Source: a virus. From it: a stretch of DNA of 64,000 nucleotides. Each line of letters starts with the position of its first letter. Positions within the stretch are counted from its first letter, which is position 1. The stretch lies in IMG/VR virus record IMGVR_UViG_3300045988_106851, positions 11,316 to 75,315 of that record. One strand, written 5' to 3'. Positions 1 through 64,000 of this stretch are shown piece after piece. The notes beneath the pieces were generated by a model. That model was not told the DNA's origin and ran no database searches. It saw only the letters and a program-made list of their open reading frames with translations. A program made the position numbers and the translations under genes.

Positions 1-1090
1 GTCGGTCAAACTCCATAACGGTAGTTTGTTTTCTGTCACTGAACCAATTATGGCTTGCTCCCTTTTTCCAACCATACAAGCAAGGTTCATGTCGCCATTG
101 GTAGTCTTGTCTTCCGAGCACCATAGAGTTCTTAGCCCATATAAGGTTCTCACGTAACTCCAAATCAACAGTATTAATAAGGGCTTTTCTGAACCAATAG
201 GAGTAGCCATCACTGTGGAATATATAGAAGGAGGCCCCTTTCCTCATGTTGGCGTTTGCAGCATTAAAGGCGTTTGTCAAGAACTGCTCGAACTTGTCGT
301 TATCCATTTTGTCATTCAAGACAACAAGCCCGTCTTTACGATGGCCTTCAGTTGCACTGTTGTCGTATCCATAGGCTACATTATAAGGAGGGTCGGTTAG
401 GTAGAGTTGTATCTGCTGACCATCAAGAAGCAATGCCACTTGCGCGGCATCCGTTGAGTCGCCGCACATAAGGCGATGTTGCCCTAACTGCCAAATGTCT
501 CCAAGTTTGCACTTAGTCTCAATTTCATGCTCATTCTCATCATAGTTGTCATCTTCTGTTTCTTTGCGCTCTGACATCTGTTCGACAGGTTCTGTGTCGG
601 TTAAAAAGGAGCAATCCACTCCCCAATCTTGCAACTCATCGACTGTCCAGTCGCCGTTAGCAAGCTCATCCCAATCCCAGTTACCTGCTTGTACGTTGTC
701 CTTGATAGCATACTCCTTGATTTTCTGAATTGGGGTATCGGTCTTCAAGACGAAACAAGGCAGCTTATCGAAGTTCGTATTTCCACCGATGCGTAACTCG
801 TTAGCCACTCTGAGGCGCATATTACCGCAGATGGTGACGTATGTACCATCCTCCAAGCCATAAACCATCAAAGGCTTGTACTCTAAGAACTCTGGGCTAT
901 CGGCGAGTGACTTGACGAGATTGTCGTGCTCGCTCTCCTTTAAGTAGCGAGGGTTCTTTGGAACGCCATCAATCTGCCCCTCATTATAGAGGAGCTTTGT
1001 AATGTCAATCATTTCACGTAAACCCAGCTTTACAAGAAGCTCATCCTTTGCGATGTATGGGTTCTGAGAGATTTTCTTTTCTCTTGACAT
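1..1090 (-). CDS. ParB-like nuclease domain fused to N6/N4 DNA methyltransferase (C-terminus runs off window)
   Basis: Own translation from ATG at 1090 (MSREKKISQNPYIAKDELL...), open to nt 1; LTDPPYNV catalytic motif encoded at 383-394; absent from ORF track because no stop in window. Confidence 0.85.
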   Translation of the reverse strand, partial: MSREKKISQNPYIAKDELLVKLGLREMIDITKLLYNEGQIDGVPKNPRYLKESEHDNLVKSLADSPEFLEYKPLMVYGLEDGTYVTICGNMRLRVANELRIGGNTNFDKLPCFVLKTDTPIQKIKEYAIKDNVQAGNWDWDELANGDWTVDELQDWGVDCSFLTDTEPVEQMSERKETEDDNYDENEHEIETKCKLGDIWQLGQHRLMCGDSTDAAQVALLLDGQQIQLYLTDPPYNVAYGYDNSATEGHRKDGLVVLNDKMDNDKFEQFLTNAFNAANANMRKGASFYIFHSDGYSYWFRKALINTVDLELRENLIWAKNSMVLGRQDYQWRHEPCLYGWKKGASHNWFSDRKQTTVMEFDR

Positions 1091-1109
1091 AACTTTTCGT
1101 GTTTAATAA

Positions 1110-1874
1110 TTATTTTCCCTTAATCCGTTCACATCCATCAGTCATTCTAAAGTCCTCCATTTGTCTACTGAAAGGAGTTAACTTATCAATTTGTTCTTGA
1201 ATAGAAAAATCCTCATTGAAGAAAGCAATGCCCTCGTGTATCTTCTTTATCGCCTGTATCTTCTTTTTAGTAGTCACAACAGGGTTTATATATATGCAGC
1301 CATGCTGTTGGGCAAAACGCCTACAGCTATTGCCTCCACCATATATGACGAACAACGGCTTCTCCCCCTCTGCCCAGTCCTCAGCAATGGATAGCTCAAA
1401 GGCGAGGTTACTGAGGCGGTCAGAATAGCCACGAGTAGCGAATGCACGCCACCCACGAGGCACTCCTATCATGTTAAGTTGATAATATTTCTGTGCCACG
1501 TTCAGGTCAACGAATATGCCTATGCCTCGTTGTTGCATTGCTCGCCCAATCCAACGTTTCTTATAAAGAGCTTGCATTCCAAATGCTATTGGCATCTCGT
1601 TGAAAAGCGAGAAATTTGGTTCTACAATATTACTTGGGTGATGTCGCAAAATCTTATCTGGGTGTTCATACACCACACTGAAGCGATAATCATCCGTGTA
1701 GAAATGTAGCGTACCTTGCCCGTTAAGATTGAAAGTCCTGGTCTGTTCACCGAAGCATAAGAAAGGAATATCACAAGTTTGCGCTTGCATATTCAAATCC
1801 AATGTCGGGATTTCCAAGTCGTTGTCGCATGGGAATAACTGGTCTGGTATTAAGGGAGTGTAGCTGTCATTCAT
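1110..1874 (-). CDS. DUF4417-like protein
   Basis: ORF track 1110..1949; likely ATG at 1874 (MNDSYTPLIPDQ...); sequence resembles the DUF4417 family often next to phage methylases. Confidence 0.65.
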   Translation of the reverse strand: MNDSYTPLIPDQLFPCDNDLEIPTLDLNMQAQTCDIPFLCFGEQTRTFNLNGQGTLHFYTDDYRFSVVYEHPDKILRHHPSNIVEPNFSLFNEMPIAFGMQALYKKRWIGRAMQQRGIGIFVDLNVAQKYYQLNMIGVPRGWRAFATRGYSDRLSNLAFELSIAEDWAEGEKPLFVIYGGGNSCRRFAQQHGCIYINPVVTTKKKIQAIKKIHEGIAFFNEDFSIQEQIDKLTPFSRQMEDFRMTDGCERIKGK

Positions 1875-2160
1875 ATTGTTGAATTTTGTCGTTAATCGCC
1901 GTGTATAACATCGTGACGTATTTATCCCTGCTGTCCAAATAGCCGCCATACCTATTAGCTTGATTTATCACGTTCCCTCGCGAACGCCCAAGCCTCTCTC
2001 CAGCTAAGGTAGGGTGTATTCCGTCTCTCCTCGCCATAAAGCAAAAAATTCCCCTAAGGCTATTGAGAAGAACTGTCTTCTTACGCGAGCACAATTGTTC
2101 AGGTGAGATTCCCCCAACCTCACAAACGGCTTGTTCAATAGTTGATAAGCTATGCTCCAT
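1867..2160 (-). CDS. small HTH protein resembling the DnaA C-terminal DNA-binding domain
   Basis: MEHSLSTIEQ...SRKKTVLLNSLRGIFCFMARRDGIHPTLAGERLGRSRGNVINQANRY; ATG at 2160. Confidence 0.5.
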   Translation of the reverse strand: MEHSLSTIEQAVCEVGGISPEQLCSRKKTVLLNSLRGIFCFMARRDGIHPTLAGERLGRSRGNVINQANRYGGYLDSRDKYVTMLYTAINDKIQQYE

Positions 2161-2287
2161 TTTTAATCCTATTAATAACCGCCACAAAATTAACAATAAA
2201 CTATCAATAAACAAGGGTTGATTCCTTAAAATATATTAAATCCTAAATTTTATTCTTAGTATATTTTTTTATCTGAACAGTTTTTAT

Positions 2288-2295
2288 TATCTTTG
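2288..2295 (+). promoter_or_regulatory. Bacteroidota -7 promoter box TATCTTTG
   Basis: Matches TAnnTTTG; 21-nt block tttttattatctttgcaatgt is repeated at 58104-58124. Confidence 0.6.
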
Positions 2296-2422
2296 CAATG
2301 TGTTTAAGAGAAATGACTATTAGTCAGACACCTCGATACACCACCAAACAAGAGACAGGTCAAGTCTTGCGAGGCGCATAACTTAGGATTTACGTGAGGT
2401 CGGAAGACCTACTAAATACGGA

Positions 2423-2463
2423 GCGGCAGAAAAACTTGACCTTTTCTGTCGCTTTTGCTTTTT
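2423..2463 (+). terminator. intrinsic terminator inside the 5-prime leader of the wHTH gene
   Basis: 11-bp stem 2423-2433/2442-2452 (one G-T), 8-nt loop, then TTTTGCTTTTT; ends 7 nt before ATG 2470. Confidence 0.65.
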
Positions 2464-2469
2464 GGTAAG

Positions 2470-3228
2470 ATGCAAATAAGAAAGAAGATATTGGATGAAA
2501 TATATCGCAATCCCGAGTTAAGGAAGGCAATTGCATTCTCCCTCTATATGAAGTCAAGGGTAGTATCTTCTTCCGTCCCACATTTTACTATCAATAAATT
2601 ACACGAGATAAGTGGCGTAAGCGCAACAACTATTAAAAAAAGATTGCGCATACTCAGACAACATAATATGGTTTCTTTCACAGGTAAAGGAGGCCATTGT
2701 ATTGTCTTCAATTCTTTAAGAAGTCACACTTCTCATAGGAATATCTGTATTAAAGATATTGACTTTATCGCAGACCATTGCTCACATAAAAACACAAATG
2801 CTCAAAATGTAAAATTCATAGATGATATATTAACGGCATTACTTATAATTGAAATCCAAAATCACAAGAATTTCGCAAGGCAAATGATTCAGCAGTCGGA
2901 GCAACCTAAAGGCTTGAATGAACTAAAGATAGCTAAGAAAGCTTGCAATCTTTTTGGCTACAGCGATAAATTCTCGGACAATGGCATTTCTTACAAGTAT
3001 ATGGCTCAAAAAATAGGATGTGGTCTTCAAAAAGCATTTGATATTGTTAAGTTCGCCACAAAGGAACAGATTTTAGTCAAGTTTAGAAACGTGCAAAAAT
3101 TTTATTTCCCTGGCGCAAAATTTATCAAAGAAGAATTACTTAGAATATACACATATATAAAAGGTAACACTGCCTATAAAGTTAGTGCTAATCGCTATCA
3201 ACTCTGCGATGGTATGGTATTTATTTAG
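2470..3228 (+). CDS. winged-helix/HTH DNA-binding protein, paralog of 53394..54152
   Basis: MQIRKKILDEIYRNPELRKAIAF...ATTIKKRLRILRQHNMV; same architecture and shared strings with the 252-aa minus-strand protein. Confidence 0.6.
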   Translation: MQIRKKILDEIYRNPELRKAIAFSLYMKSRVVSSSVPHFTINKLHEISGVSATTIKKRLRILRQHNMVSFTGKGGHCIVFNSLRSHTSHRNICIKDIDFIADHCSHKNTNAQNVKFIDDILTALLIIEIQNHKNFARQMIQQSEQPKGLNELKIAKKACNLFGYSDKFSDNGISYKYMAQKIGCGLQKAFDIVKFATKEQILVKFRNVQKFYFPGAKFIKEELLRIYTYIKGNTAYKVSANRYQLCDGMVFI

Positions 3229-3252
3229 ATTATGAAAAAGTAAGATTAAAAA

Positions 3253-3567
3253 ATGGCAAAAATAAAAAATATGGTAACGAAAACAACTATCGCCGAGACC
3301 CTTAAAGAGGTCATGGCAAAAAAGGACATCAAGCTCACGGTTGCGGAGAGCAACCTCTGTGTGACTACGGTCTTCCAGGCCGTCAAGAACGCTCTCGTCA
3401 ACGCTGGCGAGGTACGCATCGACGGCTTCGGAACGTTCAAGAGCGTTGACAAGCCAGAGCGTACCGGAAGGAACCCTCGAACGGGTCAATCTATCACAAT
3501 AGCAGCGCACAAAGATGTCGTATTCAAAGCAGCAAAAGCCTTGAAGATTACTGTGAACAACAAGTAG
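3253..3567 (+). CDS. HU/IHF family DNA-binding protein
   Basis: GFGTFKSVDKPERTGRNPRTGQSITIAAHKDVVFKAAKALK is the classic HU arm. Confidence 0.9.
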   Translation: MAKIKNMVTKTTIAETLKEVMAKKDIKLTVAESNLCVTTVFQAVKNALVNAGEVRIDGFGTFKSVDKPERTGRNPRTGQSITIAAHKDVVFKAAKALKITVNNK

Positions 3568-3654
3568 ACGTTATTTATTTAGTTCATTTTTTATTTTTAA
3601 TGTTATATTTTTCATTCCATCTGTAAAGGGCCTGGGAGTTTTATTCTGATACGT

Positions 3655-4014
3655 ATGAAGATATTTTATGATACCTACAAAGACATCTTTGCCTTCGCAA
3701 AAAAGGCGTTCAAAGGCACAGCCCTCGGCATATCTCGTTTACTGTGGACGGTTGTCTTACTCGTGGTCAACAGTGCGAGGTTCGCGTTCCTATGGCTTTC
3801 TGAGGTTATCAGGAAGAAGCCGATGGTGACGCTGCTCGTGTTCGCGGGGTTGCTCCTTGCGACAAACAGCGTGAACTACGCTTCCATGAAAGCCAAGCTC
3901 ACCACGGCCGAGTGGCGTTACGACCGTCTCCGCATCCACATGGATAGCGTCTACGAGGCATACAACATCCACAGCTCCTATTCCCGTATCGTCTCCTACG
4001 AGGAAGCGAAATAA
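3655..4014 (+). CDS. hypothetical membrane protein
   Basis: Two hydrophobic helices (LLWTVVLLVVNSARFAFLW, MVTLLVFAGLLLATN). Confidence 0.45.
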   Translation: MKIFYDTYKDIFAFAKKAFKGTALGISRLLWTVVLLVVNSARFAFLWLSEVIRKKPMVTLLVFAGLLLATNSVNYASMKAKLTTAEWRYDRLRIHMDSVYEAYNIHSSYSRIVSYEEAK

Positions 4015-4038
4015 TCGACCCACAAAAACATTAACCAA

Positions 4039-4275
4039 ATGGAAATATCCGATGACATACAGTTAGGCACGCGCATCACCTTGCAGGTTTCCGAGGGCAG
4101 CTGCGATGATTGCTTCTTCGCCAAGCTTGACTACGACCTCCGCGTAGATTGCTGCTACCGCATAAAATGCCAGGCTGCGCGTCGCAGAGACAAAAAAAAC
4201 GTGGCATTCAAATTGGTCGAGGGCAGTGCCACCGAGCCGAACATGCCCATTGAACATAAAAAAACACAGCAATGA
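4039..4275 (+). CDS. hypothetical small protein
   Basis: ORF track, operon context. Confidence 0.35.
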   Translation: MEISDDIQLGTRITLQVSEGSCDDCFFAKLDYDLRVDCCYRIKCQAARRRDKKNVAFKLVEGSATEPNMPIEHKKTQQ

Positions 4276-4511
4276 ACAGTAAAAAGCACAATAATAGGGA
4301 ACAGGCGATACAAGGGTTCTTGAAGGACTTATGGCATCCCGCCAATGAGCAACCGAAACATTCCAAGTGGATTATGACACAGTTTCTCGACGATGACAAT
4401 GATATTGCCTTTGAGATAGACATTGCCGGGCCTCTTATAGAGTGGAGGGAATATGCCAAGAAGTACAGAATCGTAAAGTGGCTATATGTCGATGACATCT
4501 TGCCACAGTAA
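4272..4511 (+). CDS. hypothetical protein, FLKDLWH...WLYVDDILP family (paralog of 6400..6747)
   Basis: Shared motifs with 6400..6747; ATGA overlap with upstream ORF. Confidence 0.5.
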   Translation: MNSKKHNNREQAIQGFLKDLWHPANEQPKHSKWIMTQFLDDDNDIAFEIDIAGPLIEWREYAKKYRIVKWLYVDDILPQ

Positions 4512-4543
4512 GGAGATAAGAAGTTTAACGAAATATAAACAAT

Positions 4544-4768
4544 ATGGCATGGGTATGTGTAGGATATAGTGGTGAAGAACTTGTGTTCGTCAATAAGCCG
4601 CATAGAAGAATTAGCAAAAACGAGTTCTTTTTTGATGAAAATGACATATATAAACACGAATGGATAGATGATAAATATTGTGGCTGCATAAATCTTCCCA
4701 AAGGCAGCATCAAGAAGCTCATCGGAAAGGACTTGTCTTGGGACGATGAGCCTGTAGAACTTAAATAA
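4544..4768 (+). CDS. hypothetical small protein
   Basis: ORF track. Confidence 0.35.
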   Translation: MAWVCVGYSGEELVFVNKPHRRISKNEFFFDENDIYKHEWIDDKYCGCINLPKGSIKKLIGKDLSWDDEPVELK

Positions 4769-4776
4769 GAGTAGTT

Positions 4777-5064
4777 ATGGTTAAACCCTACAGAATCAAA
4801 CACAAAGCAAGTAGATATTATTATCAACGTTACAACGGAAGTAACCTTGGCAAGAAAGGTAAGGTGTATATGAATAATCAATCACCACTTACAATGTGCG
4901 ATAATGAGAACTTTATACGTATTCAGATCCGTCACAACACTTTAGCTTATAAAGCATTGAGAAATATGCTTTCCAAATATGCTATAGGGAAAGATGATGA
5001 AAATGAATGGCATAGTACATCTTACAGAGTTCCGAAAAGTGAATTTGAAAAAGAAGAATTATAG
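4777..5064 (+). CDS. hypothetical small protein
   Basis: ORF track. Confidence 0.35.
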   Translation: MVKPYRIKHKASRYYYQRYNGSNLGKKGKVYMNNQSPLTMCDNENFIRIQIRHNTLAYKALRNMLSKYAIGKDDENEWHSTSYRVPKSEFEKEEL

Positions 5065-5149
5065 TTTATGAAAATAGAAGATATTAAGTTCAAGGCTAAA
5101 CGTCTTGATACTGGAGAATGTGTAGAAGATGACTTAAAAATATAATAGT

Positions 5150-5488
5150 ATGGAAAAAGAACAATTACATTCAGCCTTACTTCTTCTAATGAGTAAATTA
5201 GAAGATATTAAGAGCAATCCAATGCACGACAAAACGTTCGTTGTTGCATTAACGGAAGTACTACGATACTTTCGTGACAATGGTGAATTAAGGGAGGCTT
5301 ATAAACAACATAAAGCTATAATAGCTGATATGGAAAAGCAACCTTTCTGTAAAGCTATCATGGATATGTTCTGTGCGAAGATTACCACTGAGCATCCAGA
5401 ACTTCCTCCTCTTAATATGAAAGAAACTATAGAGAAATTATCCTCAGATGAGTTTATTGACAATAAAATTAAAAATGTGTTAGGGTGA
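5150..5488 (+). CDS. hypothetical protein
   Basis: ORF track. Confidence 0.4.
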   Translation: MEKEQLHSALLLLMSKLEDIKSNPMHDKTFVVALTEVLRYFRDNGELREAYKQHKAIIADMEKQPFCKAIMDMFCAKITTEHPELPPLNMKETIEKLSSDEFIDNKIKNVLG

Positions 5489-5536
5489 ACTACCCAAAAG
5501 CTAAAGACTTGCAGGTTTTACGACACTGATTATAAA
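5488..5536. repeat. conserved intercistronic element, copy 1
   Basis: about 40/49 nt identical to 7238-7286 (AACTACC..GCTAAAGAC..GGTTTTACG.CACT..TATAAA), starts at a stop codon. Confidence 0.6.
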
Positions 5537-5554
5537 CAATTATAAATATAGCTT

Positions 5555-6403
5555 ATGAGATACATGAGAAAAACGCCAGTAGAGGCTATCCAGTGGAAGG
5601 GGGACAATCAGAAAGAAGTCTCTAATTTTATCAGTCCTACTACCGAGTCCTATTGTACTACGCTGGACGACCGTTACGGCAACCTTGATATATCCTACGC
5701 AGACCTTAAGGGGCGTAATTTTAATGCTGTCGTTCCTAAGTTCGGATGGGTTGTGAGAGATGGCAAAACCTTTCAGTTCTACAAGGATGCCACATTTAGA
5801 AAGACCTTTGGAAAAGTGCAGAAAGACGATTACAAAGGCATTGACAGGGAAGGCATGAGCAATACCCTCAAGGAGGCTCTTGACGGTTGTGATGAGCTTT
5901 TCAAAGGCTTTAAGGATGTCTTTAGAGCGGAGCCATACAAGGAGACTTTGGGCGCAGGAGTATGTATCACCCCCGACCATATAAAGATTGACAACCTTTA
6001 CAAAGGCTATGAAAAGACCCACGAGGAAGTCAAGCTCTCTGATGGATTGAAAGAGATGGCAAGCAACAAAGAGAAAGAGTACTCGCATGGCAAAGCAAAA
6101 GGTATCGAATCCGACACCTTTGAGTCCGTTCTCAACGAAATGAGAAACCTTCACGCCAAGAAGAACAAGGACTACGGTGACGCGTTCCACAAGAGCTTCG
6201 AGGAGTTCGGTGTTACTGCCGGTGTTGTACGCCTTAATGATAAGATGGAGCGTGTGAAGAGTCTTGTGAAGAATGGCAAGGCGGAAGTCAAGGACGAGAG
6301 TCTGATGGACACGTTGAAGGACATGGCAAGCTATGCTGTCATGTTGTATGTGGAACTTAAAAATAAAGAACGGAGAATTTGTAGTAGCGGAGAATTATTA
6401 TGA
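5555..6403 (+). CDS. protein with C-terminal DUF1599-like (nucleotide-modification-associated) domain
   Basis: C-terminus KKNKDYGDAFHKSFEEFGVTAGVVRLNDKMERVKSL...DESLMDTLKDMASYAVM. Confidence 0.55.
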   Translation: MRYMRKTPVEAIQWKGDNQKEVSNFISPTTESYCTTLDDRYGNLDISYADLKGRNFNAVVPKFGWVVRDGKTFQFYKDATFRKTFGKVQKDDYKGIDREGMSNTLKEALDGCDELFKGFKDVFRAEPYKETLGAGVCITPDHIKIDNLYKGYEKTHEEVKLSDGLKEMASNKEKEYSHGKAKGIESDTFESVLNEMRNLHAKKNKDYGDAFHKSFEEFGVTAGVVRLNDKMERVKSLVKNGKAEVKDESLMDTLKDMASYAVMLYVELKNKERRICSSGELL

Positions 6404-6747
6404 TTGACGAAAAGACAATAGACGAGGGTGCAAGAGATTATATCAACAAAAACGGTTATTTTGTCAAGTATGACGAAGACCCTTGTGTTGATATAGAGTT
6501 TGCTTATAAAGAGGGTGCTATGTGGGCTATCAATGAGTTCTTGAAGGACTTGTGGCATAACAATAGTGAGAAGCCTGTAATGAGTGAGCATGGTATGATA
6601 CTTGTTGAGCTTAATGATATTACCGCTTGCAAATACTCTTTGTGGCGTAGTACTACAACCTACGAAAGCCTTTGCAACAACGCAGGATATGTTCACCGTT
6701 GGCTCTATATAGATGATTTGCTTCCAAAGAAAGGAGGTGCTGAATGA
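6400..6747 (+). CDS. hypothetical protein, FLKDLWH...WLYIDDLLP family
   Basis: Paralog of 4272..4511. Confidence 0.5.
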   Translation: MIDEKTIDEGARDYINKNGYFVKYDEDPCVDIEFAYKEGAMWAINEFLKDLWHNNSEKPVMSEHGMILVELNDITACKYSLWRSTTTYESLCNNAGYVHRWLYIDDLLPKKGGAE

Positions 6748-6950
6748 AACCAGAAGCTATCCTATCCATCATTACATACCTGACTTTAACGTACATTCTC
6801 TATAATACCTTACTTGGATATGCAGACGTTGGCAAAGAGAGCACCATTGGAATACTACTCCGCTTCCCTGCAATGATTTCAGCCCTATGGATATGCAACC
6901 AATTAGCTGACATAAATACTAAGGATGGAGGCGACGATGGACAAGATTAG
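6744..6950 (+). CDS. small membrane protein
   Basis: Two hydrophobic segments; ATGA overlap upstream. Confidence 0.4.
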   Translation: MKPEAILSIITYLTLTYILYNTLLGYADVGKESTIGILLRFPAMISALWICNQLADINTKDGGDDGQD

Positions 6951-7068
6951 CGAATTGTCATACCTTCACCTTATAGCACAGCTCGAAGAAGAAAACAGGC
7001 TCTTGCGAGACGAGGCAAAACACCTACGCCTCACGATAAAGGATTACTTAAACAAAAAAAACGCATGA
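6937..7068 (+). CDS. small coiled-coil protein (43 aa)
   Basis: Own translation MDKISELSYLHLIAQLEEENRLLRDEAKHLRLTIKDYLNKKNA*; stop overlaps next ATG. Confidence 0.3.
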   Translation: MDKISELSYLHLIAQLEEENRLLRDEAKHLRLTIKDYLNKKNA

Positions 7069-7238
7069 AAATCAGACTGGCAAAGAAAATAATGAACACG
7101 AGGACAGACCGCCTTGCCGCATATTGGTATGACAGGTTGGTTGATACCTTGGTCGCTCAAACAAGGATAGACCATCGAATCAAAAAGGCGGCAAGGCTAA
7201 TAAGCAAGTACAATTACAAAAAATTCAACAAGCAGTAA
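7065..7238 (+). CDS. small protein (57 aa), paralog of 14285..14497
   Basis: Own translation MKIRLAKKIMNTRTDRLAAYWYDRL...; same MKIRLAKKIM N-terminus as the later ORF. Confidence 0.4.
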   Translation: MKIRLAKKIMNTRTDRLAAYWYDRLVDTLVAQTRIDHRIKKAARLISKYNYKKFNKQ

Positions 7239-7286
7239 ACTACCTACAGGCTAAAGACCTATGGGTTTTACGGCACTCAATATAAA
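7238..7286. repeat. conserved intercistronic element, copy 2
   Basis: See 5488-5536. Confidence 0.6.
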
Positions 7287-7372
7287 TGATAATATGAGAA
7301 CAATTAAGTTTAAGGCTAAGACATTGAAGGATGGCGAATACTTTAAGACTGAAGAAGAAAAGGAGGCCGACA

Positions 7373-7834
7373 ATGATTAAAGCAGAAGACCTTAGAATAG
7401 GCGACATTGTGCAGACAAACAAAGACTGCATGTTTCCGAAAGACACATTGTGCATCGTTACCGAAATCCATCCCGACCGACAGTTTAATGACAAAAAGGG
7501 AGTCGTCAGTCTGAAGGCTGTCAACGACGAAGACGACGGTCCCTGGGGGACATGGTGCTGCAACATCGATGGCGTGCCCATCACGCCCGAAATACTTCGC
7601 AATAATGACTTTAAGGAAGAAGTCGAAGGCAAATACTTCACAAGGCCAATCAAAGTCAGAGCAGGCAGTTCCCTTGCCAGATATTTGGCTGTAGAACGAA
7701 AAAAATACGCTTGGGCAATATTCATAAAGTATTACAACGTGACAGGCTATGCACTCTTATGTCATGTAAAGTACGTTCACGAACTACGGCTCGCCCTTAA
7801 AATAGTAAAATTTAATCCGGAAATGAAAGTATAA
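7373..7834 (+). CDS. hypothetical protein
   Basis: ORF track 7331..7834, likely ATG 7373 (MIKAEDLRIGDIVQ). Confidence 0.4.
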   Translation: MIKAEDLRIGDIVQTNKDCMFPKDTLCIVTEIHPDRQFNDKKGVVSLKAVNDEDDGPWGTWCCNIDGVPITPEILRNNDFKEEVEGKYFTRPIKVRAGSSLARYLAVERKKYAWAIFIKYYNVTGYALLCHVKYVHELRLALKIVKFNPEMKV

Positions 7835-7862
7835 TGTGGATGAATAAGTAAGTAACAAAACA

Positions 7863-7997
7863 ATGACTGACATTAAGATTTCGGTGCATCCGTTTGGCCA
7901 TAAGCTCGAATGGCGAGGATGGGGGGGTAACTTCTCGCCTGCTCTACGAGCCACCGACTACAAATGCCCTCACTGTATAATGATTGAATATGACTAA
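7863..7997 (+). CDS. C5-MTase TRD-like mini-ORF A
   Basis: Own translation MTDIKISVHPFGHKLEWRGWGGNFSPALRATDYKCPHCIMIEYD*; stop overlaps ATG of B. Confidence 0.6.
   Translation: MTDIKISVHPFGHKLEWRGWGGNFSPALRATDYKCPHCIMIEYD
7921..7927 (+). repeat. G7 tract, in frame (module A)
   Basis: Counted directly. Confidence 0.95.
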
Positions 7998-8124
7998 GCA
8001 ACACCCATTCGATGATTTTCATCAGCGCATTCATTGGGACGGCAACTCCATCGGAACCGTTACCCAGCAATGGGGCAATCCTGCGCCGAGGCACGGATGG
8101 CGAATAATGACAGAATATGATTAA
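7990..8124 (+). CDS. C5-MTase TRD-like mini-ORF B
   Basis: MTKQHPFDDFHQRIHWDGNSIGTVTQQWGNPAPRHGWRIMTEYD*. Confidence 0.5.
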   Translation: MTKQHPFDDFHQRIHWDGNSIGTVTQQWGNPAPRHGWRIMTEYD

Positions 8125-8443
8125 CCCTCACACGCCCCGCTACAAGCGCGGCACCATCACCAAGGACGGCAAGCTATACGGACGCTATCCCGACGGTTCG
8201 CTCTACCGCATCTACTCCACCTCTGACCGACCCTTCCTTCAGATTGTTGACCGCAAGGGCGAGACGTTCCTTCGCATACGCCAAGCCACCGAGCAGGGCT
8301 ATACCGACTGCCCTTGCCCTGGTGCTGCCGACCTCAGCTATTCCTCCTCGGCTCTAAGGCGCAGCAGGACGGTTGGGGGGGGTAAGCTGGTGAACGCTCT
8401 GACCGCAGCAAGCGGAGGGGCGTGCGTGTTTGTTGAATTATGA
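8117..8443 (+). CDS. C5-MTase TRD-like mini-ORF C
   Basis: ORF track 108 aa; YRIYSTSDRP..., LRIRQATEQGY...ALRRSRTVGGGKLVNALTAASGGACVFVEL*. Confidence 0.6.
   Translation: MINPHTPRYKRGTITKDGKLYGRYPDGSLYRIYSTSDRPFLQIVDRKGETFLRIRQATEQGYTDCPCPGAADLSYSSSALRRSRTVGGGKLVNALTAASGGACVFVEL
8385..8392 (+). repeat. G8 tract, in frame (module C)
   Basis: Counted directly. Confidence 0.95.
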
Positions 8444-8450
8444 CTTGAAT

Positions 8451-8631
8451 ATGCTTAGAGCAAAGGCAATATCAATAATGGTGAAAAAGGTGGAGCAGAC
8501 CATGGTGTTTCAGAACATGCAAGCCAAAGGTCTGATAACGCCTCGCTCGCTTGATGGCGAATGTTTTACTCTTACGTCTGCAATGGGATTAGGGGGGGCA
8601 AACGCCTGTAATAGTAAAGGTATATGACTAA
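8451..8631 (+). CDS. C5-MTase TRD-like mini-ORF D, frame broken at G7 tract
   Basis: ATG 8451 (track lists TTG 8430); ...DGECFTLTSAMGLGG; present frame stops at 8627; one fewer G reads GGQTPVIVKVYD* ending 8631. Confidence 0.5.
8592..8598 (+). repeat. G7 tract, one G too long for module D
   Basis: Counted directly. Confidence 0.9.
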
Positions 8632-8755
8632 ATACGACCTCTACCAATATCCTCGTGGCTACAACGACGGAGGTAGATTAGGCACTGACGTTTGCCCGAC
8701 CTTGACAATCAATTCGTGGCAGCAAAATGTATTTCTGATTGAAGAATATGAATAA
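8624..8755 (+). CDS. C5-MTase TRD-like mini-ORF E
   Basis: MTKYDLYQYPRGYNDGGRLGTDVCPTLTINSWQQNVFLIEEYE*. Confidence 0.6.
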   Translation: MTKYDLYQYPRGYNDGGRLGTDVCPTLTINSWQQNVFLIEEYE

Positions 8756-8767
8756 AGCAAAGACAAT

Positions 8768-10103
8768 ATGATCACAAAACTCAATTTCACCGACCGCACC
8801 ATCAAGAGCTATGCTATCCGTAAGCTCACGCCAAAGGAGTGTTTCCGCTTGATGGGCGTTCGCGACAACGTAATCGGCACGATGCAGAGCAGCAATGCCC
8901 AAGCAGCCGAACGTTTGCCCGACTGGAAGGGCAAGGGCAAACCCGAAGACATGGCTATATCTGCCTCACAGCAGTACAAGCAAGCCGGAAACTCAATCGT
9001 GGTGGACGTGTTGGCCCACATCTACGAGCAACTTTTCTATCCCGCACCGCCCAAGCCCCGCAAGCAGGAACAGCTCACGCTCTTCGCCGACCTTGATGAC
9101 TCGCTGCCCGCCATGCCACCAACAGCCGGAGAACGTGGTAAGGAAAATCTTTTCCTCACCACGTTCTCCGGCTACGACTCGCAGCTCATGGCAGCCGACG
9201 TGCTATGCGAGTGGCATCCCGACTTCCGATGGACATGCGTAGGATGGAGCGACATCGACAAATACGCCTGTCAGATGCACAACCTCGTCTTCCCTCAGTT
9301 TGCCGACTGCGCCCTTGGCGACATCACCAAGATTGACTGGCATGAGGTGAAACGCTCGCTCCATGGGCGCGAGGTTGACATCTTCACCTATTCCTCGCCT
9401 TGCCAGGACATCAGCCAAGCCGGAAAGCAAATGGGACTGAAAGAGGGTAGCGACACACGCTCCGCCTTGCTTTGGCGTGTGGCGGATGCCGTGGAGGTGC
9501 TTCGCCCGAAGTATCTCTTGCAGGAGAACGTGGCGGCACTGGTAAGCCAGAAGTTCATGCCCGACTTTCAGAAGTGGCTCGACAAACTCTCGTCGCTCGG
9601 CTACGTCTCTCGCTGGGCTCGTCTCTCGCTGGGCTCGTCTCAACGCCAAGAACTACGGTGTGCCGCAGAACCGCGACCGTGTGTTCTGCATCTCCATGCG
9701 CCAGGACGTAGCCTTCGACTATCAGTTTCCCGAACCCTTCGAGCTGCGCACCCGACTGGAGGACGTGTTGGAAAATGAGGTAGCCGACCGTTATTTCCTA
9801 AAAGACGATGCCGTGAGCAAATCCCTCAAGGCTAACGACTCCGACAACGCCCTCTTCGTGCAGTTTGATTTGCCACCGACACACGAGGCAGCAATGTTCT
9901 TGAAAACGTGGCTCACGTTGTGGATGCAAGCAGCCGATGGTTGGAAAATGACATCTACAAGTCTTCAGCTCGCCCTTTATTCGGCAAAGCAGAAAATGGA
10001 GCTGTCTTATTCCGTGTTCACGGATAAGGGAGTGGCTGCGTTAGGCGATGAGTTTCAATTGTTGTTCAAGGAGAATATGGAGAGGAAGAAGGATGCGAAC
10101 TGA
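8768..10103 (+). pseudogene. circularly permuted cytosine-5 DNA methyltransferase core, frame broken by a 16-nt tandem duplication
   Basis: Order in sequence: IRKLTPKECFRLMG (IX), QAGNSIVV (X), linker, LTTFSGYDSQ (I), YSSPCQDISQAGK (IV), LLQENVAALVS (VI), then in the next frame NYGVPQNRDRVFCISM (VIII); deleting one copy of 9605-9620 gives one 439-codon ORF. Confidence 0.85.
9605..9636 (+). repeat. perfect 16-nt tandem duplication (gtctctcgctgggctc x2, plus 5 nt of a third copy)
   Basis: Read directly; copy 1 reads VSRWA in the upstream frame, copy 2 reads VSRWARLNAKNYGVPQNR in the downstream frame. Confidence 0.95.
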
Positions 10104-10284
10104 CAACCCGCCCGACCGTGTAATCCGTATCATAGCTGATATGATTAGGGGTGGTAGGTTGCTCACCTGCCCTGCCTCAATGTTCAGCGCAGAGCGTTTC
10201 AACGGAGCCTTTCACGGCATAGCAATAACCATCATGTCGCGCACCGATTGCAGCGACGTATTCTTTGTAGCAGTAGAATTATGA
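10093..10284 (+). CDS. C5-MTase TRD-like mini-ORF F
   Basis: MRTDNPPDRVIRIIADMIRGG...GIAITIMSRTDCSDVFFVAVEL*; ATG overlaps the core stop. Confidence 0.5.
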   Translation: MRTDNPPDRVIRIIADMIRGGRLLTCPASMFSAERFNGAFHGIAITIMSRTDCSDVFFVAVEL

Positions 10285-10427
10285 CACTCCCTTTCAACAC
10301 CGAATCCGACGGTACATCACATACTATTAAATCCCAATATTTCAAAATGGGAGCAGCGAATGTGCTCGACATTTCGTTTGACGGTGCCAACTTTAAAGCC
10401 ACTGGCGCAATCGTGATATATGAATAA
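10281..10427 (+). CDS. C5-MTase TRD-like mini-ORF G
   Basis: MTLPFNTESDGTSHTIKSQYFKMGAANVLDISFDGANFKATGAIVIYE*. Confidence 0.5.
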   Translation: MTLPFNTESDGTSHTIKSQYFKMGAANVLDISFDGANFKATGAIVIYE

Positions 10428-10572
10428 CAACCCTCGACCCATCATCCTCGGCTCCTACAGCCCCTCGCAGAACGGCATCATCGTGTCACCACACGGCATA
10501 GCCTTGTGCATAGCCGGGGGTGGTAAGGGCCACGATGTGGACAAACCGAAAATACTGATAGAATATGATTGA
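10420..10572 (+). CDS. C5-MTase TRD-like mini-ORF H
   Basis: MNNNPRPIILGSYSPSQNGIIVSPHGIALCIAGGGKGHDVDKPKILIEYD*. Confidence 0.55.
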   Translation: MNNNPRPIILGSYSPSQNGIIVSPHGIALCIAGGGKGHDVDKPKILIEYD

Positions 10573-10747
10573 CCGTTCCGTCCTCGTCCACTACCGCACC
10601 GAAGAGGCGAAAGCCTACCGCCGCGAGCATGGCGACCGTGGAGGGTGCAAATACCAAGACAAACTGCATCTCCCCAGTCCGTGGCCGTGGAGTAATTCGA
10701 TAACAACAGTAACAAAAGACAACCTCCTATGCGTAATATTCAGATAG
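10565..10747 (+). CDS. C5-MTase TRD-like mini-ORF I
   Basis: ORF track 60 aa; RTEEAKAYRREHGDRG...SNSITTVTKDNLL. Confidence 0.65.
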   Translation: MIDRSVLVHYRTEEAKAYRREHGDRGGCKYQDKLHLPSPWPWSNSITTVTKDNLLCVIFR

Positions 10748-10903
10748 CTGCCTTCCGAGGTCGCGACCCCGACAACCCGTCCGACCGCAAGCATCCCTCC
10801 TGCGGTCGTTTCCGTCAGCGCATGGAGATAAACGGGGGGGGGTACAACCAACACGCTTACGTCAGTAGGCAAGGATAATATGGCATATATAGAGTATGAA
10901 TAA
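10729..10903 (+). CDS. C5-MTase TRD-like mini-ORF J, frame broken at G9 tract
   Basis: MRNIQIAAFRGRDPDNPSDRKHPSCGRFRQRMEINGGG; present frame stops at 10878; one fewer G reads TTNTLTSVGKDNMAYIEYE* ending 10903. Confidence 0.6.
10834..10842 (+). repeat. G9 tract, one G too long for module J
   Basis: Counted directly. Confidence 0.9.
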
Positions 10904-11045
10904 TCAAATCCCATTCGTGCAACGCCTCTCGCGTTTCTGCCCACGTCGGGGCTACTCCACCGCCCTGTCCGCACGCTACGACGGATGGGCAGGACTCTAC
11001 GACGAGCACGGACAGCACACCATTGTATTGATAGAGTATGAATAA
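10896..11045 (+). CDS. C5-MTase TRD-like mini-ORF K
   Basis: MNNQIPFVQRLSRFCPRRGYSTALSARYDGWAGLYDEHGQHTIVLIEYE*. Confidence 0.55.
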   Translation: MNNQIPFVQRLSRFCPRRGYSTALSARYDGWAGLYDEHGQHTIVLIEYE

Positions 11046-11178
11046 GTATATACTAAATTGCTCGTCAGGTATCTGTTGCGTTTTGGCCTCTCATTACGCA
11101 AGAGAAGGATGGGCGAACATAGCAAATAATACAACATCACAATGTAAAGCACCCGCAATATTGATAGAGTATGACTGA
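11038..11178 (+). CDS. C5-MTase TRD-like mini-ORF L
   Basis: MNKYILNCSSGICCVLASHYAREGWANIANNTTSQCKAPAILIEYD*. Confidence 0.5.
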   Translation: MNKYILNCSSGICCVLASHYAREGWANIANNTTSQCKAPAILIEYD

Positions 11179-11350
11179 CAAGTATTACATTGGCTGGGTA
11201 CGCAGCGGCAAGGACGGCAAGGGCCTCGTAAAGAGCCGACCGTGCAAGCGGATAGCCAATGCCGTGACGACAATGGTCGGAAGAGGTATTGCCGACCCTC
11301 GCGACGGACTCGGCAACACCACACCGCATATAGTATATGAATATGAGTAA
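11171..11350 (+). CDS. C5-MTase TRD-like mini-ORF M
   Basis: MTDKYYIGWVRSGKDGKGLVKSRPCKRIANAVTTMVGRGIADPRDGLGNTTPHIVYEYE*. Confidence 0.5.
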   Translation: MTDKYYIGWVRSGKDGKGLVKSRPCKRIANAVTTMVGRGIADPRDGLGNTTPHIVYEYE

Positions 11351-11370
11351 CCAATAAAACAAAAAAAACA

Positions 11371-11823
11371 ATGGAAAAAGAAACAAATAACCGTATGGAG
11401 GCACTTGCCTACATCATAGCCGACCTAAAGGCAGAGAACATAGAGCTGGTGCAGCGTGTGCATCAGCTTGTGGAGGATTACAACGACGTAGCACGTCAGT
11501 TGCGTGGAATGGAGAAGCGTAAGGACGAAGACCAGTCAAGGCAGACGCTCGGCGAAATGATGCAGATGCGCGACCATTGCGACAAACTGGAGGTTGAAAA
11601 CAACAATTTGAAGACGTGCTTGATAGCAGTCAGCTCGTTTCTGCGAGACAAAAATCTGTATATGGCTAATGGCACATTATGTTCTTATGGGTCTGGCAAT
11701 CCAGAAGTATGTCCTGAGTACTGCAAAAAATGTAACTCCTACCTAAGTACTTTAAAGGATGTTGGTGTGGTTTGCAGCAGAAGACTTGCAGAAGCTTCCG
11801 TAATTTTTGCGAAGAGTAAATGA
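11371..11823 (+). CDS. coiled-coil protein with Cys-rich C-terminus, embedded in the TRD array
   Basis: ORF track 150 aa; CSYGSGNPEVCPEYCKKC; its TGA overlaps the ATG of module N. Confidence 0.5.
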   Translation: MEKETNNRMEALAYIIADLKAENIELVQRVHQLVEDYNDVARQLRGMEKRKDEDQSRQTLGEMMQMRDHCDKLEVENNNLKTCLIAVSSFLRDKNLYMANGTLCSYGSGNPEVCPEYCKKCNSYLSTLKDVGVVCSRRLAEASVIFAKSK

Positions 11824-11982
11824 CACCAACAAAAACCCTCGTGGTCGGCATGATGCAGACGCCACCCTATGACCGCATGTTTGAGCAGAGCCGCCGCGTG
11901 TACTCCGCTCAGGGAATATCGCCCACGCTGCATACACAAGGGGGGGGGTGATAGAGAGATTAAGGTATTGGTGGAGCTGTAA
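11820..11982 (+). CDS. C5-MTase TRD-like mini-ORF N, frame broken at G9 tract
   Basis: MTPTKTLVVGMMQTPPYDRMFEQSRRVYSAQGISPTLHTQGGG then TGA at 11949; one fewer G reads GDREIKVLVEL* ending 11982. Confidence 0.65.
11940..11948 (+). repeat. G9 tract, one G too long for module N
   Basis: Counted directly. Confidence 0.9.
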
Positions 11983-12104
11983 GAATGTCCGCTCCATATC
12001 GCCGACAACACCTATCTTTGTACATATCACTGATATGATACGAATGAGACTAACATCGTTTTCATTTGTTTCGTTTGGTGACAAACAAAAACAACATTTC
12101 ATCT

Positions 12105-12458
12105 ATGATACAACATCAGCATTGGGAAGACTCCACTCACATACTCATTACCGACGAGCAGCATCATGGCAGCATACAGGTGTTCATCCCCAAGCGCACC
12201 GAAGACAAGCCCTTGGATGGCGAGGCTGACGCTCTCGTCTATTCGCTGTGGGTGGGCGAACGGCACCGTGGCCGTGGGGTGGCAAAACTCCTGATGGAGA
12301 CAGCCGAAAGGGAACTGAAGCGCTGCGGCATAGCGACCGTCGCTATATCGTGGGATGGACGCGACTCTCCCCAATGGGTGTTGCAATGGTATGAAAGGTT
12401 GGGCTACGAAGGAAAAGCGTTCGACTACCGCTGCTGCACGCTTCTTAAACGGTTGTAG
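12105..12458 (+). CDS. GNAT family N-acetyltransferase
   Basis: LWVGERHRGRGVAKLLMETAE (motif A R-x-x-G-x-G/A); likely ATG 12105. Confidence 0.7.
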   Translation: MIQHQHWEDSTHILITDEQHHGSIQVFIPKRTEDKPLDGEADALVYSLWVGERHRGRGVAKLLMETAERELKRCGIATVAISWDGRDSPQWVLQWYERLGYEGKAFDYRCCTLLKRL

Positions 12459-12699
12459 CCAAACAAAAAAACTCATTCCGAAGGCCAAAGGACCGTACTC
12501 AGTGTGTCGCATGTCGCCACTCCGTCCAACGTATTTAACGGGCTCTGGTGCAGACGAGCGAGGAGAAGGAAAACCTCAAAAGCGTTCTTTGACTTGTTGG
12601 AATACCGCGAAAAAACAAGAAATTGTAAAACATTCCGCAAATTCCGCGCCGTTTATGTTTATATAACAATACAAAGTTGCCAGTGTGGTGATTTTCCCA

Positions 12700-12707
12700 T
12701 ACCTTTG
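12700..12707 (+). promoter_or_regulatory. -7 promoter box TACCTTTG for the Panacea operon
   Basis: TAnnTTTG about 47 nt upstream of ATG 12754. Confidence 0.55.
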
Positions 12708-12753
12708 CAACGCAAAATATACATAGCATAATACACTTATAGAATTTCGGCTT

Positions 12754-13281
12754 ATGAAAACAAACGCGCTCTCCGTCGCCAACTATTTCATAGAGTTGTC
12801 TATAAAGGACAAGAAACCCATACACTTGCTTGGGCTTGTCAAACGTGTTTATATTGCACATGGATTCGCCTTGGCATTACTACATCGTGGTTTAATAAAC
12901 GAAAGGTTTGACAAGGTGGAGGCATGGAAATACGGACCGGTCATACCGTCCGTTTACCATTCATTCAAACAGTATCGAGCAAGGGAGATAACGGGGAAAA
13001 CTGTTGTTATGGAATGGGACGAGAGAGAAAAATGTCCAATATTTGAAACTCCAAGCCTAACTGCCAAAGATGAGAAAAGAATAGTAGAGATGGTATGGAG
13101 AAGGTATATTTCATATTCAGATAGCGAGTTGGTAAGTTTAACCCACATGAAAGGTACTCCGTGGGACATGTGTTTCATTGAGGGGGAAAATGTAACGATT
13201 CCAGATATTCTTACAGAAGACTATTACAGAAGGCTAATTGAAAGAGTCGCGTCAAGAAAGGGTATCTCATGGGAAAATTAG
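12754..13281 (+). CDS. Panacea (DUF4065, SocA-like) domain protein, putative PanA antitoxin
   Basis: SVANYFIELS...HLLGLVKRVYIAHGFALALLHRGLINERFDKVEAWKYGPVIPSVYHSFKQY. Confidence 0.75.
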   Translation: MKTNALSVANYFIELSIKDKKPIHLLGLVKRVYIAHGFALALLHRGLINERFDKVEAWKYGPVIPSVYHSFKQYRAREITGKTVVMEWDEREKCPIFETPSLTAKDEKRIVEMVWRRYISYSDSELVSLTHMKGTPWDMCFIEGENVTIPDILTEDYYRRLIERVASRKGISWEN

Positions 13282-13652
13282 ATTTAATAGATGCTCTTGA
13301 GGAAAGTAATGATAAAAATATCGAATTATCTGATGAGCGCGCAATACAAGTAGAACCTATAAACGGTGATGGAAATGCCATTCTTGCTATACAACAAAAG
13401 AAAATCCAACGACTGGATGAAGAGATAAAAGACCTGAAACAGGACAGGGAACAGAGAAAAGTATTAAGCTATGCCTTATTTGGCTTTATGTGTTTCTATA
13501 TGCTTGTGGCATTGTTTATTGTGTTCTGCTGTGGCTTCGGATGGATGTATCTTTCTGACAAGGTGCTAATAACGCTAATGACCACGACATTGGCAGACGT
13601 TATAGGCATATTTGGTTTTGTTGCAAAATATCTATATCATAACAAACCATAG
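13269..13652 (+). CDS. coiled-coil plus two-TM membrane protein, candidate PanT-type toxin
   Basis: 13-nt overlap with the Panacea gene; LSYALFGFMCFYMLVALFIVFCCGFGWMYL and ITLMTTTLADVIGIFGFVAKYL helices. Confidence 0.45.
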   Translation: MGKLDLIDALEESNDKNIELSDERAIQVEPINGDGNAILAIQQKKIQRLDEEIKDLKQDREQRKVLSYALFGFMCFYMLVALFIVFCCGFGWMYLSDKVLITLMTTTLADVIGIFGFVAKYLYHNKP

Positions 13653-13753
13653 TTAGGGAGCTTCGCTTCGCATTGCCCCCCTTTCTTCTTTTCAAGCGGT
13701 ATTCCACTCATCGGAGTGCCGCTTTTGTCGTACAATACAAATTGAAGAACAAC

Positions 13754-14041
13754 ATGAAATACAAGAGACTATTGGAATACTACGTCAACAAAAGGCTTGA
13801 AGCCTTGACCGACGTCGATGACTACGCCCCCGAGAAGCTAACCCTATCAAACCTGCGATGGTTTCTGAGGCACGTGGACAGTGTCGACGTGGTGTTGGCC
13901 AAGCTACGCACGATGGTTGACGCTGGCAAGAAGAGAAAGGCGTACCTGTCAAGGTTCGGCGTAACCGATGACGGATTAGAATACGTCGAGGCAGAAGACA
14001 AGATCGGCAGGGAATGCCTGGGCATCCTGCAAGTGAAATAA
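13754..14041 (+). CDS. hypothetical protein
   Basis: ORF track 13673..14041, likely ATG 13754. Confidence 0.35.
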   Translation: MKYKRLLEYYVNKRLEALTDVDDYAPEKLTLSNLRWFLRHVDSVDVVLAKLRTMVDAGKKRKAYLSRFGVTDDGLEYVEAEDKIGRECLGILQVK

Positions 14042-14066
14042 AAGACTTATAAAAAAATGGGAAAAC

Positions 14067-14288
14067 ATGAAAAAGTTTGAGTACAGATTAGAGTTGTACC
14101 AATTCAAGGTCAATAACGACTTAGCCTCCAACATCGAGAAGGCCTTTCGCAAGGAGGGGCTGAACGGTTGGGAGCTGGTACAATGGGAAGGAGCGCAAGG
14201 CACGATAGGGGGCTTACGTTCTTTATGTGACCTCACCGCAGACACCGTGTCTATTATCGCCACTTGGAAGAGGGAGGTGGAACAATGA
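14067..14288 (+). CDS. DUF4177-like small protein
   Basis: MKKFEYRLELYQFK...GLNGWELVQWEG pattern. Confidence 0.5.
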   Translation: MKKFEYRLELYQFKVNNDLASNIEKAFRKEGLNGWELVQWEGAQGTIGGLRSLCDLTADTVSIIATWKREVEQ

Positions 14289-14497
14289 AAATCCGTCTCG
14301 CTAAGAAAATCATGGCGCAACAGCCTTACGGCTGCGGCGGGAAGATGGTCAACAAGCACCCCATGCGCTATTGGCACTGGCGATGGCTCGAATGGTACAA
14401 CAAGCTGCATCGAACACCATACAAGCTGCGAGGGTTGGTGCTGGACCACCGTCTCATAAAGGCAATGAAAATGTTGAGAAGAAGGTCTGGAGGATAG
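14285..14497 (+). CDS. small protein, paralog of 7065..7238
   Basis: MKIRLAKKIMAQQ...; ATGA overlap upstream. Confidence 0.4.
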   Translation: MKIRLAKKIMAQQPYGCGGKMVNKHPMRYWHWRWLEWYNKLHRTPYKLRGLVLDHRLIKAMKMLRRRSGG

Positions 14498-14537
14498 CTA
14501 CATGAAAGGGCATGATTGTCTTTCGATAGTCTTGCCC

Positions 14538-15707
14538 TTACTTTTTATTATAAAGCACGTAATCTATCACTTTACGATTGGCCTCATCTATTTTATTCTG
14601 GTCTTTCTTGATATATACATTTGTTATTTTATGTCCGCCTTTATGGCCTAAGCAGTCTGCTATAATATCAATACTGATACCAATTTGATAAGCTATGGTC
14701 GCAAATGAATGCCTTGCCCAATATGTCGTAATCTTAGGCAAGCCGAGCTCAGAGCTTATATTGCGCAACATCTTGTTTATATTAATTTCAAAGTTCTTGC
14801 AATCCTTTTCGCCATCAAAGACATTTAAGAGATGCTTTTCGCCTTTGTAACGGTTGATAATTTCAAGTGCCTCTGGTTCTACCTTAATATCATAAAGCGT
14901 CCCAGTCTTTGACCGTCGATAAATTACCCTCCCATTCTCGATTGAAGATAAACCGAATAAATCAATTATGTTAATTCCCATCAAGAAAAATACAAGAAAG
15001 AATATATCACGATATTTTGTGCGTAACCGAGAAAGTTTCGCATTATATAAAGTTCTCAACTCTTCGACGGTTAACGCTCTTTTTTTCGTCTCTTCCATCC
15101 GTATGGTGTACATATCAAAGACATACTCTTTTAGTAATCCTTTTTTGCGAGCAAAGTTAAGGACGGCACGAATATTCATTAGCCGTATGGCGATGGTATT
15201 TTTGGAATTACCATTTTTTTTCAAAAAAGAGACAAAACTATTAATCCAGTCTATATCAATGTCCGAAAGCAACAGGCTATCGTAATCACAGAATGCAGAA
15301 ATTTTTGATTCTGTGTATAAATAGATATTCTTTGTCCCTTGCCTGTCTTTTGTAGAGAGCAACTCTTGGAATTGGGTCTTAAGCAAATAATCATTATCTG
15401 GCTCGCCTTCGCCAGACAAAAATTGAGCAAGCCGCCTATTTGAAAAGCTACGAAGTTTTCCTTCCTCTCTAAGTTCTTCAATTTTATCGTTGACGTAAGT
15501 CACCTTTTTTGATAGTCTTAGATTGTCTATGCGCTGGCTTTGCCTTTTCTTTATCTTACTATTAGCCACATCCCATTCTTTCTCTTCAAGTTCAAAACCT
15601 GTAGAGAGGTAAAAAGCACCGCCATTCCGAGCGACCTTGATTTTTAATGGATATTTACCATTTTTCAAGCGATACCTCTTATCCAATTTTACTGTAACTT
15701 TTATCAT
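14538..15707 (-). CDS. tyrosine recombinase / phage integrase (Bacteroidota type with N-terminal arm-binding domain)
   Basis: MIKVTVKLDKRYRLKNGKYPLKIKV... N-terminus; ARHSFATIAY...LGHKGGHKITNVYI catalytic region. Confidence 0.9.
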   Translation of the reverse strand: MIKVTVKLDKRYRLKNGKYPLKIKVARNGGAFYLSTGFELEEKEWDVANSKIKKRQSQRIDNLRLSKKVTYVNDKIEELREEGKLRSFSNRRLAQFLSGEGEPDNDYLLKTQFQELLSTKDRQGTKNIYLYTESKISAFCDYDSLLLSDIDIDWINSFVSFLKKNGNSKNTIAIRLMNIRAVLNFARKKGLLKEYVFDMYTIRMEETKKRALTVEELRTLYNAKLSRLRTKYRDIFFLVFFLMGINIIDLFGLSSIENGRVIYRRSKTGTLYDIKVEPEALEIINRYKGEKHLLNVFDGEKDCKNFEININKMLRNISSELGLPKITTYWARHSFATIAYQIGISIDIIADCLGHKGGHKITNVYIKKDQNKIDEANRKVIDYVLYNKK

Positions 15708-15981
15708 TTTGCTCTTTACTATTTTGCATTATATTTGCACGTTTGTTTGTACGAAATGAACACAATTGCCCAAAAATGGCAAAAGCGATAAAGAAGGTAT
15801 GTGGTAGCAAAGATAAGCATTTCTCGTGTTTTTTCGCCTATTTATGCCAATTAATATCAAATTCAAAGGCATATCTTGAAGAAAAGCTGCACAAAAAGTA
15901 TATCTTACTAAGTACCAGCGCATTACTTCCTTTAGCTACAAAGTCCTTGCACGTTTTTCACATCTTTCTTTAATTGGAAAA

Positions 15982-16617
15982 TTATTTAATGGTAATACAG
16001 CAGCGTACACGATACCAACCTTTTATATCCTTGAAGGACACGGAGAAATCTGCGAAATTGGGGTTCACAGAACGGCACACGACTTCAGCTTGGTTATCCT
16101 TGCTGGGGTATATGTCTTTCAAAATTGGACCATTAATAGTGTCGAGCACATACGAATGCCCCCATTCGATGAATGTCTTTTCATCGATTTTCTGAACGAG
16201 CACCTTGCTACCATTAGGGAACTCAGGAGACATACTGTCACCCATAACGGCAAGCGCAAGGTTCACACTCTCAACGGGCGACAGTATCATCTCACATTTA
16301 TGCTTCGCTATCTGTTGCTCAAAGCTCTCGGAAGAACTACCTTGTGAAGCTATAGGCAAAAGAGGTACATAATAAGAGTTGACGTTACTTGCCATTTTCG
16401 GCAGCACACCCTCGTTAAGCATATTGCCATTACCAGACGCAAGCCAGTCTATATTTATCTCTGGGTATGTCTGCTCCATTGCCCTTGCGACCTTCCGAGT
16501 TAAATATTTCGTGTTATAGAAATGGCTTATGCTCAGCCCAAGACTTTCCTGGAACCGCACCATAGACATATTTTTATACTTGGCGATTTCTTTCGCTCTT
16601 TCAGTTAACGTACTCAT
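15982..16617 (-). CDS. cI/LexA-like repressor: XRE HTH plus S24 peptidase domain
   Basis: N-terminal HTH; ALAVMGDSMSPEFPNGSKVLV (Ser nucleophile motif). Confidence 0.85.
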   Translation of the reverse strand: MSTLTERAKEIAKYKNMSMVRFQESLGLSISHFYNTKYLTRKVARAMEQTYPEINIDWLASGNGNMLNEGVLPKMASNVNSYYVPLLPIASQGSSSESFEQQIAKHKCEMILSPVESVNLALAVMGDSMSPEFPNGSKVLVQKIDEKTFIEWGHSYVLDTINGPILKDIYPSKDNQAEVVCRSVNPNFADFSVSFKDIKGWYRVRCCITIK

Positions 16618-16764
16618 ATAATATTAAAAATAATATAAATAATAATAGTTATTAATAGTATCTGAAATATTTTTATTAATTTTGCTCTCGAAATAAGAGA
16701 TAAGTATTTTACGTTGCAAATATACGTAATATATATTATTCAATATATTAATTTATAGTTAATT
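16618..16764. promoter_or_regulatory. AT-rich divergent promoter/operator region between repressor and early-left operon
   Basis: 147 nt, very AT-rich by eye (not counted), direct repeat AATATATTA x2 near 16729-16752. Confidence 0.5.
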
Positions 16765-16938
16765 ATGGTTATTAAATCACAAAAAGAAAAAGAGAAACTT
16801 ATCTGCGCCGCCATAGACAAATACCTTGGGAACGGCTTGAAGAAGTCAGAGGCAGTTCGCCGCGTAATGTCTGATTTTAACTATTTGACAGAAGCAGCGA
16901 TTTACAACATTTACAAACGTAACAAGAAAGGAGTATAA
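16765..16938 (+). CDS. small protein in Cro position (57 aa)
   Basis: Own translation MVIKSQKEKEKLICAAIDKYLGNGLKKSEAVRRVMSDFNYLTEAAIYNIYKRNKKGV*; position only. Confidence 0.35.
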   Translation: MVIKSQKEKEKLICAAIDKYLGNGLKKSEAVRRVMSDFNYLTEAAIYNIYKRNKKGV

Positions 16939-16939
16939 C

Positions 16940-17137
16940 ATGATTAATGAGCCCCCTGACGTAAGACCGAAAGGACGCTACTCTATTAGCGAGACTGCGA
17001 AGAAACTACAGATAAGCGTCACAACAGTTTATCGCTACATTAAGAACGGAGTGATAAAAAATATGGCTCGTGCTAATGGAAGGACTGTTATTATGGGTTC
17101 TGAAATCACACGATTCTGGGGTGGAGAGTATCTTTAA
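16940..17137 (+). CDS. excisionase-like HTH (MerR/HTH_17 type) DNA-binding protein
   Basis: RYSISETAKKLQISVTTVYRYIKNGVI. Confidence 0.6.
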   Translation: MINEPPDVRPKGRYSISETAKKLQISVTTVYRYIKNGVIKNMARANGRTVIMGSEITRFWGGEYL

Positions 17138-17148
17138 AAAATATACAT

Positions 17149-17517
17149 ATGGAAGAAAAGGTCAAGAATGCCATCGACTTCTTAACATCTCTCGGGTATG
17201 AGATTATAGAGCCGCAATCTATAAGCGTCATAAACCAAGAGTTTGAAACATGGTGGCAGATTTACAACAAGAAAAGAGGCAAGAGCAAATGCATGCGGAA
17301 GTGGGCACACATGCCTAAGAAAGACAGGAGGGCATGTCTTGAAGCGACACCAAGATACGTTGCGTCTATTACGAATAAGGTCTATCAGAAAGACCCTCTG
17401 ACGTATCTTAACGGAAGAGCATGGGAAGATGAAGTCTACACCGAATTTGGAGAACAACAAAAGCATGATGGATTTATCTTTGCAAAAACAGCAGCAGCGG
17501 TATTTAACGCGGACTGA
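17149..17517 (+). CDS. hypothetical protein
   Basis: ORF track. Confidence 0.45.
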   Translation: MEEKVKNAIDFLTSLGYEIIEPQSISVINQEFETWWQIYNKKRGKSKCMRKWAHMPKKDRRACLEATPRYVASITNKVYQKDPLTYLNGRAWEDEVYTEFGEQQKHDGFIFAKTAAAVFNAD

Positions 17518-18022
17518 CGATGAACAATTGATTGTAAAAAAATTTCCGCTTCTAAGCAAGCGGAAAGAACCAATCCCATCTTTATCTGAAGCCGTAAAAG
17601 ATATGAACTCGCTAATATGTATTGACAGAAGTTTTGGTGATGGTGTCTCTTTAAAATGGATAAAGGCGCAACTACTTGACCTCTTTAGAATATGTGGAGC
17701 AGGAAATGTTATCTCAGATTATCAAATTGTGATTATCGCGAGACGAATAAGGAAGGTTTACTTCTATCTATCGTTAAGTGAACTCACTTATTTCTTCGAG
17801 TCATTCATTGGTGGGTGTTTCGGGATGTTGTTCGTTGGTAAGACAGTTAATCCGCAAAACCTTATGATTGCTTTAAGGAATTTCGATAACGAACGAACCA
17901 ACTTTTTTACAGAATCTCAACAAGAGCAACATGACGTTACAGGGGAGGCAGCGAAAGCTAACAGAAGCATGATTAATGAAATATGTGAAAGGATAAAGAA
18001 GAACTTAACAAAACGTATTTAA
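17429..18022 (+). CDS. hypothetical protein (start uncertain; 17465 or 17603 also possible)
   Basis: ORF track; overlaps previous ORF by 89 nt if 17429 is used. Confidence 0.4.
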   Translation: MKSTPNLENNKSMMDLSLQKQQQRYLTRTDDEQLIVKKFPLLSKRKEPIPSLSEAVKDMNSLICIDRSFGDGVSLKWIKAQLLDLFRICGAGNVISDYQIVIIARRIRKVYFYLSLSELTYFFESFIGGCFGMLFVGKTVNPQNLMIALRNFDNERTNFFTESQQEQHDVTGEAAKANRSMINEICERIKKNLTKRI

Positions 18023-18040
18023 TAACTCAAACTTATAATT

Positions 18041-18883
18041 ATGGAAGCAACACAAGTAGCAAAAAAAACAAGCAATATGACATTGGGTGAGTTGATGCAC
18101 TCCCCGGCCGTAGTCGGAAAACTTAACGAGGTGTGGGGAAGTCCACAGATGGCTAACAGCTTCTTATCATCCGTCATCTCTGTGGGCAATGGCACTCCGA
18201 AACTCCGTAAGGCAGAGCCAATGAGCATTATCGGAGCGGCCATGGTAGCGGCAACCATGCAACTGCAAGTCATACCGACTTTGGGACAGTGCTATATCAT
18301 CCCTTACGGCAACAAGGCACAGTTTCAGATTGGCTACCTCGGCCTCCTCCAGCTCTGCCAACGCAGCGGGCAGTTCAAGAAAATCCTCGCCGCTCCTGTA
18401 CACGAGGGCGAGTACGTCTCTGGCGACGAGTTTGATGAGGATTACGTCTTCGACAGGAAGCAACGCAAGTCCGACAAGGTTATCGGCTATATGGCCAAGT
18501 TCGAGCTTCTTAACGGCTTCACCAAGGTCGCTTACTGGGATGTTGACAAGGTTAAGGCCCACGCGCAGAAGTTTTCGCAAGCTCTCCACTCTGGTTATGA
18601 TACACCGTGGAAGTCCGATTTTGACGCCATGGCAATGAAAACGGTTCTCAAGTCCATCTTGAAGTTCGCCCCAAAGTCCATCGAGATGCAAGCGGCTGTC
18701 ACGTTCGATCAAGCGGTCGTCAACACCAATACTCCCGCCACCTCTGACGTGCAAGACCTCGACATCGACGCTTTCACGCCCGAGTATGTTGACAATATCG
18801 AAAGGGAGAAGAAAGAGAATATCGCTGCCAAGGCCGCCGAAGCAGCCAAGGCGGAGATTAAGAATGAAAGCAAGAAGGCATGA
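18041..18883 (+). CDS. recT: RecT family single-strand annealing recombinase
   Basis: QCYIIPYGNKAQFQIGYLGLLQLCQRSG...WKSDFDAMAMKTVLKSILKFAP. Confidence 0.9.
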   Translation: MEATQVAKKTSNMTLGELMHSPAVVGKLNEVWGSPQMANSFLSSVISVGNGTPKLRKAEPMSIIGAAMVAATMQLQVIPTLGQCYIIPYGNKAQFQIGYLGLLQLCQRSGQFKKILAAPVHEGEYVSGDEFDEDYVFDRKQRKSDKVIGYMAKFELLNGFTKVAYWDVDKVKAHAQKFSQALHSGYDTPWKSDFDAMAMKTVLKSILKFAPKSIEMQAAVTFDQAVVNTNTPATSDVQDLDIDAFTPEYVDNIEREKKENIAAKAAEAAKAEIKNESKKA

Positions 18884-19572
18884 TTAACACTTCCGACAGC
18901 CAGCACGATATATCTTGGTATCGTGCGAGGCTGGGTAATTTGACAGGCTCCAAGATTTCTGACATCATGAAGTCTGGGCGCAAGAAGGGCGAGGCGTTTT
19001 CCGATACCGCCAAGACATACCTTTATCAAGTGGCGGGCGAACGCCTCTTCAACCCCGACTTCCTTAACGACGATGAGGTGTTCTCTGACTACCTCGACGA
19101 GACAAGCGTCACCTCCAAGGCGATGCGATGGGGAACAGAGCAAGAGGATGCGGCACGGCGACTGACATCCGACATCCTCGGCTACGACATCGAGGAGGTG
19201 AGCCTTTGCGCCCACGACACCATACCACACTTCGCCGCCTCACCCGATGGCATGATACGCAACATTGATGGCGAGGGGCACCTTGGGGTGCTCGAAATCA
19301 AGTGCCCCAACATCGGCACGTTCATGCGCTACAAGGCTCTCGTGCATGATGCCGCCTCGCTCAAGGACACTAAGCCTGAATACTATTGGCAGATGATGGC
19401 GGAGATGGATTGCACGGGGGCTGTAAGCGGTGTGTTCGCCACTTATTGCCCATGGTTATCCAAGCCGTTCCATTACGCCAACATAGAACGAGTGGAAGAC
19501 GACATCAAGCTCATGGAAGAGCGTGTCCTGCTCGCTAACGAGTTCATAGGCAAGATTATTAATTCTTTATAA
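18880..19572 (+). CDS. YqaJ-like (lambda Exo type) recombination exonuclease
   Basis: WYRARLGNLTGSKISDIM...LEIKCP; ATGA overlap with recT. Confidence 0.85.
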   Translation: MINTSDSQHDISWYRARLGNLTGSKISDIMKSGRKKGEAFSDTAKTYLYQVAGERLFNPDFLNDDEVFSDYLDETSVTSKAMRWGTEQEDAARRLTSDILGYDIEEVSLCAHDTIPHFAASPDGMIRNIDGEGHLGVLEIKCPNIGTFMRYKALVHDAASLKDTKPEYYWQMMAEMDCTGAVSGVFATYCPWLSKPFHYANIERVEDDIKLMEERVLLANEFIGKIINSL

Positions 19573-19574
19573 TG

Positions 19575-19608
19575 ACAAAGGCGAAACGCATTCTTGTTTC
19601 GCCTTTGT
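19575..19608. terminator. bidirectional intrinsic terminator between convergent operons
   Basis: 13-bp perfect stem acaaaggcgaaac/gtttcgcctttgt, 8-nt loop. Confidence 0.8.
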
Positions 19609-19614
19609 TAAATT

Positions 19615-20112
19615 CTATTCTTTCTCAGACAATAATCTCCACGCTTTTTCCCCGTGGAATTGTGAATCATCGTCATTAAGCCAGTTAACAGCGAGCTCAC
19701 AATATTTAATTAACAAAAACTCGTCCTCTTCATTATACCACCATGCGTGTAATAAGTTGTGGAAATTTGCGATGGTATCGTTAAGAACCACAGCAAAATC
19801 ATGCTCATTATACCCTGCCAAATGCTCTTGATAGTCCTCGTAAAGCTCACGACATTTCGTCTCAGAAATGAAAGGGGCGTAATTAGTCGTTCCGTCTTCT
19901 GACACATAATACATACGAGAAATACGCTCTTTTGCGCTTGCATGGTCAAAATGCTTACCTAACAAAGCTTCTCGAATAATGGAAGCTAAAGTCATTTCCT
20001 CTTTCTTAGACATTTTGCTATCTAAGACATTTGCAAGAATAGCAATTACCCTATTCTTCGCTTGTGCATCTTTACTTGAATACACAGTTTGCAATAATTC
20101 AATCATAAGCAA
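19615..20112 (-). CDS. hypothetical protein
   Basis: ORF track 165 aa. Confidence 0.5.
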   Translation of the reverse strand: MLMIELLQTVYSSKDAQAKNRVIAILANVLDSKMSKKEEMTLASIIREALLGKHFDHASAKERISRMYYVSEDGTTNYAPFISETKCRELYEDYQEHLAGYNEHDFAVVLNDTIANFHNLLHAWWYNEEDEFLLIKYCELAVNWLNDDDSQFHGEKAWRLLSEKE

Positions 20113-20128
20113 TCTGTAATTTAAATTG

Positions 20129-20512
20129 TTATTTTGCCCAAACTACCATCATCTCTTCGCATAGTTTCCCCATTACATAGCAAGGCTCCTCTTCCTGCAT
20201 GTCTATGCCATCGTTACCGCAGACGTGCGCTACGACATGGAACAGCTCATGCCCTATGGTGTTGGCCATGCTCGCTTGGGATGGAGACCGCCCGATTGCT
20301 ACCACGCTTTGCCGAAGCCTCACGTTGGAGTATGTAAGCCCACGCTCGTCGCTGTCCTTGGCGAGATGTCTTCGTGCCTCAAGGAGTGCGTCCACTTCAC
20401 AGCCGATAACTTCAAGGGCATTGCATATCTCATCAACGTCTTCCTCGTCATAACCGATGAAGCACGTCACACCCCACTCGTACCTGTCAAGGGTTATCTC
20501 GCTCCTTGTCAT
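20129..20512 (-). CDS. small HExxH (zincin-like) protein
   Basis: TIGHELFHVVAH; likely ATG 20512. Confidence 0.5.
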   Translation of the reverse strand: MTRSEITLDRYEWGVTCFIGYDEEDVDEICNALEVIGCEVDALLEARRHLAKDSDERGLTYSNVRLRQSVVAIGRSPSQASMANTIGHELFHVVAHVCGNDGIDMQEEEPCYVMGKLCEEMMVVWAK

Positions 20513-20940
20513 AGCACGTCGTCCCACGGTATCGGTAAACCGTTATGGCAACAGTCGGCGTAGAAGCGGTTGAACACGAATCCGTCCTTCTGGTCAACGT
20601 CATCAACCACATCTTTTATATACTGTGCCATGCCTACCTCGTCCTTGATGGAGCTTCCCCAGAAGTCAGCCTTCACCATATTCGCCACATAAACGTGGTC
20701 ATAGCCGACAAGGTTATCCAGCTTTACGGAGTTGGCGGCAAGCATATCCTCCACCTTGTCTTTCGTAAGCGGCTCTATTGGCTCTTCCTTGCCAGTAGCC
20801 TTGCCGACCTTGCGCATGAGGCTCACCGCCCAGTCGCACATCTTCTTGTTGAAGTGATAGCCATTGTAGCGCAGATAGGCTATCATGCCTTCTGGCTTCA
20901 TGTCGTACACGTCCAACGGCATTCTGCATCTTCCTCCCAT
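20509..20940 (-). CDS. hypothetical protein (start 20940 or 20922)
   Basis: ORF track 20509..21024 trimmed to first ATG after the upstream stop. Confidence 0.45.
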   Translation of the reverse strand: MGGRCRMPLDVYDMKPEGMIAYLRYNGYHFNKKMCDWAVSLMRKVGKATGKEEPIEPLTKDKVEDMLAANSVKLDNLVGYDHVYVANMVKADFWGSSIKDEVGMAQYIKDVVDDVDQKDGFVFNRFYADCCHNGLPIPWDDVL

Positions 20941-20999
20941 AGTTTGACTATTTTTTAAGACAGGTAAGGAAACAGATTTCCCTACCTGTCGGTTATTAC

Positions 21000-21269
21000 T
21001 TAGTAGCGGTCGCTGCCATGCCAACCGCCACCACGACGTTCTCCATAACGTCCGCCATCGTCGTAGTCCATGCCACGCTCATAGCGTCCGCGTCCATTAT
21101 CACGTCCCCAGTCCCGATAGTCGGGCATGGGTTCGCGCTCGCCCATGCGTCCCTCACCGTTCCTCAGGCTGTCAATACACGACATCACCTTGCCGCCATA
21201 CCTCAGCATCTTCTCGGCGTTCTCGGCAAGTTCGTCCATCTTGTTCTCCGTTATCTCTATCATGTACAT
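21000..21269 (-). CDS. hypothetical protein with R/G/D/Y-rich tail
   Basis: ORF track 89 aa. Confidence 0.45.
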   Translation of the reverse strand: MYMIEITENKMDELAENAEKMLRYGGKVMSCIDSLRNGEGRMGEREPMPDYRDWGRDNGRGRYERGMDYDDGGRYGERRGGGWHGSDRY

Positions 21270-21281
21270 AGTCTTGTCTCT

Positions 21282-21800
21282 TTAGTCGCTTCCGCTTGAC
21301 TTCTTCAACGCTTTGTGAAGCATCGCCTCAATGTTCGACAACGTGCCCTCCATGCCGCAAACCTTGCTTTCGAGTTGCGTTATCTTCTCCTGTTGTGCCT
21401 TGTCCTTGGCTATCTGTGGGTTGAGCACGCACAGCATGCTCTCGCAGCTCTTAACCACTTTCTCGTGGTATGCCTTGCTGTCAAGAACCTCTTTCGAGTG
21501 CCTTAGCATGGCCTCCACTTCCGACATCATCGCTTCCCTGCTTTCCGACACCACCACGTTGCCCGTGTTGGCTATCTGCCCATTGGCAGGGAGTTGCTTA
21601 AACTCCAGCTCGCCGTTGTTGGTCTTAACTTTCACGTCCACCGTCGTCTCCATCGGTTGTGGATTGTACTGGCCCGGCTGATACGTCGGGAACTTGGGCT
21701 GTGGGTTGCTCACGCTCACCACTTGGCCTATCGTCAGCGTCGGCTCGCCCGTCTTGTCGAGCACGTAGAATATTGAGTTTTGCCTTAATCCTTGAAACAT
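21282..21800 (-). CDS. hypothetical protein
   Basis: Track start 21836 is TTG; first ATG at 21800 (MFQGLRQN). Confidence 0.45.
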   Translation of the reverse strand: MFQGLRQNSIFYVLDKTGEPTLTIGQVVSVSNPQPKFPTYQPGQYNPQPMETTVDVKVKTNNGELEFKQLPANGQIANTGNVVVSESREAMMSEVEAMLRHSKEVLDSKAYHEKVVKSCESMLCVLNPQIAKDKAQQEKITQLESKVCGMEGTLSNIEAMLHKALKKSSGSD

Positions 21801-21825
21801 GTTGAAGTCCTGTTTTAGCGTTCTG

Positions 21826-22173
21826 TTATAATACAATGCCCGTCATAAGTTGAAGGGTGTTGGTGTCTCTCTCGAACCATAACTGGTACACTCCCGTACC
21901 TGCCACGTCTGCCACGGTCAACGCCGCGCCGCCGATTTTCGTCACGGCTTGCGTCACGCCGTTGGTCTCGAAGAGGATAGGCAGCGTAGGTGTCGTGCCT
22001 GTCGGTATCGCCTGTCGCAGGTTCACGAACACCGTGCCTTTGTAATTTGTGTTCACGAAGGCGTGGTTCCTGAAAGAGAACACCACTGCATCCGTCTGTA
22101 CCTTCACGGCAGTTGAGCCCACCGCTGCTGAACCTCTTCGATTGACCCATGAAAATGGATAGCCCCAAATCAT
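21826..22173 (-). CDS. hypothetical beta-rich protein
   Basis: ORF track 115 aa. Confidence 0.45.
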   Translation of the reverse strand: MIWGYPFSWVNRRGSAAVGSTAVKVQTDAVVFSFRNHAFVNTNYKGTVFVNLRQAIPTGTTPTLPILFETNGVTQAVTKIGGAALTVADVAGTGVYQLWFERDTNTLQLMTGIVL

Positions 22174-22194
22174 AGTCGTTCCTCCTATTGCTTA

Positions 22195-23142
22195 TTAACC
22201 CCAGAAGCCGTTCGCGGCTGCATTGTAGCCATAAAGACCATATTGAGCTGCTACACAATTAGGAATAGCCTGAAATGGTTGATATGGTACCGTCGCCGTT
22301 TCGGGCAGCTTGCACTTTATGCCGTCAACATCCTTTTGTAAATTCGCAAGGAACGCATTGATAGGAGCAACGGCTTGGCCGACAATCTGATTAGTCATGG
22401 CCGACTGCTTGAACGTAGAGTTTTCCTCTCTGAGGTTGTCTATCTTGTTCTGAAGCTCCCTCATTTCTGCGGCTCTTTGCCCGTCAAGTATCTGTTGTGT
22501 AGAGTTCTTGATGGCGCCTTGTATGTCGCACGTCTGCCTCTGTGTCTCGTAGGCCACGTTCGCAAAGCCTTTCTCCTGCTCGTTCAATATCGCGTTGATG
22601 TTGTTCTGTAGCGCGGTCGTCTGCTGGGCGATGGCCATCTTGTTGTCGCAGCAGCACTGGGCCAGCTGGCTTGCCAACTGCATGTTGCCCTGTTGCAAGG
22701 CGTTGATGACCTGTTGTCCGCTCATGCCCACTTGGTTGCCCACGTTGCCCACTTGTGCCGTAAGCGCGGAGATGGCTCCCTGTATCTGTCCTTCGGTGCA
22801 GTTGAGCTGTGTGGCGAGGTTGCTAATCGCGTTCCTATTGCCGCCGATAGCGTCCATCAAAAGCGAGCGCCCGTAGTCGTTGTTTAGCTCGTTGGCTATA
22901 CCACCACGGCCGTTATTACCGAAACCGCCCCAGCCGTTGCCGCCCCAGCCCATGAGGAAGAAAAGGAATATCACCCACATGAACCAGCCGCCTTCGCCGA
23001 AGCCGCCATTGCCCTTGTTCATCGCTAAAAGCAGATTAGGGTCAAGCCCCCTCTGTTGAAGCAGTGGGGCGAGAAGCGACATCATGCCACCCTGCCCTGA
23101 AGAACCGCTGTCGTTACCGAATACATAAGTCTTTGAATCCAT
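22195..23142 (-). CDS. Gly/Trp-rich TM segment plus long Q/N-rich coiled-coil protein
   Basis: GGWFMWVIFLFFLMGWGGNGWGGFG then about 200 aa of Q/N-rich heptad-like sequence. Confidence 0.5.
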   Translation of the reverse strand: MDSKTYVFGNDSGSSGQGGMMSLLAPLLQQRGLDPNLLLAMNKGNGGFGEGGWFMWVIFLFFLMGWGGNGWGGFGNNGRGGIANELNNDYGRSLLMDAIGGNRNAISNLATQLNCTEGQIQGAISALTAQVGNVGNQVGMSGQQVINALQQGNMQLASQLAQCCCDNKMAIAQQTTALQNNINAILNEQEKGFANVAYETQRQTCDIQGAIKNSTQQILDGQRAAEMRELQNKIDNLREENSTFKQSAMTNQIVGQAVAPINAFLANLQKDVDGIKCKLPETATVPYQPFQAIPNCVAAQYGLYGYNAAANGFWG

Positions 23143-23294
23143 TGTTTTAAGTTTTAGATTTACATGTTTACACTCTCTATTGTAACGTTACGCCCACAAA
23201 TTTAGCGAGTTGCCGCCACAAAGGCCGCAACTCGCTCACACTTTTTATTACTCGCTGAATGTCAGTTATTTAAGATGATAGGAGGTTCTGTCAA

Positions 23295-23319
23295 GTTAAC
23301 AAAATGGGAATTTGTTAAC
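23295..23319. promoter_or_regulatory. operator-like palindrome GTTAACAAA-N7-TTTGTTAAC
   Basis: Perfect 9-bp inverted repeat; third half-site TGGTTAACAC at 23353-23362. Confidence 0.5.
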
Positions 23320-23435
23320 ACATTGCATAGCTCATGTTAAAAAAAACTTTTTTGGTTAACACGTCCACCAGACGTTCAAGCTGACAGGAGGTGCTATCAC
23401 GGACGCTCTGAACCGTAAAGGAAGGGTTCTGTTCG

Positions 23436-23469
23436 CAAAGAAAAAGCCTATCCTTGCGAGAGATAGGCT
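23436..23469 (-). terminator. intrinsic terminator after the HTH-P63C gene
   Basis: Stem agcctatc/gataggct, 9-nt loop, T-run on minus strand. Confidence 0.7.
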
Positions 23470-23485
23470 GACATGGCACAAGGAT

Positions 23486-24565
23486 TCACCTCATTTCAAA
23501 TTCGTCAAATAGCGCAAGCTGTTGATATTGCTTTGGGAAAGCCTTGTCGAGCAGATACATGAAACGAGGCCAGTTGTAATCTGAGGCGACGACAAATGAG
23601 TGGATTATGGCAAGGTGCCTCTCCAATGCCGGACGGCCAATGTCAGACGTGAGAAACTGATGGTTCTTGAACCGTCTGTTACCCTTCTCGTTCTTGGGGT
23701 TCAGCCTGTTAATCTCGTTATACACAAGAGGGGCAAGACGCTCATACACGATGTCGTTGATAATCTTGCCGACAAACCCCGGACGAGCAGTGGTTTGCGC
23801 CCACGTCCAGTTGCGCATCCTGTATATGTCCTCAAAGAACTGGTCGTTAAAAGTCTTTATCCAGGCACACGCATCATGGTTGATGAACGTGGCGAGAAAT
23901 TTTTGCAGTTCATCCTTGGCCCGCCCTTTCTCCTTGTTATAGCCTGTCACCTCGTCAACAAGTGCGATTATTCCAGTCTTTGCGACAGCCCTGATTATCG
24001 TGTCACAATTAAACTCCGACACGTAGTTTGCGTAAACGCCGGCACGACTCGCGTCAATAATCGCAGAGCAAATGTCAATCAGCAGAGTAGCCTCATAGCC
24101 GTAAGTCATTGATTGCGAGCCTCCTGCCGTATTACGTTTGAAAGTAATGGGATTGAACAGCCTGTCAGTTATGCTGTTTTCCCCGGCACGAAGATACGGG
24201 GCAAGGCCATCTTGGTTGCAAAACGATCTTATCCATTGCCCGCTTTTGCTTTCGTTCCCAATGGCCCTTTGTATTCCTCTTCCCGAAAAGACACGCATCC
24301 CATTATTAAGCACATAGCAAGGTATCGCAATCTCGCCGAGCTTCAAAGGCGTTTTCTCAGCCGAATACTTGGCGTAAAACACGCCATCTTCGGTCAGGTC
24401 TTCGTATTTCACGCATAAGGCCGCAGCCACTTTCTCCAATGTGACCTTGGAGGCACTCCCGTTAATCGCCTTGCTAAGCCCAGCCTCAGACATGCCAATC
24501 TTCGCACACAATTCCTTTTGCGTGACACCTTTCTTCTTCAAGACTTCTTTAATTCTGTTCTCCAT
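23486..24565 (-). CDS. XRE-type HTH fused to P63C domain
   Basis: N-terminal KKKGVTQKELCAKIGMSEAGLSKAING; C-terminal RPGFVGKIINDIVYERLAPLVYNEINRLNP...KNHQFLTSDIGRPALERHL. Confidence 0.7.
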   Translation of the reverse strand: MENRIKEVLKKKGVTQKELCAKIGMSEAGLSKAINGSASKVTLEKVAAALCVKYEDLTEDGVFYAKYSAEKTPLKLGEIAIPCYVLNNGMRVFSGRGIQRAIGNESKSGQWIRSFCNQDGLAPYLRAGENSITDRLFNPITFKRNTAGGSQSMTYGYEATLLIDICSAIIDASRAGVYANYVSEFNCDTIIRAVAKTGIIALVDEVTGYNKEKGRAKDELQKFLATFINHDACAWIKTFNDQFFEDIYRMRNWTWAQTTARPGFVGKIINDIVYERLAPLVYNEINRLNPKNEKGNRRFKNHQFLTSDIGRPALERHLAIIHSFVVASDYNWPRFMYLLDKAFPKQYQQLALFDEFEMR

Positions 24566-24594
24566 TTCATTATTTTGGTAAATTATTATACTTG

Positions 24595-24602
24595 CAAAGG
24601 TA
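24595..24602 (-). promoter_or_regulatory. -7 promoter box TACCTTTG (minus strand)
   Basis: About 30 nt upstream of ATG 24565. Confidence 0.55.
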
Positions 24603-24694
24603 ATATTCTTGTTTTAATCCACCAAAAATTAAATCAGAAAATTTATCAATAAAGACATACTCACCTTATTATTTATGAGGTGAGCACCATTGCC

Positions 24695-25033
24695 TCATTT
24701 CCTCTTGCTCCGCAGGTAGTGCAATATGTCCCACTTCTTCCAATATCTCGTGTGCCCGCGCTTCTTGTGCTCGCCATTGGGCAGGTCTCCTCTCGCCACC
24801 ATACGATTGAGTGTAGCATCAGAAACGTGAAGCTTCTCCTTGACTTCCTCTGTGCTCATCATCGGGTTGAGCATGTCGGGAATGATGTCGCACAATCTAT
24901 CCAGGTCATCATCGCTCATGCCGCATGCCGTCACCTTCTCGCCTTTCTTTTGTTGCTCGTCAGCCTTAAAACAAGCATCACTCAATGACTTCAAAGCCGT
25001 GCCGAGCAGCTTATAATTTAGTATCTTTCCCAT
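24695..25033 (-). CDS. excisionase-like HTH_17 DNA-binding protein
   Basis: MSTEEVKEKLHVSDATLNRMVARGDLP. Confidence 0.55.
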   Translation of the reverse strand: MGKILNYKLLGTALKSLSDACFKADEQQKKGEKVTACGMSDDDLDRLCDIIPDMLNPMMSTEEVKEKLHVSDATLNRMVARGDLPNGEHKKRGHTRYWKKWDILHYLRSKRK

Positions 25034-25551
25034 TACGCACAGATTTTACGTCCTAACTTGGTTCTGCTAATAAACATATCTACAAATCCATATAGATAAA
25101 ACATTGCCGTTATTATCATTACGGTAAAGCAGGAATCTATCATATCATTTGTTGTGTACCAACTCCATTCCACGATATGAGCCGCATTGACACCGAAAAA
25201 ATAAAAGAATGGGATGCGGTATCTCCAGCAAAGGAAGAAAAATCGGCTTGCTAATATCAAAACCATTGGAAGAACATACACCATGAAATATATGTAGAGA
25301 TAACAAGGCATATTCTCTGCATAAGGAATGAACATGTCTCGTGGATGCTGAGAAAAATCCCACATCCCGTATGCGTGGAAGCACATGATAATTATTGGAA
25401 CGTACTTGCAGAACCAGCGAAAGAACTTCAAAATTCTCCTTGAATACCTGTTACCATGTTTCATCAGCAACGATATAATCTCGCTGACGTCTTTGCCTTG
25501 CAACCACCTTAGGAGGTTGTCCTCGTCATCCTTTGTCATAAGCGTAAACAA
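25033..25551 (-). CDS. multi-pass membrane protein
   Basis: About 4 hydrophobic helices. Confidence 0.5.
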   Translation of the reverse strand: MFTLMTKDDEDNLLRWLQGKDVSEIISLLMKHGNRYSRRILKFFRWFCKYVPIIIMCFHAYGMWDFSQHPRDMFIPYAENMPCYLYIYFMVYVLPMVLILASRFFFLCWRYRIPFFYFFGVNAAHIVEWSWYTTNDMIDSCFTVMIITAMFYLYGFVDMFISRTKLGRKICA

Positions 25552-25574
25552 TAGTTAGTTAGTATGGATAATCG

Positions 25575-25582
25575 CAAAGTTA
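25575..25582 (-). promoter_or_regulatory. -7 promoter box TAACTTTG (minus strand)
   Basis: About 24 nt upstream of ATG 25551. Confidence 0.5.
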
Positions 25583-25638
25583 GGCAATTCTCTGATAACC
25601 ACGCCTCTCTCAACGGCCTTTAACACTTCAAAGCACCC

Positions 25639-25688
25639 AAAAAAACAACGGATGCCGCCCCTGTCTATCACGACAAGACCGGCATCCG
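25639..25688 (-). terminator. intrinsic terminator (minus strand)
   Basis: 9-bp stem cggatgccg/cggcatccg, then T7 on minus strand. Confidence 0.65.
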
Positions 25689-25948
25689 CAGGTTCTCTAA
25701 CCACATAACTCAAAAAAAACATTTACATAATCGTTAAAATCATAACAATCTTTAACTTTCTAATCAATATGAACCAAAACCGCAGTTTCCCGTGCTGTCG
25801 CAGCACTCGCGTTAACCACGTTGGCAAGTAGCTCTTCTGAATTATTATTAGATATTCCTGAAAGAAAGAATGCTACCTGCCCAAGTCTCTTGTTACTTAC
25901 ACAACTTTAGCCTTTACACATTAATTCACTAAAAAGAGAGTTCTTTAT
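25639..25948 (-). ncRNA. candidate non-coding transcript of about 300 nt (promoter to terminator, no ORF)
   Basis: -7 box at 25954-25961, terminator at 25639-25688, only 4-6 codon ORFs between, internal hairpin gtgctgcgacagcac. Confidence 0.3.
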
Positions 25949-25953
25949 ATCCA

Positions 25954-25961
25954 CAAAGATA
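25954..25961 (-). promoter_or_regulatory. -7 promoter box TATCTTTG (minus strand)
   Basis: Reverse complement of caaagata. Confidence 0.4.
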
Positions 25962-26075
25962 CGGAAAATACTTCTATCCCACAAACTTTTTCCGAAATAT
26001 TTTACTTAAATACTTTCACTCTATCCAGACAATCTGCCTACCACCATTCCACCTGTCAACCATCTATTACATCCA

Positions 26076-26114
26076 AGAAACAAAACCGTGGCAGGCCTTC
26101 ACGGTTTGCCACGG
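26076..26114 (-). terminator. intrinsic terminator ending the late operon
   Basis: Stem ccgtggca/tgccacgg followed by TTTTGTTTCTT on minus strand; a second hairpin at 26126-26145. Confidence 0.65.
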
Positions 26115-26288
26115 CTTCGAGAAGCCAGCCGTCTCCCGACGGCTGACCCCTCATCTGTTTAATTAACCTTTTACTCAAAAATAAAACCAAAAACTAAATC
26201 AAATACGTTATCCTGAATAATCTCTTTTACCTTTGGCCACCATGCCTATCTTCTTTCCTCTTCTCTTCGTTCCTCTCTTTCCTTTCCT

Positions 26289-26819
26289 TCACTTCGTCCA
26301 CAGCGTCAGCCACACGTCCGCGAACCCTGCCACCTCGGCCCAGTAGAGCCTGTGGAAGTACGACTTGCCCCTGCTCATGTACCATACGTTATCCAGTATC
26401 TTGTACGCCTCCGCCACGGCCACATAAGCCGCATACGTGGACGCCACAAGCACCGTAGGCCACCAGTTCACGCTCGTCGCCCAGCCCACGCAGCCAATGG
26501 CCGCCACCATCGCGCCGCCCTTGTGTACAGGGTAAGTGTCCTTGTCGCAGTAGTTAGGTGCGACACCCACTATCATGAGCCCCACGCAGCCCAGGAACGC
26601 CAGCGGTTGCGCGCCGCCTGCCTCCAGCATCACGGGCAGCATGGCGAGCGCGCTGCACATCATCACCAGGGAGAACACGAACCCCGTATTCTTCCTCCAG
26701 TCCTCAAGCTGATAGAACGTGTCGCTCACCATTTCGGGCAGTCCGAATTTCCATGCCATAATCACAAAATACGCGGCCAGCACCGCGAAAGCTATAATTG
26801 AAATCATCATAATCGTCAA
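26289..26819 (-). CDS. multi-pass membrane protein (last late gene)
   Basis: About 5 hydrophobic helices. Confidence 0.5.
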   Translation of the reverse strand: MTIMMISIIAFAVLAAYFVIMAWKFGLPEMVSDTFYQLEDWRKNTGFVFSLVMMCSALAMLPVMLEAGGAQPLAFLGCVGLMIVGVAPNYCDKDTYPVHKGGAMVAAIGCVGWATSVNWWPTVLVASTYAAYVAVAEAYKILDNVWYMSRGKSYFHRLYWAEVAGFADVWLTLWTK

Positions 26820-26890
26820 TCTTTTTTTACCTTAAAAATCTATATCAGTCTATAATAGTCTATAAAGGCCTATCGCCCTCAAATCCGTCA

Positions 26891-27508
26891 TCACTGAAAA
26901 ATTCTCCACGTGCATCCCACGCCCACCCACACGTCGGGCTTCCTCGTGAAGACCCCATACCCGAAGCCACCCGTCAGCCCCACGTTGAAGCGCCTGTTCT
27001 TCACTCTCCCCTCTACTCTTTTCGTTACGACCACCGTCTTCTGATATACCTCAATGCTGTCCAGCCTCGGCTCATATCCGCTAATCCACGCCGTGTAAGT
27101 GCTGTCCTCGTATCGCTTCTGCGTCCGTGGCACAACGGCCCATACCGTGTCCTTCCGGGCAATTTTGCCCGTTTCCTGCGCCTTTGAGCCACCTTTATTA
27201 ACCGTATGTCCGTCCATGACCTCAGACAGGCGGCACGGCTCAAAGACCTTTATCTCTGCCTTTGGAACAGTCGGCTCTGTGGGGAGTACCATTGGCACCC
27301 GTATCACCCCTGTCACCACGCTATCCTTGGCCATCGGCATCGTCTGCCTCACAGTGTCCCTTATCGTCACCGTGTCCACGGTCACCATTCCCTTGCCGTC
27401 GCGCGAATGGTAGTTGCAGTGGTTAGCCAGCCCAGCCCCAAGGCAGAAGCCAGCGAACGCCACCGCCGCCATCACCCCGACAATATTGTCTTTCTCTTTC
27501 TTGCTCAT
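26891..27508 (-). CDS. N-terminally anchored protein after the endolysin (spanin-position protein)
   Basis: Likely ATG 27508 (MSKKEKDNIVGVMAAVAFAGFCLGAGLA); position only. Confidence 0.45.
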   Translation of the reverse strand: MSKKEKDNIVGVMAAVAFAGFCLGAGLANHCNYHSRDGKGMVTVDTVTIRDTVRQTMPMAKDSVVTGVIRVPMVLPTEPTVPKAEIKVFEPCRLSEVMDGHTVNKGGSKAQETGKIARKDTVWAVVPRTQKRYEDSTYTAWISGYEPRLDSIEVYQKTVVVTKRVEGRVKNRRFNVGLTGGFGYGVFTRKPDVWVGVGCTWRIFQ

Positions 27509-27537
27509 GTCTTTATTTCTATTAAAGTTTATTTTCT

Positions 27538-28062
27538 CTAAACCTCCGATATGCAGCTGTTCGCCTTCTTCAGCCACGCCAAGCGGTCGGCCATGCCGTT
27601 CGTCCCGCCGTTGATACGCTTGGTGAGAGCCGTATAAGCGTCCTTGTCCGCGTAGATGTTCAAGTTGTTCCGCCGCCAGAACCACAGGGCCGACAGTATC
27701 GCGTATTTCGGCCGCTCCAGCAGCTCAGGGCACTCAAGGCACTGTATCCCCGTGTCCGCTTGCAGCAGCGTGTAGTTCTTCCTGCCAGTTACCTGCAAGT
27801 AGCCACGGCCCTTATACCTCACCCCGTCACCGGCATACACGTTCCCAAGGTCTTTCCTGCCCTCATACGCCTTGCCCGACGCTATCTCCTTAGTGTACGT
27901 CAGCCCCGCGCTCTCGTGCCCAATCTGCGCCAAGAAGTATCTCAACCTCCTCACCGTATCGAATCCATATTCCGCCATCAACGGGTTCATGGTTCTCACA
28001 ATCTCGAATATCTGCCTTTCCTTTCCTTTTCCGTAAAGGCTAACCAGTTCACTTGCCAGCAT
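27538..28062 (-). CDS. glycoside hydrolase family 19 (chitinase-like) endolysin
   Basis: YFLAQIGHESAGLTY...RYKGRGYLQVTGRKNY...INGGTNG. Confidence 0.85.
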   Translation of the reverse strand: MLASELVSLYGKGKERQIFEIVRTMNPLMAEYGFDTVRRLRYFLAQIGHESAGLTYTKEIASGKAYEGRKDLGNVYAGDGVRYKGRGYLQVTGRKNYTLLQADTGIQCLECPELLERPKYAILSALWFWRRNNLNIYADKDAYTALTKRINGGTNGMADRLAWLKKANSCISEV

Positions 28063-28096
28063 CTTTCCTGCCTCCTGTTTTTTATCGTTATCGTTG

Positions 28097-28624
28097 TTAT
28101 TGCCTATCCAGCCCGGATAGGTTTATCTCCAGCTGCTTCGGGTAGCCTTCCTTAATGTCATACTTCTCAACCTCTTCCACTGTCTTTAGCTCAGCCACCT
28201 CAGCCTTGTGCCTTGCCGTCGTGTTGAAGCATTCCAGCGCGTACAGCTCTATAGCCGACAGCAGCTTAATCACCGTGTCGCAGGGTATCGTCAGCTTCAC
28301 GTCGCCCATCCACAGGTCGGTCGTCTCCTGCCCTGTCGCTTTCGTTATCTCCGTCGAGTTCATCAGCCCGACCCTCGTCGCCTTGTCCAGCCAAAACACC
28401 GTGCCGTTCAGCTTGAAGCCATTAACCTTGTCAGAGATGTCGTATCGCTCTATCTCCTGCGTCTTGGTTTCCTTGGCCTGAGCCAGCAGTTCCTTCTCGC
28501 TTGGCACGTAAGGCTCATACCCAGCCTTGCGCAGCATCTCGTCCGTGGGGTTGCTCACCACCCTGCCGTCAATCTCCATCGTCATGTCGGCGAATACGCC
28601 GTCCTTAATCCATCTTTCCGTCAT
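28097..28624 (-). CDS. DUF4376-like protein (paralog of 31824..32303)
   Basis: VNGFKLNGTVFWL...ECFNTTARHKAEVAELKTVEEVEKYD...GYP. Confidence 0.55.
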   Translation of the reverse strand: MTERWIKDGVFADMTMEIDGRVVSNPTDEMLRKAGYEPYVPSEKELLAQAKETKTQEIERYDISDKVNGFKLNGTVFWLDKATRVGLMNSTEITKATGQETTDLWMGDVKLTIPCDTVIKLLSAIELYALECFNTTARHKAEVAELKTVEEVEKYDIKEGYPKQLEINLSGLDRQ

Positions 28625-28708
28625 AGTCTTATTGCCGTTTTTTTTTATTGTCCATTCCTCTCGCCCATAGAGCCTAATACGCCCAATGAGCCTAAAAACT
28701 TTCTCTTA

Positions 28709-29425
28709 TCACTCATCAACCCACTCGCTCATGGGGTGTATCTTGGAGGCGAGGCCAGACCAAATGTCAGCCGCCTTGTACGCCTCCACGCTCTCGTCGG
28801 GCACGTACATCTGCGGCCAACTCGTGTAAACAAAGGCCTCTTTACTACGCAGCGTCGGCGGAGTTTTCGCCAACACCCTCAGCTTCTTAATCAGTGGCGA
28901 GGAGAAGCACCAGTGCCCCACGAAGGTCAGCGTCTCGGGCCACTCCGTCATCTCCAGCACGTTGCATCCATCGAAGGTGTTGTCGTTGAACTTCGCCATG
29001 CCGGGCGACAACCTCACGCGCTTGAGCTGCGCGCATTCCATGAACATCGAGACGACGGTGCTCGTCGCCGCCAACGGGAACTCGAAGAACGTCAGAGCCG
29101 AGCCGCTAAGGTCGCACGCCGACCTCGTGACGCATGTCCAGTGCTCGGGGTAGCGTATCTCCACGAGGTTTTTCGCGTTATTCAGCCCGCCCCAGGCCCA
29201 TTGGGGGGCGTTAACGAACCACCTCAGCTCCGGCCAATACCTCACGGTGCTCTTCGGAAATCCGTCTCCGCTTTTGCCCGCCATGGCCTTCTTGTACCCC
29301 ATAACGTCACGTCGAGTTGTCAGCTCTTTGCCTTTCGCCCATTCCGCCACGGCATCGTCCTTCCACTCTATCGGTATGTCGAGGTTGGCGTACGTCCGCA
29401 TCAACCTCCTCCTTATCCTTCTCAT
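28709..29425 (-). CDS. BspA-type leucine-rich repeat protein
   Basis: Repeats of the type F..C..L..V.LP..a..I...aF. Confidence 0.6.
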   Translation of the reverse strand: MRRIRRRLMRTYANLDIPIEWKDDAVAEWAKGKELTTRRDVMGYKKAMAGKSGDGFPKSTVRYWPELRWFVNAPQWAWGGLNNAKNLVEIRYPEHWTCVTRSACDLSGSALTFFEFPLAATSTVVSMFMECAQLKRVRLSPGMAKFNDNTFDGCNVLEMTEWPETLTFVGHWCFSSPLIKKLRVLAKTPPTLRSKEAFVYTSWPQMYVPDESVEAYKAADIWSGLASKIHPMSEWVDE

Positions 29426-29437
29426 GCTCGCGTCCTC

Positions 29438-30760
29438 CTATTCCTTGTCCCACACGTACACCACGCCATACTTCTTTCCGCCTACGTCCCTGACGTTGAA
29501 CTCATAATGCCTGCCATACTTCAGCGTTGGCATGTCCGCCCATTGCACGCCCTCCGGCCACGTCACGGTCGGCACTGCGTTATCGTCGGTGTCGAACCCG
29601 CCCTCGTAGTCATGCGCGTGCGTCGTATCATCCGTGGCTTGCAGCGTCAGTGTCAGCGTGTTCGTGCTTGCCAGCGTGATGTCGTAATACTTGTTGGCCT
29701 CCAGTTCTATATCTTCCGCTTGCACGCTCACGCACTCCGCCTCCGAGAGGTATTCCTTGGCCGCGCTCATCGTCGCCTCGCAGTCAGCCATGAACTTGGC
29801 GTTGCTCTCCTCGCGTTTCCCTTCCGCCTCCTGCCTCACCTGTTCCGCTTGCGCCCTTGCGGTTTCCGCCTCGGCTCGCCTTGCTTCAGCCGCTTGTCTC
29901 GCTTGCTCCTGCTCTGTTCGCTCGCTCTCGGCTTCCGCGCGTGCCGTCTCAGCCGCCACTCTCGCCTCTTCGTTGCCAGCTCTCGCAGCCTCGGCGTTGT
30001 CGAATGCCGCCTTGTGCTCATCCATGCTCGCGATGGCCGAGTCTGTCTTTGTCTTCATCGCGCTGATGGCCGACGTGGTATCCGTCTCTCGCTTCTCCTC
30101 GGCTATCTGTCTTGCGGTCTCGTTATCCTGTCTTTTTGCCTCGTTATTCTTCCTCGTCAGCTCATTGGCCTCACGCCCTATCTCTGTCTTGGTTCGCGTG
30201 CCCTCGGCTTGCACTCTTTCGGCCTCTTGGCTTACACGTGTAAGCTCAGCTTGTACCCTCGATTCCTCACTCTTCGCTCTTCCCTCTTCACTTACCGTCA
30301 CCTGCTCGTTGAGTGCCGTCACCGTCTTCACGGTCTCTTCCGCCTCCTTTACCAGCGCTTCCAGCTCCCTGTCAGGCGGCAGTATCACCACGGCCGTGTC
30401 CATCTCCACCGAATCCTCGCCCTCGTCGGTCTCGCCCAGCTCCGTGTCGGCGTCAGCGTTCCTGTCAACGATAGCCACCTGCTCATACTCGTTGCTTCGC
30501 CAATCATTCCCGAATATCTTTCCGCGCACCTCCAGCGCGTAAGTGCCAAAATGTATCCGGTCTCCCTCGACCCTCGCCACTATCACGTTGTCCTCTTTCG
30601 CGTCAATTGTGTGAGCCAGCTCCAGCCGCCTGTACGCCGAGCACAACCTCACCACGATGTCGGTACAGCCCGGCAACGGGAACGCCACCTTCTCGCCATC
30701 AACTATCTTCACTACGGGTATCCTCATGGTGAAGTCATTACCTCTTACTATCCTTTTCAT
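29438..30760 (-). CDS. fibre-like protein with long central E/A/R/Q coiled coil
   Basis: N-terminal beta region, about 200 aa coiled coil, globular C-terminus. Confidence 0.5.
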   Translation of the reverse strand: MKRIVRGNDFTMRIPVVKIVDGEKVAFPLPGCTDIVVRLCSAYRRLELAHTIDAKEDNVIVARVEGDRIHFGTYALEVRGKIFGNDWRSNEYEQVAIVDRNADADTELGETDEGEDSVEMDTAVVILPPDRELEALVKEAEETVKTVTALNEQVTVSEEGRAKSEESRVQAELTRVSQEAERVQAEGTRTKTEIGREANELTRKNNEAKRQDNETARQIAEEKRETDTTSAISAMKTKTDSAIASMDEHKAAFDNAEAARAGNEEARVAAETARAEAESERTEQEQARQAAEARRAEAETARAQAEQVRQEAEGKREESNAKFMADCEATMSAAKEYLSEAECVSVQAEDIELEANKYYDITLASTNTLTLTLQATDDTTHAHDYEGGFDTDDNAVPTVTWPEGVQWADMPTLKYGRHYEFNVRDVGGKKYGVVYVWDKE

Positions 30761-30803
30761 GTCAAGTTTTTTGTTAAGTCACTCGTTTACCTACATTGAT
30801 TCC

Positions 30804-31400
30804 TCACTTTTCCTTCTCCTTTCCCACCTTCTCGAACGCCTCCTCCACGGCCTCGCCCATGGCAGGGTCTTTCTGCCTTGCCAACGCCACGGCGAAACCC
30901 TTGCCAAAAGCCATCAGATACCCCTTGATGGTGCGCTTCTCTATCCTCACGTTGTGTATGTAGAGGAAGTGGCCACCTATGGAGCTTATCTCGCACAGGC
31001 AGGCTATCACGCCGCCGACCCACGCGCCGAAGATGTAGTTTATGCCCACGAGCGGCAGAAAGCCAGCGCCTATCGCTTCCGCCACCATCATGAGCATGAG
31101 GTAGTCGATAAACTTGTTCAGGCTACGCCGCCACGCCCGCGAGCGGTGGAACTTATACACCTCCGCCAGCACCTTGTCACCTTGCTTTAACGCCTTGTCG
31201 CGCCTTAGCCTGCTCTCCTTGCAGCCGAAGCGGAAGTCGAGCATACATAGCAAGCCTATCGCTATCCAAATCCACTTGGAGTCCGTCAGCATCTGCGTTA
31301 TCTCCGAGGAGAACAACGTCATGCCGAAAGCTCTTACCCCTGTATGCACGCTGTTCCCCGTCAAGAAACTTGTCTGTAATACCGAGCTGCCCATCGTCAT
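30804..31400 (-). CDS. phage holin-family membrane protein
   Basis: Three TM helices plus charged C-terminal tail; lysis-cassette position. Confidence 0.55.
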   Translation of the reverse strand: MTMGSSVLQTSFLTGNSVHTGVRAFGMTLFSSEITQMLTDSKWIWIAIGLLCMLDFRFGCKESRLRRDKALKQGDKVLAEVYKFHRSRAWRRSLNKFIDYLMLMMVAEAIGAGFLPLVGINYIFGAWVGGVIACLCEISSIGGHFLYIHNVRIEKRTIKGYLMAFGKGFAVALARQKDPAMGEAVEEAFEKVGKEKEK

Positions 31401-31486
31401 ACCTTACCTGTTATTGTCGTTATCGTTCTTTTCGTTCTCACGATTCTATATTCTTCACTCTTCGTCCTTCACTCTAAGGGAGGGGT

Positions 31487-31783
31487 CTACATCATCCACA
31501 ACCAGCAACCAATCACGCCGCCAATGCACGTGAAAGCCCAGTCCAGCGCGTTGCTCTCACCCTCATAGGTCTGGTCGGCGACCTCCTTCAAGATGCCCAC
31601 CACCACTGTCACCATCATCGAGAAGCCGACGCACGTCCAGCGTCCCTCGCCAGCCACGCCCTGCATCAGCATGGCCGTGAAGAAGGCTATCACCAAGCCA
31701 GCCAATAAGTGCAAGTACCTGTCAGCCCCTGCCTTTGCCAGCCACTCACCAATAATCTTAAACACATTGTAAACCTTTTTCAT
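31487..31783 (-). CDS. small three-TM membrane protein (second holin/antiholin candidate)
   Basis: Hydrophobic helices; position. Confidence 0.45.
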   Translation of the reverse strand: MKKVYNVFKIIGEWLAKAGADRYLHLLAGLVIAFFTAMLMQGVAGEGRWTCVGFSMMVTVVVGILKEVADQTYEGESNALDWAFTCIGGVIGCWLWMM

Positions 31784-31823
31784 AATCTCTTTGTTTTTAA
31801 TCGTTATCGTTGTTATTGTCTAT

Positions 31824-32303
31824 TCAGCCCACCAAGCTATCCTTGCCGCCCTGTTCTCCGCCACCCTCGGCGGAACCTGTGTCCTCTTCGCTGGAGCCCT
31901 TGTCAAAGTCAATCATCTCCGGGTAGCCTGTGGTGTAGTCATAGTCGCACACCTCCTCCACGGTCGTCAGTTTCTCCACCGCTTGCAGGTGCTTCTCCGT
32001 CGCGTTCTGACATTCCGAGGCATACTGCTCAATCTTGGCCAGCATATCCCTGTAGGTCTCTATCGGCATCTTGTATTCCGTGCCGTCCCACATCTTCGTC
32101 ATCATCTTCTCCCCGTTGTGCTCGTAAGCGTCCAGCGCGATGGCCACCGCCTGCCTCTCTTGCAGCGTCAGCCACATCCGCTTGCCGCCCAGCTTAAAGC
32201 CGTTGACGGCCTCTGAATCGTTGTAGCCGTTAATCTCCGTTATCGTGTCGTTCTTCGCGCCTTGCAAGTAGCGCGCCTTCATTGCCTCACTGTCCCTTGC
32301 CAT
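31824..32303 (-). CDS. DUF4376-like protein
   Basis: VNGFKLGGKRMWL...ECQNATEKHLQAVEKLTTVEEVCDYD...GYP. Confidence 0.55.
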   Translation of the reverse strand: MARDSEAMKARYLQGAKNDTITEINGYNDSEAVNGFKLGGKRMWLTLQERQAVAIALDAYEHNGEKMMTKMWDGTEYKMPIETYRDMLAKIEQYASECQNATEKHLQAVEKLTTVEEVCDYDYTTGYPEMIDFDKGSSEEDTGSAEGGGEQGGKDSLVG

Positions 32304-32335
32304 AATCTGTCCGTTTTTATTAAGTCTATCATTGT

Positions 32336-35300
32336 CTATATCTCGTAATAGCTCCCGGCGTACTCAAACTTCGACACCAGTTGACTGCTCGTTGTGCGCT
32401 TCATGTACGCCCTCACCGTCCTTGCCACCTTGCCGCCCTCGTAGTAGTAGAACGTCTGGTAATACACCGTCTGCGTCGGATCGAGCACGCCCTCATTATC
32501 CACCATGTGCAGCTTCATGGGCAGGTTGCCGTCGTTAGGCTCGGTGTACCAACCATTGGGCAGAAGGAAATTCGGGTTAGGCCAGCTCACGCTGTTCGTC
32601 GTGTTGTAATAGTTCTTGGTGAACACGCAGCCGTCATAGATGTCGTAATTCTTGCTCGCGTCCGTCGTCGGTATCTGCTTGCGCCATATGTAGCGCAGGT
32701 CGGCCTGTTGCCCCTTGGCCACGTAGAGCCAGTCGAAACTCAGTGCCGAGTTATAATCTTTTACCGCGCTCGTCGCCAGCCTCAAATACGCCGTGTCGCT
32801 GTGTGCCTGTTGCGTCGAGCTTATCAAGCTCTGCAAGCCGCTCGGCCCGATGTCGTACTTCTGCTTGCCGTCCGTGCCGTAAAAGGCGAGATGGGGCACG
32901 CCTGCCGCGTCGTAAAACACCGCTATTCCCGGCGTCACGCCGTCTTTTTGGAACCACACGGTCGAGTTGCCGCTTATCTCGGTGTGGCCTCCGCCGTTGT
33001 CCGTCGTGGCTATCTTCGTGGCCCGCAAGCCGTCATGGTCTATCACCGCCATCTCATTGCCGTCGTTGTCGCGGAACTTGGTGTTGCTCGCAGTCAGCGT
33101 TATCTCCTTGATGTCTATGTTTATCCCCGTGGCGTACAACGCCTGCTTGTCAACCATGTCGCTCCGCTTCTCCGTCCACTCCGTCATCGTCGCGCCCACC
33201 TCAAGTTTCGGCCTGGAGAGGCTTATCCCGTACCATGTCGCTTCCCAGTAAGACGATGATGACGACGGCGTGTTGCCCTGTCCTGCCTTTATGCAACGAT
33301 AGTAAGTGCCGCCATACAGCACCACGTCTCCCACGTTGTAGCTCGTGGATGAGTCGTAACTCTCCTTGTTCGTGCCGGGTCTCAGCAAGCGGAACAGTAT
33401 GTGTTGTGGGACGTTCCCCATCGGCCTCCAATGCACCCAGTAGCGTTTCCATGCCGTCGTCGGCGTGATGTGGGTGTGCAAGTCCCCATCGCCTGGATTC
33501 CACAAGAAATCTAACTTCTCATGACTGCTTTCCGTCAAGACGATTCCCGTGCTTGGAGAGTAGAGATAGCATTGCAGCTCGCCGGGCGCGTAGCCGCTCG
33601 CCGCCCTCGCGTAGAACGACAGCATGCAGTCCTCGCCGACTTTCAGCCCCATGTCCTTCGTGGAGTATTGCAGGAAGTCGCCAATTTTCATGGTAGGCAG
33701 GAGTATCGCTTTCACGCTCGCGCTCTCGTTGTTGTAGCCGTCGGCGTTCACGGTCGTCTCGTCCAGCACCTCCACGTTTCCCGTCTTCGTCAGCGTGCCC
33801 GTGCCGTCCAGCAGGTTACCGCCCACGTAGTCATAGTCCTGCTCCGAGAGCGTCCAGCCATTATACTCCTCGCCCTCCTCAAGCATTGGCTTGCAGATAT
33901 AGCCGTCAACGAAAAAGTCGCTCGCCGCCCTCGCGAAGATATTTATCTCTTCATACTCATACGGAGCATCAGATGGAACAGAAACCTTCACGGTAAACAA
34001 TTCCCACTTATTGGCTTCTGATACAGAAAAAGTCGTGCTATAGCCTGTAGGACCATCATATTTAGCAGGGCGAGAAGTGTCTATTTTGGAACCTTGGTAT
34101 AGAACTTCCGCAATGAAATAAATATCATTTGGTGTAGGCGTCTTGGCATAGAACGAGAGAACATAGTTCTTCCCCCTCTCCAACTTGACATTGCCTTGTG
34201 GCGAAATACCACACCACTGAAAACCAGACAAGAGATAGATGTCCGTTCCTGTCCGTTTGGTGCGGCAATGGATGCAATTAACGCCATCAATGCCACTATT
34301 TATGGCTATCTGTTCTAATGGATAGTCATCATAATACTGCGTCTCCGAACCGCTCATGTACGTAAATCCGTCCCCATATTTACGGCACGCGCTTCCCACA
34401 AGCATATTTCTTCTGCCCACTGACTTCTCGCTCACCTTCAGGCTTATCTCCTTGGCCGTCTGCAATATCTCGCTCTTATACTCGACTAAGCTTGTTACCG
34501 AGCCGTTGTTTGTCAACTGCGAGTATTGCGATTGCAACTTCTTGTTGTCGGCCTTCAAGCCTCCCGTGTACTTCGCCACGTTCACCGTGAACGGCACGGT
34601 CTTCGTGTACGTCACGCCCGTGGCGTTCTCCGTCACGCTCACCGTCACGCTTCCGCTCGTGCAGCTCACCGTCACCGTGTTGCTGTCAATGGTCACCGTT
34701 TGCGTGTTTACCTTGGTTATCTTCACCACGCCGACATTATTCACCTTGGCCTCGCAGTTCACCGTGTCGTGTTCGCCTATATTGTACGTCACGTTGTCCA
34801 CCACCTTGCCGTCCCTCACGCACATCAGTGCGGCCCAGGCGTTAGAGGTGTCATTCACAAGTCCGTTGTCGTCGGTGTCGAGCACTATTGTCTCCGGGTC
34901 GCAGATAATCTCCAGCGCGCCCTTGCCGTCCGCGCCCTGCTTGCCGTCACGCACCACGGGAAGCATCACGGTCTTGAGGAACGTGCCGCCGACGTACAGG
35001 GCGAAGTTCCATGTTTTCACGCCCTGGCCGAACGCCTCGAATTCCGTGACGGTAAACGTACCCGACGGCCAGTCGGGTACGAGGTCACCGTTGTCCATCG
35101 TCCTCGAGATGGTAAAGTACGCCTTGTTCTTGTCCGTCACCTGCACTGCCGTCCCGCCGGTTATCTTCACCACCTTCGCCGTCACGCGCACCGTGTCATT
35201 GCCGTTGAGCTTACCCGTGCTATCTCCCTTTAGCACACTCGCAGACAGATAGATGTCGTAGGCCGAGCCGTCTTCGCCTTTGTCTCCTTTTACGTACACC

Positions 35301-35731
35301 CACTTGGCCATTTTGACGGCTTCGTCCGCCGTGTCCTCCTTGGTCTCGCTGACCCACGTGCCCATATAAGCATAAGCGTTGCCGTCTGTATTGCTCAGCA
35401 CTATGTCATCTATCGTGTGGTTCTTCTGCTTGTTGCTCCACGCCACATGCACATAGTTGTTCTTGCCTGCCTCGCCGCTCACCTTACCGCAGTCCGTAAA
35501 GCCATTACGATGCGTTGCGTCGCTTGCCGTACCACCCGTGTAAGTCCACAGATGCCCGTCGATGATGTAAGAATCACCGATGCTGGCTCCTGACGATGGA
35601 AGCGCGTCCGGCGAGCTGACACCCGTCTTCATATTTATCGATGTGCCAGCTGCGCCGTCCTTCACGATGCACAGCGTGATGGAGTCGCTCATCTCCACAT
35701 ATTTCGAAGTTTCTCTTACTATCGCTGACAT
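32336..35731 (-). CDS. large tail fibre / receptor-binding protein with carbohydrate-binding-like modules
   Basis: 1131 aa; YNVGDVVLYGGTYYRCIKAGQGNTPSSSSSYWE resembles a CBM5/12 motif; position after Tal. Confidence 0.6.
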   Translation of the reverse strand: MSAIVRETSKYVEMSDSITLCIVKDGAAGTSINMKTGVSSPDALPSSGASIGDSYIIDGHLWTYTGGTASDATHRNGFTDCGKVSGEAGKNNYVHVAWSNKQKNHTIDDIVLSNTDGNAYAYMGTWVSETKEDTADEAVKMAKWVYVKGDKGEDGSAYDIYLSASVLKGDSTGKLNGNDTVRVTAKVVKITGGTAVQVTDKNKAYFTISRTMDNGDLVPDWPSGTFTVTEFEAFGQGVKTWNFALYVGGTFLKTVMLPVVRDGKQGADGKGALEIICDPETIVLDTDDNGLVNDTSNAWAALMCVRDGKVVDNVTYNIGEHDTVNCEAKVNNVGVVKITKVNTQTVTIDSNTVTVSCTSGSVTVSVTENATGVTYTKTVPFTVNVAKYTGGLKADNKKLQSQYSQLTNNGSVTSLVEYKSEILQTAKEISLKVSEKSVGRRNMLVGSACRKYGDGFTYMSGSETQYYDDYPLEQIAINSGIDGVNCIHCRTKRTGTDIYLLSGFQWCGISPQGNVKLERGKNYVLSFYAKTPTPNDIYFIAEVLYQGSKIDTSRPAKYDGPTGYSTTFSVSEANKWELFTVKVSVPSDAPYEYEEINIFARAASDFFVDGYICKPMLEEGEEYNGWTLSEQDYDYVGGNLLDGTGTLTKTGNVEVLDETTVNADGYNNESASVKAILLPTMKIGDFLQYSTKDMGLKVGEDCMLSFYARAASGYAPGELQCYLYSPSTGIVLTESSHEKLDFLWNPGDGDLHTHITPTTAWKRYWVHWRPMGNVPQHILFRLLRPGTNKESYDSSTSYNVGDVVLYGGTYYRCIKAGQGNTPSSSSSYWEATWYGISLSRPKLEVGATMTEWTEKRSDMVDKQALYATGINIDIKEITLTASNTKFRDNDGNEMAVIDHDGLRATKIATTDNGGGHTEISGNSTVWFQKDGVTPGIAVFYDAAGVPHLAFYGTDGKQKYDIGPSGLQSLISSTQQAHSDTAYLRLATSAVKDYNSALSFDWLYVAKGQQADLRYIWRKQIPTTDASKNYDIYDGCVFTKNYYNTTNSVSWPNPNFLLPNGWYTEPNDGNLPMKLHMVDNEGVLDPTQTVYYQTFYYYEGGKVARTVRAYMKRTTSSQLVSKFEYAGSYYEI

Positions 35732-35821
35732 TTTTCCTCTGTTTTGTTTGCGTGAATCTATTATTTTGTCTACCTTTGCCGACGTGGGTAGAGGGCTTTC
35801 GCTCCACCCTTTTTTTTGTGC

Positions 35822-38800
35822 CTACACGGACAGGCTTGCAGTCCCCGTTGTTGACGTGTCGCTGTCCGTCTCCACGTATATTTTGCATTTTGCGACAGTG
35901 CTGACCGGTGTGTAGTTGCTGCCGTCAGCGAGCCACACGCCATAGCGTCCCCATGCGTGATATTTTCCGTCGGCTCCTTGCTTCAGCCAGTATGTGTGTT
36001 TCCCGTGTCTCAGTGCCGTCTTTTCCGTCGTCACCTTCGCGGTCTTGTGCAGCACGATATTGTGCGATTCCACAAAGCTCAAGAGCTGCGACATATCCAC
36101 GGAATAGTTGTTGTCGCCAAGAGACGTGAACGAGAGGGGTGTAGGAAAGTGACACTCTCCGTCATGTACCATGTCGTGGAACCCCCACGCGTTCCTGTTG
36201 TTGATACCAAGCACCTTTCGTATTCTATAATACCTCTTCCAGCAAGGATATAACGTCATCCTGGAAATATCCTCCGAGGCGTGGAATATGAGGTTGTTTC
36301 CATCCGCCCTCAGTGCCGTCAGCTCGATAGGCTCCAACAACCGTTTGGGAATTTTCACGCTGCACTTCCACAAGTCGAGCGCGTCGGAGCTGCTCGCCGA
36401 GCGGTAACGGTAGCCTATACTCGACAATATTTCATGTCCGTCTCTTGTCCATGAGAAATTATCTCGCGGTATTCTTCCGCCCATGCTCTTTCCGTCTATC
36501 TCAACACTGCATCGTAACAATACGTTATTATAGCTGCCGTTAAACACCGTGCCTTTGTTACTCGTCAAGTTGACAACAGCCGTGCGTCTTGCGCTCTTTC
36601 CGTCCTTTCCGTCCTTTCCGCCGCTAATCTCCTTCCTCCAATCTGTAGAGGTGTCGCTCGGTTCCGCGTTAGTCGTATCGCCTTTCTCCACTATGCACGT
36701 CCAAATGGAATCGTTGTGGCTCACTTGGTCGTAGTAGCCGTATTTCGTCCCCTCTGCCCAGTTACCTCTGAAGTTCACTAAGGTTATCGGGTCGCCGCTC
36801 GCGCTCATAAACTTGAAGCTCGAAGACACGAACACCACCTCCTTGGGCGACAGTATGAACACCGTGTTCGAGTATTGGTTCACGCCGTCCCAGTGCCTGT
36901 AGTCCACGATGCCAGTCAACGCCACTATTCTCGGCAATGTGCCGTCCTCCGTGCCCGTTGTCTCCAGCATCATCACGTTCGTGCGGCTCTCGTCGTTGTA
37001 TTGGTCACGTCCCTCAGCGTCATCGCTCGCGAACATCCTGTGGCCGTCCAGCACTATCGTGTCCCCTGCCTTCGGAGCGTCGTTAGTCGTGCTCTCGCAG
37101 TCCGTCTTCGACAGCACCACCCAGCCAAACTTCTTGCCGTCATACAAGTCCACGGTCACCTCGCGCGTCTTCGTCACCCCGTCATCATTCACGTAGGTTT
37201 CCGTCCGCGTCTCCGTTATCGTCTCGTTCTTCGTGGACACGTCAGCCACCAGTCGCCAGTAATAGGTATTGCTCACGCCCTCATGCGCCCCGGCCTCAAT
37301 GTCAAACGTCTGACACTTCGCCTGGTCATACCTCGCCCAGCCGTTCTGCGTCGCCGTCGTCCCGTCGTCGTTCAGCGTGTAGCACTTCCATCCCTCGCAG
37401 TCAGCGTCGCCCTCAGCGCACGCCTCCCACGTCTCGCTCGCGTCGCCTCCCGTAGAGCTTGCCGCAGCGGTCGCCTTCTTCACTGGCACGGCCCTCACAA
37501 TCTTCGAGCTCGCGCCGCTCAGATACACGTTGCCTCCCACGGCATAGAGCTTCCTAATCTCCAGCGAGTTGAACACAGCCTTGCCCCACACCATCAAGTC
37601 CGTGACCGACAGCGTGTATTTCCCCCGCGAGTTCTTCGTCACCCCGAAGCCCCTCTCCAGTGCCTCGTCAAACGACAGCGAGCTTAACGCGTCAACCACC
37701 ACGTTGCCTTTCTCGTCAAACTTGTAGCCGCCAGTCCCGAACGTCGCCCCTCTATTCAGCTTAGCAAGCATGTCGGAGATTAATCCCTTGGCAAAGGTTA
37801 TAAACCCCTGCGCCGTGTCATTAAACTGTTTAGAGAGGAAATAACTCGTTCCGTATCTTGCAATCAGATTCCTTAACTGTGCCTCTGTATAGCTGCTACC
37901 GCCAGAACCATTCTCTCCACTTGCTATAATACTTTGTACATCATCTCTGAGTTGCGTAATAGTGCCTTTTATAGCTTGATTTCCTACCGTAATTTCCTGT
38001 ATGAAGTCATAGTCAATATTAGTCGATAGCTTTAAGACGCGAGTGCTGAGCGTATATCCATTACCATCATCATAGGTTACTTTCTGTCCGATTTGCAAGC
38101 AAGGATTTTGCTCGACGAATACTTGCGGATAAGATTTAATGGTATAGTTATTTAAGTCAGACCGTAATCTTTGTATTTCTTGTATTGCAGCGTCAAGCAA
38201 CCTTTGTTGTGCGTCTTTAATATAGATGCTATCAGCCATTGCAATATTATAGAGTACCGTAATATTGCACTTCAATGAAGGTAATGTCTCTCCCTTAGGC
38301 ACAATCATTTCCGCTACATTTGTTGGTATAATAAGGTCGTTATCTTCTTGGTAAACGATTTCATAATCACCAGCAAGCACAGCGAAATCCTTGTCACTTA
38401 CGTCATCCGAGGAATGTGAAGAAGAAGCATCTCTGTGATAAGTAAGTTCAAAACCGACATAACTACCGTTAGAGCCACGACCTGCGAGCGGAGAGGGAAG
38501 AGCGTCTTTATTAAAGTTAGCTTCAAATGAGCACCCAATATTCTTACCATTAACGAGCAAGCTATCGGTAATCTCGAAGTCATACCAATAATGAGTAACA
38601 CCGTCGTCAATAGTTGTATTGATAATTTTCTTTCCTTCTACTTTTTCTGTTGTAGGATAAGCCAATCTCATATACCATATAGTGAAGGTCTTGTATTCCT
38701 TAACAGAATCATCTGTATTGTATGAGATAGGAATTTTCTCATTGTTTTTATCAAGCACATACTTAACTCGCCCACGCACATTATATACATAAGTGTTGAG

Positions 38801-39715
38801 CGAAGGAAAAATCTGAGAAAAATCAAGCACCTTCGTAAAGAGAGGTTCTTTCGCTTTATCCGCTCTAAGGTCAAAGGTTGAATACTTGTCAATAGAGTAG
38901 GGGCATTCCTTACCATCAATAGTTATAGTACCATTACCTTCATCTAATTGCAGACGAATATCGCCAGATGAAACATTCTCACCTTTGCTATTTACTTGTG
39001 TGATATTTCTTGTACCGCCGAAGATAGAGAAAGCGTTATAGTAGCCTTCTTTGCTAATATTGATACTTGGTACACCTACATTCTTTCCAACCTCTAAAAC
39101 GACAGGAGTCGCGCCAATTAAGACCTTACCGATGTAGATAATTTCATCATCATAGTCAATGTGCCATTCGCAATTATCTCCTATGGCATTTACTATAGCA
39201 GACAGTGCAGATATAAAATCGTTATCGCTAAACGACACATTGATTGTGTTCGAGTTCGTTTCATCGTAATGTACCGTCCATCCAGCGTTCCCAAACTTAA
39301 CTTCTTTGTTTAAGAAATCCTGCAACTGCTCGGCAATTGTGTGCATCGTGCCGACAAACGACCAGACATGTTGTTTAATTTCTTCATCTTGCGAGTTTCT
39401 TGTGCGCACGTAGAAAGGCACCTTGGAGAGTATCATCTTAGGGTGCTGAAATTCAGGCGTGTACTTCCAAGACATCTCATCTGTCTGTGTCGGCTCGTAT
39501 GCTTCCAAGAGGAGAAACTGGCGGGTAACTTCTCTTACTTTATCTATCTTATAAGTATGATTGATATATGCGCCAACTGGCAAAATTACCTTCTCGGTAC
39601 TATTCCAAGAGAGTGAGATATAGTCTGATTTGGACAACTCTTCCTCTCGTTTAGCAGAGCTGGTAATTTCTGCTTGCATCAGCACATTACCTTCTACATC
39701 ATATATGTCAATCAT
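35822..39715 (-). CDS. tail-associated (Tal-like) baseplate/tip protein
   Basis: 1297 aa directly after the Dit-like gene; composition switch near 37.8 kb. Confidence 0.6.
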   Translation of the reverse strand: MIDIYDVEGNVLMQAEITSSAKREEELSKSDYISLSWNSTEKVILPVGAYINHTYKIDKVREVTRQFLLLEAYEPTQTDEMSWKYTPEFQHPKMILSKVPFYVRTRNSQDEEIKQHVWSFVGTMHTIAEQLQDFLNKEVKFGNAGWTVHYDETNSNTINVSFSDNDFISALSAIVNAIGDNCEWHIDYDDEIIYIGKVLIGATPVVLEVGKNVGVPSINISKEGYYNAFSIFGGTRNITQVNSKGENVSSGDIRLQLDEGNGTITIDGKECPYSIDKYSTFDLRADKAKEPLFTKVLDFSQIFPSLNTYVYNVRGRVKYVLDKNNEKIPISYNTDDSVKEYKTFTIWYMRLAYPTTEKVEGKKIINTTIDDGVTHYWYDFEITDSLLVNGKNIGCSFEANFNKDALPSPLAGRGSNGSYVGFELTYHRDASSSHSSDDVSDKDFAVLAGDYEIVYQEDNDLIIPTNVAEMIVPKGETLPSLKCNITVLYNIAMADSIYIKDAQQRLLDAAIQEIQRLRSDLNNYTIKSYPQVFVEQNPCLQIGQKVTYDDGNGYTLSTRVLKLSTNIDYDFIQEITVGNQAIKGTITQLRDDVQSIIASGENGSGGSSYTEAQLRNLIARYGTSYFLSKQFNDTAQGFITFAKGLISDMLAKLNRGATFGTGGYKFDEKGNVVVDALSSLSFDEALERGFGVTKNSRGKYTLSVTDLMVWGKAVFNSLEIRKLYAVGGNVYLSGASSKIVRAVPVKKATAAASSTGGDASETWEACAEGDADCEGWKCYTLNDDGTTATQNGWARYDQAKCQTFDIEAGAHEGVSNTYYWRLVADVSTKNETITETRTETYVNDDGVTKTREVTVDLYDGKKFGWVVLSKTDCESTTNDAPKAGDTIVLDGHRMFASDDAEGRDQYNDESRTNVMMLETTGTEDGTLPRIVALTGIVDYRHWDGVNQYSNTVFILSPKEVVFVSSSFKFMSASGDPITLVNFRGNWAEGTKYGYYDQVSHNDSIWTCIVEKGDTTNAEPSDTSTDWRKEISGGKDGKDGKSARRTAVVNLTSNKGTVFNGSYNNVLLRCSVEIDGKSMGGRIPRDNFSWTRDGHEILSSIGYRYRSASSSDALDLWKCSVKIPKRLLEPIELTALRADGNNLIFHASEDISRMTLYPCWKRYYRIRKVLGINNRNAWGFHDMVHDGECHFPTPLSFTSLGDNNYSVDMSQLLSFVESHNIVLHKTAKVTTEKTALRHGKHTYWLKQGADGKYHAWGRYGVWLADGSNYTPVSTVAKCKIYVETDSDTSTTGTASLSV

Positions 39716-40158
39716 AACTTAATTCTATCATTTGGATTAGATTCCGTGAATTTGATTGTAAATTTACCCTTTTTCAGACCGTAATCACCAAATTGCGAGC
39801 ACTGTGAATAAACAAGCTTGAATACACGTCTTAAACAAGGTACTTTCAGGCAAAATTGCCCCGAATAAGCTATCTTATCCAAGAAAGACTCGTATTTTTT
39901 CAAATAATCTTCTTGCGAATTGCCTTCAAGAAAGAAAGAGATACTTACGTCACGCTTATCTTTCTTGGCATACTTCGATGTGGCGATAACCGATTGTCCA
40001 TGCTCTAATCGGCTATTGTTCGTCACATAGCTTTTTACTGGTGCCGGTGTCAGCAAGGCTTCTCGCCAACCCCTTACCAATGTAATACCGAAAGTATCAA
40101 GGTCAACGTAAGCGGAATCCGCTTCATCGACCAATTTAACAAAAGCATCATTCTTCAT
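39712..40158 (-). CDS. distal tail protein (Dit)-like
   Basis: Immediately after the tape measure gene; ATGA overlap with Tal. Confidence 0.5.
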   Translation of the reverse strand: MKNDAFVKLVDEADSAYVDLDTFGITLVRGWREALLTPAPVKSYVTNNSRLEHGQSVIATSKYAKKDKRDVSISFFLEGNSQEDYLKKYESFLDKIAYSGQFCLKVPCLRRVFKLVYSQCSQFGDYGLKKGKFTIKFTESNPNDRIKL

Positions 40159-40161
40159 AAC

Positions 40162-43100
40162 TTAATACTTATCCTTCATTAATTTATACATACTCGCGAT
40201 ATCCTCACGTATCAATATAATAGGTGCGGTATTCTTATTAATTGCTTCCAACTGCTCTAACCCCTGATATTGAATATCTCGCATTTCTGAGATATTATTA
40301 TATGTCTGTTCGGCAAAGATGCGCAAAAAAGAAACATCAACGGCGATAGCTTTACGCACCTCGTTACCTTGCTCTTGGGCAATCTGCACCGCATAACCGA
40401 TACCGATAAGGCTGCTTGCTTGGTCTGCGGTGATAGCTTCGATACCTTTACCCGTTGCTGTCTGCTGAGATTGCGCCTCTTTATACCCTGTTATTGCGGC
40501 AATATTATCTCTTATCTTCAAACCTTCATTAACGATATTATCATACTCTTTTTTAAGTATATCCAAATCGTCATTAGAGAGCTGTCCTTGCTTCATTTTA
40601 TCTGCCCATTTTCCATAAAGGGCTTTAAGTCTCTTATTAGCAAGGTCATCAACGGCAAAGTTAAGCATAGACTTATTGAGCATCGTTGTGAAATCATTTG
40701 CGAAATCTTGCGCCGATTTACTCATATCCATAAGATTGCTGATAAAGTTGTCCTTTAACGAATCGAAGGTTGTCTGCGTAAGATTCTGATTGATTTTATC
40801 AGTCAGTTCTTCAAGCTTCTCAGCAAGGTTGGTATAGTTCTCCCAATACTCTGTTTTATCATACTTGCCCTGGTCAGTCATATTCTTCCATACATCTTGG
40901 TTGTATGTGCGAATATCCTTCATCTGCTCTGGAGTGAGCTTATAAATATCCTCCAAAGAGCTTACCTTGTTTATCGTAGAATTAACATAACCACCTCTTA
41001 TCGCTGATTGCTGTGCTAACGTGCGATTGATAGCAGCATAGTCTTGCGCCGACAGATTCCAATAGTAAGCGTTAGAGTGATGCGCGCCGTGATAACCCAT
41101 CTGCGATTGTAGAATTTCCATACTCTGCTTATAGATTTGCTTCTGTGCATCATAGGCTTTTTGATAATTGCTGACGGCACTCATTCCCGAAGTCTTATCA
41201 ATCGAACTCTTCAACTGCTCAATAGAGTATTGTAATCGCTCGTTTGATTCCGTAAGGCGATTAGTAGTCTCCGCAACCTCCTTCGCATTACTTCCATTAC
41301 CGATACCAAGAGCACTACCAAGCGATTTGATAGCACTTACGCCTTTGATAGCTGCCCCGATATAGTTGCCCGTAGCAAAGTCTGATACCGCTTGCGAACC
41401 CTTATTGAATGCGTCTGCACCACTTTTAAGCTTCTTCCCAAGCTCTGAATCACCGAAGCCGAGAGCATCAATTAATTCGCTTGCTTCTTGTAGCTTCTTA
41501 GCAACGTTACCGATGCTTTCTGCCCATTCATTAGCAATCTCCTTAATGGACTTTCTTGCCTTATCTTGTGATATATTTGCATCCTCCTGTGCCTTCTTTA
41601 CTTCCTTTGTTGCTTTTCCGACCTTTACCTCAGAAATAGCGAGCTCATCAAAGAGTTTCTTTAATTTTTCAAGCTGTTTATTGCTGAGGTTTGTCTTATT
41701 CTCATTGAAGAGTGTGCTCTTATTCTGAGAAGTTATCTTATCGGTACTTACAGATACTCCCGTCTCCGCAAAGACTTTCTGGATAGCAAATTTCGTAAAA
41801 AACTGCTGCTCTTGTGCGCTAAATTGCTCAACTGTGACTTTTTTTAAACGCTCTTGTGCGTCAGTAGCTTCTTGCAAGAGCCGATTATATTCACGCACCT
41901 TCTCGTTAGACCATCCCCACTTATCGGTCTGCTCTGAAATTGCATTATCAATCTTACCAATTTGTTCAGACACAACCTTCATATCATCAATATCAAGAGT
42001 ACCCGAACCGAGAAGGTCTTTGAGCTTTTTTCTTAGCTCTTCGAGATAAGATTTGCTCAATCTCCCCATATCAGAGAAAACAGAATCCCAGTTGATAGAA
42101 TCCTTGAAATCATTAAAATTAAGTTTCTTTAGCTGCTCTCCAAGGTCAGTTTTTAACTTTGCTTCCTCGAAAAGATTACCTTTTGCCCTTGCTTCTTTGA
42201 TTTTCTCATTATACTCCTCAACGATGACGAACTTCTGCTGTTCGAGGTCGCCATACTCCTTCAGGTATTCACGATATGATTTCAATTCATCGGCATAAAT
42301 CTCATTATTATATGATTCTACAGTCTTTTGCTCAATGATGGTATACTGCTCGGTAATCTTCTTAATATTCTTTGAATCAAGATGTTCCTTATCATTCCAA
42401 GTCTCAGCCTTGCCACCCTTTGCCTTTATAACCGATTGCTGTGCGTCAAATTCAGCTTTCTGTCGGTCACGCTCTGCCTTGATAGCTGCATTCTTTCGTT
42501 CTTCAATCTGCTCAATCTCTTTGGATAGCTCTCTTTTGTGCTCGGCAATGACCTTCTCTTCACCTTCCTTCATTGCCTTAATCTTTGCATCGGTTACTTC
42601 TTGTTCCAAAGATTGCCAAGCTTTTGCTCTTTCATAGGCATTCTTGTAGATTACTTCATCAAGCTTCCCCTCTGCTGAACTAATCTGCTTCTGCTGGGTA
42701 GCATCCTTCTTTGCATCGGTTTTACTTTTGTTTGCAAGTGAGCGTTTTGCTGCTTCCTCTTGTCTGATAAGCATTCTTTGCTCGCTATTCTGCTGAACCT
42801 GTGTTCTAAGAACCTGCATTCTAAGTTCACGCTCTGCGGCAATATCTTTCAAAGATTGAGTATGCAATTTAGTTTGCTTCTCATGTAGTTCAACGAGCTG
42901 TTGTTGCTGCTTTATCTGAAAATCGTATTTCTGTCTAATAAGAGCCTTTGCCTCCTCAATGGCAGCGATTTTCTCCTTTCCTTGTAAGGTATATATTTTA
43001 TTTCTTACCTCGGCTATTTTTCCATCAAGTTTGAGCTGAGTTTCTTTATTCTTATTGATAGCTATCTGTGTTTCTTGAATCTTACCTGCAAGGGAAGCAG

Positions 43101-45303
43101 CTTGCTCTGCCTTTGTAAGTATTCCATTGAATGCCGCTCCTAACTTCTTTGATAAATCTTCATTGGTAAAAGCATCATAAGCTGTCTTAACTGCGCCTAT
43201 TGCACCTGACATACTCGTTTTAAATGCACCAATAACAGTTTCGCCAGCACCTTTAATTCCATCCCATGTTTTTTTGAGACCAGCAGTAAAGGTGTCCCAA
43301 TCCATATTTAATACACCTTTTATGGTTGTTCCGAGGCCACCAATAAGATTCACCGCAGCTTTTACGGCGGTTCTGAACGTCTTGACGAAATTATTACCGA
43401 AGTCACGAAGAGGACCGTTTGGCTTGGTGAAGCACTTGTACAGGTATTCTCCGAAGATAATCACAATATCAGTGATAGACTTAGCAAGAGAACCGAAGTA
43501 AGCCATCAGCTTAGTATAGACCTTCTGACCCTCTGCGGATTTAGTCATCCATGTATGCACCGCCTTAAAAGCAAGAGCGATAGCTGCAATCACCGCACCC
43601 ACAGGTGTTGCACACATTCCCCATAGTGCTTTTGTAACCGCCTTTATACCTGAAAGTGCGCCGCTTAAAGGTAGCCCAAATCCTCCGATAGCTTTAATAA
43701 GGTTACCAAAATTTTCTTGCAACTTCCCATTTGCTGTGATAACATTAATCGCACCATCTTTGAAGTCCTCCATACCAGCCTTGACTTGCGAGAACTCTGC
43801 GGAAAAACGTTGCCCGAAGCTACTATTGCCTATCTTGTCATTTAAGGCAGTGAATGGAGCTTCAATTTTAGACTTGACATTGCTGCCAAACTCTTCAACC
43901 TTATCTTTTAGTTCAGAAAGCTGATTGCGAAATCTGCCAATAAATGTTTCTTCGTTCTTTTCTTTTATCGCATTTTGCAGAGCTTGTATCTTATCTTTCG
44001 TTTCATCTATCTTGCTATTAAGCTCGTTGAGCTTCTGTTTTTGAGTATCGCCAAGAGACTTGCCATTGAATTTATCAGCTTCTGCTTGTAAGTCTTGCAA
44101 TTTAGATTTGCTGTCGCTGAGCTGAGAACGTAGGTCGTCTAACGATGTACTGCTTACATCTATTGATACGCTCTGTGTCTGCGGTTCAGTAGGTATTATA
44201 GTTTCGCCGCCTTGTATCTGTTTCGCCGCGCCCAGCAAAGTGTTATATTCTTCTAAATCGGCATTAAGTCGTTGCTGAGTATCTTGCCAGTTTTCCATTT
44301 GCGATTGCAAGTCTGCAATCTTCTGCTGAGCTTCATTTATCAGATTGTTGTAATAGTTAGTGCCTTCTCCAGTCGCGTTGTCGTCTGGAGTAAGGTTAGC
44401 TAAGGCTTGTTTATACTTTTCAATTTTCTCCTGCTGCTTGGCTATTGCATCAGAAGCATCAGATATTTTCTTCGCAAAATCTGTACCATCAAGTGTTGCT
44501 TGTATCTCTTTGATACTTTCCTCGTACATTTTAATGTCCGAACGTAAATCCTTTGAATTTTCAGATTGCATTCGTTCAATCTCAGCACGACCCGAAGCAA
44601 CAGAAATATACTGCTGCAAGGCTTCTGTCAGATTTTTAGTTGCTTCTACATTCTGATTCTCGGCTTCTGCATTCTGTGTTGCTGCCTCGGCATTAGCCAC
44701 GTGTGCCGCTGCTTCTGCTGATGTAGCGGTTGCTGCCGTTGCTGCCGTAGCCCCTACAGCAACATTTGTTGCAGACTGAACACTATTTGCACTCGTGCTT
44801 GCAACAGAAAAAGCACTTAATGCTTGATATGCACCATTTACCTGAGAGATAGAATTTTTAACCCCATCATAAGATTCAACGAGGTCTTTTACATCACCTT
44901 TCGCAAGTTCCAAAGAATGCTTTTGAGCATCAATCTGCTTGGTAAGCGAATCGAATGCCTCTGAACCTTTTTCAGTCTTAGCTAACTGCTCGTTAAGTTT
45001 ACCGATAGTGCCTTCAATGGTTTCAACTCGTTTATTGGCGGTATCAATCATTTCAGGTACTAATTGAATCCCCTTAGTAGCTTCATCCATAGCAGATTTG
45101 AGAACCTGCATAGCCTTGGTGGTCTTTGTCGCAAGGTCTTCATCGGATTGCGCCACATCGTTAAGTGCCTTATTCATTCTATTAGATAAGGCTTCTGTAT
45201 CAACGCCGACACGGTTCAAACCATCACAAAGCTTATCAAGTGATGCTTGAATATCGGAAATATCCATCTGTCCGCTGATGCCAAGTATCTCTTCTGCTGC
45301 CAT
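40162..45303 (-). CDS. tail tape measure protein
   Basis: 1713 aa, extended coiled coil, hydrophobic central patch, canonical position. Confidence 0.9.
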   Translation of the reverse strand: MAAEEILGISGQMDISDIQASLDKLCDGLNRVGVDTEALSNRMNKALNDVAQSDEDLATKTTKAMQVLKSAMDEATKGIQLVPEMIDTANKRVETIEGTIGKLNEQLAKTEKGSEAFDSLTKQIDAQKHSLELAKGDVKDLVESYDGVKNSISQVNGAYQALSAFSVASTSANSVQSATNVAVGATAATAATATSAEAAAHVANAEAATQNAEAENQNVEATKNLTEALQQYISVASGRAEIERMQSENSKDLRSDIKMYEESIKEIQATLDGTDFAKKISDASDAIAKQQEKIEKYKQALANLTPDDNATGEGTNYYNNLINEAQQKIADLQSQMENWQDTQQRLNADLEEYNTLLGAAKQIQGGETIIPTEPQTQSVSIDVSSTSLDDLRSQLSDSKSKLQDLQAEADKFNGKSLGDTQKQKLNELNSKIDETKDKIQALQNAIKEKNEETFIGRFRNQLSELKDKVEEFGSNVKSKIEAPFTALNDKIGNSSFGQRFSAEFSQVKAGMEDFKDGAINVITANGKLQENFGNLIKAIGGFGLPLSGALSGIKAVTKALWGMCATPVGAVIAAIALAFKAVHTWMTKSAEGQKVYTKLMAYFGSLAKSITDIVIIFGEYLYKCFTKPNGPLRDFGNNFVKTFRTAVKAAVNLIGGLGTTIKGVLNMDWDTFTAGLKKTWDGIKGAGETVIGAFKTSMSGAIGAVKTAYDAFTNEDLSKKLGAAFNGILTKAEQAASLAGKIQETQIAINKNKETQLKLDGKIAEVRNKIYTLQGKEKIAAIEEAKALIRQKYDFQIKQQQQLVELHEKQTKLHTQSLKDIAAERELRMQVLRTQVQQNSEQRMLIRQEEAAKRSLANKSKTDAKKDATQQKQISSAEGKLDEVIYKNAYERAKAWQSLEQEVTDAKIKAMKEGEEKVIAEHKRELSKEIEQIEERKNAAIKAERDRQKAEFDAQQSVIKAKGGKAETWNDKEHLDSKNIKKITEQYTIIEQKTVESYNNEIYADELKSYREYLKEYGDLEQQKFVIVEEYNEKIKEARAKGNLFEEAKLKTDLGEQLKKLNFNDFKDSINWDSVFSDMGRLSKSYLEELRKKLKDLLGSGTLDIDDMKVVSEQIGKIDNAISEQTDKWGWSNEKVREYNRLLQEATDAQERLKKVTVEQFSAQEQQFFTKFAIQKVFAETGVSVSTDKITSQNKSTLFNENKTNLSNKQLEKLKKLFDELAISEVKVGKATKEVKKAQEDANISQDKARKSIKEIANEWAESIGNVAKKLQEASELIDALGFGDSELGKKLKSGADAFNKGSQAVSDFATGNYIGAAIKGVSAIKSLGSALGIGNGSNAKEVAETTNRLTESNERLQYSIEQLKSSIDKTSGMSAVSNYQKAYDAQKQIYKQSMEILQSQMGYHGAHHSNAYYWNLSAQDYAAINRTLAQQSAIRGGYVNSTINKVSSLEDIYKLTPEQMKDIRTYNQDVWKNMTDQGKYDKTEYWENYTNLAEKLEELTDKINQNLTQTTFDSLKDNFISNLMDMSKSAQDFANDFTTMLNKSMLNFAVDDLANKRLKALYGKWADKMKQGQLSNDDLDILKKEYDNIVNEGLKIRDNIAAITGYKEAQSQQTATGKGIEAITADQASSLIGIGYAVQIAQEQGNEVRKAIAVDVSFLRIFAEQTYNNISEMRDIQYQGLEQLEAINKNTAPIILIREDIASMYKLMKDKY

Positions 45304-45322
45304 ATTGCTATCTTTTATTTTT

Positions 45323-45547
45323 TTACATCATATCCATAAAGAAGTCATTAGCATGAATAGCCTTGTCAACTCTATGATATTTCTTTTGAGCTAATCTAAG
45401 CTCATTATCTCTACTTTTACCACTTCCGCTGGTCGCTTCTTTCTCATCCACTTTAAAAGATGGAATGGAGCGATTAAGTAACATTATCGTTAGGTATGAG
45501 CGATTAAATACGACCTCCTCGTAACTCATACGAAAATATTTCATCAC
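45323..45547 (-). CDS. -1 frame extension of tail assembly chaperone (gpT-like part)
   Basis: -1 frame relative to 45544..45990, open from the slippery site through this ORF. Confidence 0.55.
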   Translation of the reverse strand: MMKYFRMSYEEVVFNRSYLTIMLLNRSIPSFKVDEKEATSGSGKSRDNELRLAQKKYHRVDKAIHANDFFMDMM

Positions 45548-45990
45548 TCCTCCGATTGTTGCCCAAGGGGAGTCGTTCTCGGCTCCGTCATTATTTTTGT
45601 CTGGGTCAGGAAAGTGATAGAGGTTAAGAAAAAATTTGCATTAAACGAACCGCTGATAAACTTTACAAGTTCATTGAATGCGACAATATCCAAATGCTTA
45701 CAGATATACCTGTGCCATAGCTTGCGAGCCCATGCCTTGCGGAATGCGCAAACAATGAATATTTCGCACATTAAACGCGCATCATTGTTGCGCTCAAACA
45801 GCTTTTGAATAATATTGATTTTTTCACCGCCTTGCCAAGATGGTTCGGGCATATCGTTTGCATAAACGCCCATCTCATAAATCTGCATTAAGGTAAGGGG
45901 TTTCACCTTGAACGAAAATTTACCTACTTTAATCTTAACTGTTGCTTCACTTAGAGTTTTTGCAATCTTTTCTTTATCTCCCGTATTCAT
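45544..45990 (-). CDS. tail assembly chaperone (gpG-like)
   Basis: Position between major tail and tape measure genes. Confidence 0.65.
   Translation of the reverse strand: MNTGDKEKIAKTLSEATVKIKVGKFSFKVKPLTLMQIYEMGVYANDMPEPSWQGGEKINIIQKLFERNNDARLMCEIFIVCAFRKAWARKLWHRYICKHLDIVAFNELVKFISGSFNANFFLTSITFLTQTKIMTEPRTTPLGQQSEE
45631..45637 (-). promoter_or_regulatory. -1 programmed frameshift heptamer A_AAT_TTT
   Basis: In zero frame gcA AAT TTT ttc (..NANFF..); the -1 frame is open downstream into 45323..45547. Confidence 0.55.
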
Positions 45991-46075
45991 TTCTATAATG
46001 TAAAACGGCGGTGTGGCTTAGGGGGAACACCTGTCGCCTCACCGCCGTTGCGATATTTTACTTTTTACTTGCTTT

Positions 46076-46618
46076 TTATCCAAGTTTTACATCGGAAGTC
46101 AGAGCCCAGCGATGGCCGCTAACCTTATCGCCCTTGGAGTCAAACACGGCCATCTGTCGGCATACGATATTAAGATTAGGAAGCCCAGATTTGCCTATGG
46201 AACCGCTACGGGTGACAGTGAGCTTCATCTTCGACCATTGGAACGTCTTAGATGGGATGTCGTCCAAGTCCTTTGTCACTATCTGAATAGCTTTATAACA
46301 TTCATTCTCCGTTGGAGCTTCATTCTCCCACTTGCTCTCATCTGCCGTATATCCAAGGAGGCTTTCAAAATTCTCCTTGGATAAGTCGTAGGTCTGTACA
46401 GTGAAGCCCTTTGTTGCAGCACTTGACGTAAGTACCGCGTATGGGTCTTCTGAATCCTCAATCTCTACATCGGAAGTTTGGGCTGCTTGGTCGTTAAATG
46501 TCAAGCTTCCTGTGACAATAGCCTTTATCGCATTTGCAAACGATGTTGGATAGCCACCGTTAGCCACACAGTCAGCAAAAGAGAAACTCTTTATGCCGAA
46601 TACTCCATTTTTTGCCAT
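46076..46618 (-). CDS. major tail protein
   Basis: 180 aa, position upstream of chaperone. Confidence 0.65.
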   Translation of the reverse strand: MAKNGVFGIKSFSFADCVANGGYPTSFANAIKAIVTGSLTFNDQAAQTSDVEIEDSEDPYAVLTSSAATKGFTVQTYDLSKENFESLLGYTADESKWENEAPTENECYKAIQIVTKDLDDIPSKTFQWSKMKLTVTRSGSIGKSGLPNLNIVCRQMAVFDSKGDKVSGHRWALTSDVKLG

Positions 46619-46621
46619 ATT

Positions 46622-47029
46622 TTATTCCTTTAAGTTATTGTATGTTACATTAAATTTCATGTTCACGTAATAAGTATCATCGTTATCTTTAGTCGGTCTT
46701 GAAACTGCGTAAAGGTCGAAGTAACACCCTCCAAGATAGATTTCTCCATCATTCAACAGCCCCATAATATTATGCGTATAACTTTTTAATTTTGCCGTAT
46801 TCGGCAAATTTTGAGCGGTCTTAGGGCAATGTATGTTCACGTTGATAACACCCTCGCTCACAGCTTCGTCATACACGAATGGAAGATGATTAATAACTAT
46901 GTAATCTCCAGTTGGAAAATCCTCTGGCACTTCATATTTGTAAAGCCTTCCTTTTCCCAACCCTATTTCCTTATTCTTTGCAACAAGGAATTTATACAAA
47001 GCCGTTAGTACATCATCTCCTAATATCAT
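46622..47029 (-). CDS. tail terminator / tail completion protein
   Basis: Position. Confidence 0.45.
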   Translation of the reverse strand: MILGDDVLTALYKFLVAKNKEIGLGKGRLYKYEVPEDFPTGDYIVINHLPFVYDEAVSEGVINVNIHCPKTAQNLPNTAKLKSYTHNIMGLLNDGEIYLGGCYFDLYAVSRPTKDNDDTYYVNMKFNVTYNNLKE

Positions 47030-47031
47030 GG

Positions 47032-47514
47032 TTAACCATCAGAATTAATCGTGTTAATTACCTCTTCAAATATTCCCTTCATTTCCTCTCTCAGGTAATG
47101 CTTCGTCAATTGCAGTACATTATAGCTATGGTTCTCCTCGACATACTTACCGTATCGCATTCCTGCGACAATAACAAGCGAGTAACCTTTTGGTGCGACA
47201 ACGCCTTCCTTTTGTGCATATTCGGCAAGCGCATTACTTACTCCCTGCTGTCCTTCTTCTGTAGCTTCGGGTTTCGGAAGCTGTCCTTCTTGCGAAGTAA
47301 TAAGTTCCCCGTCAAGATATAAGGCAAAAGAAATGGAATTTTTTAGATTCCCAGTCCTATCTTTATAGCCTTTATTATCCTTTGAATATACAACGGCATC
47401 TTCGGCAAGATGCAATAGCCGTATATTAAGATAAGATATTAGCTTATTCCTTTTCTCTTTGAGTCTTCCCTGTAACGCTTCACGTCCTTTTAACTTTATC
47501 TCAACATTAGCCAT
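47032..47514 (-). CDS. HK97 gp10-like head-tail joining protein
   Basis: KDRTGNLKNSISF motif. Confidence 0.6.
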   Translation of the reverse strand: MANVEIKLKGREALQGRLKEKRNKLISYLNIRLLHLAEDAVVYSKDNKGYKDRTGNLKNSISFALYLDGELITSQEGQLPKPEATEEGQQGVSNALAEYAQKEGVVAPKGYSLVIVAGMRYGKYVEENHSYNVLQLTKHYLREEMKGIFEEVINTINSDG

Positions 47515-47518
47515 GCTG

Positions 47519-47944
47519 CTATAACCACAATTTTAGGTATCGGCTTTTCAATGTCACAAAACCTTTGACTTCCATCTCTCGGTCTATCGTCCCATCTTTT
47601 TTGGCTATCCACACCTTGTCTCCCTCTTTAGGAAGCAAACGGTAACGCTTCATGTTAAGAGGTGCGATAACCTCGTATGAATAGACATATCTTTGACCAT
47701 CGAGTAAAGTGATAAAGTTCGCCCTTGAATTTGGCAACAAGATACATTTACCAAAATCTATGTACCTAATACCGACAGGTTGTAATGAATCTCCATTTTC
47801 ATCAATTGTATCATGTGGTTCGTTCTCGTTATCATCGAAATTAATAGAGCCATCATCGTTCATGTAGTAGCACCTACCACCGATTTCAAGATAGCCAGGA
47901 TTAAAGACCTTCGCACATACTTTCAACGAATCCTCGAAGTTCAT
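47519..47944 (-). CDS. head closure / adaptor protein (by position)
   Basis: Position only. Confidence 0.35.
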   Translation of the reverse strand: MNFEDSLKVCAKVFNPGYLEIGGRCYYMNDDGSINFDDNENEPHDTIDENGDSLQPVGIRYIDFGKCILLPNSRANFITLLDGQRYVYSYEVIAPLNMKRYRLLPKEGDKVWIAKKDGTIDREMEVKGFVTLKSRYLKLWL

Positions 47945-47945
47945 C

Positions 47946-48299
47946 TTACCAAACCTTTAGAGCCGTAAAACCGTAATCATCCGAATCATTATCCATAACG
48001 AGGTCAGCATCCAACCCAGCGTCTTTAGCAATTGACTTAACCATGCCATCAATCAGCGTTTGCTTCTCCTTATAAGACTGTGAGATGCCGCCAACGTTCT
48101 CACTTGACAGTACTCGCATCTTATAGAGCAGTCGCATTGCAGCATAGGCAACAGGCTTCTTTAATTCGACAGAATATTCTCCATCAACGGAGGCTTTCAC
48201 GTCAAACCTTGCCGCAGCGTCAATGAACATTTTTTCCAAGGCTTCATCGGAAGTGGAAAATGGTTGAATTTCGCTTGCTATAGCCTCTAAGATTGTCAT
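47946..48299 (-). CDS. head-tail connector (gp6-like) protein
   Basis: Size and position after major capsid gene. Confidence 0.45.
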   Translation of the reverse strand: MTILEAIASEIQPFSTSDEALEKMFIDAAARFDVKASVDGEYSVELKKPVAYAAMRLLYKMRVLSSENVGGISQSYKEKQTLIDGMVKSIAKDAGLDADLVMDNDSDDYGFTALKVW

Positions 48300-48353
48300 G
48301 CTTCCCTCATTATATTATGCGAACATATTTATTTATACTCTCAAGTCTCCGCT

Positions 48354-49448
48354 CTAATCATTGGTAGTCTTGAGAATAAAGAGGTCGTTAAGACCATTAA
48401 ATACAGGCTGTGCCCACATGTCGTAGTTGATGTGATAGCCGGTCTTATCGCGCCAGTAGCCCACAAGGTTATCGTCATGCGTAGAATACGACACATTAGG
48501 AATCGGGTCTACCAACTCCAGGGGGTCGGAAATCTTGATAATGGCAACATTATCAGCACACTGTGCAACAACGCGGTCATCGGCGATAAGGTTGACATTC
48601 GTACCGTCTGGGAGAGTAACGAACTGGTCTTCATCAATTTGTATTGTCGGAAGCAGCGTAGAACGCAGATAGGTGTTCACTTGGTCAACCGTAAGCATTG
48701 GCACGGCAGGGTTTACCTGTACAGTGCCAAGGTTGAGCTTGAACGTGTCCTTAATCTCCTTTGCCTTGCACATCTTGTAAAATGTGTTTTCGGACATACG
48801 AAGTTTTAGAATCTTGCGGCCATGCTTTTTCGTTTCCTCCTTGAGCTTCTTAATATCAGCGATAGGGGTAGAGTTATCCTCGCCCCAGTTGGTGGTTACC
48901 GCGAGCTGCTTGATACCGAGGTCGAAAGTGTAGGATACATTGGCCTTGGCATTGTTGCTGCGCGAAACGGTCTGAGTGCCTTTGTAAAGACCCTCGTAGT
49001 AGAGCATATCTATGCGCTTGTGCGGTGCGATAACGGCACGCTCAAACGGGCGGAAAGAGAACTCAATGAGCTTGTCGTACTGCGCGTTGAGTTGCGCCTG
49101 TGTATAGTTGCGACCTTGTAAGTCACGGTAGCGACCTTCAAGCTGATGCATCTGGTCGAGATAGTCGTTGTCAAGCTCCCACTCATCGCCATAACGGCCT
49201 ATTGAACCTGTCAATTGACCGAAATCTGGCATGTGATGTACAGGCTTCTCAGCGTTCTTGGCGATAACAGAACCCACCATTGCTGCTGTGTATTCGGCGA
49301 GATTTGCTTGATAGACTTTTGCAGCGCAATAGTCCACCTGCTTAATCTCGTCTTTCCACAGAGCCTTATAAGTCGAGGTCTTCATATTCTCGTCAATATA
49401 GGTCTGAAAAGACTTCGGGTCTAACAACTGCTTCAATATGTTGTTCAT
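48354..49448 (-). CDS. major capsid protein (lambda gpE-like)
   Basis: 364 aa, after scaffold and decoration-like genes. Confidence 0.8.
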   Translation of the reverse strand: MNNILKQLLDPKSFQTYIDENMKTSTYKALWKDEIKQVDYCAAKVYQANLAEYTAAMVGSVIAKNAEKPVHHMPDFGQLTGSIGRYGDEWELDNDYLDQMHQLEGRYRDLQGRNYTQAQLNAQYDKLIEFSFRPFERAVIAPHKRIDMLYYEGLYKGTQTVSRSNNAKANVSYTFDLGIKQLAVTTNWGEDNSTPIADIKKLKEETKKHGRKILKLRMSENTFYKMCKAKEIKDTFKLNLGTVQVNPAVPMLTVDQVNTYLRSTLLPTIQIDEDQFVTLPDGTNVNLIADDRVVAQCADNVAIIKISDPLELVDPIPNVSYSTHDDNLVGYWRDKTGYHINYDMWAQPVFNGLNDLFILKTTND

Positions 49449-49479
49449 ACCTTTTCTATATTAATATTATTGTTTGTGT

Positions 49480-50058
49480 TTACTGAACCTTGAACAAGGC
49501 GATGCCATTAGCATTAAGTCCTGCCTTAATCTCTTTATTAATAGGATATGGGAGTGAAGCCTCTTCGACTTCCATAACGCGGAGTGTCGGCTCTACCTGC
49601 TGCGATGCGTCCTTGTCGAGTTCCTTTGTGGCGTAAGTAAAGCCGAGGATAACGTCTTTGCTTGCATCGAAGTCGGAAATGACGGTATTTGCCTCAATGT
49701 CCGCGTCGAGAGCTGTCGAGAGAGTAACGGTGTCGAATGTTGCAGTTCTTGCGATTGATGCGATTTTCTTGCCACCGATAGTGTCACCCTCTTTGTAGAG
49801 TGAGCCTGCTGCGAGTTTTACGGTCTTTGTGGTACTTGATGCTTTCTCCGTAACCTTTGCAGTCTTTATCACAATGGCCTTGCCGCCAGTACCGAGTTTT
49901 ACAACAGTACCTTTGGGAAGCCACTTCAAGCTATCTGGCAGATTGCTCTGGTCAAGGTCATAGCCACCCTGTCTGACGATGCACTGCTCTTCCCACCAGG
50001 AACCCTCCTTAATGTCGGTCGGCACGGTCTTTTTGAGGTACATTCCTTTATAAGCCAT
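49480..50058 (-). CDS. head decoration-like protein
   Basis: Position between scaffold and capsid. Confidence 0.4.
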   Translation of the reverse strand: MAYKGMYLKKTVPTDIKEGSWWEEQCIVRQGGYDLDQSNLPDSLKWLPKGTVVKLGTGGKAIVIKTAKVTEKASSTTKTVKLAAGSLYKEGDTIGGKKIASIARTATFDTVTLSTALDADIEANTVISDFDASKDVILGFTYATKELDKDASQQVEPTLRVMEVEEASLPYPINKEIKAGLNANGIALFKVQ

Positions 50059-50094
50059 ACTTTACTGATTTTTGATAGTCATTACTTTTGTTTA

Positions 50095-50796
50095 TTACTT
50101 TGCCGCCGCGCCTTCGGGCTTTGGAGCGTTGCGCTCGGCATATCCCTCCATGCGCTTGACGAAATCATCTTGCTCGTTCTGAGGAGTGCTTGTTGTCGGG
50201 GCTGCCACAAACGTACCGCTTGCGACAAGCGACTGCTTCAAAGCGGTATAATCATTGCTTATCTGCTCCACGACACTGTTAAGGTTCTCCTCTTTATCGA
50301 GCGTGTAACGCGAGCGGAATACTTCGGGGATGTCTTTCAGTTTCTCGTTGCCTTGCAGCAATGCGGAGAGCCGTGTTTTCTCCTCTCGTTCCTTGTAAGG
50401 TGCAAGAGCTGCCGTTACTGCCTCGTTGATGGCCTTCTGCTGTTCAGCCTTTGCTTCGGCAATCATCTTGGTCACGTCATCAGCAGTAAGCGGTGTTGTG
50501 GGAGGTGTCGGCGGTGTCGGTGGGGTAAGAGGTCCTGTTGGTGGTACGGTTGGCTTTACATAGCCTTTGTACTTCTCCGTTGTCTCGCTTACCGCACGGT
50601 TGAACGCCGATTGCATCATGCCCACATACGGCTCAACGGCTGTAATGGCGTTTGTAACGTCCTCGTCTTTTGACTCATCTGTTAGACTGCGACTTGCTAT
50701 AATCTGGTCTACCAGCTTGTTGAGTTCGTCCTTCTTCAAACCGTACTTCGCGAATGACGTTTTGCAAGAAGCAAGCACTCTTTCTTTTATTGTCAT
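50095..50796 (-). CDS. scaffolding protein
   Basis: Helical, Pro/Thr linker PTVPPTGPLTPPTPPTPPTTP, position. Confidence 0.55.
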   Translation of the reverse strand: MTIKERVLASCKTSFAKYGLKKDELNKLVDQIIASRSLTDESKDEDVTNAITAVEPYVGMMQSAFNRAVSETTEKYKGYVKPTVPPTGPLTPPTPPTPPTTPLTADDVTKMIAEAKAEQQKAINEAVTAALAPYKEREEKTRLSALLQGNEKLKDIPEVFRSRYTLDKEENLNSVVEQISNDYTALKQSLVASGTFVAAPTTSTPQNEQDDFVKRMEGYAERNAPKPEGAAAK

Positions 50797-50963
50797 AGTA
50801 TTCTCGTTTATGTTATATGGTATTTTTCACCTCAAAGTTATTTATATATTTCAATAACAAGATACGATCTATTGACATTGTATAAACAGAGGCGACTCCG
50901 TGTATAAACACAAAGCCGCCTCCGTTTGTTGTCATTACGCAATTCTTAGCAAATCACAACGGA

Positions 50964-51185
50964 TTACTTCTTGCGAAGAATCTTCTCTTTGCCGTTGTTA
51001 ATCTCGGATATATAGCCGACATTTATTTTATTAAACAAATTATCGGCAAGCGATTTGTCGCTCATGTGACGAGCTTCGTCAGTTTGCGCGTTAAAAACAC
51101 AATATACCTTTGTCTCCATTATTTTCTTTTTGTTTACTATTTTCTCTCTTTCCATTTGATTGTATGTTTTAATGATTCCTTCCAA
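50964..51185 (-). CDS. hypothetical small protein (start may be 51119)
   Basis: ORF track. Confidence 0.3.
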   Translation of the reverse strand: MEGIIKTYNQMEREKIVNKKKIMETKVYCVFNAQTDEARHMSDKSLADNLFNKINVGYISEINNGKEKILRKK

Positions 51186-51396
51186 TGTGCCATTTGCTGC
51201 AAATTTCGCAGAGGTACGGGTGCTCGCCCAATACTTTCAATCTCGGGTTCTGATTTAGAAACTCCCACGCCTCGTCTTCCGTGTCGTAGCCGACCTTCTG
51301 CTTCCACGAATTACCGTGCTGCTTGCGCGTCCAATGCCGTTTGTCTGGGCGCAGCGTGTGATATGGTGCTTTATTCCTGTATTTGCCAATATACAT
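51169..51396 (-). CDS. hypothetical small protein
   Basis: ORF track. Confidence 0.35.
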   Translation of the reverse strand: MYIGKYRNKAPYHTLRPDKRHWTRKQHGNSWKQKVGYDTEDEAWEFLNQNPRLKVLGEHPYLCEICSKWHIGRNH

Positions 51397-51402
51397 AGCT
51401 TA

Positions 51403-52008
51403 TTATATCCAGTCGTCTTGTATATAATCCCGTTTCTTTTCTCCACGTCCGTTCTTCCACAGCTCAAAACCGTATTCTCGCATTCTTTGCTCACCGCCTT
51501 TTGCAAGATAAAACGTCGGCTGTCCTCCAGCATCAGTTCGTATTATTGCCGCGACGCTACCAAGTCTAAGGGCTCTTTTCGCATTTGTATATGCTTGTTT
51601 AACCATATTGTTGGTAATATGTGCATCCGCAAAATCATTAGAGGTCTCATCAAGATATTTCTTGCTTCCGTCTTTATAAAGAACAGTCCATGATATATCC
51701 TGTATTTGGTGCCCCCACATTTCGTTTACGAGGTCATCTTGAAACCAAGCCACCATATTGTCTTTGCTTTCGGGCAAATACAATGTGGCATCACCTAAAT
51801 CATCAGAAATAGCTCCTGTGAATCCTGCTTCCATAAGCGCAAGTTCTTGCTGCTCTTGGTCAAGCTCTTGCCATTGGTCATAATCAATGTCCCCTGATTT
51901 GGCTATACCGCTTACAATCGCGTCCCATTGCCTTTGCGACAATCCTTCTTGTTCGTTTACCGATGTTGAAGGATTCTTGCGTCTGGTGTTTCCGCTATTT
52001 TTGGCCAT
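51403..52008 (-). CDS. hypothetical protein
   Basis: ORF track 201 aa. Confidence 0.45.
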   Translation of the reverse strand: MAKNSGNTRRKNPSTSVNEQEGLSQRQWDAIVSGIAKSGDIDYDQWQELDQEQQELALMEAGFTGAISDDLGDATLYLPESKDNMVAWFQDDLVNEMWGHQIQDISWTVLYKDGSKKYLDETSNDFADAHITNNMVKQAYTNAKRALRLGSVAAIIRTDAGGQPTFYLAKGGEQRMREYGFELWKNGRGEKKRDYIQDDWI

Positions 52009-52363
52009 AAAGTTTTCTTTTTATGAGTTCTAATTTTGCTTCTACTTTTTTAATGTCTCGTGCATCGTGGTTACTCAATCTAACGACGTGATAGCCCATG
52101 CGCCAAATTCCTGCGGAGCGGTTGCTGTCTTTGCGCTTTTGGGTTTTGGTGTAGTGATAACCTCCGTCGAGCTCAAGGATAGTCTTTAATTCTGGAATAT
52201 AGATATCGGCAAAGTACAGCTTCATTCCCGTTACGATGGGTTGTTGATGAACAATCTCATACCCAAGTAACATGCAATTCTTCGCTGCCGCTTTTTCCGC
52301 TTCGGTCGTATGAGATAGTAGGTCGCAGCGCATCTGCCTTATCAAAGCTTTACTTGGTTTCAT
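51995..52363 (-). CDS. DUF559 / Vsr-like endonuclease domain protein
   Basis: YFADIYIPELKTILELDGGYH...MGYHVVRLSNHD. Confidence 0.65.
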   Translation of the reverse strand: MKPSKALIRQMRCDLLSHTTEAEKAAAKNCMLLGYEIVHQQPIVTGMKLYFADIYIPELKTILELDGGYHYTKTQKRKDSNRSAGIWRMGYHVVRLSNHDARDIKKVEAKLELIKRKLYGQK

Positions 52364-53076
52364 TTACCATTTTTCTTCCCAAATAATAGCTGAAAGACTT
52401 TCTTGCCCTTGACGGTTATCCAAGTCCGCACTCCTGCATGGTCACTGTGGAAACTCTTGAAGTCTTTTAATTCGAAGAGGTCATTGGCATACTTTGCAAT
52501 CGGGCGCAGTTCTCCTTTCGGTGTGCGATAGATATATCCTTTGTCTATAAGCAGGTTTATGAACTCGCTTTGCTTCAGTCCGATTTCCTTCGCTGTATCA
52601 CGGAAGCCTGTGAGCAGGGAACGCTCCACAAGTTCATCGAAGTATTGCGCCTTTGGTTGCAATTCTTGGTTTTTCGCTACGAGAGCTTGCTTCTCTCTTT
52701 GTTCTTCTATCCACCGCTCGGCGCGCTTGATTGGGTCTTCAATCTGATATGAGGCAAGTGCTCCTTCTCTTGCAATTCTCTCACATTCGATAAAATACTT
52801 GCGAGCGAGGCGACCTTTCTCGTTGTTTTCGACCATTGACAACTCCTTTGCCATGTCAATAGATAAAGCATATTCGATGGTTGGTCTTCCACCTTGGGAG
52901 TTTTTGACAATTTTGTCAAAAACCTCATAGTCTTGGTTTTTAACGAACCCATACTGTTCAATACGCTGCTTAATCCAAGTAGCAAACTCTCTTTTGTTGC
53001 ACAAGAACTGATGTAACTCTCTTGCATTGACGGCACGTTTGCCGCAGTACTCTAAAATCTTAATTAGTTCTGCCAT
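52360..53076 (-). CDS. antirepressor: AntA-like N-terminus plus KilAC C-terminus
   Basis: AVNARELHQFLCNKREFATWIKQRIEQYGFVKNQDYEVF. Confidence 0.75.
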   Translation of the reverse strand: MAELIKILEYCGKRAVNARELHQFLCNKREFATWIKQRIEQYGFVKNQDYEVFDKIVKNSQGGRPTIEYALSIDMAKELSMVENNEKGRLARKYFIECERIAREGALASYQIEDPIKRAERWIEEQREKQALVAKNQELQPKAQYFDELVERSLLTGFRDTAKEIGLKQSEFINLLIDKGYIYRTPKGELRPIAKYANDLFELKDFKSFHSDHAGVRTWITVKGKKVFQLLFGKKNGK

Positions 53077-53082
53077 ATTTTG

Positions 53083-53391
53083 CTATTTTAAGTTCTCCAA
53101 CATCCTAATCTCGTCCTTGATATAGAATATGGCCTTTTTGAGGTCTTCAATCCGCTTCTCCTTCTCCGTCTTGTCACCATCGACCTTGCCTTTCCGCATA
53201 AGGTATTTCAAAGCGTTGCCAACGGCGAAGTCAAAGTGTCGACAGATATCGATAGGCTCAACACCGCATAGTTCTTTCAGCCAAGCATAGTGAGACGGAT
53301 GCTCAACATTATTGCATTTATTTTTCTCGTCAATCATAAACCATTTTTTGTTTTTGAGCGAAATATACTTTTTATAATCTATATACACCAT
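53083..53391 (-). CDS. DUF3310-like protein
   Basis: VEHPSHYA...EPIDICRHFDFAVGNALKYLMRKGK...DLKKAIFYI. Confidence 0.7.
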   Translation of the reverse strand: MVYIDYKKYISLKNKKWFMIDEKNKCNNVEHPSHYAWLKELCGVEPIDICRHFDFAVGNALKYLMRKGKVDGDKTEKEKRIEDLKKAIFYIKDEIRMLENLK

Positions 53392-53393
53392 GT

Positions 53394-54152
53394 TTAAGAG
53401 AGACCACTATCATGGGAGTGGCAGGTCTTATTCACAAGTCTATATATAGGCATGGAATATCCATTAACTATATATGTGTTAGCTAAGACCTTGAAGCAAT
53501 AATTTTTGGTCGTAAAAGTAAAACCTGGGACTTTGTAGAAATTTACCCCTTTCTTGTAAAATTTCAAAAAATGGTTCTTGACCAACAAGTATCCATGTTT
53601 TAGGGCATTTCTGACATAATCAAATGCCGACCTCAATGATATGCCCAAGCGTGAGGCTATCGTTCTGTAAGACATCCCATATTCGTGGAATACATTATCC
53701 CTTGCGTACTTCCTTATTATCTGTTTAACATTCTTCACAGTCTTGTAATCACGAGAATGCCTTGCGTCAAGAATGGCACGGTGGATAAAATTCTTCCGCT
53801 CCTGCAAGATACATACTAATATAGCCCACAATGCTTTTTCTACGTCACCCAAGGATGGTAACAATGCATTAAGTATCTTCTTGTTTCTGTTTCCATGTTT
53901 TGAAGTTATTGACTTAAATACAAGACACCCATTACATATTTCAGCAAGCCCCCGCTCCTGTAAGGTGGCTAACCTCTTCTTTATTGTCAACGGATGTACT
54001 CCTGTGATTGAGCTCAACTTAGCATAAGTGAAGCCCTTGCATATATTCTGGTTCGTCTTCTCATGATAGAATATGAGGAAAGCAATGGCTTTCAGAAATG
54101 CCCTGTCTCTGAACATCCTTATCGCTATGCTGTTTCTTATATTCCGAATCAT
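53394..54152 (-). CDS. winged-helix/HTH DNA-binding protein, paralog of 2470..3228
   Basis: FLKAIAFLIFY...HPLTIKKRLATLQERGLA...LVFKSI. Confidence 0.6.
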   Translation of the reverse strand: MIRNIRNSIAIRMFRDRAFLKAIAFLIFYHEKTNQNICKGFTYAKLSSITGVHPLTIKKRLATLQERGLAEICNGCLVFKSITSKHGNRNKKILNALLPSLGDVEKALWAILVCILQERKNFIHRAILDARHSRDYKTVKNVKQIIRKYARDNVFHEYGMSYRTIASRLGISLRSAFDYVRNALKHGYLLVKNHFLKFYKKGVNFYKVPGFTFTTKNYCFKVLANTYIVNGYSMPIYRLVNKTCHSHDSGLS

Positions 54153-54274
54153 ATTCTAAATGATAAGGACCAAACAGGATAAGCGAGTGCGTATTTCTTA
54201 TCCGTCTGGTCCATTTATATAGAGCCCCTCTGGGCAGCCTAATCTATATTTATCACGCGCTCCTTATATGGTCG

Positions 54275-54282
54275 CAAAGTTA
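54275..54282 (-). promoter_or_regulatory. -7 promoter box TAACTTTG (minus strand)
   Basis: Leader of about 115 nt contains a 16-bp hairpin at 54167-54212. Confidence 0.5.
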
Positions 54283-54388
54283 AAAAGAAAATTTCAGATT
54301 CAACCTTAAATACCGTTAAATTATTAGTTTTAATATTAATATCTTAAATTTTTCCCTTAATTTGCTTGCCTATCTGAAAAGTTATTAT

Positions 54389-54396
54389 TAATTTTG
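54389..54396 (+). promoter_or_regulatory. -7 promoter box TAATTTTG for the right early operon
   Basis: Followed by CGGCATAATAAATAA, shared with 62191 cassette. Confidence 0.55.
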
Positions 54397-54418
54397 CGGC
54401 ATAATAAATAATAAAAGC

Positions 54419-54637
54419 ATGATTACACTGATAAATACAGCCACAGGCGAAGAGTATAGGTATACGGGCACAAGTAGGGAGTTTTGCACAGAGGATTCTT
54501 TCTGTGTAAATGCCAAAGGGTCAAATAGTTTCAAGAGTAGGTTCAGAGGCGTGGCCGCAGGTTTTATCCTTGGGAACCATACGGTTCAGGTCTTGCTCAG
54601 AGAGCCGTTTAAGGTTAAAGAATGTTTAATAAAATAA
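54419..54637 (+). CDS. hypothetical small protein
   Basis: ORF track. Confidence 0.4.
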   Translation: MITLINTATGEEYRYTGTSREFCTEDSFCVNAKGSNSFKSRFRGVAAGFILGNHTVQVLLREPFKVKECLIK

Positions 54638-54783
54638 GATAGTGACATGAAAATAAAGACCGACGACATAAAAGAGTTTCTGTTAACTTTCTCATTAGGA
54701 AGCCTCTCCATGGCACTGGCTTATATTATCTTATGGTTATCCGCTGTACTTGGATAGTAAAACACACTCAAAACATATACAAC

Positions 54784-55761
54784 ATGAAAGTAAACACATT
54801 CGGCAGCATGCCTCAACGCTCAGAGGCAACCACAATCGTAGCAGAACCCATCAAAGCAGTTAACGAGGTTCAATTTTTCGACTTTAACAAGCAAAAGTGC
54901 CAGAGACTTACCCTTGGGCAACTATCAAGGACAAACAGGGAAAATCGTGGTGATGACAACACACCCATGCATGGCATCTATCACTTCGCCCTTATCCAGA
55001 GACTCATAGATATGTGTGCCGAGCACGGCTATAATGCCGATGTCTACGACCTGTTCGCCACGAACAACAGGGATAAACAAACGCCAGGAGTAAGTCTTTA
55101 TCCAGAGCTGGAAGCAAAATACGGCCAACGAGCGGTGCAAGCGCATACTCTTCGCAGAGTGTATGCCAACGTCCGTCTCACGAACTTTGACAACGACGAG
55201 CTTACAACCTGTCTTGCTATCGCCTACACGCAGAAGGGCATCCAAGTGGGGTTCGGGACAAACGTCAAGGTTTGCCATAACCTTAATATGTTAGGGCAAG
55301 GGCAATTCGTGGCAGATTACAAAATTCACAACCATTATGCAAGCGGTGACAACTACAAGACCGACCTAAAAGGGATTATGGCAACCGTCGGAGGCTGGCT
55401 GACCGATGCCGAACACATCGCTATCAGCGAGCGAGAAACTATTGAAAGGATGAAGGAGACGATACTGACGGCAGAGCAACTGTACATGATAATTGGCATG
55501 CTCACGAGTATGCGTGTTGCTTGCGATACCAACATCAAGGCAATAAAGTACACAGGTGGCATATATCCGCTTAATCAAGCGCAAATCTGCCGATTCACGG
55601 AGAATTTGTTGGTAACGCAACACGAGAAGGGGCGCATAAGCGCATGGGACTTGTATAACAGCGCAACCGAGCTGTACAAACCAATGACGGCAGAGACAAA
55701 CCTTATCATGCCACAAAACATGGCAATGGTACGTTTCCTTAGAGAGCAAGAGATATTCTAA
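54784..55761 (+). CDS. hypothetical early protein (325 aa)
   Basis: ORF track 54733..55761, ATG 54784 (MKVNTFGSMPQ). Confidence 0.5.
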   Translation: MKVNTFGSMPQRSEATTIVAEPIKAVNEVQFFDFNKQKCQRLTLGQLSRTNRENRGDDNTPMHGIYHFALIQRLIDMCAEHGYNADVYDLFATNNRDKQTPGVSLYPELEAKYGQRAVQAHTLRRVYANVRLTNFDNDELTTCLAIAYTQKGIQVGFGTNVKVCHNLNMLGQGQFVADYKIHNHYASGDNYKTDLKGIMATVGGWLTDAEHIAISERETIERMKETILTAEQLYMIIGMLTSMRVACDTNIKAIKYTGGIYPLNQAQICRFTENLLVTQHEKGRISAWDLYNSATELYKPMTAETNLIMPQNMAMVRFLREQEIF

Positions 55762-55809
55762 TCAAATAACACGGCAAGGAGGTGTTCTCCTTGCCTTAAA
55801 ACGATAATT

Positions 55810-56196
55810 ATGGAAAATTACAACATTAAGTTAAACCTAATGAAGCTCAGCAGAGCTGGCATTATGCAAATTCAAGGCCGTGGCGAGGTGCTCCGCTGCC
55901 TGGTTATCCCAGTAGAGGAAAATCACCTCTTTATCGGCATGGACGAGCAGAATCGCCCAAAGTCTGCCTATCTCGATGTTTCGGCATGGGCATTACGTAA
56001 CCCGAAATATGACGAGACGCACATGATTAAGCAATCGTTGCCAAAGGAGGTGCGTGAACAGATGAGTGAGGAGGAAAGAAAGGCACAGCCTATACTCGGA
56101 GGCATGAAGCCTATGAACATAGAAGCCCGCAATGGCGCATCCAATTGCGACGCTCCTTTCGCACAAGTTAGTGATTTAGACGACCTGCCCTTTTAG
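55810..56196 (+). CDS. candidate ssDNA-binding protein with SSB-type acidic tip
   Basis: Ends ...SDLDDLPF, like the DDDIPF tip of bacterial SSB. Confidence 0.4.
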   Translation: MENYNIKLNLMKLSRAGIMQIQGRGEVLRCLVIPVEENHLFIGMDEQNRPKSAYLDVSAWALRNPKYDETHMIKQSLPKEVREQMSEEERKAQPILGGMKPMNIEARNGASNCDAPFAQVSDLDDLPF

Positions 56197-56247
56197 CATA
56201 AGGCTTCTTGTAAACGCAGGTTTTAAGTTGGTTCTAAATTATTGAGT

Positions 56248-56702
56248 ATGAGAACAAAGACATCCATTTGGTTCGAGGTAGGGATTAGCTATCCGCAGGC
56301 ACAAGAAAACGGCTCACTGAAAAATGTCACAGAGAAGTATGCCGTTGACGTAATGAGTTTTGCTGAAGCTGAAAGCGTGGTAATCCATGAAATCGCACTT
56401 GCATAAGTGGCGAGTTAACAATAAAGTCGGAGGCGCAGGCTTCTTATAAGGAGGTTTTCTTCTCCGAGACGAGCAAGGAGGACAACTGGTATAAGGCGAA
56501 ATTGCAGTCTATCGCCTTCTCCGAGAAAACAGGCAAGGAAAAACGGAGCAATACGATTTATCTTGTACAAGGCAGTTCAATGGCCGGCGCATTGAAGAAT
56601 ATTGACGCGGTGATGGGTGGTACGTGTATAGATTACGAGGTCGTCAGTCTGACCAAAACACGTATCATCGACGTGTTCGAACATACAGAAGAGAAAAAAT
56701 AA
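56248..56702 (+). pseudogene. DUF4494-like gene split by a frameshift near 56395
   Basis: MRTKTSIWFEVGISY...VVIHEIALA* (stop 56404-56406), continues in next frame ISGELTIKSEAQASYKEVFFSE... Confidence 0.5.
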
Positions 56703-56723
56703 CAAAACAAAAAGATTAGCATT

Positions 56724-57185
56724 ATGGGAAGACCAAGAAAAAATACAGAACCAGAGCTGTATTCAGCAATTAACACAGAGAATCTCGGCGTTGATTTACA
56801 AGCAGAAAACATCTTTTTTGAAGGCGATGTGCCCTCGGCTTGCATTAAAGCCACAGGGCCTGGGGAATACCTTATCCTTTGCCCACAAGATGTAGAGTTG
56901 AAGGATGGCAGGGTAGTAATCAAGACAGGCGTAACATTGAAAGATGGTGTTCGTGCCATAGTATTGCCGACCGAGGACAACGCCTTATTCGGCATTAAGG
57001 CAGAAAACGGTATCATGCTGGATAGGACGGACGTTGAACCAATGTCTGTACGTGGCGAGATACGAGTGTGCCTACACTGCGATGATGATGTGCTAACGAG
57101 TGAGGTAACGCCTTACGGCTCGACTTCGAGGCATGTAAGGTTACTCGCTGGTACGGTGCTCGCTCAACTGATAATCATACAGTAA
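56724..57185 (+). CDS. divergent dUTPase-fold-like protein
   Basis: Pattern ..IKTGVTL..AIVLP....GI..ENGIMLDR....RGEIRVCLH....GTVLAQLII; canonical catalytic motifs not evident. Confidence 0.35.
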   Translation: MGRPRKNTEPELYSAINTENLGVDLQAENIFFEGDVPSACIKATGPGEYLILCPQDVELKDGRVVIKTGVTLKDGVRAIVLPTEDNALFGIKAENGIMLDRTDVEPMSVRGEIRVCLHCDDDVLTSEVTPYGSTSRHVRLLAGTVLAQLIIIQ

Positions 57186-57424
57186 TGAACGTAAGCTACC
57201 TCAAAGGTCTCCTTGCGCAGTATAAGGTACTGCAAGAGTCGGGCATGGTTATTGAGGTCAAGCTGATAACCATGGTAGGAGAGTATTCTATAACCAACGC
57301 CTCCGCAATTGCCAAGATGCTACAGGCTGCGATTACGGAGGCGGAAAGGGAAGTGAACAATGAAGACAAACAATGTAAGACGGACAAGAGCCAAGCGTGT
57401 TGTCGTGGTGCAATTCAGGGATAA
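57185..57424 (+). CDS. hypothetical small protein
   Basis: ORF track. Confidence 0.3.
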   Translation: MNVSYLKGLLAQYKVLQESGMVIEVKLITMVGEYSITNASAIAKMLQAAITEAEREVNNEDKQCKTDKSQACCRGAIQG

Positions 57425-57602
57425 GCCCCCCAGGGCTTTCCGGAATTGTCCCGATATATACAAGGCATACACAAGGGGACAGCTTGGCATCTGCCTTAAT
57501 GCGCTTTGGAACGCCTTGGCAAAAAGTAGAAAGTATAGCAACAGAAATGTCGTCATATTCTACAAGAATATTGAGTCCCTTAATACTATTACGTGGCGAT
57601 AG
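57360..57602 (+). CDS. hypothetical small protein
   Basis: ORF track. Confidence 0.3.
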   Translation: MKTNNVRRTRAKRVVVVQFRDKPPRAFRNCPDIYKAYTRGQLGICLNALWNALAKSRKYSNRNVVIFYKNIESLNTITWR

Positions 57603-57652
57603 GCATATTGACGAGGGAGTGTATAGAATTCCCTCGTTATTGAAAAAACTCC

Positions 57653-58048
57653 ATGGAAAAAGACATTTTTAAGCTAATAAAACGAGACTCAAACCACAAG
57701 CCTCGACATATAGAATCACAGATACAGCGTCAGATGGTGGCGTGGTTTCGCTTGCAATACCCACGGTACATTATAGCCGCCGTACCCAATGGTGGGCGGC
57801 GAAATGCGCTGGAGGCGAAGATAATGAAAGGTGAGGGCGTGCTGGCAGGCTTCTCCGACCTTGTCATAATAGCCGACAGGAACGTTCTGTTTGTTGAGGT
57901 GAAAACCAAGGATGGCAGGCAAAGCGAAATGCAACGGAAGTTCCAAGCCGACGTTGAGAGGCTCGGCTTCCAGTACTTTGTCTGCCGTTCCTTGCAAAAT
58001 TTCCAATTCACCGTGGAGAAATGGCTGCGAGACAAATTTTCCGTGTGA
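57653..58048 (+). CDS. VRR-NUC domain nuclease
   Basis: ESQIQRQMVAWFRL...GFSDLVII...LFVEVKT (PD-(D/E)xK). Confidence 0.8.
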   Translation: MEKDIFKLIKRDSNHKPRHIESQIQRQMVAWFRLQYPRYIIAAVPNGGRRNALEAKIMKGEGVLAGFSDLVIIADRNVLFVEVKTKDGRQSEMQRKFQADVERLGFQYFVCRSLQNFQFTVEKWLRDKFSV

Positions 58049-58110
58049 GGACACGGGGTAAACAAATCTTAATATATTATTAATAATTAGGAGGTTCTGA
58101 ATATTTTTAT

Positions 58111-58118
58111 TATCTTTG
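58111..58118 (+). promoter_or_regulatory. -7 promoter box TATCTTTG
   Basis: Same 21-nt cassette as 2281-2301. Confidence 0.55.
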
Positions 58119-58141
58119 CAATGTAAAAAAACAGAAAGACT

Positions 58142-58528
58142 ATGGCAAAAGGTAGTGGAACAACAAGAACAGTAAGCGCAAACAATGCGAGCGCAAGTAA
58201 AACACAGAGTTCTCTTAGCGGAAAAGTCAGTACAATGGACGAAGCCAATAAGGTTATGGACACATACAAAAACCTCTATAATATGCCAACGAAGGAACAG
58301 AAAGCATTTACTGATTCTTTCGGCCAGGCAGTTATGGACACATTCAATGAGAAGATAAAAGGCTACGATGATTTGAAGTTTCAGAGAAACGCCAAGGCAT
58401 TCAAAGAAAACAACAAAGCTGATTATGATAGGGCTGTTCATCAGCATACTATACAGGTAGATAATCTGGTAAAGGAACAACAGCTAATCACAGATAAGTA
58501 TAATGAGTTTATCAAGGTAAAGAAATAA
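58142..58528 (+). CDS. hypothetical protein
   Basis: ORF track. Confidence 0.4.
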   Translation: MAKGSGTTRTVSANNASASKTQSSLSGKVSTMDEANKVMDTYKNLYNMPTKEQKAFTDSFGQAVMDTFNEKIKGYDDLKFQRNAKAFKENNKADYDRAVHQHTIQVDNLVKEQQLITDKYNEFIKVKK

Positions 58529-58725
58529 GAGCTGATTCTTAGCAAGCAATGGGATTAAAAGAGTCGAGAAATGTATACGATATATTAGAATTTTAAACAG
58601 AGTGAACAGGTTTGCAAAATTAATATTCCCTTTAGTTTTGCAAGCCTAAACTAATAAAATACTAATAATCAAAGATTTGTATAAAAATATTCCAAGAAAT
58701 ATTTGGCACATTGCGGAAGTCTTAT

Positions 58726-58733
58726 TAACTTTG
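58726..58733 (+). promoter_or_regulatory. -7 promoter box TAACTTTG
   Basis: Upstream of the structured leader. Confidence 0.5.
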
Positions 58734-58736
58734 CGG

Positions 58737-58965
58737 TGCTTACAAGATAACAGTAGACTGTTCCGCCAGAGCAACGGTTATTGCTCATTCGCTTGAATGG
58801 GTGTGCTTCATGCCCATCAAGACCGTAATATACACGGTCGCCTATACGTAAGATTAAAAACGAAGCTCTTAGCGGAGCGGACTACTATCATCTTGTAAGC
58901 AGCGTATATGGCGACCGCTTTTTGCTTGCCTACAAAATTCATCTAATTAAATGCTTACAAGATGA
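58737..58965 (+). ncRNA. structured 5-prime leader / riboregulator of the antirepressor gene
   Basis: 12-nt tgcttacaagat at 58737-58748 and 58952-58963 (covers ATG 58962), exact complement at 58890-58901; terminator-like helix 58835-58848/58903-58917 plus T-run. Confidence 0.5.
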
Positions 58966-59942
58966 ACGACGTAAAGATTTTTAACTCCCCCGCATTCGGG
59001 GGATTCCGCGTGATGCGGAACGAGAAAGGCGAACCGCTTTTCTGTTTGAACGATGTGTGTGATGCCTTGAGGCTGAATGTATGCTTCACATTAGCACGTT
59101 TGGAGCTTGTCCCATATACTCTTGGGGTCACGGATTCGGTAGGAAGAAATCATAATGTATTCTTTGTCCAAGAGAAGGACTTTTTCCGTGTGATATTCCC
59201 ATCACGCAGACCAGCCTGCCGAAATTTCCAAGACTGGGTGTTTGATAAGGTATTGCCAAGCCTTAGAAAGGGAAGCAAGCGTGTCAACGCCCAAGCGTCT
59301 CAGCCAACTCCCTCCTACGAGATTGAAGACCCTATCAAGCGTGCTGAGCGTTGGATTGAGGAGCAGAAGCAGCTAAGAATCGCACATACGCCCAAGCAGC
59401 CGCAAGTCGCGACCAGCAAACCGAAGAAAGAGCCACAAACTGCGACCACCAAGCAGGCGAATGTAAAGATTGAGCCGAAAGACAAGGCCAATGACATTCA
59501 GCAGAAGCCTGTCAAGACGGCAGAACAGAAAGTTGAACGGTACGGCAACGTTCTCAACTCAGATGGTTACATGATAACCACGGAGATTGCCAAGGAATTG
59601 AACATGTCAGCAAGAAGCCTCAACGCCAAGCTCAATGATGCCGGAATCATCTTCAAGCGTTCCAAGCGGTGGCACGTGAAAGCATCATATCTGCCTCTCC
59701 ACATCGCCAAGACAAGAATTTTCTCTTACCCATCAAAGGATGGGATTTCAACTGGCACACGTCCTTACTTGGTTTGGAACCAAAAAGGCAAGGAACTAAT
59801 CCTTGCGCTTGCTCGCAACAACTACAACGACAAATCGCCCGAGGTTGCCAAGCTCAGGCGTGAGCTGAGACAAGCAGTGAAGGACGCTGGAAAGAAGCAG
59901 CCAAATGCGCCTATACACGAACAATCCTTACAATTCGCTTAA
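58962..59942 (+). CDS. antirepressor: BRO-N domain plus KilAC domain
   Basis: IFNSPAFGGFRVMRNEKGEPLFCLNDVCDAL; C-terminal KilAC-like region. Confidence 0.75.
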   Translation: MNDVKIFNSPAFGGFRVMRNEKGEPLFCLNDVCDALRLNVCFTLARLELVPYTLGVTDSVGRNHNVFFVQEKDFFRVIFPSRRPACRNFQDWVFDKVLPSLRKGSKRVNAQASQPTPSYEIEDPIKRAERWIEEQKQLRIAHTPKQPQVATSKPKKEPQTATTKQANVKIEPKDKANDIQQKPVKTAEQKVERYGNVLNSDGYMITTEIAKELNMSARSLNAKLNDAGIIFKRSKRWHVKASYLPLHIAKTRIFSYPSKDGISTGTRPYLVWNQKGKELILALARNNYNDKSPEVAKLRRELRQAVKDAGKKQPNAPIHEQSLQFA

Positions 59943-59959
59943 TCATCGGAGGCACAATT

Positions 59960-60226
59960 ATGAACAACCGAAACATCTTAGTGAACATAGAAACGGCCAG
60001 TAGCGAGGCTACCACCAAGCGGTGCTTGAATATGCTCGGTGAGCTTTTGAAGGCTCAGAGCAAGGTGATGAACTTCCTCGTAAGCGAGAGCATAGACGAT
60101 TCAATAGAGGGCGAGGCTATCGCCGAGAGCTTGGGCAGCGCAATCAGATCCTTTGACGGCATCCTGCCAAGTGGTGTTTACGGTAAAATTATCAACAGGA
60201 GGGAGTATCATGGAAACAAAGATTAA
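59960..60226 (+). CDS. hypothetical small protein
   Basis: ORF track. Confidence 0.35.
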   Translation: MNNRNILVNIETASSEATTKRCLNMLGELLKAQSKVMNFLVSESIDDSIEGEAIAESLGSAIRSFDGILPSGVYGKIINRREYHGNKD

Positions 60227-60443
60227 GTATGTAGTCTTTGACCTTAAAGGTCAAGCCGAAGCATTCATGGCAAAGTTCCGTGAGTTTGGATACATGGACT
60301 TCGTTGAGAAAATGGCGGAAGTAAGCGCATACGAGGTCGGGGTTGAGATAGCCGTCGTGGATGAAACCGAAGTGGATGTGCTCATTGACGATTGCCTTAT
60401 GCAAACCCAACTGACTGGCTTTGCAAAAGTTGTAGAAATATAA
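60210..60443 (+). CDS. hypothetical small protein
   Basis: ORF track 60153..60443, ATG 60210. Confidence 0.35.
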   Translation: METKIKYVVFDLKGQAEAFMAKFREFGYMDFVEKMAEVSAYEVGVEIAVVDETEVDVLIDDCLMQTQLTGFAKVVEI

Positions 60444-60452
60444 AAAATGATT

Positions 60453-60492
60453 GTCGTGTGATTTAGGCCTTGCACAGCTTAAATCACACGAC
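60453..60492. terminator. bidirectional intrinsic terminator
   Basis: 13-bp perfect stem gtcgtgtgattta/taaatcacacgac; A-run before, T-run after. Confidence 0.8.
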
Positions 60493-60494
60493 TT

Positions 60495-61421
60495 TTATTC
60501 CTTCTTTATTTTTTCAATATAAGGAGCAAATACCTTGGCAAACTCTTTGTATGTCTCAAGCATCCAGGCAAACAGCGGTTGCCAATCAGCTTGCTCATAC
60601 CCACCGTTATCATAATTCGTAACGGATATAACGCTCGCCTTGTTATCCTCGGCCAAATTCCATTGCAACTGGCGGCCAAATTGCTTATTGATAACCTCCT
60701 TGTCTTTCTCAATCATTCGGAAATGCCGCTTATTGTCATTCTTGTCAGAGCCGTCAAGCAGTAACCGCACAGACACAGAGCCTTTGCGCACATAGAAGTC
60801 GAAGTGGGCTTTAGTCGTATTTATAAATATCGTAAAACTGTGATATGAGTGCGGCACCCTTTGCAGTTTCACGCCATTCGTATTTGCATATTCACAAAGG
60901 CATGACCAAAAGTCAAAAATTTTCTGCTCTTTTTCTGACAGTTGTGTCGGCTCGCCCTTTTCTTTTTCCGGGGCACAAACAATATCGAACAATATGGCTG
61001 GTTTAGAATCTCCGATGCTTAGTGCCGTAGCTTCTATCAGGTAGAAGTTGCACTGGATAGTAGAGTCGTTAAGCATCTGAATGGCACTGACATGCTCGGC
61101 TCTCGCTTTCTCAACAATCCAAACAGCGTATTGTGCGCGATGGTGTGCAGCATACGTTATCACCTTGCCCAAGTGGTCTGAATTGCTGTCCCCGAACTGA
61201 TTTTCAATGATGATGCGGCTCTCCCCATCATCACCAGCCTTGGCCACAATGTCTACTTTCATGGTTTCCAACTTGTGTTCTTTCTCTGCCTCGGATATAT
61301 TAATCCCGAGTTTTTCTGATAGCAAGCCTATATTCTTTGTAAGCCAAGGGGTGAAGCCAGTTGCCTCACCATCGAAAATTTCCTTCAAGGAGTGGGGCTC
61401 TATGCGGTCTATCTCTCTCAT
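60495..61421 (-). CDS. PD-(D/E)xK (NucS-like) nuclease N-terminus plus DUF4268-like C-terminus
   Basis: KVDIVAKAGDDGESRIIIENQFGDSNSDHLGKVITYAA. Confidence 0.65.
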   Translation of the reverse strand: MREIDRIEPHSLKEIFDGEATGFTPWLTKNIGLLSEKLGINISEAEKEHKLETMKVDIVAKAGDDGESRIIIENQFGDSNSDHLGKVITYAAHHRAQYAVWIVEKARAEHVSAIQMLNDSTIQCNFYLIEATALSIGDSKPAILFDIVCAPEKEKGEPTQLSEKEQKIFDFWSCLCEYANTNGVKLQRVPHSYHSFTIFINTTKAHFDFYVRKGSVSVRLLLDGSDKNDNKRHFRMIEKDKEVINKQFGRQLQWNLAEDNKASVISVTNYDNGGYEQADWQPLFAWMLETYKEFAKVFAPYIEKIKKE

Positions 61422-62002
61422 TTGCCGATATACTTTTTTCCTTCACTAATAACAATGCCTTTGTAGCTTCCAAGAGCTTTCTCCCCTAAAATAGTGTATC
61501 TGCCTCTGCTTTTTGGGCTTATATAGATATTGTTCATGCCGCTTGTCTCTTTATTATATTCTTCAAGGAATATTCCGTTCAACCCACTGTCCAAAGGAGT
61601 TATTAAGTCCTTCTCGTATTTTTTATTGTCCTCGGTATTAACGTATTTAATAACGATAATCCATTGGTTCGTCTTGCTTCTGTAAATACTCTCACTATCA
61701 TTTACACAAGTATATCCACCAGGAACGCACGCCCACCCATACTGTAGTCTAAAGTTATACTTTTCTATCTTAAATAACGAACAATTATCCCTCGCATTAA
61801 TAATCTCAAAGCTATACATTCGTATGTTTAGAACTCTCTCAGTCAAAGTTATGGAGAAAGTGAAGGCATCATGATACCTTCCGTCTTCTACCACATAGTC
61901 TTGATATTTCTCAATCCTAACTTTTATTTTGTCATTCAAATTTTGTGCGAAAGCATGGGCTGATACTATCAGCATCACACAGATAAAAATTACCTTCTTC
62001 AT
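61418..62002 (-). CDS. secreted protein (signal peptide)
   Basis: MKKVIFICVMLIVSAHAFA-QN; ATGA overlap with the nuclease gene. Confidence 0.5.
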   Translation of the reverse strand: MKKVIFICVMLIVSAHAFAQNLNDKIKVRIEKYQDYVVEDGRYHDAFTFSITLTERVLNIRMYSFEIINARDNCSLFKIEKYNFRLQYGWACVPGGYTCVNDSESIYRSKTNQWIIVIKYVNTEDNKKYEKDLITPLDSGLNGIFLEEYNKETSGMNNIYISPKSRGRYTILGEKALGSYKGIVISEGKKYIGK

Positions 62003-62025
62003 GTCTTAAGATTTGGTTCTTGCTG

Positions 62026-62033
62026 CAAAGGTA
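62026..62033 (-). promoter_or_regulatory. -7 promoter box TACCTTTG (minus strand) for the moron
   Basis: About 24 nt upstream of ATG 62002. Confidence 0.5.
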
Positions 62034-62190
62034 CTGAAAAACCGCTTACTATTATATTATATATTGTATTTTTTCACGACAGAAAGGTGCCAAGACTTCC
62101 AAAACAAGGATGTCTTTTACCAAAAGCTAAACAAAGCTAACGGCGCAAATAATTGCATATCAACAACTTGCACGTTTAAGACATTATTAT

Positions 62191-62198
62191 TATCTTTG
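62191..62198 (+). promoter_or_regulatory. -7 promoter box TATCTTTG
   Basis: Followed by CGGTATAATAAATAA. Confidence 0.5.
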
Positions 62199-62356
62199 CG
62201 GTATAATAAATAACAATACAAAATACGAGAACAATAATGAGAACAAACTTTTATATGGAAGTAGGAGAAGAGGCTTACACATCAATGTACGAGTTCTAAC
62301 AATTCATAGGTTTCGACGAGGACATGACCAAGAAGGAAACCAGCAAACTCTAATAT

Positions 62357-62542
62357 TTGGCATTATTTAAAAAGCAAATTATGACAAGAGAACAGGAAAT
62401 TCAGATATTACAATCACTCAAAGGAGATACCTACTTCGCACAGAAGTATGGACAGGACATTGACCAAATGTGCCAGAACATAAGCAACGACTTCCCAATC
62501 GAATTTGACTGCCAATTCATGGCGAATGAGAAAGCCTTGTAA
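62357..62542 (+). CDS. hypothetical small protein
   Basis: ORF track; in-frame open reading continues after TAA to 62752. Confidence 0.35.
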   Translation: MALFKKQIMTREQEIQILQSLKGDTYFAQKYGQDIDQMCQNISNDFPIEFDCQFMANEKAL

Positions 62543-62767
62543 GAGCAACTTAAAGCACAGCAAGCTGCCTCGAAAGACAGGCTGTTATCATTCGCGCATG
62601 ATATTATCCTTGCGATGAGTGGCTGCGATGATGAGATATATCAGACGGTTGAAGGTTACATCGGAAAAGATGAGATTATCAAGTTCAAGCACTCGCAAGG
62701 CATAGAACTTAATGATGATGAGATTGATTATCTGGTAAAGAAATTAAAATAAACAACAAACTTTGGC

Positions 62768-62977
62768 ATGGAAATAAATCACTACGTAGCGTGGATGCAC
62801 TTCCACGGGGACAGGACGGCACGCTTTCAAGGCTTTGCCGAGAGCGAGGAAGAATTTAAGCGGATGTGTGAAGAAAAGAACTTCGACATCTCCGAGGCGG
62901 ACGAGATAGAGTGCGTCAGGCGTAACGTGAGAGGCCTCTTGGGCAGACATTGCAAAAAAAGCGTGTCTGAGTGGTAG
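62768..62977 (+). CDS. hypothetical small protein
   Basis: ORF track. Confidence 0.35.
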   Translation: MEINHYVAWMHFHGDRTARFQGFAESEEEFKRMCEEKNFDISEADEIECVRRNVRGLLGRHCKKSVSEW

Positions 62978-63025
62978 CCACTCTAAGAAGAGCGCAATGG
63001 ATTATCCCCTTAATGAAAAATAAAC

Positions 63026-63322
63026 ATGAACCTTACAGATAATGATTACCAAGAACTTGTCGACCAAATCTATGAAGGTGGAGAAATGGCTTGTCTTGAT
63101 GGTGATGAGTGTCTCGAGGTGTTCTATGACTATGAGGAAGAAGGCTATGAGGAAAACGACTTCAACTTAGGTTGCGGCAACGGCACAGGAGCATGGGTAA
63201 CTACGGCGGTGAACTTATGTGTTAACAGGTGGTCATGTACGGATGAAGACGGCAATGAGACTGATTGCGACTTCGATGAATGTAAGCTTCAAGACTACTT
63301 GACAGAAATGAGAGTTGGATAA
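63026..63322 (+). CDS. hypothetical acidic Cys-containing protein
   Basis: ORF track. Confidence 0.35.
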   Translation: MNLTDNDYQELVDQIYEGGEMACLDGDECLEVFYDYEEEGYEENDFNLGCGNGTGAWVTTAVNLCVNRWSCTDEDGNETDCDFDECKLQDYLTEMRVG

Positions 63323-63323
63323 T

Positions 63324-63485
63324 ATGAAAGAGCGGATAAGAAAGTTTGGCGAGCTCAACGGCTGGCGTGGTTGCATGGGGTTGTATTTCACGCAAAAACA
63401 GCTTCGAACATTGAAGCAATATGGAATAACTGCGGCAACGACGCTTGAAGAAGCGTACAATGTTATTAAAAACGATAAACTTTAA
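63324..63485 (+). CDS. hypothetical small protein (53 aa)
   Basis: Own translation MKERIRKFGELNGWRGCMGLYFTQKQLRTLKQYGITAATTLEEAYNVIKNDKL*. Confidence 0.3.
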   Translation: MKERIRKFGELNGWRGCMGLYFTQKQLRTLKQYGITAATTLEEAYNVIKNDKL

Positions 63486-63489
63486 TACT

Positions 63490-63771
63490 ATGATAACAAT
63501 ACCACAATCAAACGCAAGGGAGCAAGCGGAAAATGAGCTTGCACAATGGGTTATTGATAACACTAAAGACAGGAAACGCGTACAGATATTGCAACGCACA
63601 GAAGGCTGTTGCGCTGGCAACTGGTGTGGTAATTTACCGTATGGGGATTGGCACAAGGCTTCTTTCGAGGCCGTTGATGCCGTAATTAGGGAGTTTCGCA
63701 AGCAAGGATGGCTGGTAACGGAAAGATGTTCTTTGAGATACCCGACAGCATGGATAACTTTTGAAAGATAA
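63490..63771 (+). CDS. hypothetical small protein
   Basis: ORF track 63445..63771, ATG 63490. Confidence 0.35.
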   Translation: MITIPQSNAREQAENELAQWVIDNTKDRKRVQILQRTEGCCAGNWCGNLPYGDWHKASFEAVDAVIREFRKQGWLVTERCSLRYPTAWITFER

Positions 63772-63776
63772 ACAAG

Positions 63777-63971
63777 ATGAAAGAATACACAATTATTGGA
63801 GTTGAAGGCAAAGCCTTTGCCATTATGGGATATGTTGTCCGTGCCATGAAACTCGAACACAAATCAAAAGAGGAAATCGACACATACATAAGAGATGCAA
63901 AATCCTCGGATTATACACATCTAATTGCCGTGTCTATGGATATGTGCGAAGAACTTAACAACAAGAGATAA
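63777..63971 (+). CDS. hypothetical small protein
   Basis: ORF track. Confidence 0.35.
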   Translation: MKEYTIIGVEGKAFAIMGYVVRAMKLEHKSKEEIDTYIRDAKSSDYTHLIAVSMDMCEELNNKR

Positions 63972-64000
63972 TATGAAAAGCATCTACCACATTCACAAGT

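Follow-up and report, generated by a model that had tools for sequence, protein, structure and literature searches.

A probable split, multispecific DNA cytosine-5 methylase with separately encoded, switchable specificity peptides in a phage genome

The locus lies at positions 7863-11982 of a 64,000-nucleotide stretch of viral DNA (the window), which comes from a temperate, tailed gut phage whose host is probably Prevotella. Fourteen plus-strand mini-ORFs, modules A to N, flank a C5-methyltransferase core on both sides (Table 1). All 14 are present where a preliminary description had placed them; of the module strings given there, TNTLTSVGKDN (J) and ...DREIKVLVEL (N) are encoded in the shifted frame behind a G9 run, and module D exists as an ORF but its tail leaves the frame past a G7 run. 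As sequenced, D ends in ...GGANACNSKGI, while a G6 run would give ...GGQTPVIVKVYD (ending ...QTPVIVKVYD), KVYD or KVYE being the C-terminal end of its relatives. The first frame of J stops at 10878 and the shifted frame reads TTNTLTSVGKDNMAYIEYE; that of N ends in ...ISPTLHTQGGG and continues in the shifted frame as DREIKVLVEL. The ORF embedded in the array is not a target-recognition domain (TRD) and has homologues in two related loci (L026, L046), which also hold 63-aa orthologues of module F, conserved in most relatives as the first module downstream of the core.

Table 1. Features of the array in the window. Listed termini directly precede the stop codon; spacing is to the next gene of the array, negative values denoting overlap.
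Feature	Coordinates	Strand	Description	Family	Spacing (nt)
Module A	7863-7997	+	44 aa, end ...SPALRATDYKCPHCIMIEYD; G7 run 7921-7927, in frame	9; 36 copies, upstream of core in every case; dN/dS 0.18	-8
Module B	7990-8124	+	44 aa, end ...RIMTEYD	19; 19 copies; dN/dS 0.11	-8
Module C	8117-8443	+	108 aa, ...LRIRQATEQGY...GGGKLVNALTAASGGACVFVEL; G8 run 8375-8382, in frame	6; dN/dS 0.11	+7
Module D	8451-8627	+	58 aa; tail out of frame after G7 run 8592-8598	26	-4
Module E	8624-8755	+	43 aa, end ...CPTLTINSWQQNVFLIEEYE		+12
C5-methyltransferase core, circularly permuted	8768-10103	+	Pfam PF00145, 1e-34; frameshifted here		-11
Exact 16-nt tandem duplication	9605-9636	+	GTCTCTCGCTGGGCTC x2, at 9605 and 9621		
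Module F	10093-10284	+	63 aa, end ...FFVAVEL		-4
Module G	10281-10427	+	48 aa, end ...TGAIVIYE	10; dN/dS 0.16	-8
Module H	10420-10572	+	50 aa, end ...GIALCIAGGGKGHDVDKPKILIEYD	2; 59 loci, 72 copies; dN/dS 0.07	-8
Module I	10565-10747	+	60 aa, end ...SNSITTVTKDNLLCVIFR	0; dN/dS 0.15	-19
Module J	10729-10903	+	two frames, split at G9 run 10834-10842; shifted frame ends at 10903		-8
Module K	10896-11045	+	49 aa, end ...HTIVLIEYE	5; 52 loci; dN/dS 0.18	-8
Module L	11038-11178	+	46 aa, end ...KAPAILIEYD	14; dN/dS 0.15	-8
Module M	11171-11350	+	59 aa, end ...TPHIVYEYE	3; dN/dS 0.20	
Coiled-coil ORF	11371-11823	+	150 aa, Cys-rich, inside array; weak coiled-coil matches only		-4
Module N	11820-11982	+	two frames, split at G9 run 11940-11948		

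The core opens with motifs IX (RKLTPKECFRLMGV) and X (GNSIVVDV), followed by a linker, motifs I-VIII and a C-terminal extension of ~100 aa; by this motif order, the core itself lacks a TRD. Its match in the PDB is M.MpeI at 6e-27 (core 190-317 on chain 113-250, core 15-49 on chain 333-367), homologous clusters number 7891 with top matches of 435-491 aa, and an AlphaFold2 model was too poor for use (pLDDT 37). The tail of the Dulem virus 40 beta subunit (AEPPQQKSRQLSLFDDL) corresponds to the X-to-I linker, and the core is best read as the C-terminus of an ancestral beta subunit (motifs IX-X) fused to an alpha subunit (motifs I-VIII), which leaves it with everything but the target-recognition domain. 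The preliminary description had already taken the core to be in need of repair; it is indeed disrupted, and the precise lesion is the exact 16-nt duplication, which shifts the frame just before motif VIII. Deletion of one copy yields an intact 439-aa core ORF, and the duplication was not found in any of 93 fetched loci. With the core so interrupted and modules D, J and N out of frame, the system is off as sequenced. Since about 9 of 80 relatives (~11%) also have broken cores, such core lesions could reflect relaxed selection on the system instead of switching.

Are the modules TRDs? For at least seven module types the similarity claimed earlier is real, namely for N, H, J, E, C, G and L, each of which finds TRD segments in actual C5-methylases. 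Once repaired, module N matches the TRD region of the phi3T, SPbeta, H2 and rho11s methylases and aligns with each of the three TRD repeats that rho11s and H2 carry between motifs VIII (residue 158) and IX (residue 442); each of its 144 homologous clusters is 47-90 aa long. The family HMM of module H finds TRD repeat 327-353 of rho11s and H2 (1e-4 and 5e-4). Module J matches beta subunits of the Streptococcus phages Javan141/129/131/179 by tblastn (1e-7), and its family HMM reaches the Javan141 beta at 1.6e-17 and Dulem virus 40 beta 93-136 at 3e-12. Matches of module E by tblastn fall within annotated phage C5-methylases (best E 5e-4), those of its family HMM on Dulem virus 40 beta 163-196 (1e-9) and Bacuni_F1 beta 54-84 (3e-9), and its 51 related clusters in a 1.84-billion-protein library are free-standing as well as fused. 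The families of C, G and L match Dulem virus 40 beta at 139-156, 2-27 (6e-6) and 4-24 (8e-5), respectively, while module I gave a marginal match (mixed-cluster family, 0.004-0.005). A, B, D, F, K and M lack a significant match to any TRD that forms part of a known enzyme and are assigned as TRDs by shared architecture only. A Pfam chimera test did not separate real from reversed modules.

The layout was found again in 80 related phage contigs, all of them metagenome assemblies, with core identities of 67-92%. The module families show dN/dS values of 0.07-0.25 in their own frame against about 1-3 in shifted frames, and above 1 for spurious overlapping ORFs, so that the modules do not evolve neutrally. 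Their order is highly variable, with 63 distinct orders among 66 loci, and families 6, 7, 26 and 30, upstream of the core in most genomes, lie downstream of it in others (L052, L059-L065, L070). The modules are thus independent of position.

All five runs of at least seven G in the window lie within modules (A, C, D, J and N), tracts that the preliminary description had overlooked. In the relatives, 167 G/C runs of at least seven fall in array regions versus 12 outside, a density about 11-fold that of the flanks. Tract length tracks the reading frame: tracts of up to five G are in frame in 266 cases and out in 7 (2.6%), those of at least six G in 40 and 66 (62% out), with a period of 3. Orthologous tracts of module C, for instance, are in frame at G5, G8 and G11 and out at G6, G7 and G9, and relatives of module K are out of frame at a run of at least six G. 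Near-identical genomes differ almost exclusively in their G tracts; L018 and L019 have 0 substitutions over 13.3 kb, yet 4 homopolymer indels. Such tract-only differences are a sequence signature of phase variation. We suggest that the poly-G runs, which many TRDs have in their Gly-Gly(-Gly) motif, vary in length by slippage, which would turn single specificities on or off and leave the core and the other modules unaffected; in one clade (L067-L072) a poly-C run within motif IX of the core may act as a switch for the whole system. The earlier proposal of switch-selected cassettes fits these tracts, via homopolymer slippage and not recombination.

Length differences and frame breaks could partly be sequencing or assembly errors, as several platforms tend to misread G-rich homopolymers and every relative is a metagenome assembly. 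That such errors account for them in place of phase variation is, however, unlikely: the length of orthologous tracts varies between 3 and 11 G, contigs that are otherwise identical differ there by 2 nt, the runs are concentrated in the arrays, and in some lineages the tract is interrupted and stable, and in frame in every case. Moreover, GGG makes up 37% of the Gly codons in module GG motifs versus 4% in cores, which shows selection on the tracts themselves, whatever their exact lengths.

Stops and starts overlap at nearly all junctions (ATGAnTAA or TTATGA), by 4 to 19 nt, with gaps at C/D and E/core, and modules end in TAA, TGA or TAG, both as first described. The window contains 10 copies of the pattern GA[AG]TATGAnT[AG][AG] or GAATTATGA, every one within 7986-11339, against a chance expectation of ~0.6 per 64 kb by our own arithmetic. 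The overlaps are kept in the 80 related loci (8 nt at 167 junctions, 4 nt at 19), where a stop comes immediately after the E-Y-D/E codon motif in 383 of 440 cases; neither one uninterrupted ORF nor a fusion of two modules turned up there. Internal promoters and terminators are not in excess. The cistrons would be translated off one mRNA via termination-reinitiation, with the following ATG placed 4-8 nt upstream of each stop.

Programmed frameshifting or hopping at each junction would instead produce one or a few long multi-TRD polypeptides. The uniform geometry, with the next module in the +1 frame at 167 junctions, is compatible with this, as are fused homologues with a Met exactly at the TRD boundaries (...LIEIM..., ...LIEEM...), which show that evolution has passed between the fused and the split form and that a fused array is a viable arrangement. 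We nevertheless regard such recoding as quite improbable: the 8-nt (+1) and 4-nt (-1) geometries have only the stop/ATG overlap in common, in our reading GAA-TAT-GAn-TAA offers neither a slippery heptamer nor tRNA re-pairing, each of the three stop codons is used, and a search for suppressor tRNAs and known recoding RNA elements found neither. Even if fused, the downstream set would remain unattached to motif IX.

In line with the preliminary interpretation, which the analysis supports, we consider it moderately likely that the locus encodes, as one operon, a split, multispecific DNA cytosine-5 methyltransferase, whose TRDs are delivered as separate, individually switchable peptides of ~45-108 aa, one mini-cistron each. 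Each peptide would dock non-covalently between the C-terminus of the core (past motif VIII) and its N-terminus (ahead of motif IX). The result would be a pool of enzymes of differing specificities that pre-methylates phage DNA against host restriction, and a plausible pay-off of switching would be to balance being shielded from Type II restriction against being exposed to the methylation-dependent kind. Peptides of ~45 aa may be unstable alone.

Multi-chain C5-methylases have precedents in M.AquI and in M.EcoHK31I with its small beta chain bearing motif IX (PMC5944983, PMC2836561). Trans-assembly of core and peptides is what we infer. An engineered analogue of the proposed split failed: circularly permuted M.MpeI and M.SssI showed no complementation when one chain held the large domain and the other TRD+IX (PMC5944983). 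Together with the conserved C-terminal extension of the core, this leaves room for translated peptides that serve something other than the phage core, acting as decoys or modulators of host methylases or restriction enzymes or as dominant-negative regulators, while the TRD-less core works alone, non-specifically or with another partner. We strongly doubt this, as the modules and the core invariably lie together and are linked in translation, down to the core stop overlapping the ATG of module F, and elsewhere beta subunits of the working type contain these TRD types covalently; to our knowledge, no C5-methylase works without a TRD.

The variable module order and the short conserved repeat at the junctions, able to support recombination, would also suit untranslated, silent specificity cassettes that recombine into a core-fused expression site (pilS/vls- or hsdS-type). 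This is very improbable: none of the 80 genomes has a TRD fused in frame to the core and hence an expression site, every cassette has retained an ATG and a stop of its own, neither a dedicated recombinase nor inverted repeats were seen beside the array (the integrase at 14538-15707 is an ordinary phage integrase), and poly-G switching is sensible for expressed units only. Hardly credible is the alternative raised earlier, a decaying multispecific methylase, once one protein, with pseudogene fragments as mini-ORFs: the present copy is indeed disabled, some relatives have broken cores and other phages carry fused multi-TRD beta subunits, but stops fall exactly at TRD boundaries, each with an overlapping ATG, and persist in 80 genomes despite the core divergence, frame breaks lie almost wholly in runs of at least six G rather than scattered, and purifying selection on every module family in its own frame excludes decay for the family.

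As far as we could find, this layout of free-standing TRD mini-genes is previously undescribed. The preliminary description had missed the fused beta subunits of other phages. In Dulem virus 40 and Bacuni_F1 the same TRD types stand in series within one beta subunit ending in motifs IX-X, whereas here they are separate, and these fused multi-TRD subunits show the origin of the array. The classical multispecific enzymes of the Bacillus phages phi3T, rho11s and H2 hold matching module types as well, with their TRDs inside the enzyme.

Here, we found that the plus strand of the methylase locus carries 14 short ORFs of 43-108 codons each, termed modules A to N, together with a 1.3-kb C5-methyltransferase gene (the core, flanked by modules E and F) and one unrelated 150-aa coiled-coil ORF. 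A stop codon ends every module, in the window as well as in 80 related loci. The usual C-terminus is hydrophobic-(I/V)-E-Y-(D/E)-stop or V-E-L-stop, and since the DNA at the module ends reads GA(A/G)TATGAnT(A/G)A or GAATTATGA, the start codon (ATG) of each following module falls within the final codons of the one before it. This junction pattern occurs 10 times in the 64-kb window, always within the methylase locus, against about 0.6 occurrences that we estimate for chance. Thus, the layout of fourteen mini-ORFs with coupled stop/start junctions, which the preliminary description had read from the sequence, is real and non-random. The coiled-coil protein, which has a Cys-rich C-terminus, sits inside the array of target-recognition domains (TRDs) and is coupled, through an overlapping ATGA, to module N. 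Relatives contain paralogues of it (two in locus L046), and other non-TRD inserts in the relatives' arrays are a 97-aa ORF (MSYNT...) and a 64-aa zinc-ribbon-like ORF.

Positions of the features discussed, with overlaps (-) and gaps (+) at the junctions
Feature	Location	Overlap or gap (nt)
Modules A-N, plus strand	window 7863-11982	
Core gene	window 8768-10103	
16-nt tandem duplication in the core, copies at 9605 and 9621	window 9605-9636	
TAATATG and 7-codon ORF in module J	window 10876-10903	
Coiled-coil protein gene	window 11371-11823	
DUF1599 protein gene	window 5555-6403	
GNAT acetyltransferase gene	window 12066-12458	
SocA/Panacea-domain antitoxin gene, then overlapping 127-aa ORF	window 12754-13652	
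Integrase	window 14538-15707	
Region of 52-61% GC	window 26000-38000	
Large minus-strand ORFs	window 32336-39715	
Region of ~40% GC (tape-measure region)	window 38000-48000	
Tape measure protein	window 40162-45303	
Major head protein	window 48354-49448	
Junctions A/B, B/C, G/H, H/I, J/K, K/L, L/M		-8
Junctions D/E, F/G, coiled-coil/N		-4
Junction core/F		-11
Junction I/J		-19
Junction C/D		+7
Junction E/core		+12
Match of G/L-type family HMM	Dulem virus 40 beta, residues 2-27	
Match of J family HMM	Dulem virus 40 beta, residues 93-136	
Match of C family HMM	Dulem virus 40 beta, residues 139-156	
Match of E family HMM	Dulem virus 40 beta, residues 163-196	
Match of family 11 HMM	Dulem virus 40 beta, residues 199-230	

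The core is a C5-methylase of permuted order that contains no TRD. It matches Pfam PF00145 (1e-34 for the broken ORF, ~1e-51 for re-ordered constructs) and the solved enzymes M.MpeI (6e-27) and M.HhaI (9e-23), and the conserved motifs I, IV (PCQ), VI (ENV), VIII (QxRxR), IX and X are all present, with the strings SSPCQDIS, QENV, QNRDR, RKLTPKECFRLMGV and GNSIVVDV read directly in its sequence. Motifs IX-X precede motifs I-VIII in the single chain: core residues 15-49 align with M.MpeI 333-367 (motif IX), and residues 190-317 with M.MpeI 113-250 (motifs IV-VIII). Nothing in the core corresponds to M.MpeI residues 251-332, the TRD region. The chain starts 15 aa before motif IX and ends ~135 aa past motif VIII, so that a TRD is found neither between motifs VIII and IX, the TRD-like sequences being separate ORFs, nor at the N-terminus as in the permuted type, because module E, the nearest upstream TRD, stops before the core ATG in the window and likewise in relatives. 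In this genome the reading frame of the core is broken upstream of motif VIII by an exact tandem duplication of the 16-nt unit GTCTCTCGCTGGGCTC. Deletion of one copy restores a 439-aa ORF reading ...LGYVSRWARLNAKNYGVPQNRDRVF..., and the duplication, which is present in this genome only among 93 loci, could in principle revert via slippage or recombination between the copies. The relatives have intact catalytic frames, apart from ~11% with cores broken by nonsense mutations, frameshifts or a poly-C tract. AlphaFold2 modelling of the intact core homologue P0121 (36 sequences, ~90% identical) gave a mean pLDDT of 36.9, too low for a usable model.

Are the modules indeed TRDs, as the preliminary description had proposed for all of them? 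For N, H, J, E, C, G and L, profile and sequence matches show this at the level of sequence. Frame-repaired module N matched 65 records in 2.3 Gb of phage genomes; among the 40 matches listed, all annotated ones but two ('hypothetical protein') lie in DNA methyltransferase genes, mostly cytosine-5, including the multispecific enzymes of phi3T, SPbeta, H2 and rho11s (E 5e-4 to 7e-3). Its local alignments fall on all three TRD repeats of rho11s/H2 (residues 269-296, 323-352 and 366-386), which are flanked by motif VIII at residue 158 and motif IX at residue 442, and the best-matching segment, AIKRVYSPDGVSPTLTTMGEGHREPKIAVEY, has an end that resembles those of the window modules. The H family HMM matches a repeat of the same enzymes (residues 327-353, 1e-4). 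Module J matches beta subunits of Streptococcus phages at 1e-7, and the methylases matched by module E belong to Streptococcus, Lactococcus and Vibrio phages (best E 5e-4). Beta subunits of split phage methylases carry TRDs and motifs IX-X, and the alpha chains motifs I-VIII. Five family HMMs (G/L-type, J, C, E and family 11) match serially along the 373-aa beta subunit of Dulem virus 40; those of J and E also match Bacuni_F1 beta, and that of J matches Javan141 beta at 1.6e-17. An exhaustive search of 1.84 billion proteins with module E returned 51 clusters, some of them free-standing peptides of 38-107 aa and others embedded in beta subunits or near-complete methylases running on into RIRKLTP...GNSIVV. 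Module I is marginal, with a family that forms one mixed cluster and HMM matches of 0.004-0.005, and A, B, D, F, K and M gave no significant match, their assignment as putative TRDs resting on common length, end motif and T-L/G-G signatures. Neither N nor H gave a meaningful match when compared by sequence with the PDB. Pfam scores of chimeras (motifs I-VIII, module, motifs IX-X) were 173.5-180.5 bits with real and 176-181 bits with reversed modules, as PF00145 does not model TRDs.

We scanned viral contigs with the repaired core and obtained 139 matches, of which 80 loci with cores 67-92% identical, on contigs of ~6-110 kb, were retained. Poly-G tracts within the modules form a further layer, which the preliminary description had missed. 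All five runs of G7-G9 in the window lie in modules (A, C, D, J and N), and those in D, J and N are out of frame; together with the core duplication, this means that the system is off as sequenced. In the relatives, 167 G/C runs of at least 7 fall in array regions (542 kb) versus 12 in flanks (432 kb). In eight module families, tracts of up to five G are in frame in 266 cases and out of frame in 7 (2.6%), as compared to 40 in frame and 66 out (62%) for tracts of six or more, with a period of three; the module C family, for example, is on with G5, G8 or G11 and off with G6, G7 or G9. The share of GGG among Gly codons is 37% in the GG motifs of modules, as compared to 4-5% for cores and 15% for the remaining genes of the window. 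The tracts also vary faster than their surroundings: the loci L018 and L019 differ by four homopolymer indels and 0 substitutions in 13,314 nt, and the near-identical pairs L043/L046, L074/L077 and L056/L057 behave similarly. Coding-region tracts whose length sets the frame, their enrichment and three-nucleotide period, and indels in near-identical pairs form the standard signature of a contingency locus, and they fit the earlier proposal of 'switch-selected' cassettes. Sequencing error is a less likely source of the differences in poly-G length, and that the tracts are enriched at all reflects selection. In one clade (L067-L072), a poly-C run coding for LTPPE at ~6060-6075 in motif IX of the core is in frame as C8 (L067, L071), out of frame as C7 (L069, L072) and interrupted in L070, and may act as a master on/off switch for the whole system. 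In the window, a TAATATG after the premature stop of out-of-frame module J starts a 7-codon ORF (MAYIEYE-stop) in the original frame; this ORF ends in the normal J/K junction, so that ribosome hand-over to K might persist with J off.

The organization is not peculiar to this genome. The junction pattern recurs 2-11 times around the core in nearly all 80 loci, with chains of mini-ORFs whose clustering gave at least 20 module families. Over all loci we counted 167 overlaps of 8 nt and 19 of 4 nt, and of 440 E-Y-(D/E) codon motifs, 383 run straight into a stop. Fused double modules were absent from 2075 small ORFs. Pairwise Nei-Gojobori dN/dS of the module families is 0.07-0.25 in the annotated frame versus ~1-3 in the two shifted frames, and spurious overlapping ORFs show the opposite behaviour. 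Thus, the modules behave as translated, constrained proteins, and their stops are a conserved feature. Both expectations of the preliminary description, conserved stop/start junctions in relatives and modules that do not evolve neutrally, were borne out, and its alternative, a decaying multispecific methyltransferase, is excluded for the family by stops conserved in 80 loci and by purifying selection. Module order is fluid, with 63 distinct orders in 66 loci, and families 6, 7, 26 and 30 (module C belongs to family 6, D to family 26) are found on either side of the core, depending on the genome; this independence of position supports action in trans. The methylase family is common in gut metagenomes, with 7891 clusters of core homologues at E <= 1e-10 in addition to the 139 viral contigs of one scan. 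The products of the mini-genes are annotated solely as 'hypothetical protein', and a megablast of the locus against GenBank phages gave no match.

Fused relatives hint at how the arrangement arose. The split enzyme of Dulem virus 40 (PP511379, L084 1993-3933) pairs a 258-aa alpha chain, which bears motifs I-VIII, with a beta chain in which at least 6 fused TRDs, more than the 2-3 repeats of the fetched Bacillus phage enzymes, precede motifs IX-X. The split methylases of Javan141 (alpha 248 aa, beta 141 aa) and Bacuni_F1 (alpha 255 aa, beta 194 aa) are shorter. Dulem virus 40 beta ends in a C-terminal tail, AEPPQQKSRQLSLFDDL, that equals the stretch linking motifs X and I in the core, APPKPRKQEQLTLFADLDD; the core therefore looks like a beta C-terminus fused to an alpha N-terminus, which would explain the presence of TRDs on both sides of it. 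Fused homologues retain a Met exactly at the TRD boundaries (...LIEIM..., ...LIEEM...), showing that split and fused states have interconverted. In Bacuni_F1, a cultured Bacteroides phage (MT635598; L086 2845-3429), GenBank marks only the last 66 aa as methyltransferase; the actual ORF of 194 aa contains three fused TRDs (J-, E- and N-like) and motifs IX-X and is, judged by its sequence, an unrecognised multispecific beta subunit that could serve as an experimental entry point.

We propose that the array is transcribed into a single polycistronic mRNA, on which termination-reinitiation coupled at each overlap would yield a pool of TRD peptides. By supplying the TRD-less core with the missing part of its small domain, each of these would determine a single specificity, and poly-G slippage would toggle single specificities without polar damage to the enzyme. 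Internal promoters and terminators are not in excess in the array and are fewer than in shuffles, the two overlap geometries share the stop/ATG overlap alone, and a search for known RNA or recoding elements at the junctions found none. Reassignment of stop codons, which the preliminary description had already dismissed, and their suppression are both rejected, because all three stops are used (TAA 275, TGA 136 and TAG 48 over all loci), the window contains no tRNA, suppressor tRNAs included, and long standard ORFs stand elsewhere. The layout of separate cistrons under purifying selection around a core without TRD fits a heteromeric C5-methylase whose assembly and activity we infer. The sequence-level parts of this reading are near certain, its assembly in trans and multispecific methylation are the uncertain steps, and the whole, a split multispecific methylase with free, switchable specificity peptides, we hold to be rather probable. 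The chances seem evenly balanced that this is the first Type I-like C5-methyltransferase, with one catalytic chain and a library of at least a dozen free peptides of ~45-60 aa, made by coupled reinitiation and many of them independently phase-variable by poly-G slippage; the progeny of one lineage would then carry differing combinatorial methylation and hedge Type II against methylation-dependent restriction.

The window belongs to a temperate tailed phage, with integrase, tape measure and major head protein genes. Its host is likely Prevotella, as named by metagenome bins, the only source of the assignment: two bins are Prevotella and several are Firmicutes, the latter probably mis-binned phage contigs. 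A GNAT acetyltransferase gene (PF00583, 3e-9) adjoins module N downstream and is conserved in 25 related loci, with purifying selection (dN/dS 0.15). The gene of a SocA/Panacea-domain antitoxin (PF13274, 6e-16) overlaps the ORF that follows it, of 127 aa, which appears by eye to be hydrophobic in its C-terminal half, and the two look like a toxin-antitoxin or anti-defence pair. Upstream of the array, in the same plus-strand gene block, a 282-aa protein contains DUF1599 ('nucleotide modification associated domain 1'). GC content changes sharply towards the tape-measure region, the large minus-strand ORFs show strongly negative GC skew, and the methylase array has 52-57% GC versus 36-43% in its surroundings; these changes in composition suggest a mosaic origin.

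A literature search of 8 million papers and preprints brought up none that describes free-standing TRD arrays, arrays of split TRDs or phase variation in phage C5-methylases. Each ingredient has a precedent, namely multispecific TRD arrays, split or permuted C5-methylases, the separate TRD sites reported for M.phiBssHII and homopolymer phase variation. Thus, the system is not categorically new, yet it is a striking and abundant variant. Should the peptides act in trans, a C5-methylase could read DNA through a separable subunit of ~45 aa, and the textbook view of single-chain enzymes with an integral TRD would have to change. The modules would then also provide a natural set of exchangeable specificity parts for targeted methylation, an aim of engineering that has run into difficulties with artificial splits (PMC5944983, PMC2836561), and show a phage varying its own epigenetic coat by contingency-locus logic with many independent homopolymer switches.

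How does the array compare with known systems? M.SPRI, M.phi3TI, M.rho11sI, M.H2I and SPbeta MtbP are likewise phage-encoded and carry several short serial TRDs; N and the family HMMs of H, J, E, C, G/L and family 11 are homologous to known TRDs (marginally so I). Even the ends are alike (...KIAVEY in one Bacillus phage TRD, ...ILIEYD in the window), and the presumed role of both is self-protection against many restriction systems. However, all TRDs of the Bacillus phage enzymes, 2-3 visible in the sequences fetched, lie in one polypeptide between motifs VIII and IX, whereas the window array, with 14 TRDs called (up to ~12 in relatives), has one cistron per TRD, a permuted core and poly-G tracts in many TRDs; a single polypeptide of the Bacillus type was found neither in the window nor in the 80 relatives. 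M.phiBssHII, studied in 1999, reportedly has TRDs at two separate sites relative to the catalytic motifs, which resemble the upstream (A-E) and downstream (F-N) sets, and unlike the window system is said to be a single polypeptide; we know of no report of free TRD chains or homopolymer switches in it.

Separate chains are shared with M.AquI, M.EcoHK31I, Dulem virus 40, Javan141 and Bacuni_F1, and the beta chains of Dulem virus 40 and Bacuni_F1 also resemble the window array in TRD types and serial arrangement. M.AquI and M.EcoHK31I are natural multi-chain C5-methylases (PMC5944983, PMC2836561), the latter with motif IX on the small chain (PMC2836561), while engineered M.MpeI and M.SssI, both permuted and split, gave no complementation (PMC5944983). 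In the split alpha/beta enzymes the TRDs are covalently attached to motifs IX-X; in the window, the catalytic chain opens with these motifs, and the TRDs, severed at either end, are bare peptides. Permuted methylases of the M.BssHII type have the TRD as N-terminal part of the chain (PMC5944983), whereas the window chain begins past this position, in contrast to M.BssHII, M.Alw26I, M2.Eco31I, M.Esp3I and M2.BsaI. In Type III mod phasevarions and Type I HsdS, simple-sequence tracts in coding regions toggle specificity, as proposed for the window modules, and in Type I systems specificity resides in a separate subunit, as would hold for the modules; hsdM and hsdS are even translationally coupled by overlapping stop and start (PMC3510504). 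However, these are adenine methylases of cellular restriction-modification with one or few specificity genes, whereas the window system combines a phage C5 enzyme with an array of many specificity peptides that would be switched independently.

Follow-up and report, generated by a model that had tools for sequence, protein, structure and literature searches.

We found five runs of seven to nine guanines in a phage genome, each within a small gene for a target-recognition domain (TRD). The explanation that we favor, with a probability of about 0.65, is that these runs are hypermutable contingency tracts, each gating a single TRD module of a split, multispecific C5 cytosine methyltransferase of the phage. 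Otherwise near-identical phages differ in the length of their G runs, so it appears that slippage during replication turns individual modules on and off. Tract lengths are polymorphic with consequences for the reading frame, the states of the tracts combine freely and the codon usage of the modules is biased; we infer that switching is reversible, and likewise the rate of slippage and the adaptive value of the tracts.

Organization of the module array and its core

The phage is from the human gut and probably has a Prevotella host. In the window, i.e. the whole 64-kb stretch of DNA that was analyzed, 14 mini-ORFs of 43-108 aa each (A to N) flank one DNA-methylase core. The mini-ORFs are the TRDs of one C5 cytosine methyltransferase; they are encoded as individual genes with translational coupling, and the circularly permuted core that they surround lacks a TRD. 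Considering the window and related loci, arrays carry 9-14 mini-genes in an operon-like arrangement, and each mini-gene TRD (43-108 aa) has a C-terminal hydrophobic strand followed by E-Y-D/E. Neighboring mini-genes are joined by stereotyped overlaps, TATGAnTAA or ATGA; among adjacent modules, the overlap is 8 nt long for 214 pairs and 4 nt for 39. The modules fall into 27 families across loci, about 9 of which are detected per locus, and module content varies widely between genomes.

All features described here lie on the + strand, and peptide ends are given up to the stop codon. Upstream of the core we located module A (7863-7997; 44 aa, end IMIEYD, intact), module B (7990-8124; 44 aa), whose ATG lies within the TATGACTAA junction with module A, module C (8117-8443; 108 aa, end VFVEL, intact), module D (8451-8631), which is frameshifted at its G tract, and module E (8624-8755; 43 aa, end CPTLTINSWQQNVFLIEEYE). 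A linker mini-ORF of seven codons (8748-8771; MNKAKTI) couples module E to the core, its TGA overlapping the core ATG. Downstream follow module F (10093-10284; 63 aa), whose ATG overlaps the core end (KDAN), and modules G (10282-10427; 48 aa), H (10420-10572; 50 aa; G5 here, G6-G10 in its orthologues of cluster 0), I (10565-10747; 60 aa), J (10729-10903; frameshifted at its G tract), K (10896-11045; 49 aa), L (11038-11178; 46 aa), M (11171-11350; 59 aa) and the HhaI-type module N (11820-11982; frameshifted at its G tract).

The core itself (8768-10103; Pfam PF00145, E = 2.4e-51) carries motifs in the order IX-X, I-VIII, followed by a C-terminal domain of ~90 aa, with no TRD. Here a tandem duplication of the 16-mer TCTCTCGCTGGGCTCG (9606-9637; copies 9606-9621 and 9622-9637) shifts its frame and leaves two ORFs, 8768-9778 and 9660-10103. 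The earlier note had taken this repeat for a second switch; we found it to be confined to the window and L082, two sequences of 100% identity, and 77 related loci are without it, arguing against such a role. Intact relatives of the core, 438-439 aa long, exist in hundreds of variants, and the core is intact in 65-66 of 80 IMG/VR loci; other dead cores result from a nonsense codon (L088) and a 1-nt deletion (L050). With its core disrupted by the duplication, the states of the modules in this genome may have no phenotype. Loci with an intact core show OFF (out-of-frame) modules just as often (55 ON vs 91 OFF).

Setting any of nine tested modules between motifs VIII and IX merged two separate Pfam stretches into a single continuous match (23-322 of 324) and raised the Pfam score by 3-14 bits. 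Module N could be aligned to the M.HhaI and M.MpeI TRDs (PKT..G / R.YS..GI..TL...GGG). A de-permuted chimera carrying module N, an artificial fusion whose modeling was guided by an alignment of canonical single-chain enzymes, was predicted with a pLDDT of 90.2 and a pTM of 0.89; in this model the last strand of module N pairs with the strand preceding motif IX, the best structural match is M.HhaI, and confidence is low (pLDDT 47-50) for the N-terminal third of the module. A relative of module M is fused in frame to the core C terminus in P0091, a natural fusion of core and M-type module. Together, sequence logic, this one natural fusion and the artificial-fusion model suggest that the TRDs assemble with the core in trans. 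Each TRD would dock between the C terminus of the core (after VIII) and its N terminus (before IX), giving the core one more target sequence, and the phage would thereby methylate its own DNA against many host restriction systems.

G tracts and their variation among related phages

Scanning of the 64-kb window revealed five G runs of at least seven, every one inside a mini-ORF, and no C run of this length. These are the tracts that the earlier note had listed in modules A, C, D, J and N; its positions held for four of them, and that of module C was off by 10 (8375-8382, not 8385-8392). The frame check likewise agreed with its assignment of two in-frame and three truncating tracts. The G7 of module A (7921-7927) is in frame, reading TGG GGG GGT (W-G-G), as is the G8 of module C, which encodes G-G-G. 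The G7 of module D (8592-8598), the G9 of module J (10834-10842) and the G9 of module N (11940-11948), which encodes GGG after the T-L motif, are out of frame by one surplus G and truncate their ORFs. As sequenced, module D stops at 8625-8627, with a TGA overlapping the ATG of module E, module J at 10876-10878 and module N at 11949-11951. Deletion of one G gives exactly the endings foreseen: GLGGQTPVIVKVYD for D (VKVYD, stop 8629-8631), NGGGTTNTLTSVGKDNMAYIEYE for J (AYIEYE, stop 10901-10903) and QGGGDREIKVLVEL for N (KVLVEL, stop 11980-11982). The restored peptides occur letter for letter in public assemblies (J-ON in at least 24 contigs, N-ON in 20, D-ON in 1), and so do the OFF peptides (D in 4 contigs, J in 5-6 contigs under 5 sample accessions, N in 2). 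The exact peptide of module A is present in 5 public contigs (its family, cluster 5, has 46 members) and that of module C in 10, with a G9-truncated form of the latter in 2.

The tracts do not share the single Gly-Gly-Gly position ascribed to them before. In modules A, C and J they lie 4-6 residues before a conserved x-T/A-L-T/S motif, and in modules D and N 3-5 residues after it; the GGG of module N aligns with the GGG after T-L of M.HhaI (ITLSAYGGG). Module coding sequence amounts to 2,307 nt or 3.6% of the window, and the chance of all five runs falling within it is (0.036)^5 = 6e-8. Counting both strands, G7 words number 10 in the window vs 3.1 +/- 2.2 in dinucleotide shuffles. Gly-Gly pairs start with GGG in 9 of 14 cases in the modules vs 1 of 47 outside the array (Fisher p = 1e-6), and GGG-GGG pairs number four in the modules and none among the 47 outside. 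Thus, GGG-GGN codon pairs are avoided in the rest of the genome, and the codon choice of the modules creates G runs.

Across 80 related IMG/VR loci, all from metagenome assemblies, the tracts proved variable in length: orthologous tracts range from G5 to G11, with 71 tract-bearing modules in frame and 112 out of frame. Uninterrupted tracts of at least G6 occur in some allele of 21 of the 27 module families, at non-homologous positions. Nearly all out-of-frame modules are repaired by a one-base change, and of 116 repaired peptides 105 agree over their full length with an intact homologue, indicating that the OFF alleles are without secondary damage. A leftover-fragment sweep, which is noisy, pointed to ~20 disruptions away from G tracts. 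Orthologues of the module A tract span G4-G11, most commonly the out-of-frame G8, and those of module C include G8 and G11 (in frame) and G6, G7 and G9 (out of frame); for module D, GGGGGAGGA, GGGGGTGGG and G9 are in frame and G7 is out, and for module J G8 is in frame and G7 and G9 are out. Interrupted alleles, i.e. GGGCGGG in module A (in frame), GGGAGGGG and GGGGGTGG in module C, and GTTGGAGG and similar forms, in frame and the majority in module J, owe their in-frame status partly to how alleles were collected. A stop triplet directly follows 35% of the distinct-context tracts of at least G7, and in modules A, C and N one added G puts the adjoining stop in frame.

Comparison of near-identical contigs supports the slipped-strand interpretation of the earlier note. 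L038 and L039 differ by no substitution in 12.85 kb, yet three of their G tracts differ; L060 and L061 differ by one substitution and two tracts, and the pairs L021/L022 and L066/L070 by four tracts each. Differences of 2 nt were also seen between contigs with zero substitutions, and exact ON and OFF peptides each recur across independent assemblies and samples. Furthermore, tract states mix freely among genomes having the same J allele, as expected from the suggestion that modules toggle independently. Under our reading, a G7-G9 run would gain or lose one G in replication, and the TRD would thereby alternate between its full length and a truncated form missing the docking strand, in many cases with a stop immediately behind the run. 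The modules would switch independently, so that a lineage would carry a changing subset of specificities. If switching is real, possible benefits are a match to the restriction systems of the current host, avoidance of methyl-directed (Type IV) restriction and reduced competition for the single core from TRDs that are not needed.

Less likely explanations: decay, sequencing error and recoding

The tracts could instead be neutral mutational hotspots in dispensable accessory genes, unstable runs that decay slowly and mostly one way with no evolved switch, a reading that we regard as unlikely. It accords with the in-frame share of 39%, which does not differ from the 33% expected under neutral length drift (p = 0.12) and hence gives no sign of selection on the ON or OFF state itself, with the many alleles "locked" by tract interruptions, with the very variable module content and with cores that are sometimes dead, as in the window, L088 and L050. 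However, 105 of 116 OFF alleles keep an undamaged downstream frame, and OFF states are therefore young or reversible. In addition, tracts arose in 21 of 27 families and at two different structural positions, module codons make G runs that are avoided elsewhere (9/14 vs 1/47), and identical alleles occur in both states in several samples, all of which argues for contingency tracts rather than decay.

Two further explanations had been raised in the earlier note. That all true tracts are in frame and were miscalled in short-read metagenome assemblies is improbable, even though all data are such assemblies, lengths deviate by +/-1 from the in-frame value (G8 mostly in frame, G7 needing +1, G9 needing -1) and a G22 run in L002, 66 nt from the contig end, looks like a platform artefact. 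It would require miscalling in 61% of tract-bearing modules; a G7 in the core gene of the subfamily L063-L079 has a constant length in every carrier locus while module tracts vary in the same contigs. In the window, A8/T8 runs within long ORFs preserve the frame, and there are uninterrupted ORFs of 1131, 1297 and 1713 aa. Neither 2-nt differences between contigs with zero substitutions nor J-OFF contigs listed for 5 sample accessions, in three cases with a genomic context unlike that of the window, fit miscalling; two ENA assemblies match the J and N tracts of the window exactly and one of the two, L082, matches all five (possibly from the same reads), and that ordinary genes avoid GGG-GGN reflects the genome and not the sequencer. 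Programmed recoding, in which the modules would normally be expressed through ribosomal frameshifting or transcriptional slippage at the G run and the out-of-frame arrangement would be functional, we consider very improbable. On G runs tRNA-Gly can re-pair in any frame, RNA polymerase can slip on long homopolymers, and out-of-frame alleles are in the majority; however, no family has a conserved out-of-frame length, +1 and -1 states occurring beside in-frame ones, full-length interrupted alleles that are unable to slip are common, and the stops adjoining 35% of tracts, framed by one added G in modules A, C and N, speak against an obligatory route. Slippage may add leaky expression from OFF alleles.

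Relation to known systems

In Prevotella, the probable host lineage, phase variation is known to proceed mostly by DNA inversion. Phasevarions are known from Type III mod genes (Haemophilus, Neisseria, Moraxella) and from Type I hsdS/hsdM genes with repeat tracts. There, slippage of a repeat in a gene of a methyltransferase system switches the frame and changes the sequences that are methylated, as proposed here; ModM is an example of such a phase-variable methyltransferase (PMC6902483). In contrast, the repeats described here reside in separate one-TRD mini-genes of a C5 enzyme and not in the catalytic gene, so that several specificities sharing one core could switch independently. They are carried by a phage, and the putative role is likely anti-restriction rather than host gene regulation. 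Among phages, hypermutable poly-G tracts (G7-G11) are found in Campylobacter Fletchervirus (Sorensen et al. 2021, Cell Rep 35:109214), and contingency loci have been described in T2/T4, with mention of a poly-G in a Bordetella phage methylase gene (bioRxiv 10.1101/2025.10.21.683753). Similar to our proposal, homopolymers in genes of Fletchervirus and T2/T4 yield subpopulations with different products, a viral bet-hedging; theirs lie in receptor-binding proteins or scattered genes, whereas ours lie in a paralogous array of specificity modules of one enzyme.

The multispecific C5 methyltransferases of Bacillus phages SPR, phi3T, rho11s and H2 combine one catalytic core with several short TRDs and serve in anti-restriction. 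They resemble the enzyme proposed here in that each short TRD recognizes one target sequence, but theirs is a single polypeptide with 3-4 tandem TRDs between VIII and IX, whereas here 9-14 separate TRD cistrons lie on both sides of a permuted core (on the Bacillus enzymes, Balganesh et al. 1987, cited in PMC3404938). C5 enzymes can also form from separate polypeptides with the split lying within or beside the variable region, as in the two-subunit M.AquI and M.EcoHK31I and in complementing fragments of M.BspRI, M.BsuRI, M.HhaI and M.SssI (PMC3404938, PMC5944983); those consist of two fixed halves with one specificity, unlike the putatively detachable TRD alone, with many TRDs per core, proposed here. 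Circularly permuted "type H" enzymes (M.BssHII, M.Alw26I, M2.Eco31I, M.Esp3I and M2.BsaI; PMC5944983) also have motifs IX-X ahead of I-VIII, but in the present core, which is without a TRD, the start falls between the TRD position and motif IX.

A permuted core surrounded by candidate recognition modules

Between positions 7863 and 11982 of the window, 14 mini-ORFs of 43-108 aa (modules A to N) surround a C5 cytosine methyltransferase core gene, located between E and F (8768-10103; Pfam PF00145, E = 2.4e-51). Motifs I, IV (PCQ), VI (ENV), VIII (QNR), IX and X can all be read in the core, placing it among the C5 cytosine DNA methyltransferases, and their order is circularly permuted: IX (RKLTPKECF) and X (AGNSIVV) come first, followed by I (FSGYDS), IV (SSPCQD), VI (QENV) and VIII (QNRDR). 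The chain starts about 15 residues ahead of motif IX and carries no target-recognition domain (TRD). It closes with a C-terminal domain of about 90 aa (window 9820-10103). At least three unrelated sequence versions of this domain were seen at the core ends of related IMG/VR loci (L001, L051, L057, L060 and L065), all of them ending in ENMERKKDxN.

Intact cores are 438-439 aa long and occur as hundreds of variants in public assemblies. In the window, the 16-mer TCTCTCGCTGGGCTCG is duplicated in tandem (9606-9621 and 9622-9637), which shifts the reading frame of the core between motifs VI and VIII. The earlier note had proposed this repeat as a second switch acting alongside the G tracts, a proposal that we rejected since the duplication is private to the window genome: it was found only in the window and in L082, a locus 100% identical to it, and is absent from 77 related loci. 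It looks like a private inactivating lesion rather than a recurrent switch, and the whole methyltransferase system is probably inactive in the window genome. Cores of other genomes are occasionally dead as well, through independent lesions: in L088 (2056-3375), CGA has become the stop codon TGA at the RWARLN site, and in L050 the core has lost 1 nt near that site.

All 14 modules have a Gly-rich stretch, an x-T/A-L/I/V-T/S motif and a last hydrophobic strand ending in E-Y-D/E or V-E-L, features that, at the level of sequence, characterize the half of a TRD that is conserved. Isolated modules had no match in Pfam, and a phmmer search of PDB with module N alone returned just a designed repeat protein, a spurious hit. 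When nine modules were tested between motifs VIII and IX, the two Pfam stretches of the enzyme merged into one continuous match (23-322/324) with a gain of 3-14 bits. Module N aligned residue by residue with the TRDs of M.HhaI and M.MpeI (against M.HhaI: TPKT..G / ERIYSTRGIAITLSAYGGG), a homology seen only with N embedded in the de-permuted enzyme; in this alignment, the GGG following the T-L dipeptide of M.HhaI corresponds to the residues coded by the G9 tract of N. AlphaFold modelling of a de-permuted chimera (I-VIII + N + IX-X), built with an alignment of 56 canonical homologues, yielded pLDDT 90.2 and pTM 0.89 (single-sequence input gave pLDDT 34). The best structural matches of the model were M.HhaI and M.MpeI, and the last module strand (residues 276-284) pairs with the strand before motif IX, the N-terminal third of the module being poorly modelled. 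The chimera is an artificial fusion and hence the model shows compatibility, not assembly. With their fit to the variable region between VIII and IX, their T-L motif and their terminal strand, the modules qualify as C5 methyltransferase TRDs.

Our reading is that of a split multispecific enzyme, in which one core would be served by many alternative TRD subunits produced from coupled cistrons. For C5 enzymes divided at the variable region, complementation between the parts is described, with M.AquI and M.EcoHK31I as examples (PMC3404938, PMC5944983), which makes assembly of core and TRD in trans plausible. Pointing in the same direction are this fragment complementation known in the enzyme class (PMC3404938), the strand pairing in the chimera model, and P0091, a naturally occurring core protein of 491 aa (9 member sequences) whose C terminus continues in frame into an M-type TRD module (topology IX-X-I...VIII-TRD). 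The C-terminal domain of the core could act as a platform on which the modules dock.

The modules each have an ATG and a stop codon of their own, and all are in direct orientation. Across relatives, neighbouring modules overlap by 8 nt (TATGAnTAA) in 214 pairs and by 4 nt (ATGA) in 39; examples of the junction motif in the window are at 7988-7997, 8622-8631, 10894-10903 and 11036-11045. TATGAnTAA carries stops in two frames and the ATG of the next module in the third, so that a ribosome in either wrong frame terminates at the next start codon and a frameshifted module would still end where its neighbour begins; module D, read out of frame, is an example, as its TGA (8625-8627) shares bases with the ATG of E. 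Three linker ORFs have the same overlapping stop/start pattern, namely MT (2 codons, 8440-8448), bridging C to D, MNKAKTI (7 codons, 8748-8771), bridging E to the core, and MSNQ (4 codons, 11342-11356), bridging the end of M, each closed by its own stop codon. Translation of the array as a single polyprotein is implausible: frameshifting at every junction would take 13 shifts, no slippery sequence is present, and the arrangement of stops and start in the junction motif, one per frame, opposes it. Nor is there support for recombination of cassettes into an expression site, as the modules are all direct with their own start codons and the integrase encoded close by (14538-15707, minus strand) appears to be of the usual prophage type. 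Between M and N lies a 150-aa ORF (11371-11823) whose N-terminal half is coiled coil and whose C-terminal part is rich in Cys; it has no family match in Pfam or PHROGs.

G tracts in the modules and their lengths among relatives

Five modules contain uninterrupted G homopolymers of about 7 nt or more inside their coding sequence: G7 in A (7921-7927) and G8 in C (8375-8382), both in frame, and G7 in D (8592-8598), G9 in J (10834-10842) and G9 in N (11940-11948), from which removal of one G restores the module ending (...GLGGQTPVIVKVYD, ...NGGGTTNTLTSVGKDNMAYIEYE and ...QGGGDREIKVLVEL, respectively, each followed by a stop). The earlier note had reported these tracts, their frames and the restored endings, all of which we recovered, with the tract of C lying 10 nt upstream of the position it gave (8385-8392). 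The five are all the G runs of at least 7 nt in the 64-kb window, in which C runs this long are absent. Counting both strands, there are 10 G7 words, against 3.1 +/- 2.2 in dinucleotide-preserving shuffles; the location of the tracts is a stronger signal, since all five fall inside the 2,307 nt (3.6% of the window) that code for the 14 mini-ORFs (chance 6e-8). Among tracts of G7 or longer at all loci, counted in distinct contexts (n = 110), the next bases were TA in 64%, and a stop triplet (TAA, TAG or TGA) followed directly in 35%, the background being 6%. With a stop triplet right after the tract, one extra G at A, C or N gives an immediate in-frame stop.

Comparison with related phages, a check that the earlier note had suggested, revealed orthologous tracts of G5 to G11, both in frame (ON, full-length module) and out of frame (OFF, truncated module), and many alleles interrupted by another base at the same block length (GGGCGGG, GGGAGGGG, GGGGGTGG, GTTGGAGG). 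We clustered 776 mini-ORF peptides from 81 sequences, comprising 660 from intact ORFs that have the module ending (a few of which are not TRD modules) and 116 repaired ones. This gave 27 families of at least five members, in 21 of which some allele has an uninterrupted tract of G6 or longer; the TRD repertoire amounts to at least 27 families across the phage group and 9-14 per genome. Tract-bearing modules were in frame in 71 cases and out of frame in 112, G8 being the usual in-frame length, with G7 needing +1 and G9 needing -1. Following one-base repair, 105 of the 116 peptides matched an intact homologue end to end, indicating that the OFF alleles carry no further damage. At least one OFF module was present in 65 of the 81 sequences, and loci with an intact core had 55 ON and 91 OFF modules. 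Disruptions away from G tracts number roughly 20, a rough estimate from a noisy tblastn sweep for disrupted modules without G tracts, in which the C-terminal regex misses some families.

Near-identical genomes differed in their tracts. L038 and L039, with 0 substitutions in 12.85 kb, differ at three G tracts (one by 2 nt) and one C tract; L060 and L061, one substitution apart, at two G tracts; L021 and L022 (16 substitutions) at four tracts; and L066 and L070, with 72 substitutions in the 8.7-kb segment holding the tracts, also at four. Among genomes with an identical J allele, module A was found as G6, G7 or G8, C as G7, G8, G10 or G11, D as G6 or G7, and N as G7, G8 or G9, in different combinations. 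In public assemblies, the exact J peptide was ON in at least 24 contigs and OFF in 5-6 contigs from 5 sample accessions; the corresponding ON and OFF contigs were 20 and 2 for N, 1 and 4 for D, and 10 and 2 (G9) for C.

The C tract (C7/C8) varies between the otherwise identical contigs L038 (11170), L039 and L035 (11636). It is situated where an 81-nt gap separates ORFs of 386 and 167 aa, with the ATG of the 167-aa ORF about 50 nt further on, and may be a promoter-region tract. Two A7/A8 runs vary as well between L035 and L038.

Slipped-strand switching, decay, recoding and sequencing error

The tract lengths differ between otherwise near-identical genomes, and a change in length toggles between full-length and truncated product while the rest of the gene stays intact. 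We consider the G tracts to be slipped-strand contingency loci in the module genes, with a probability of roughly 0.65; hypermutable poly-G tracts would gate single TRD genes, and individual modules would be switched on or off. The interpretation offered in the earlier note finds support for the poly-G switches and none for the 16-nt repeat. Neutral decay of the modules is the serious rival, as the in-frame share of 39% is not different from the one third expected under neutral drift in length (p = 0.12); the OFF alleles are nevertheless undamaged, the tracts arose repeatedly, in many families and at two structural positions, and the codon bias is specific to the modules. Obligatory recoding, by programmed frameshift or transcriptional slippage, fails to account for the data: each family mixes in-frame, +1 and -1 states, with none of the out-of-frame lengths conserved, and full-length alleles with an interrupted, in-frame tract are common. 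Leaky expression from OFF alleles through slippage is possible.

Several controls argue against sequencing error as the source of the tract lengths. In subfamily L063-L079, a G7 tract lies within the core gene itself (position 6588 of each locus), 31 nt 5' of the PCQ codons; its length is constant in every carrier, the sole variant being a length-preserving G-to-C substitution in L074, whereas module tracts vary in the very same contigs. Within long ORFs of the window, A8 and T8 runs are in frame, and the ORFs of 1131-1713 aa are intact. The J and N tracts of the window are reproduced exactly by two ENA assemblies, which may share one sample, and one of them, L082, reproduces all five tracts. 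Gly-Gly pairs outside the array begin with GGG in 1 of 47 cases and are never coded GGG-GGG, compared with 9 and 4, respectively, of 14 in the modules (Fisher p = 1e-6); outside the array, codon usage of the genome treats G runs as something to avoid. A different case is a run of 22 G in L002 (66-87), 66 nt from the start of the IMG/VR contig and preceded by A15, which has the appearance of an artefact produced by two-colour sequencing chemistry at read ends, not of biology. Contig ends fall at the conserved junction motif and the conserved core, none at G tracts, and are uninformative on population heterogeneity. Breaks exactly at junction motifs or the core motif VIII region (L013 end, L059 start, L072 end, L083 and L085 starts) are expected if co-occurring phages share these repeats.

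Known systems and the carrier phages

Slipped-strand switching of the modules would use the same mechanism as bacterial contingency loci and phase-variable methyltransferases, and would work in a way similar to a phasevarion, although we do not class the array as one. Poly-G tracts are known in receptor-binding protein genes of Campylobacter Fletchervirus (Sorensen et al. 2021, Cell Rep 35:109214), and a 2025 preprint on contingency loci in T-even phages mentions one in a Bordetella phage methylase gene (bioRxiv 10.1101/2025.10.21.683753). Phase-variable methyltransferases and phage poly-G tracts are thus each known already, separately. The array resembles the multispecific SPR / phi3T type in function without being a member: those enzymes carry tandem TRDs in one polypeptide between motifs VIII and IX, whereas here the modules are separate and the permuted core has no TRD. 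Type H permuted C5 methyltransferases (M.BssHII type) keep their own TRD (PMC5944983), unlike the window core, which begins about 15 residues before motif IX. The literature searched held no description of TRD mini-gene arrays, of poly-G tracts gating them, or of a virus switching single recognition modules of one multispecific anti-restriction enzyme, and the TRD mini-gene architecture may itself be new.

We tentatively extend this to combinatorial epigenetic bet-hedging, a possibility that we rate somewhat below even: a TRD-less permuted core would be programmed in trans by a library of tiny TRDs, many of their genes each gated by a hypermutable poly-G tract, and a single phage lineage would sample varying subsets of methylation specificities while moving between Prevotella strains with different restriction systems. 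If true, phages tune their own epigenetic camouflage module by module through contingency loci, and a natural C5 methyltransferase exists with its specificity domain as an exchangeable subunit of 45-110 aa; the modules could also be used as parts for the engineering of m5C specificity. Human gut metagenomes contain this phage group in abundance.

In GenBank phages, megablast with the 4.3-kb region found nothing and no close relative, and a protein search found distant methyltransferases only; in its best record, Dulem virus 40, two methylase genes of ordinary type lie side by side, not a TRD array. The related loci in IMG/VR number 136; they come from human gut samples, on contigs of about 50-110 kb. 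One core variant carries the label uncultured Prevotella sp., and Prevotella also accounts for the closest metagenome-assembled genomes. Module order differs between the window and L001, a 98%-identical relative. Judged by its genes, among them a tape-measure protein of 1713 aa, a major head protein and the integrase (14538-15707), the window belongs to a siphovirus-like temperate phage. Downstream of the array is an accessory and lysogeny region, with genes for a GNAT acetyltransferase (12066-12458), a SocA/Panacea-domain protein (12754-13281) and this integrase, a tyrosine integrase with an Arm-DNA-binding domain on the minus strand.

Follow-up and report, generated by a model that had tools for sequence, protein, structure and literature searches.

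C5-cytosine methyltransferases (MTases) are textbook single-chain enzymes in which the target-recognition domain (TRD) is embedded between motifs VIII and IX. In multispecific enzymes of the SPR/phi3T type, reportedly described by Trautner and co-workers (EMBO J, 1996, cited in PMC12707154) from the Bacillus phages SPR, phi3T, rho11s and H2, one catalytic core carries several short TRDs of about 40-60 aa, each for one target, strung in tandem between these motifs within one polypeptide, and the presumed role is anti-restriction. Type I restriction-modification (R-M) systems pair HsdM with a separate HsdS, a large two-TRD subunit, and are N6-adenine MTases. Many of the known circularly permuted C5-MTases belong to Type II R-M systems. 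Natural permuted enzymes include M.BssHII, M.Alw26I, M2.Eco31I, M.Esp3I and M2.BsaI, and with 27 of them in REBASE the original prediction overstated the case in calling permutation rare (PMC5944983). The majority apparently follow the type H order (TRD-IX-X-I-VIII), with the TRD in the chain, the assignment to type H or J being uncertain (PMC5944983). Fragment complementation has precedent in other enzymes, and two C5-MTases are naturally made of two polypeptides: M.AquI, split into I-VIII and IX-X, and M.EcoHK31I, which requires a small second polypeptide, beta, holding motif IX alone (PMC3404938).

Permuted, split and multispecific C5-MTases are each known, but their combination is not found described in the literature searched, and a full-text search (most subscription journals and REBASE notes lying outside its coverage) returned no description of free-standing C5 TRD genes. 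Here, we describe a gut phage locus within the window, the whole 64,000-nucleotide stretch of viral DNA that was analyzed, which on balance is probably a disassembled multispecific phage C5-MTase: a permuted, TRD-less scaffold served in trans by free-standing TRD mini-proteins (Table 1).

Table 1. Features of the permuted C5-MTase core and its flanking TRD minigenes (u, upstream; d, downstream), in window positions
Feature	Position	Strand	Details
u1	7863..7997	+	44 aa; family 2s; in frame; G7 run at 7921; 67% identity to P0149 VIII-IX segment
u2	7990..8124	+	44 aa; family 9; in frame
u3	8117..8443	+	108 aa; family 2, long type; in frame; G8 run at 8375
u4	8451..8631	+	family 10; out of frame at G7 run, 8592
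u5	8624..8755	+	43 aa; family 5; in frame; stop 12 nt ahead of core ATG
Core gene	8768..10103	+	C5-cytosine MTase, circularly permuted, TRD-less; 439 aa once repaired
N-terminal IX + X block	8816..9004	+	M.HhaI alignment and motif strings
Motif IX	8816-8857	+	IRKLTPKECFRLMG
Motif X	8981-9004	+	QAGNSIVV
Pro-rich linker, motif X to motif I	9041..9148	+	36 aa; PAPPKPRK...GKEN
Motif I-VIII block	9155..9698	+	M.HhaI alignment and motif strings
Motif I	9155-9184	+	LTTFSGYDSQ
Motif IV	9392-9427	+	SSPCQDISQAGK; with catalytic Cys
Motif VI	9515-9547	+	LLQENVAALVS
16-bp tandem duplication	9604..9635	+	CGTCTCTCGCTGGGCT x2; frameshifts core
Motif VIII	9660-9698	+	VPQNRDRVFCISM
C-terminal extension	9864..10100	+	~80 aa, family-specific; predicted three-helix (AlphaFold2 model)
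d1	10093..10284	+	63 aa; family 0; start overlaps core stop codon
d2	10281..10427	+	48 aa; canonical tail ..IVIYE, overlapping ATGA start; assigned by tail, position and overlap only
d3	10420..10572	+	50 aa; family 1; TRD-family match
d4	10565..10747	+	60 aa; atypical tail ..LLCVIFR; assigned by visual resemblance
d5	10729..10903	+	family 3; out of frame at G9 run, 10834
d6	10896..11045	+	49 aa; family 4; assigned by tail, position and selection only
d7	11038..11178	+	46 aa; canonical tail ILIEYD and position only
d8	11171..11350	+	59 aa; family 7; homologue fused in frame to core C-terminus in P0091
d9	11820..11982	+	family 6; out of frame at G9 run, 11940

The core is a single C5-cytosine MTase whose motifs run in the order IX, X, linker, I, IV, VI and VIII, with the six motifs checked (I, IV, VI, VIII, IX and X) all in one chain. 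Every motif string quoted in the original prediction was found on the plus strand within the core gene, and motifs I, IV (PCQ, with the Cys), VI (ENV), VIII (QxRxR), IX and X (GNS) could be aligned to M.HhaI and M.MpeI; the core's motif I is the FSGYDSQ variant common to the whole clade. The linker, which varies among relatives, was counted at 36 residues rather than the 40-45 first claimed. Profile alignment and motif mapping, the check suggested alongside the permutation claim, gave a match to Pfam PF00145 in two stretches (175.5 bits, E = 2.4e-51, against a curated cut-off of 22 bits), with the motif order permuted. When the core was compared with PDB sequences by phmmer, query residues 157-331 aligned to M.HhaI 35-198, and residues 17-34 and 65-86 corresponded to M.HhaI 271-288 and 294-315, so that the query opens with motifs that are C-terminal in M.HhaI. 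The profile match, this alignment and the continuous relatives described below together confirm that IX-X precede I-VIII within a single chain.

The copy in the window is itself a frameshifted pseudogene: a scaffold gene inactivated by a 16-bp tandem duplication, lying within a quasi-repetitive 16-nt stretch, that splits the core frame into ORFs at 8768-9778 and 9660-10103. Deleting one of the two 16-bp copies yields the repaired protein analyzed here. The duplication is private to the window, as it was not found in 90 related loci. Each of the best 120 protein clusters covers 99-100% of the query at 88-94% identity, and for 87 of 91 related sequences tblastn returned a single collinear match exceeding 400 aa. 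These figures bear on whether the permutation could be an artifact, either the end of one MTase gene abutting the start of a second or an assembly chimera. Such effects do exist, since tandem canonical MTase genes in Deep Blue-type Bacillus phages yield pseudo-permuted tblastn matches, yet the ORF of the core family begins 16 codons ahead of motif IX, its upstream neighbors are TRD minigenes rather than motifs I-VIII, and it is continuous in those 87 of 91 independent assemblies. The core is therefore neither two truncated MTase genes nor, among the relatives examined, a gene that has borrowed IX-X from an upstream neighbor, and we give an artifact next to no credence.

What the core lacks is a TRD of its own, the domain expected between motifs VIII and IX. 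In the alignment, the counterpart of M.HhaI residues ~199-270 is unmatched, and only 16 residues precede motif IX (MITKLNFTDRTIKSYA), modeled as a beta-hairpin with strands E2-6 and E11-19. For comparison, 139-156 residues separate VIII from IX in single-TRD canonical relatives. In TRD-less relatives from another lineage, motif IX is preceded by only 11-28 residues and motif VIII is followed by 87-90. With IX-X moved ahead of I-VIII via a flexible linker and the TRD omitted, each end of the chain lies beside the vacant TRD site. The claim that the ends fall exactly where a TRD normally sits holds in part: they do flank the missing TRD, but the additional C-terminal ~80 aa, predicted to be helical, mean that the core does not end exactly at the TRD boundary.

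The AlphaFold2 model of the core, made usable by a deeper alignment of diverse permuted relatives, has a pLDDT of 73.7, and its top Foldseek matches are M.HhaI, M.MpeI and M.HaeIII (E ~1e-13 to 1e-10). Confidence is 83-97 over the greater part of the I-VIII region, drops at two places (residues 211-230 and 251-260), and falls below that of the flanking blocks in the linker (55 and 53 over residues 101-120). The three predicted C-terminal helices (366-383, 390-407 and 413-440) have a pLDDT of 60-70. In sequence, this extension differs in type between sub-lineages, it is absent from the TRD-less cores of the MIVQIN lineage, and a Pfam scan of the C-terminal tail matched no family. One possibility is that the extension is a docking platform for TRDs; it may also be a DNA-binding element in itself. 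The natural fusion P0091 was also modeled, giving a pLDDT of 33 with a family-only alignment (84-95% identity), and even with the deeper alignment AlphaFold2 did not confidently place its fused TRD (pLDDT <50, residues 452-485).

The 14 mini-ORFs of 43-108 aa that flank the core are real genes. Each of those examined in the window forms an ORF that starts and stops on its own, frames alternate along the array, and most neighbors are joined by overlapping stop and start codons (..GAATATGAnTAA..). Stop-bounded ORFs sharing their tails recur over 82 loci, where ~660 mini-ORFs with conserved tails lie between -2 kb and +3 kb from the core, and dN/dS was 0.08-0.24 in all 12 mini-ORF groups tested. 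In the window, three of the 14 (u4, d5 and d9) are out of frame; the expected tails of u4 (QTPVIVKVYD, 8599-8628) and d5 (..GKDNMAYIEYE) are readable in the next frame.

Several observations identify these genes as TRD homologues, in keeping with the claim of TRD mini-ORFs on both sides of the core. Twelve mini-ORF families match canonical relatives at 31-72% identity, and for each of the 103 family-by-subject pairs the match falls in the stretch between motifs VIII and X. Several of the matched relatives are long, with up to six different modules each, and in canonical relatives the TRD tail runs directly into motif IX; u5 aligns to a segment of P0143 that ends 3 residues ahead of motif IX, and u3 weakly matches positions 101-161 of phrog_8411, just ahead of its motif IX. 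This was the only PHROGs hit among ten mini-ORFs scanned, none of which matched a Pfam family. A phmmer search of 15 concatenated mini-ORFs against solved structures gave chance antibody hits only, so no solved TRD is recognizably related to them, and family 4 (d6) had no match among the TRD segments of canonical relatives. By eye, and unscored, d4 is similar to the second of the N-terminal modules of P0132 and to one mini-ORF in the L082 lineage. A homologue of d3 lies upstream of a TRD-less core in that unrelated lineage, the second in which (at ~45% core identity) a TRD-less core is accompanied by upstream minigenes. Fusions of core and TRD also occur in nature at either end of the core, at the C-terminus in P0091 and at the N-terminus in P0172, P0256 and P0165, and family 0 (d1) also matches P0172 and P0256, both fused permuted enzymes, over their N-terminal 54 aa. 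An N-terminal TRD in the type H arrangement is present in the relatives P0132, P0144, P0172 and P0256, and was seen neither in the core family of the window nor in the MIVQIN lineage.

Given its six retained motifs and its extra ~80-aa domain, the core might instead act alone with relaxed or fixed specificity, perhaps with the C-terminal helices touching DNA, and the mini-proteins might do something else or be decaying relics of a multi-TRD enzyme; the failure of engineered detached small domains to complement would fit such a scheme. We regard it as unlikely: the dN/dS values rule out relics, TRD homology, where found, is confined to the VIII-X interval, minigenes accompany TRD-less cores in two lineages, and the TRD-less cores of the other lineage have no helical extension.

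The arrangement of the array also speaks to how the pieces might be joined. Translational recoding (read-through, frameshifting or an alternative code) could in principle link minigenes and core into an ordinary multi-TRD polypeptide, and the last upstream TRD in the window is indeed in frame with the core, one TAA and four codons away. Successive minigenes lie in different frames, however, the junction as read from the sequence is not a slippery heptamer, and TRD and core are separated by a gap of variable length (2 to 13 nt or more) that keeps no constant frame, making recoding highly improbable. Because neither this gap nor the frame is conserved across loci, we rejected a read-through product joining the last upstream TRD to the core, and an alternative genetic code was rejected because the minigenes change frame and code 11 leaves large phage ORFs of up to 1713 aa uninterrupted.

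A different route would be DNA-level joining, in which the minigenes are mostly silent cassettes and a TRD becomes active after in-frame fusion to either core end, by deletion or recombination at a conserved junction sequence. In favor of this route, P0091 is an in-frame core-TRD fusion and N-terminally fused relatives exist, the junction GAATATGAnTAA is a direct repeat with hundreds of occurrences, and repertoires vary by cassette presence or absence, with 54 distinct TRD repertoires among 76 loci. Fusions are rare, however (a single case in the 120 best clusters, with no clear example in 81 loci), and every minigene inspected in the window, in L001 and in L082 retains its own ATG, save one in L001 that has only an upstream in-frame start. 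In-frame minigene copies are also under strong selection along their full length, and no fixed frame is kept in the gap from the last upstream TRD to the core. Fusion as the route to activity thus appears improbable to us, and we return to assembly in trans of the core with separately made mini-proteins, which we infer from the above.

Homopolymeric G runs add a possible layer of regulation. All five G runs of at least 7 in the window fall inside the minigene array, related loci hold 167 such runs versus 19 C runs, and of 83 TRD genes spread over two frames, at least 43 have their break at a G run of 6 or more. Among groups with identical 50-nt flanks, G-run length varies in 20 of 29, versus 5 of 20 for A runs. 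As in homopolymer contingency loci, the reading frame of minigenes with such runs depends on the length of a tract that lies inside the gene. At the level of sequence, the differing G-run lengths between near-identical relatives, and the frameshifts found there, suggest phase variation; the length variation may also stem from metagenome assembly or sequencing rather than biology.

The mechanism that we propose for assembly in trans runs as follows. About fourteen tightly packed minigenes flanking the scaffold would each encode one TRD of 43-108 aa. A mini-protein would dock onto the scaffold without a covalent bond, settling between the hairpin at the N-terminus and the extension at the C-terminus, probably through its own conserved hydrophobic-Glu-Tyr-Asp/Glu C-terminal strand, and so rebuild the small domain to give a holoenzyme that methylates the target sequence of that TRD. 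The holoenzymes, present as a mixture, would methylate many sites of the phage DNA in advance, protecting it from many host restriction systems, and poly-G slippage within TRD genes may switch single specificities on or off. The closest engineered analogue, M.MpeI and M.SssI split into an X+I-VIII chain and a TRD+IX chain, formed no active enzyme (PMC5944983), which implies that docking in trans needs evolved interfaces. The fullest version of this proposal, in which a trans-programmed scaffold draws on a library of ~45-110 aa TRD mini-proteins, each poly-G-switchable, to produce a combinatorial, phase-variable anti-restriction methylome, is one that we put forward tentatively, as a possibility.

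A megablast search of the locus against INPHARED found nothing, and tblastn hits to Deep Blue-type Bacillus phages were rejected as family members, being two tandem canonical MTase genes with one frame read through. A scan of genome collections returned metagenome bins only, two of them Prevotella sp. and the rest labeled Oscillospiraceae or Clostridia or unclassified, and a Prevotella host for this phage group is therefore only suggested. The analysis also identifies as TRD homologues hundreds of 'hypothetical proteins', 43-108 aa long, in Prevotella-associated phage sequences from the gut. If assembly in trans is borne out, the locus would encode a C5-MTase whose specificity subunit can be detached, the first of its kind, and would be a natural template for programming cytosine methylation, offering protein engineers a split system ready for use, with the methylation target set by a module of ~45 aa. 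Assembly in trans would likewise explain the purpose of circular permutation in the core family and reveal a new route by which phages collect and trade anti-restriction specificities, as across the 54 repertoires of the 76 related phages.

Compared by description with enzymes of the M.BssHII type, the core is alike in placing IX-X before I-VIII, in being a single polypeptide and in having its break in the variable region; the TRD of that type is mostly in the chain, whereas the core has 16 residues before motif IX, no TRD, and is a phage orphan. No nuclease family is recorded among the core neighbors in L001 and L082, most of which carry no annotation. Fused relatives resembling type H occur inside the core's own clade (P0172, P0256 and P0132). 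With Type I R-M systems and phase-variable mod/hsdS genes (phasevarions), the locus shares the logic of constant catalytic and exchangeable specificity subunits with possible homopolymer switching, and this likeness is one of logic only, the Type I proteins being unrelated to those of the locus. The SPR/phi3T type is likewise phage-encoded, and the mini-ORFs are homologous to the tandem modules of long canonical relatives; its TRDs sit in a single chain, whereas here each TRD has its own gene and the core is permuted. Finally, M.AquI and M.EcoHK31I resemble the enzyme proposed here in being C5-MTases built from separately translated pieces, but in those systems the catalytic motifs are divided and there is one fixed partner, whereas at this locus only the TRD would be detached and many alternative partners would be available to a single scaffold.

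The two overlapping ORFs of the core methyltransferase are a single gene split by a perfect 16-bp tandem duplication (CGTCTCTCGCTGGGCT x2), and deleting one copy regained a 439-aa protein that matches Pfam PF00145 at 175.5 bits (E = 2.4e-51). All seven core features quoted in the original prediction were found in their expected positions, although the Pro-rich linker is 36 aa long rather than 40-45. Using phmmer against PDB sequences, core residues 157-331 aligned to M.HhaI 35-198, residues 17-34 and 65-86 to M.HhaI 271-288 and 294-315, and residues 15-49 to M.MpeI 333-367, meaning that the canonical C-terminal motifs stand first in the core. The best 120 protein clusters (88-94% identity) are all 435-491 aa with 99-100% query coverage, most loci (80 viral contigs and related locus L001) carry one ORF beginning MITK(L/F)NF, and tblastn gave a single collinear match of >400 aa in 87 of 91 sequences. 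Core frameshifts were limited to the window, L070 and L089; the remaining exception, L090, is distantly related and has canonical motif order. Alignment order and ORF continuity in relatives thus bear out the predicted permutation, with IX-X before I-VIII in one gene rather than in two truncated genes or with a IX-X segment drawn from an upstream gene.

Coordinates of the core gene, its motifs and neighboring features in the window
Feature	Position	Strand	Remark
DUF1599 'nucleotide modification associated domain 1' protein	5555-6403	+	282 aa; domain C-terminal, E = 5e-9
Core gene	8768-10103	+	
Core ORF, first	8768-9778	+	
Core ORF, second	9660-10103	+	
Motif IX	8816-8857	+	
Motif X	8981-9004	+	
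Pro-rich linker	9041-9148	+	
Motif I	9155-9184	+	
Motif IV	9392-9427	+	PCQ cysteine
Motif VI	9515-9547	+	
16-bp tandem duplication	9604-9635		
Motif VIII	9660-9698	+	
150-aa protein	11371-11823		between d8 and d9
GNAT acetyltransferase	12066-12458		PF00583, E = 3e-9
SocA/Panacea antitoxin-domain protein	12754-13281		PF13274, E = 6e-16
127-aa ORF	13269-13652		overlaps SocA/Panacea gene
Tyrosine integrase	14538-15707	opposite	phrog_1, E = 8e-30

The 16-bp duplication was absent from every other related locus surveyed and is therefore a private lesion of the window. The stretch around it (9588-9641) is itself quasi-repetitive (TRF: 3.2 copies of period 16) and may for that reason be a slippage-prone, possibly reversible site. 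Some short database proteins of the core family, including P0125 (329 aa), hold only motifs I-VIII and the helical extension, or only IX-X; these could be frameshifted copies like that of the window or true two-gene splits.

An AlphaFold2 model of the core built with a deep alignment (pLDDT 73.7, pTM 0.68; ~83-97 across most of I-VIII) best matched M.HhaI, M.MpeI and M.HaeIII in the PDB (E ~1e-13 to 1e-10), with matches spanning only ~200-270 columns, as expected when a sequential aligner meets a permuted chain. Only 16 residues precede motif IX, where the model places a beta-hairpin (strands 2-6 and 11-19), while motif VIII is followed by the usual pre-TRD segment and a modeled three-helix extension (residues ~366-440, pLDDT 60-70) whose sequence type varies among sub-lineages. 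In a second permuted lineage, beginning MIVQINLDKREAQCFDIRKLTP, motif IX is preceded by 11-28 residues and motif VIII is followed by only 87-90. The VIII-IX interval of single-TRD canonical relatives spans 139-156 residues. Sequence amounting to one TRD is missing from the core.

In the window the core is flanked by mini-ORFs u1-u5 (upstream) and d1-d9 (downstream). Among stop-bounded ORFs of 35-130 aa in 82 loci, the + strand endings EYD (244), VEL (141) and EYE (137) stood far above any other, with no comparable enrichment on the - strand of the same loci. Approximately 660 tail-bearing mini-ORFs in ~15 families occupy the region between 2 kb before and 3 kb after the core. Most successive genes in the window overlap as ..GAATATGAnTAA.., the stop of one with the ATG of the next, and this junction motif was found several hundred times across related loci. 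With dN/dS of 0.08-0.24 in 12 mini-ORF groups, these genes are under purifying selection.

When searched by BLASTP against the best 150 representatives of core homologues (E-values refer to this small set), 12 mini-ORF families matched at 31-72% identity, and each of the 103 pairings of a family with a canonical subject placed the matched segment between motifs VIII and X. The variable region is very long in many subjects, with motifs VIII and X up to 585 residues apart and as many as six different families matching one of them (P0195); they thus look like multi-TRD, multispecific enzymes. In canonical relatives such as P0143 (..NNFVVEPYFRIRKLSPREC), the TRD tail continues directly into motif IX. 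This homology upholds the prediction of TRD mini-ORFs around the core, with exceptions: family 4 had no TRD match in this search, for d2 and d7 the assignment comes from tail and position only, and for d4 from a likeness by eye to TRD-like modules of the homologue P0132 and locus L082. Exact mini-proteins occur on up to 292 contigs in public databases, always labelled 'hypothetical protein', and neither Pfam nor PHROGs has a family for them. The 150-aa protein encoded within the array, found in the same place in L001 (9821-10267), appears by eye coiled-coil-like in its N-terminal half and Cys-rich toward its C-terminus, with no significant Pfam family.

Natural fusions occur at both ends of the core, as expected if the TRD would sit between the two chain ends. 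P0091 (491 aa) carries a d8 homologue at its C-terminus, whereas N-terminal modules are seen in P0172 and P0256 (family 0, followed by a MIAQIN.. core start), P0165 (family 7) and P0132 (two TRD-like modules). The L082 core, only ~45% identical to that of the window and beginning MIVQINL, has mini-ORFs directly upstream, one of them homologous to d3, and from this we infer that the scaffold-and-minigene architecture predates the phage group of the window. Three L082 TRD mini-ORFs (3959-4994) end ..(L/V)QYG(D/N)(K/T)IKF rather than ..IEYD, and tail and core N-terminus may co-vary between lineages. The L082 lineage is GC-rich-looking.

All five G runs of ≥7 in the 64-kb window (7921, 8375, 8592, 10834, 11940) fall in TRD minigenes, with no C run of ≥7 in the same window; u4 (G7), d5 (G9) and d9 (G9) each lose the reading frame at their run. 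Related loci (883 kb) hold 167 such G runs, clustered around the core, vs 19 C runs. A tblastn survey of 14 family groups found 83 TRD gene instances split over two frames and 509 in a single frame, and G runs of ≥6 are the break point in at least 43 of these 83. Where loci share identical 50-nt flanks, run length varies in 20/29 groups, compared with 5/20 for control A runs; metagenome assembly error may lie behind these length differences. GlyGly pairs are written GGGGGG in 55/570 cases in minigenes vs 0/40 in large phage ORFs. The G-run pattern fits candidate slipped-strand phase variation of single specificities.

The window derives from a temperate tailed phage encoding a tape-measure protein, major head protein, integrase and anti-repressors, with relatives on contigs of ~90-105 kb, some binned or named as Prevotella; the permuted gene was in no deposited cultured phage searched. 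The tyrosine integrase, ~2.5 kb past the array, presumably serves lysogeny. The SocA/Panacea gene and the overlapping ORF, whose product is hydrophobic and membrane-protein-like by eye, may form a toxin-antitoxin pair. The GNAT gene, also present in L001, lies just downstream of the array; upstream, the DUF1599 gene belongs to the same block of + strand genes.

Across 76 loci we count 54 TRD arrangements, every family keeping one fixed side of the core. The minigenes are tightly packed, stop and start codons overlapping at most junctions. We lean toward a model in which TRD mini-proteins act in trans, each docking to the core to rebuild the small domain, such that one scaffold would yield many holoenzymes and could protect phage DNA against many restriction systems. 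Candidate docking elements are the conserved hydrophobic-E-Y-D/E tail, the core N-terminal hairpin and the helical extension. As a caveat for trans docking, M.MpeI or M.SssI engineered as an X+I-VIII chain plus a TRD+IX chain was inactive (PMC5944983). AlphaFold2 also left the fused TRD of P0091 unplaced.

Bacillus phage Deep Blue (NC_031056.1; locus L091, 1436-4385) has three adjacent methyltransferase genes, Blue_147, 146 and 145, and its permuted-looking match proved to be the end of one gene plus the start of the next. A tandem-duplicate intermediate has been proposed as the origin of permuted enzymes, and the Deep Blue arrangement resembles it. Permuted C5-methyltransferases are known (M.BssHII and others, 27 in REBASE; PMC5944983), as are two-polypeptide enzymes (M.AquI, M.EcoHK31I; PMC3404938) and multispecific phage enzymes with tandem TRDs (Trautner's work, as cited in PMC12707154). 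No description of the same combination was found in the searchable literature; the locus presented here unites the permuted, two-polypeptide and multispecific ideas.
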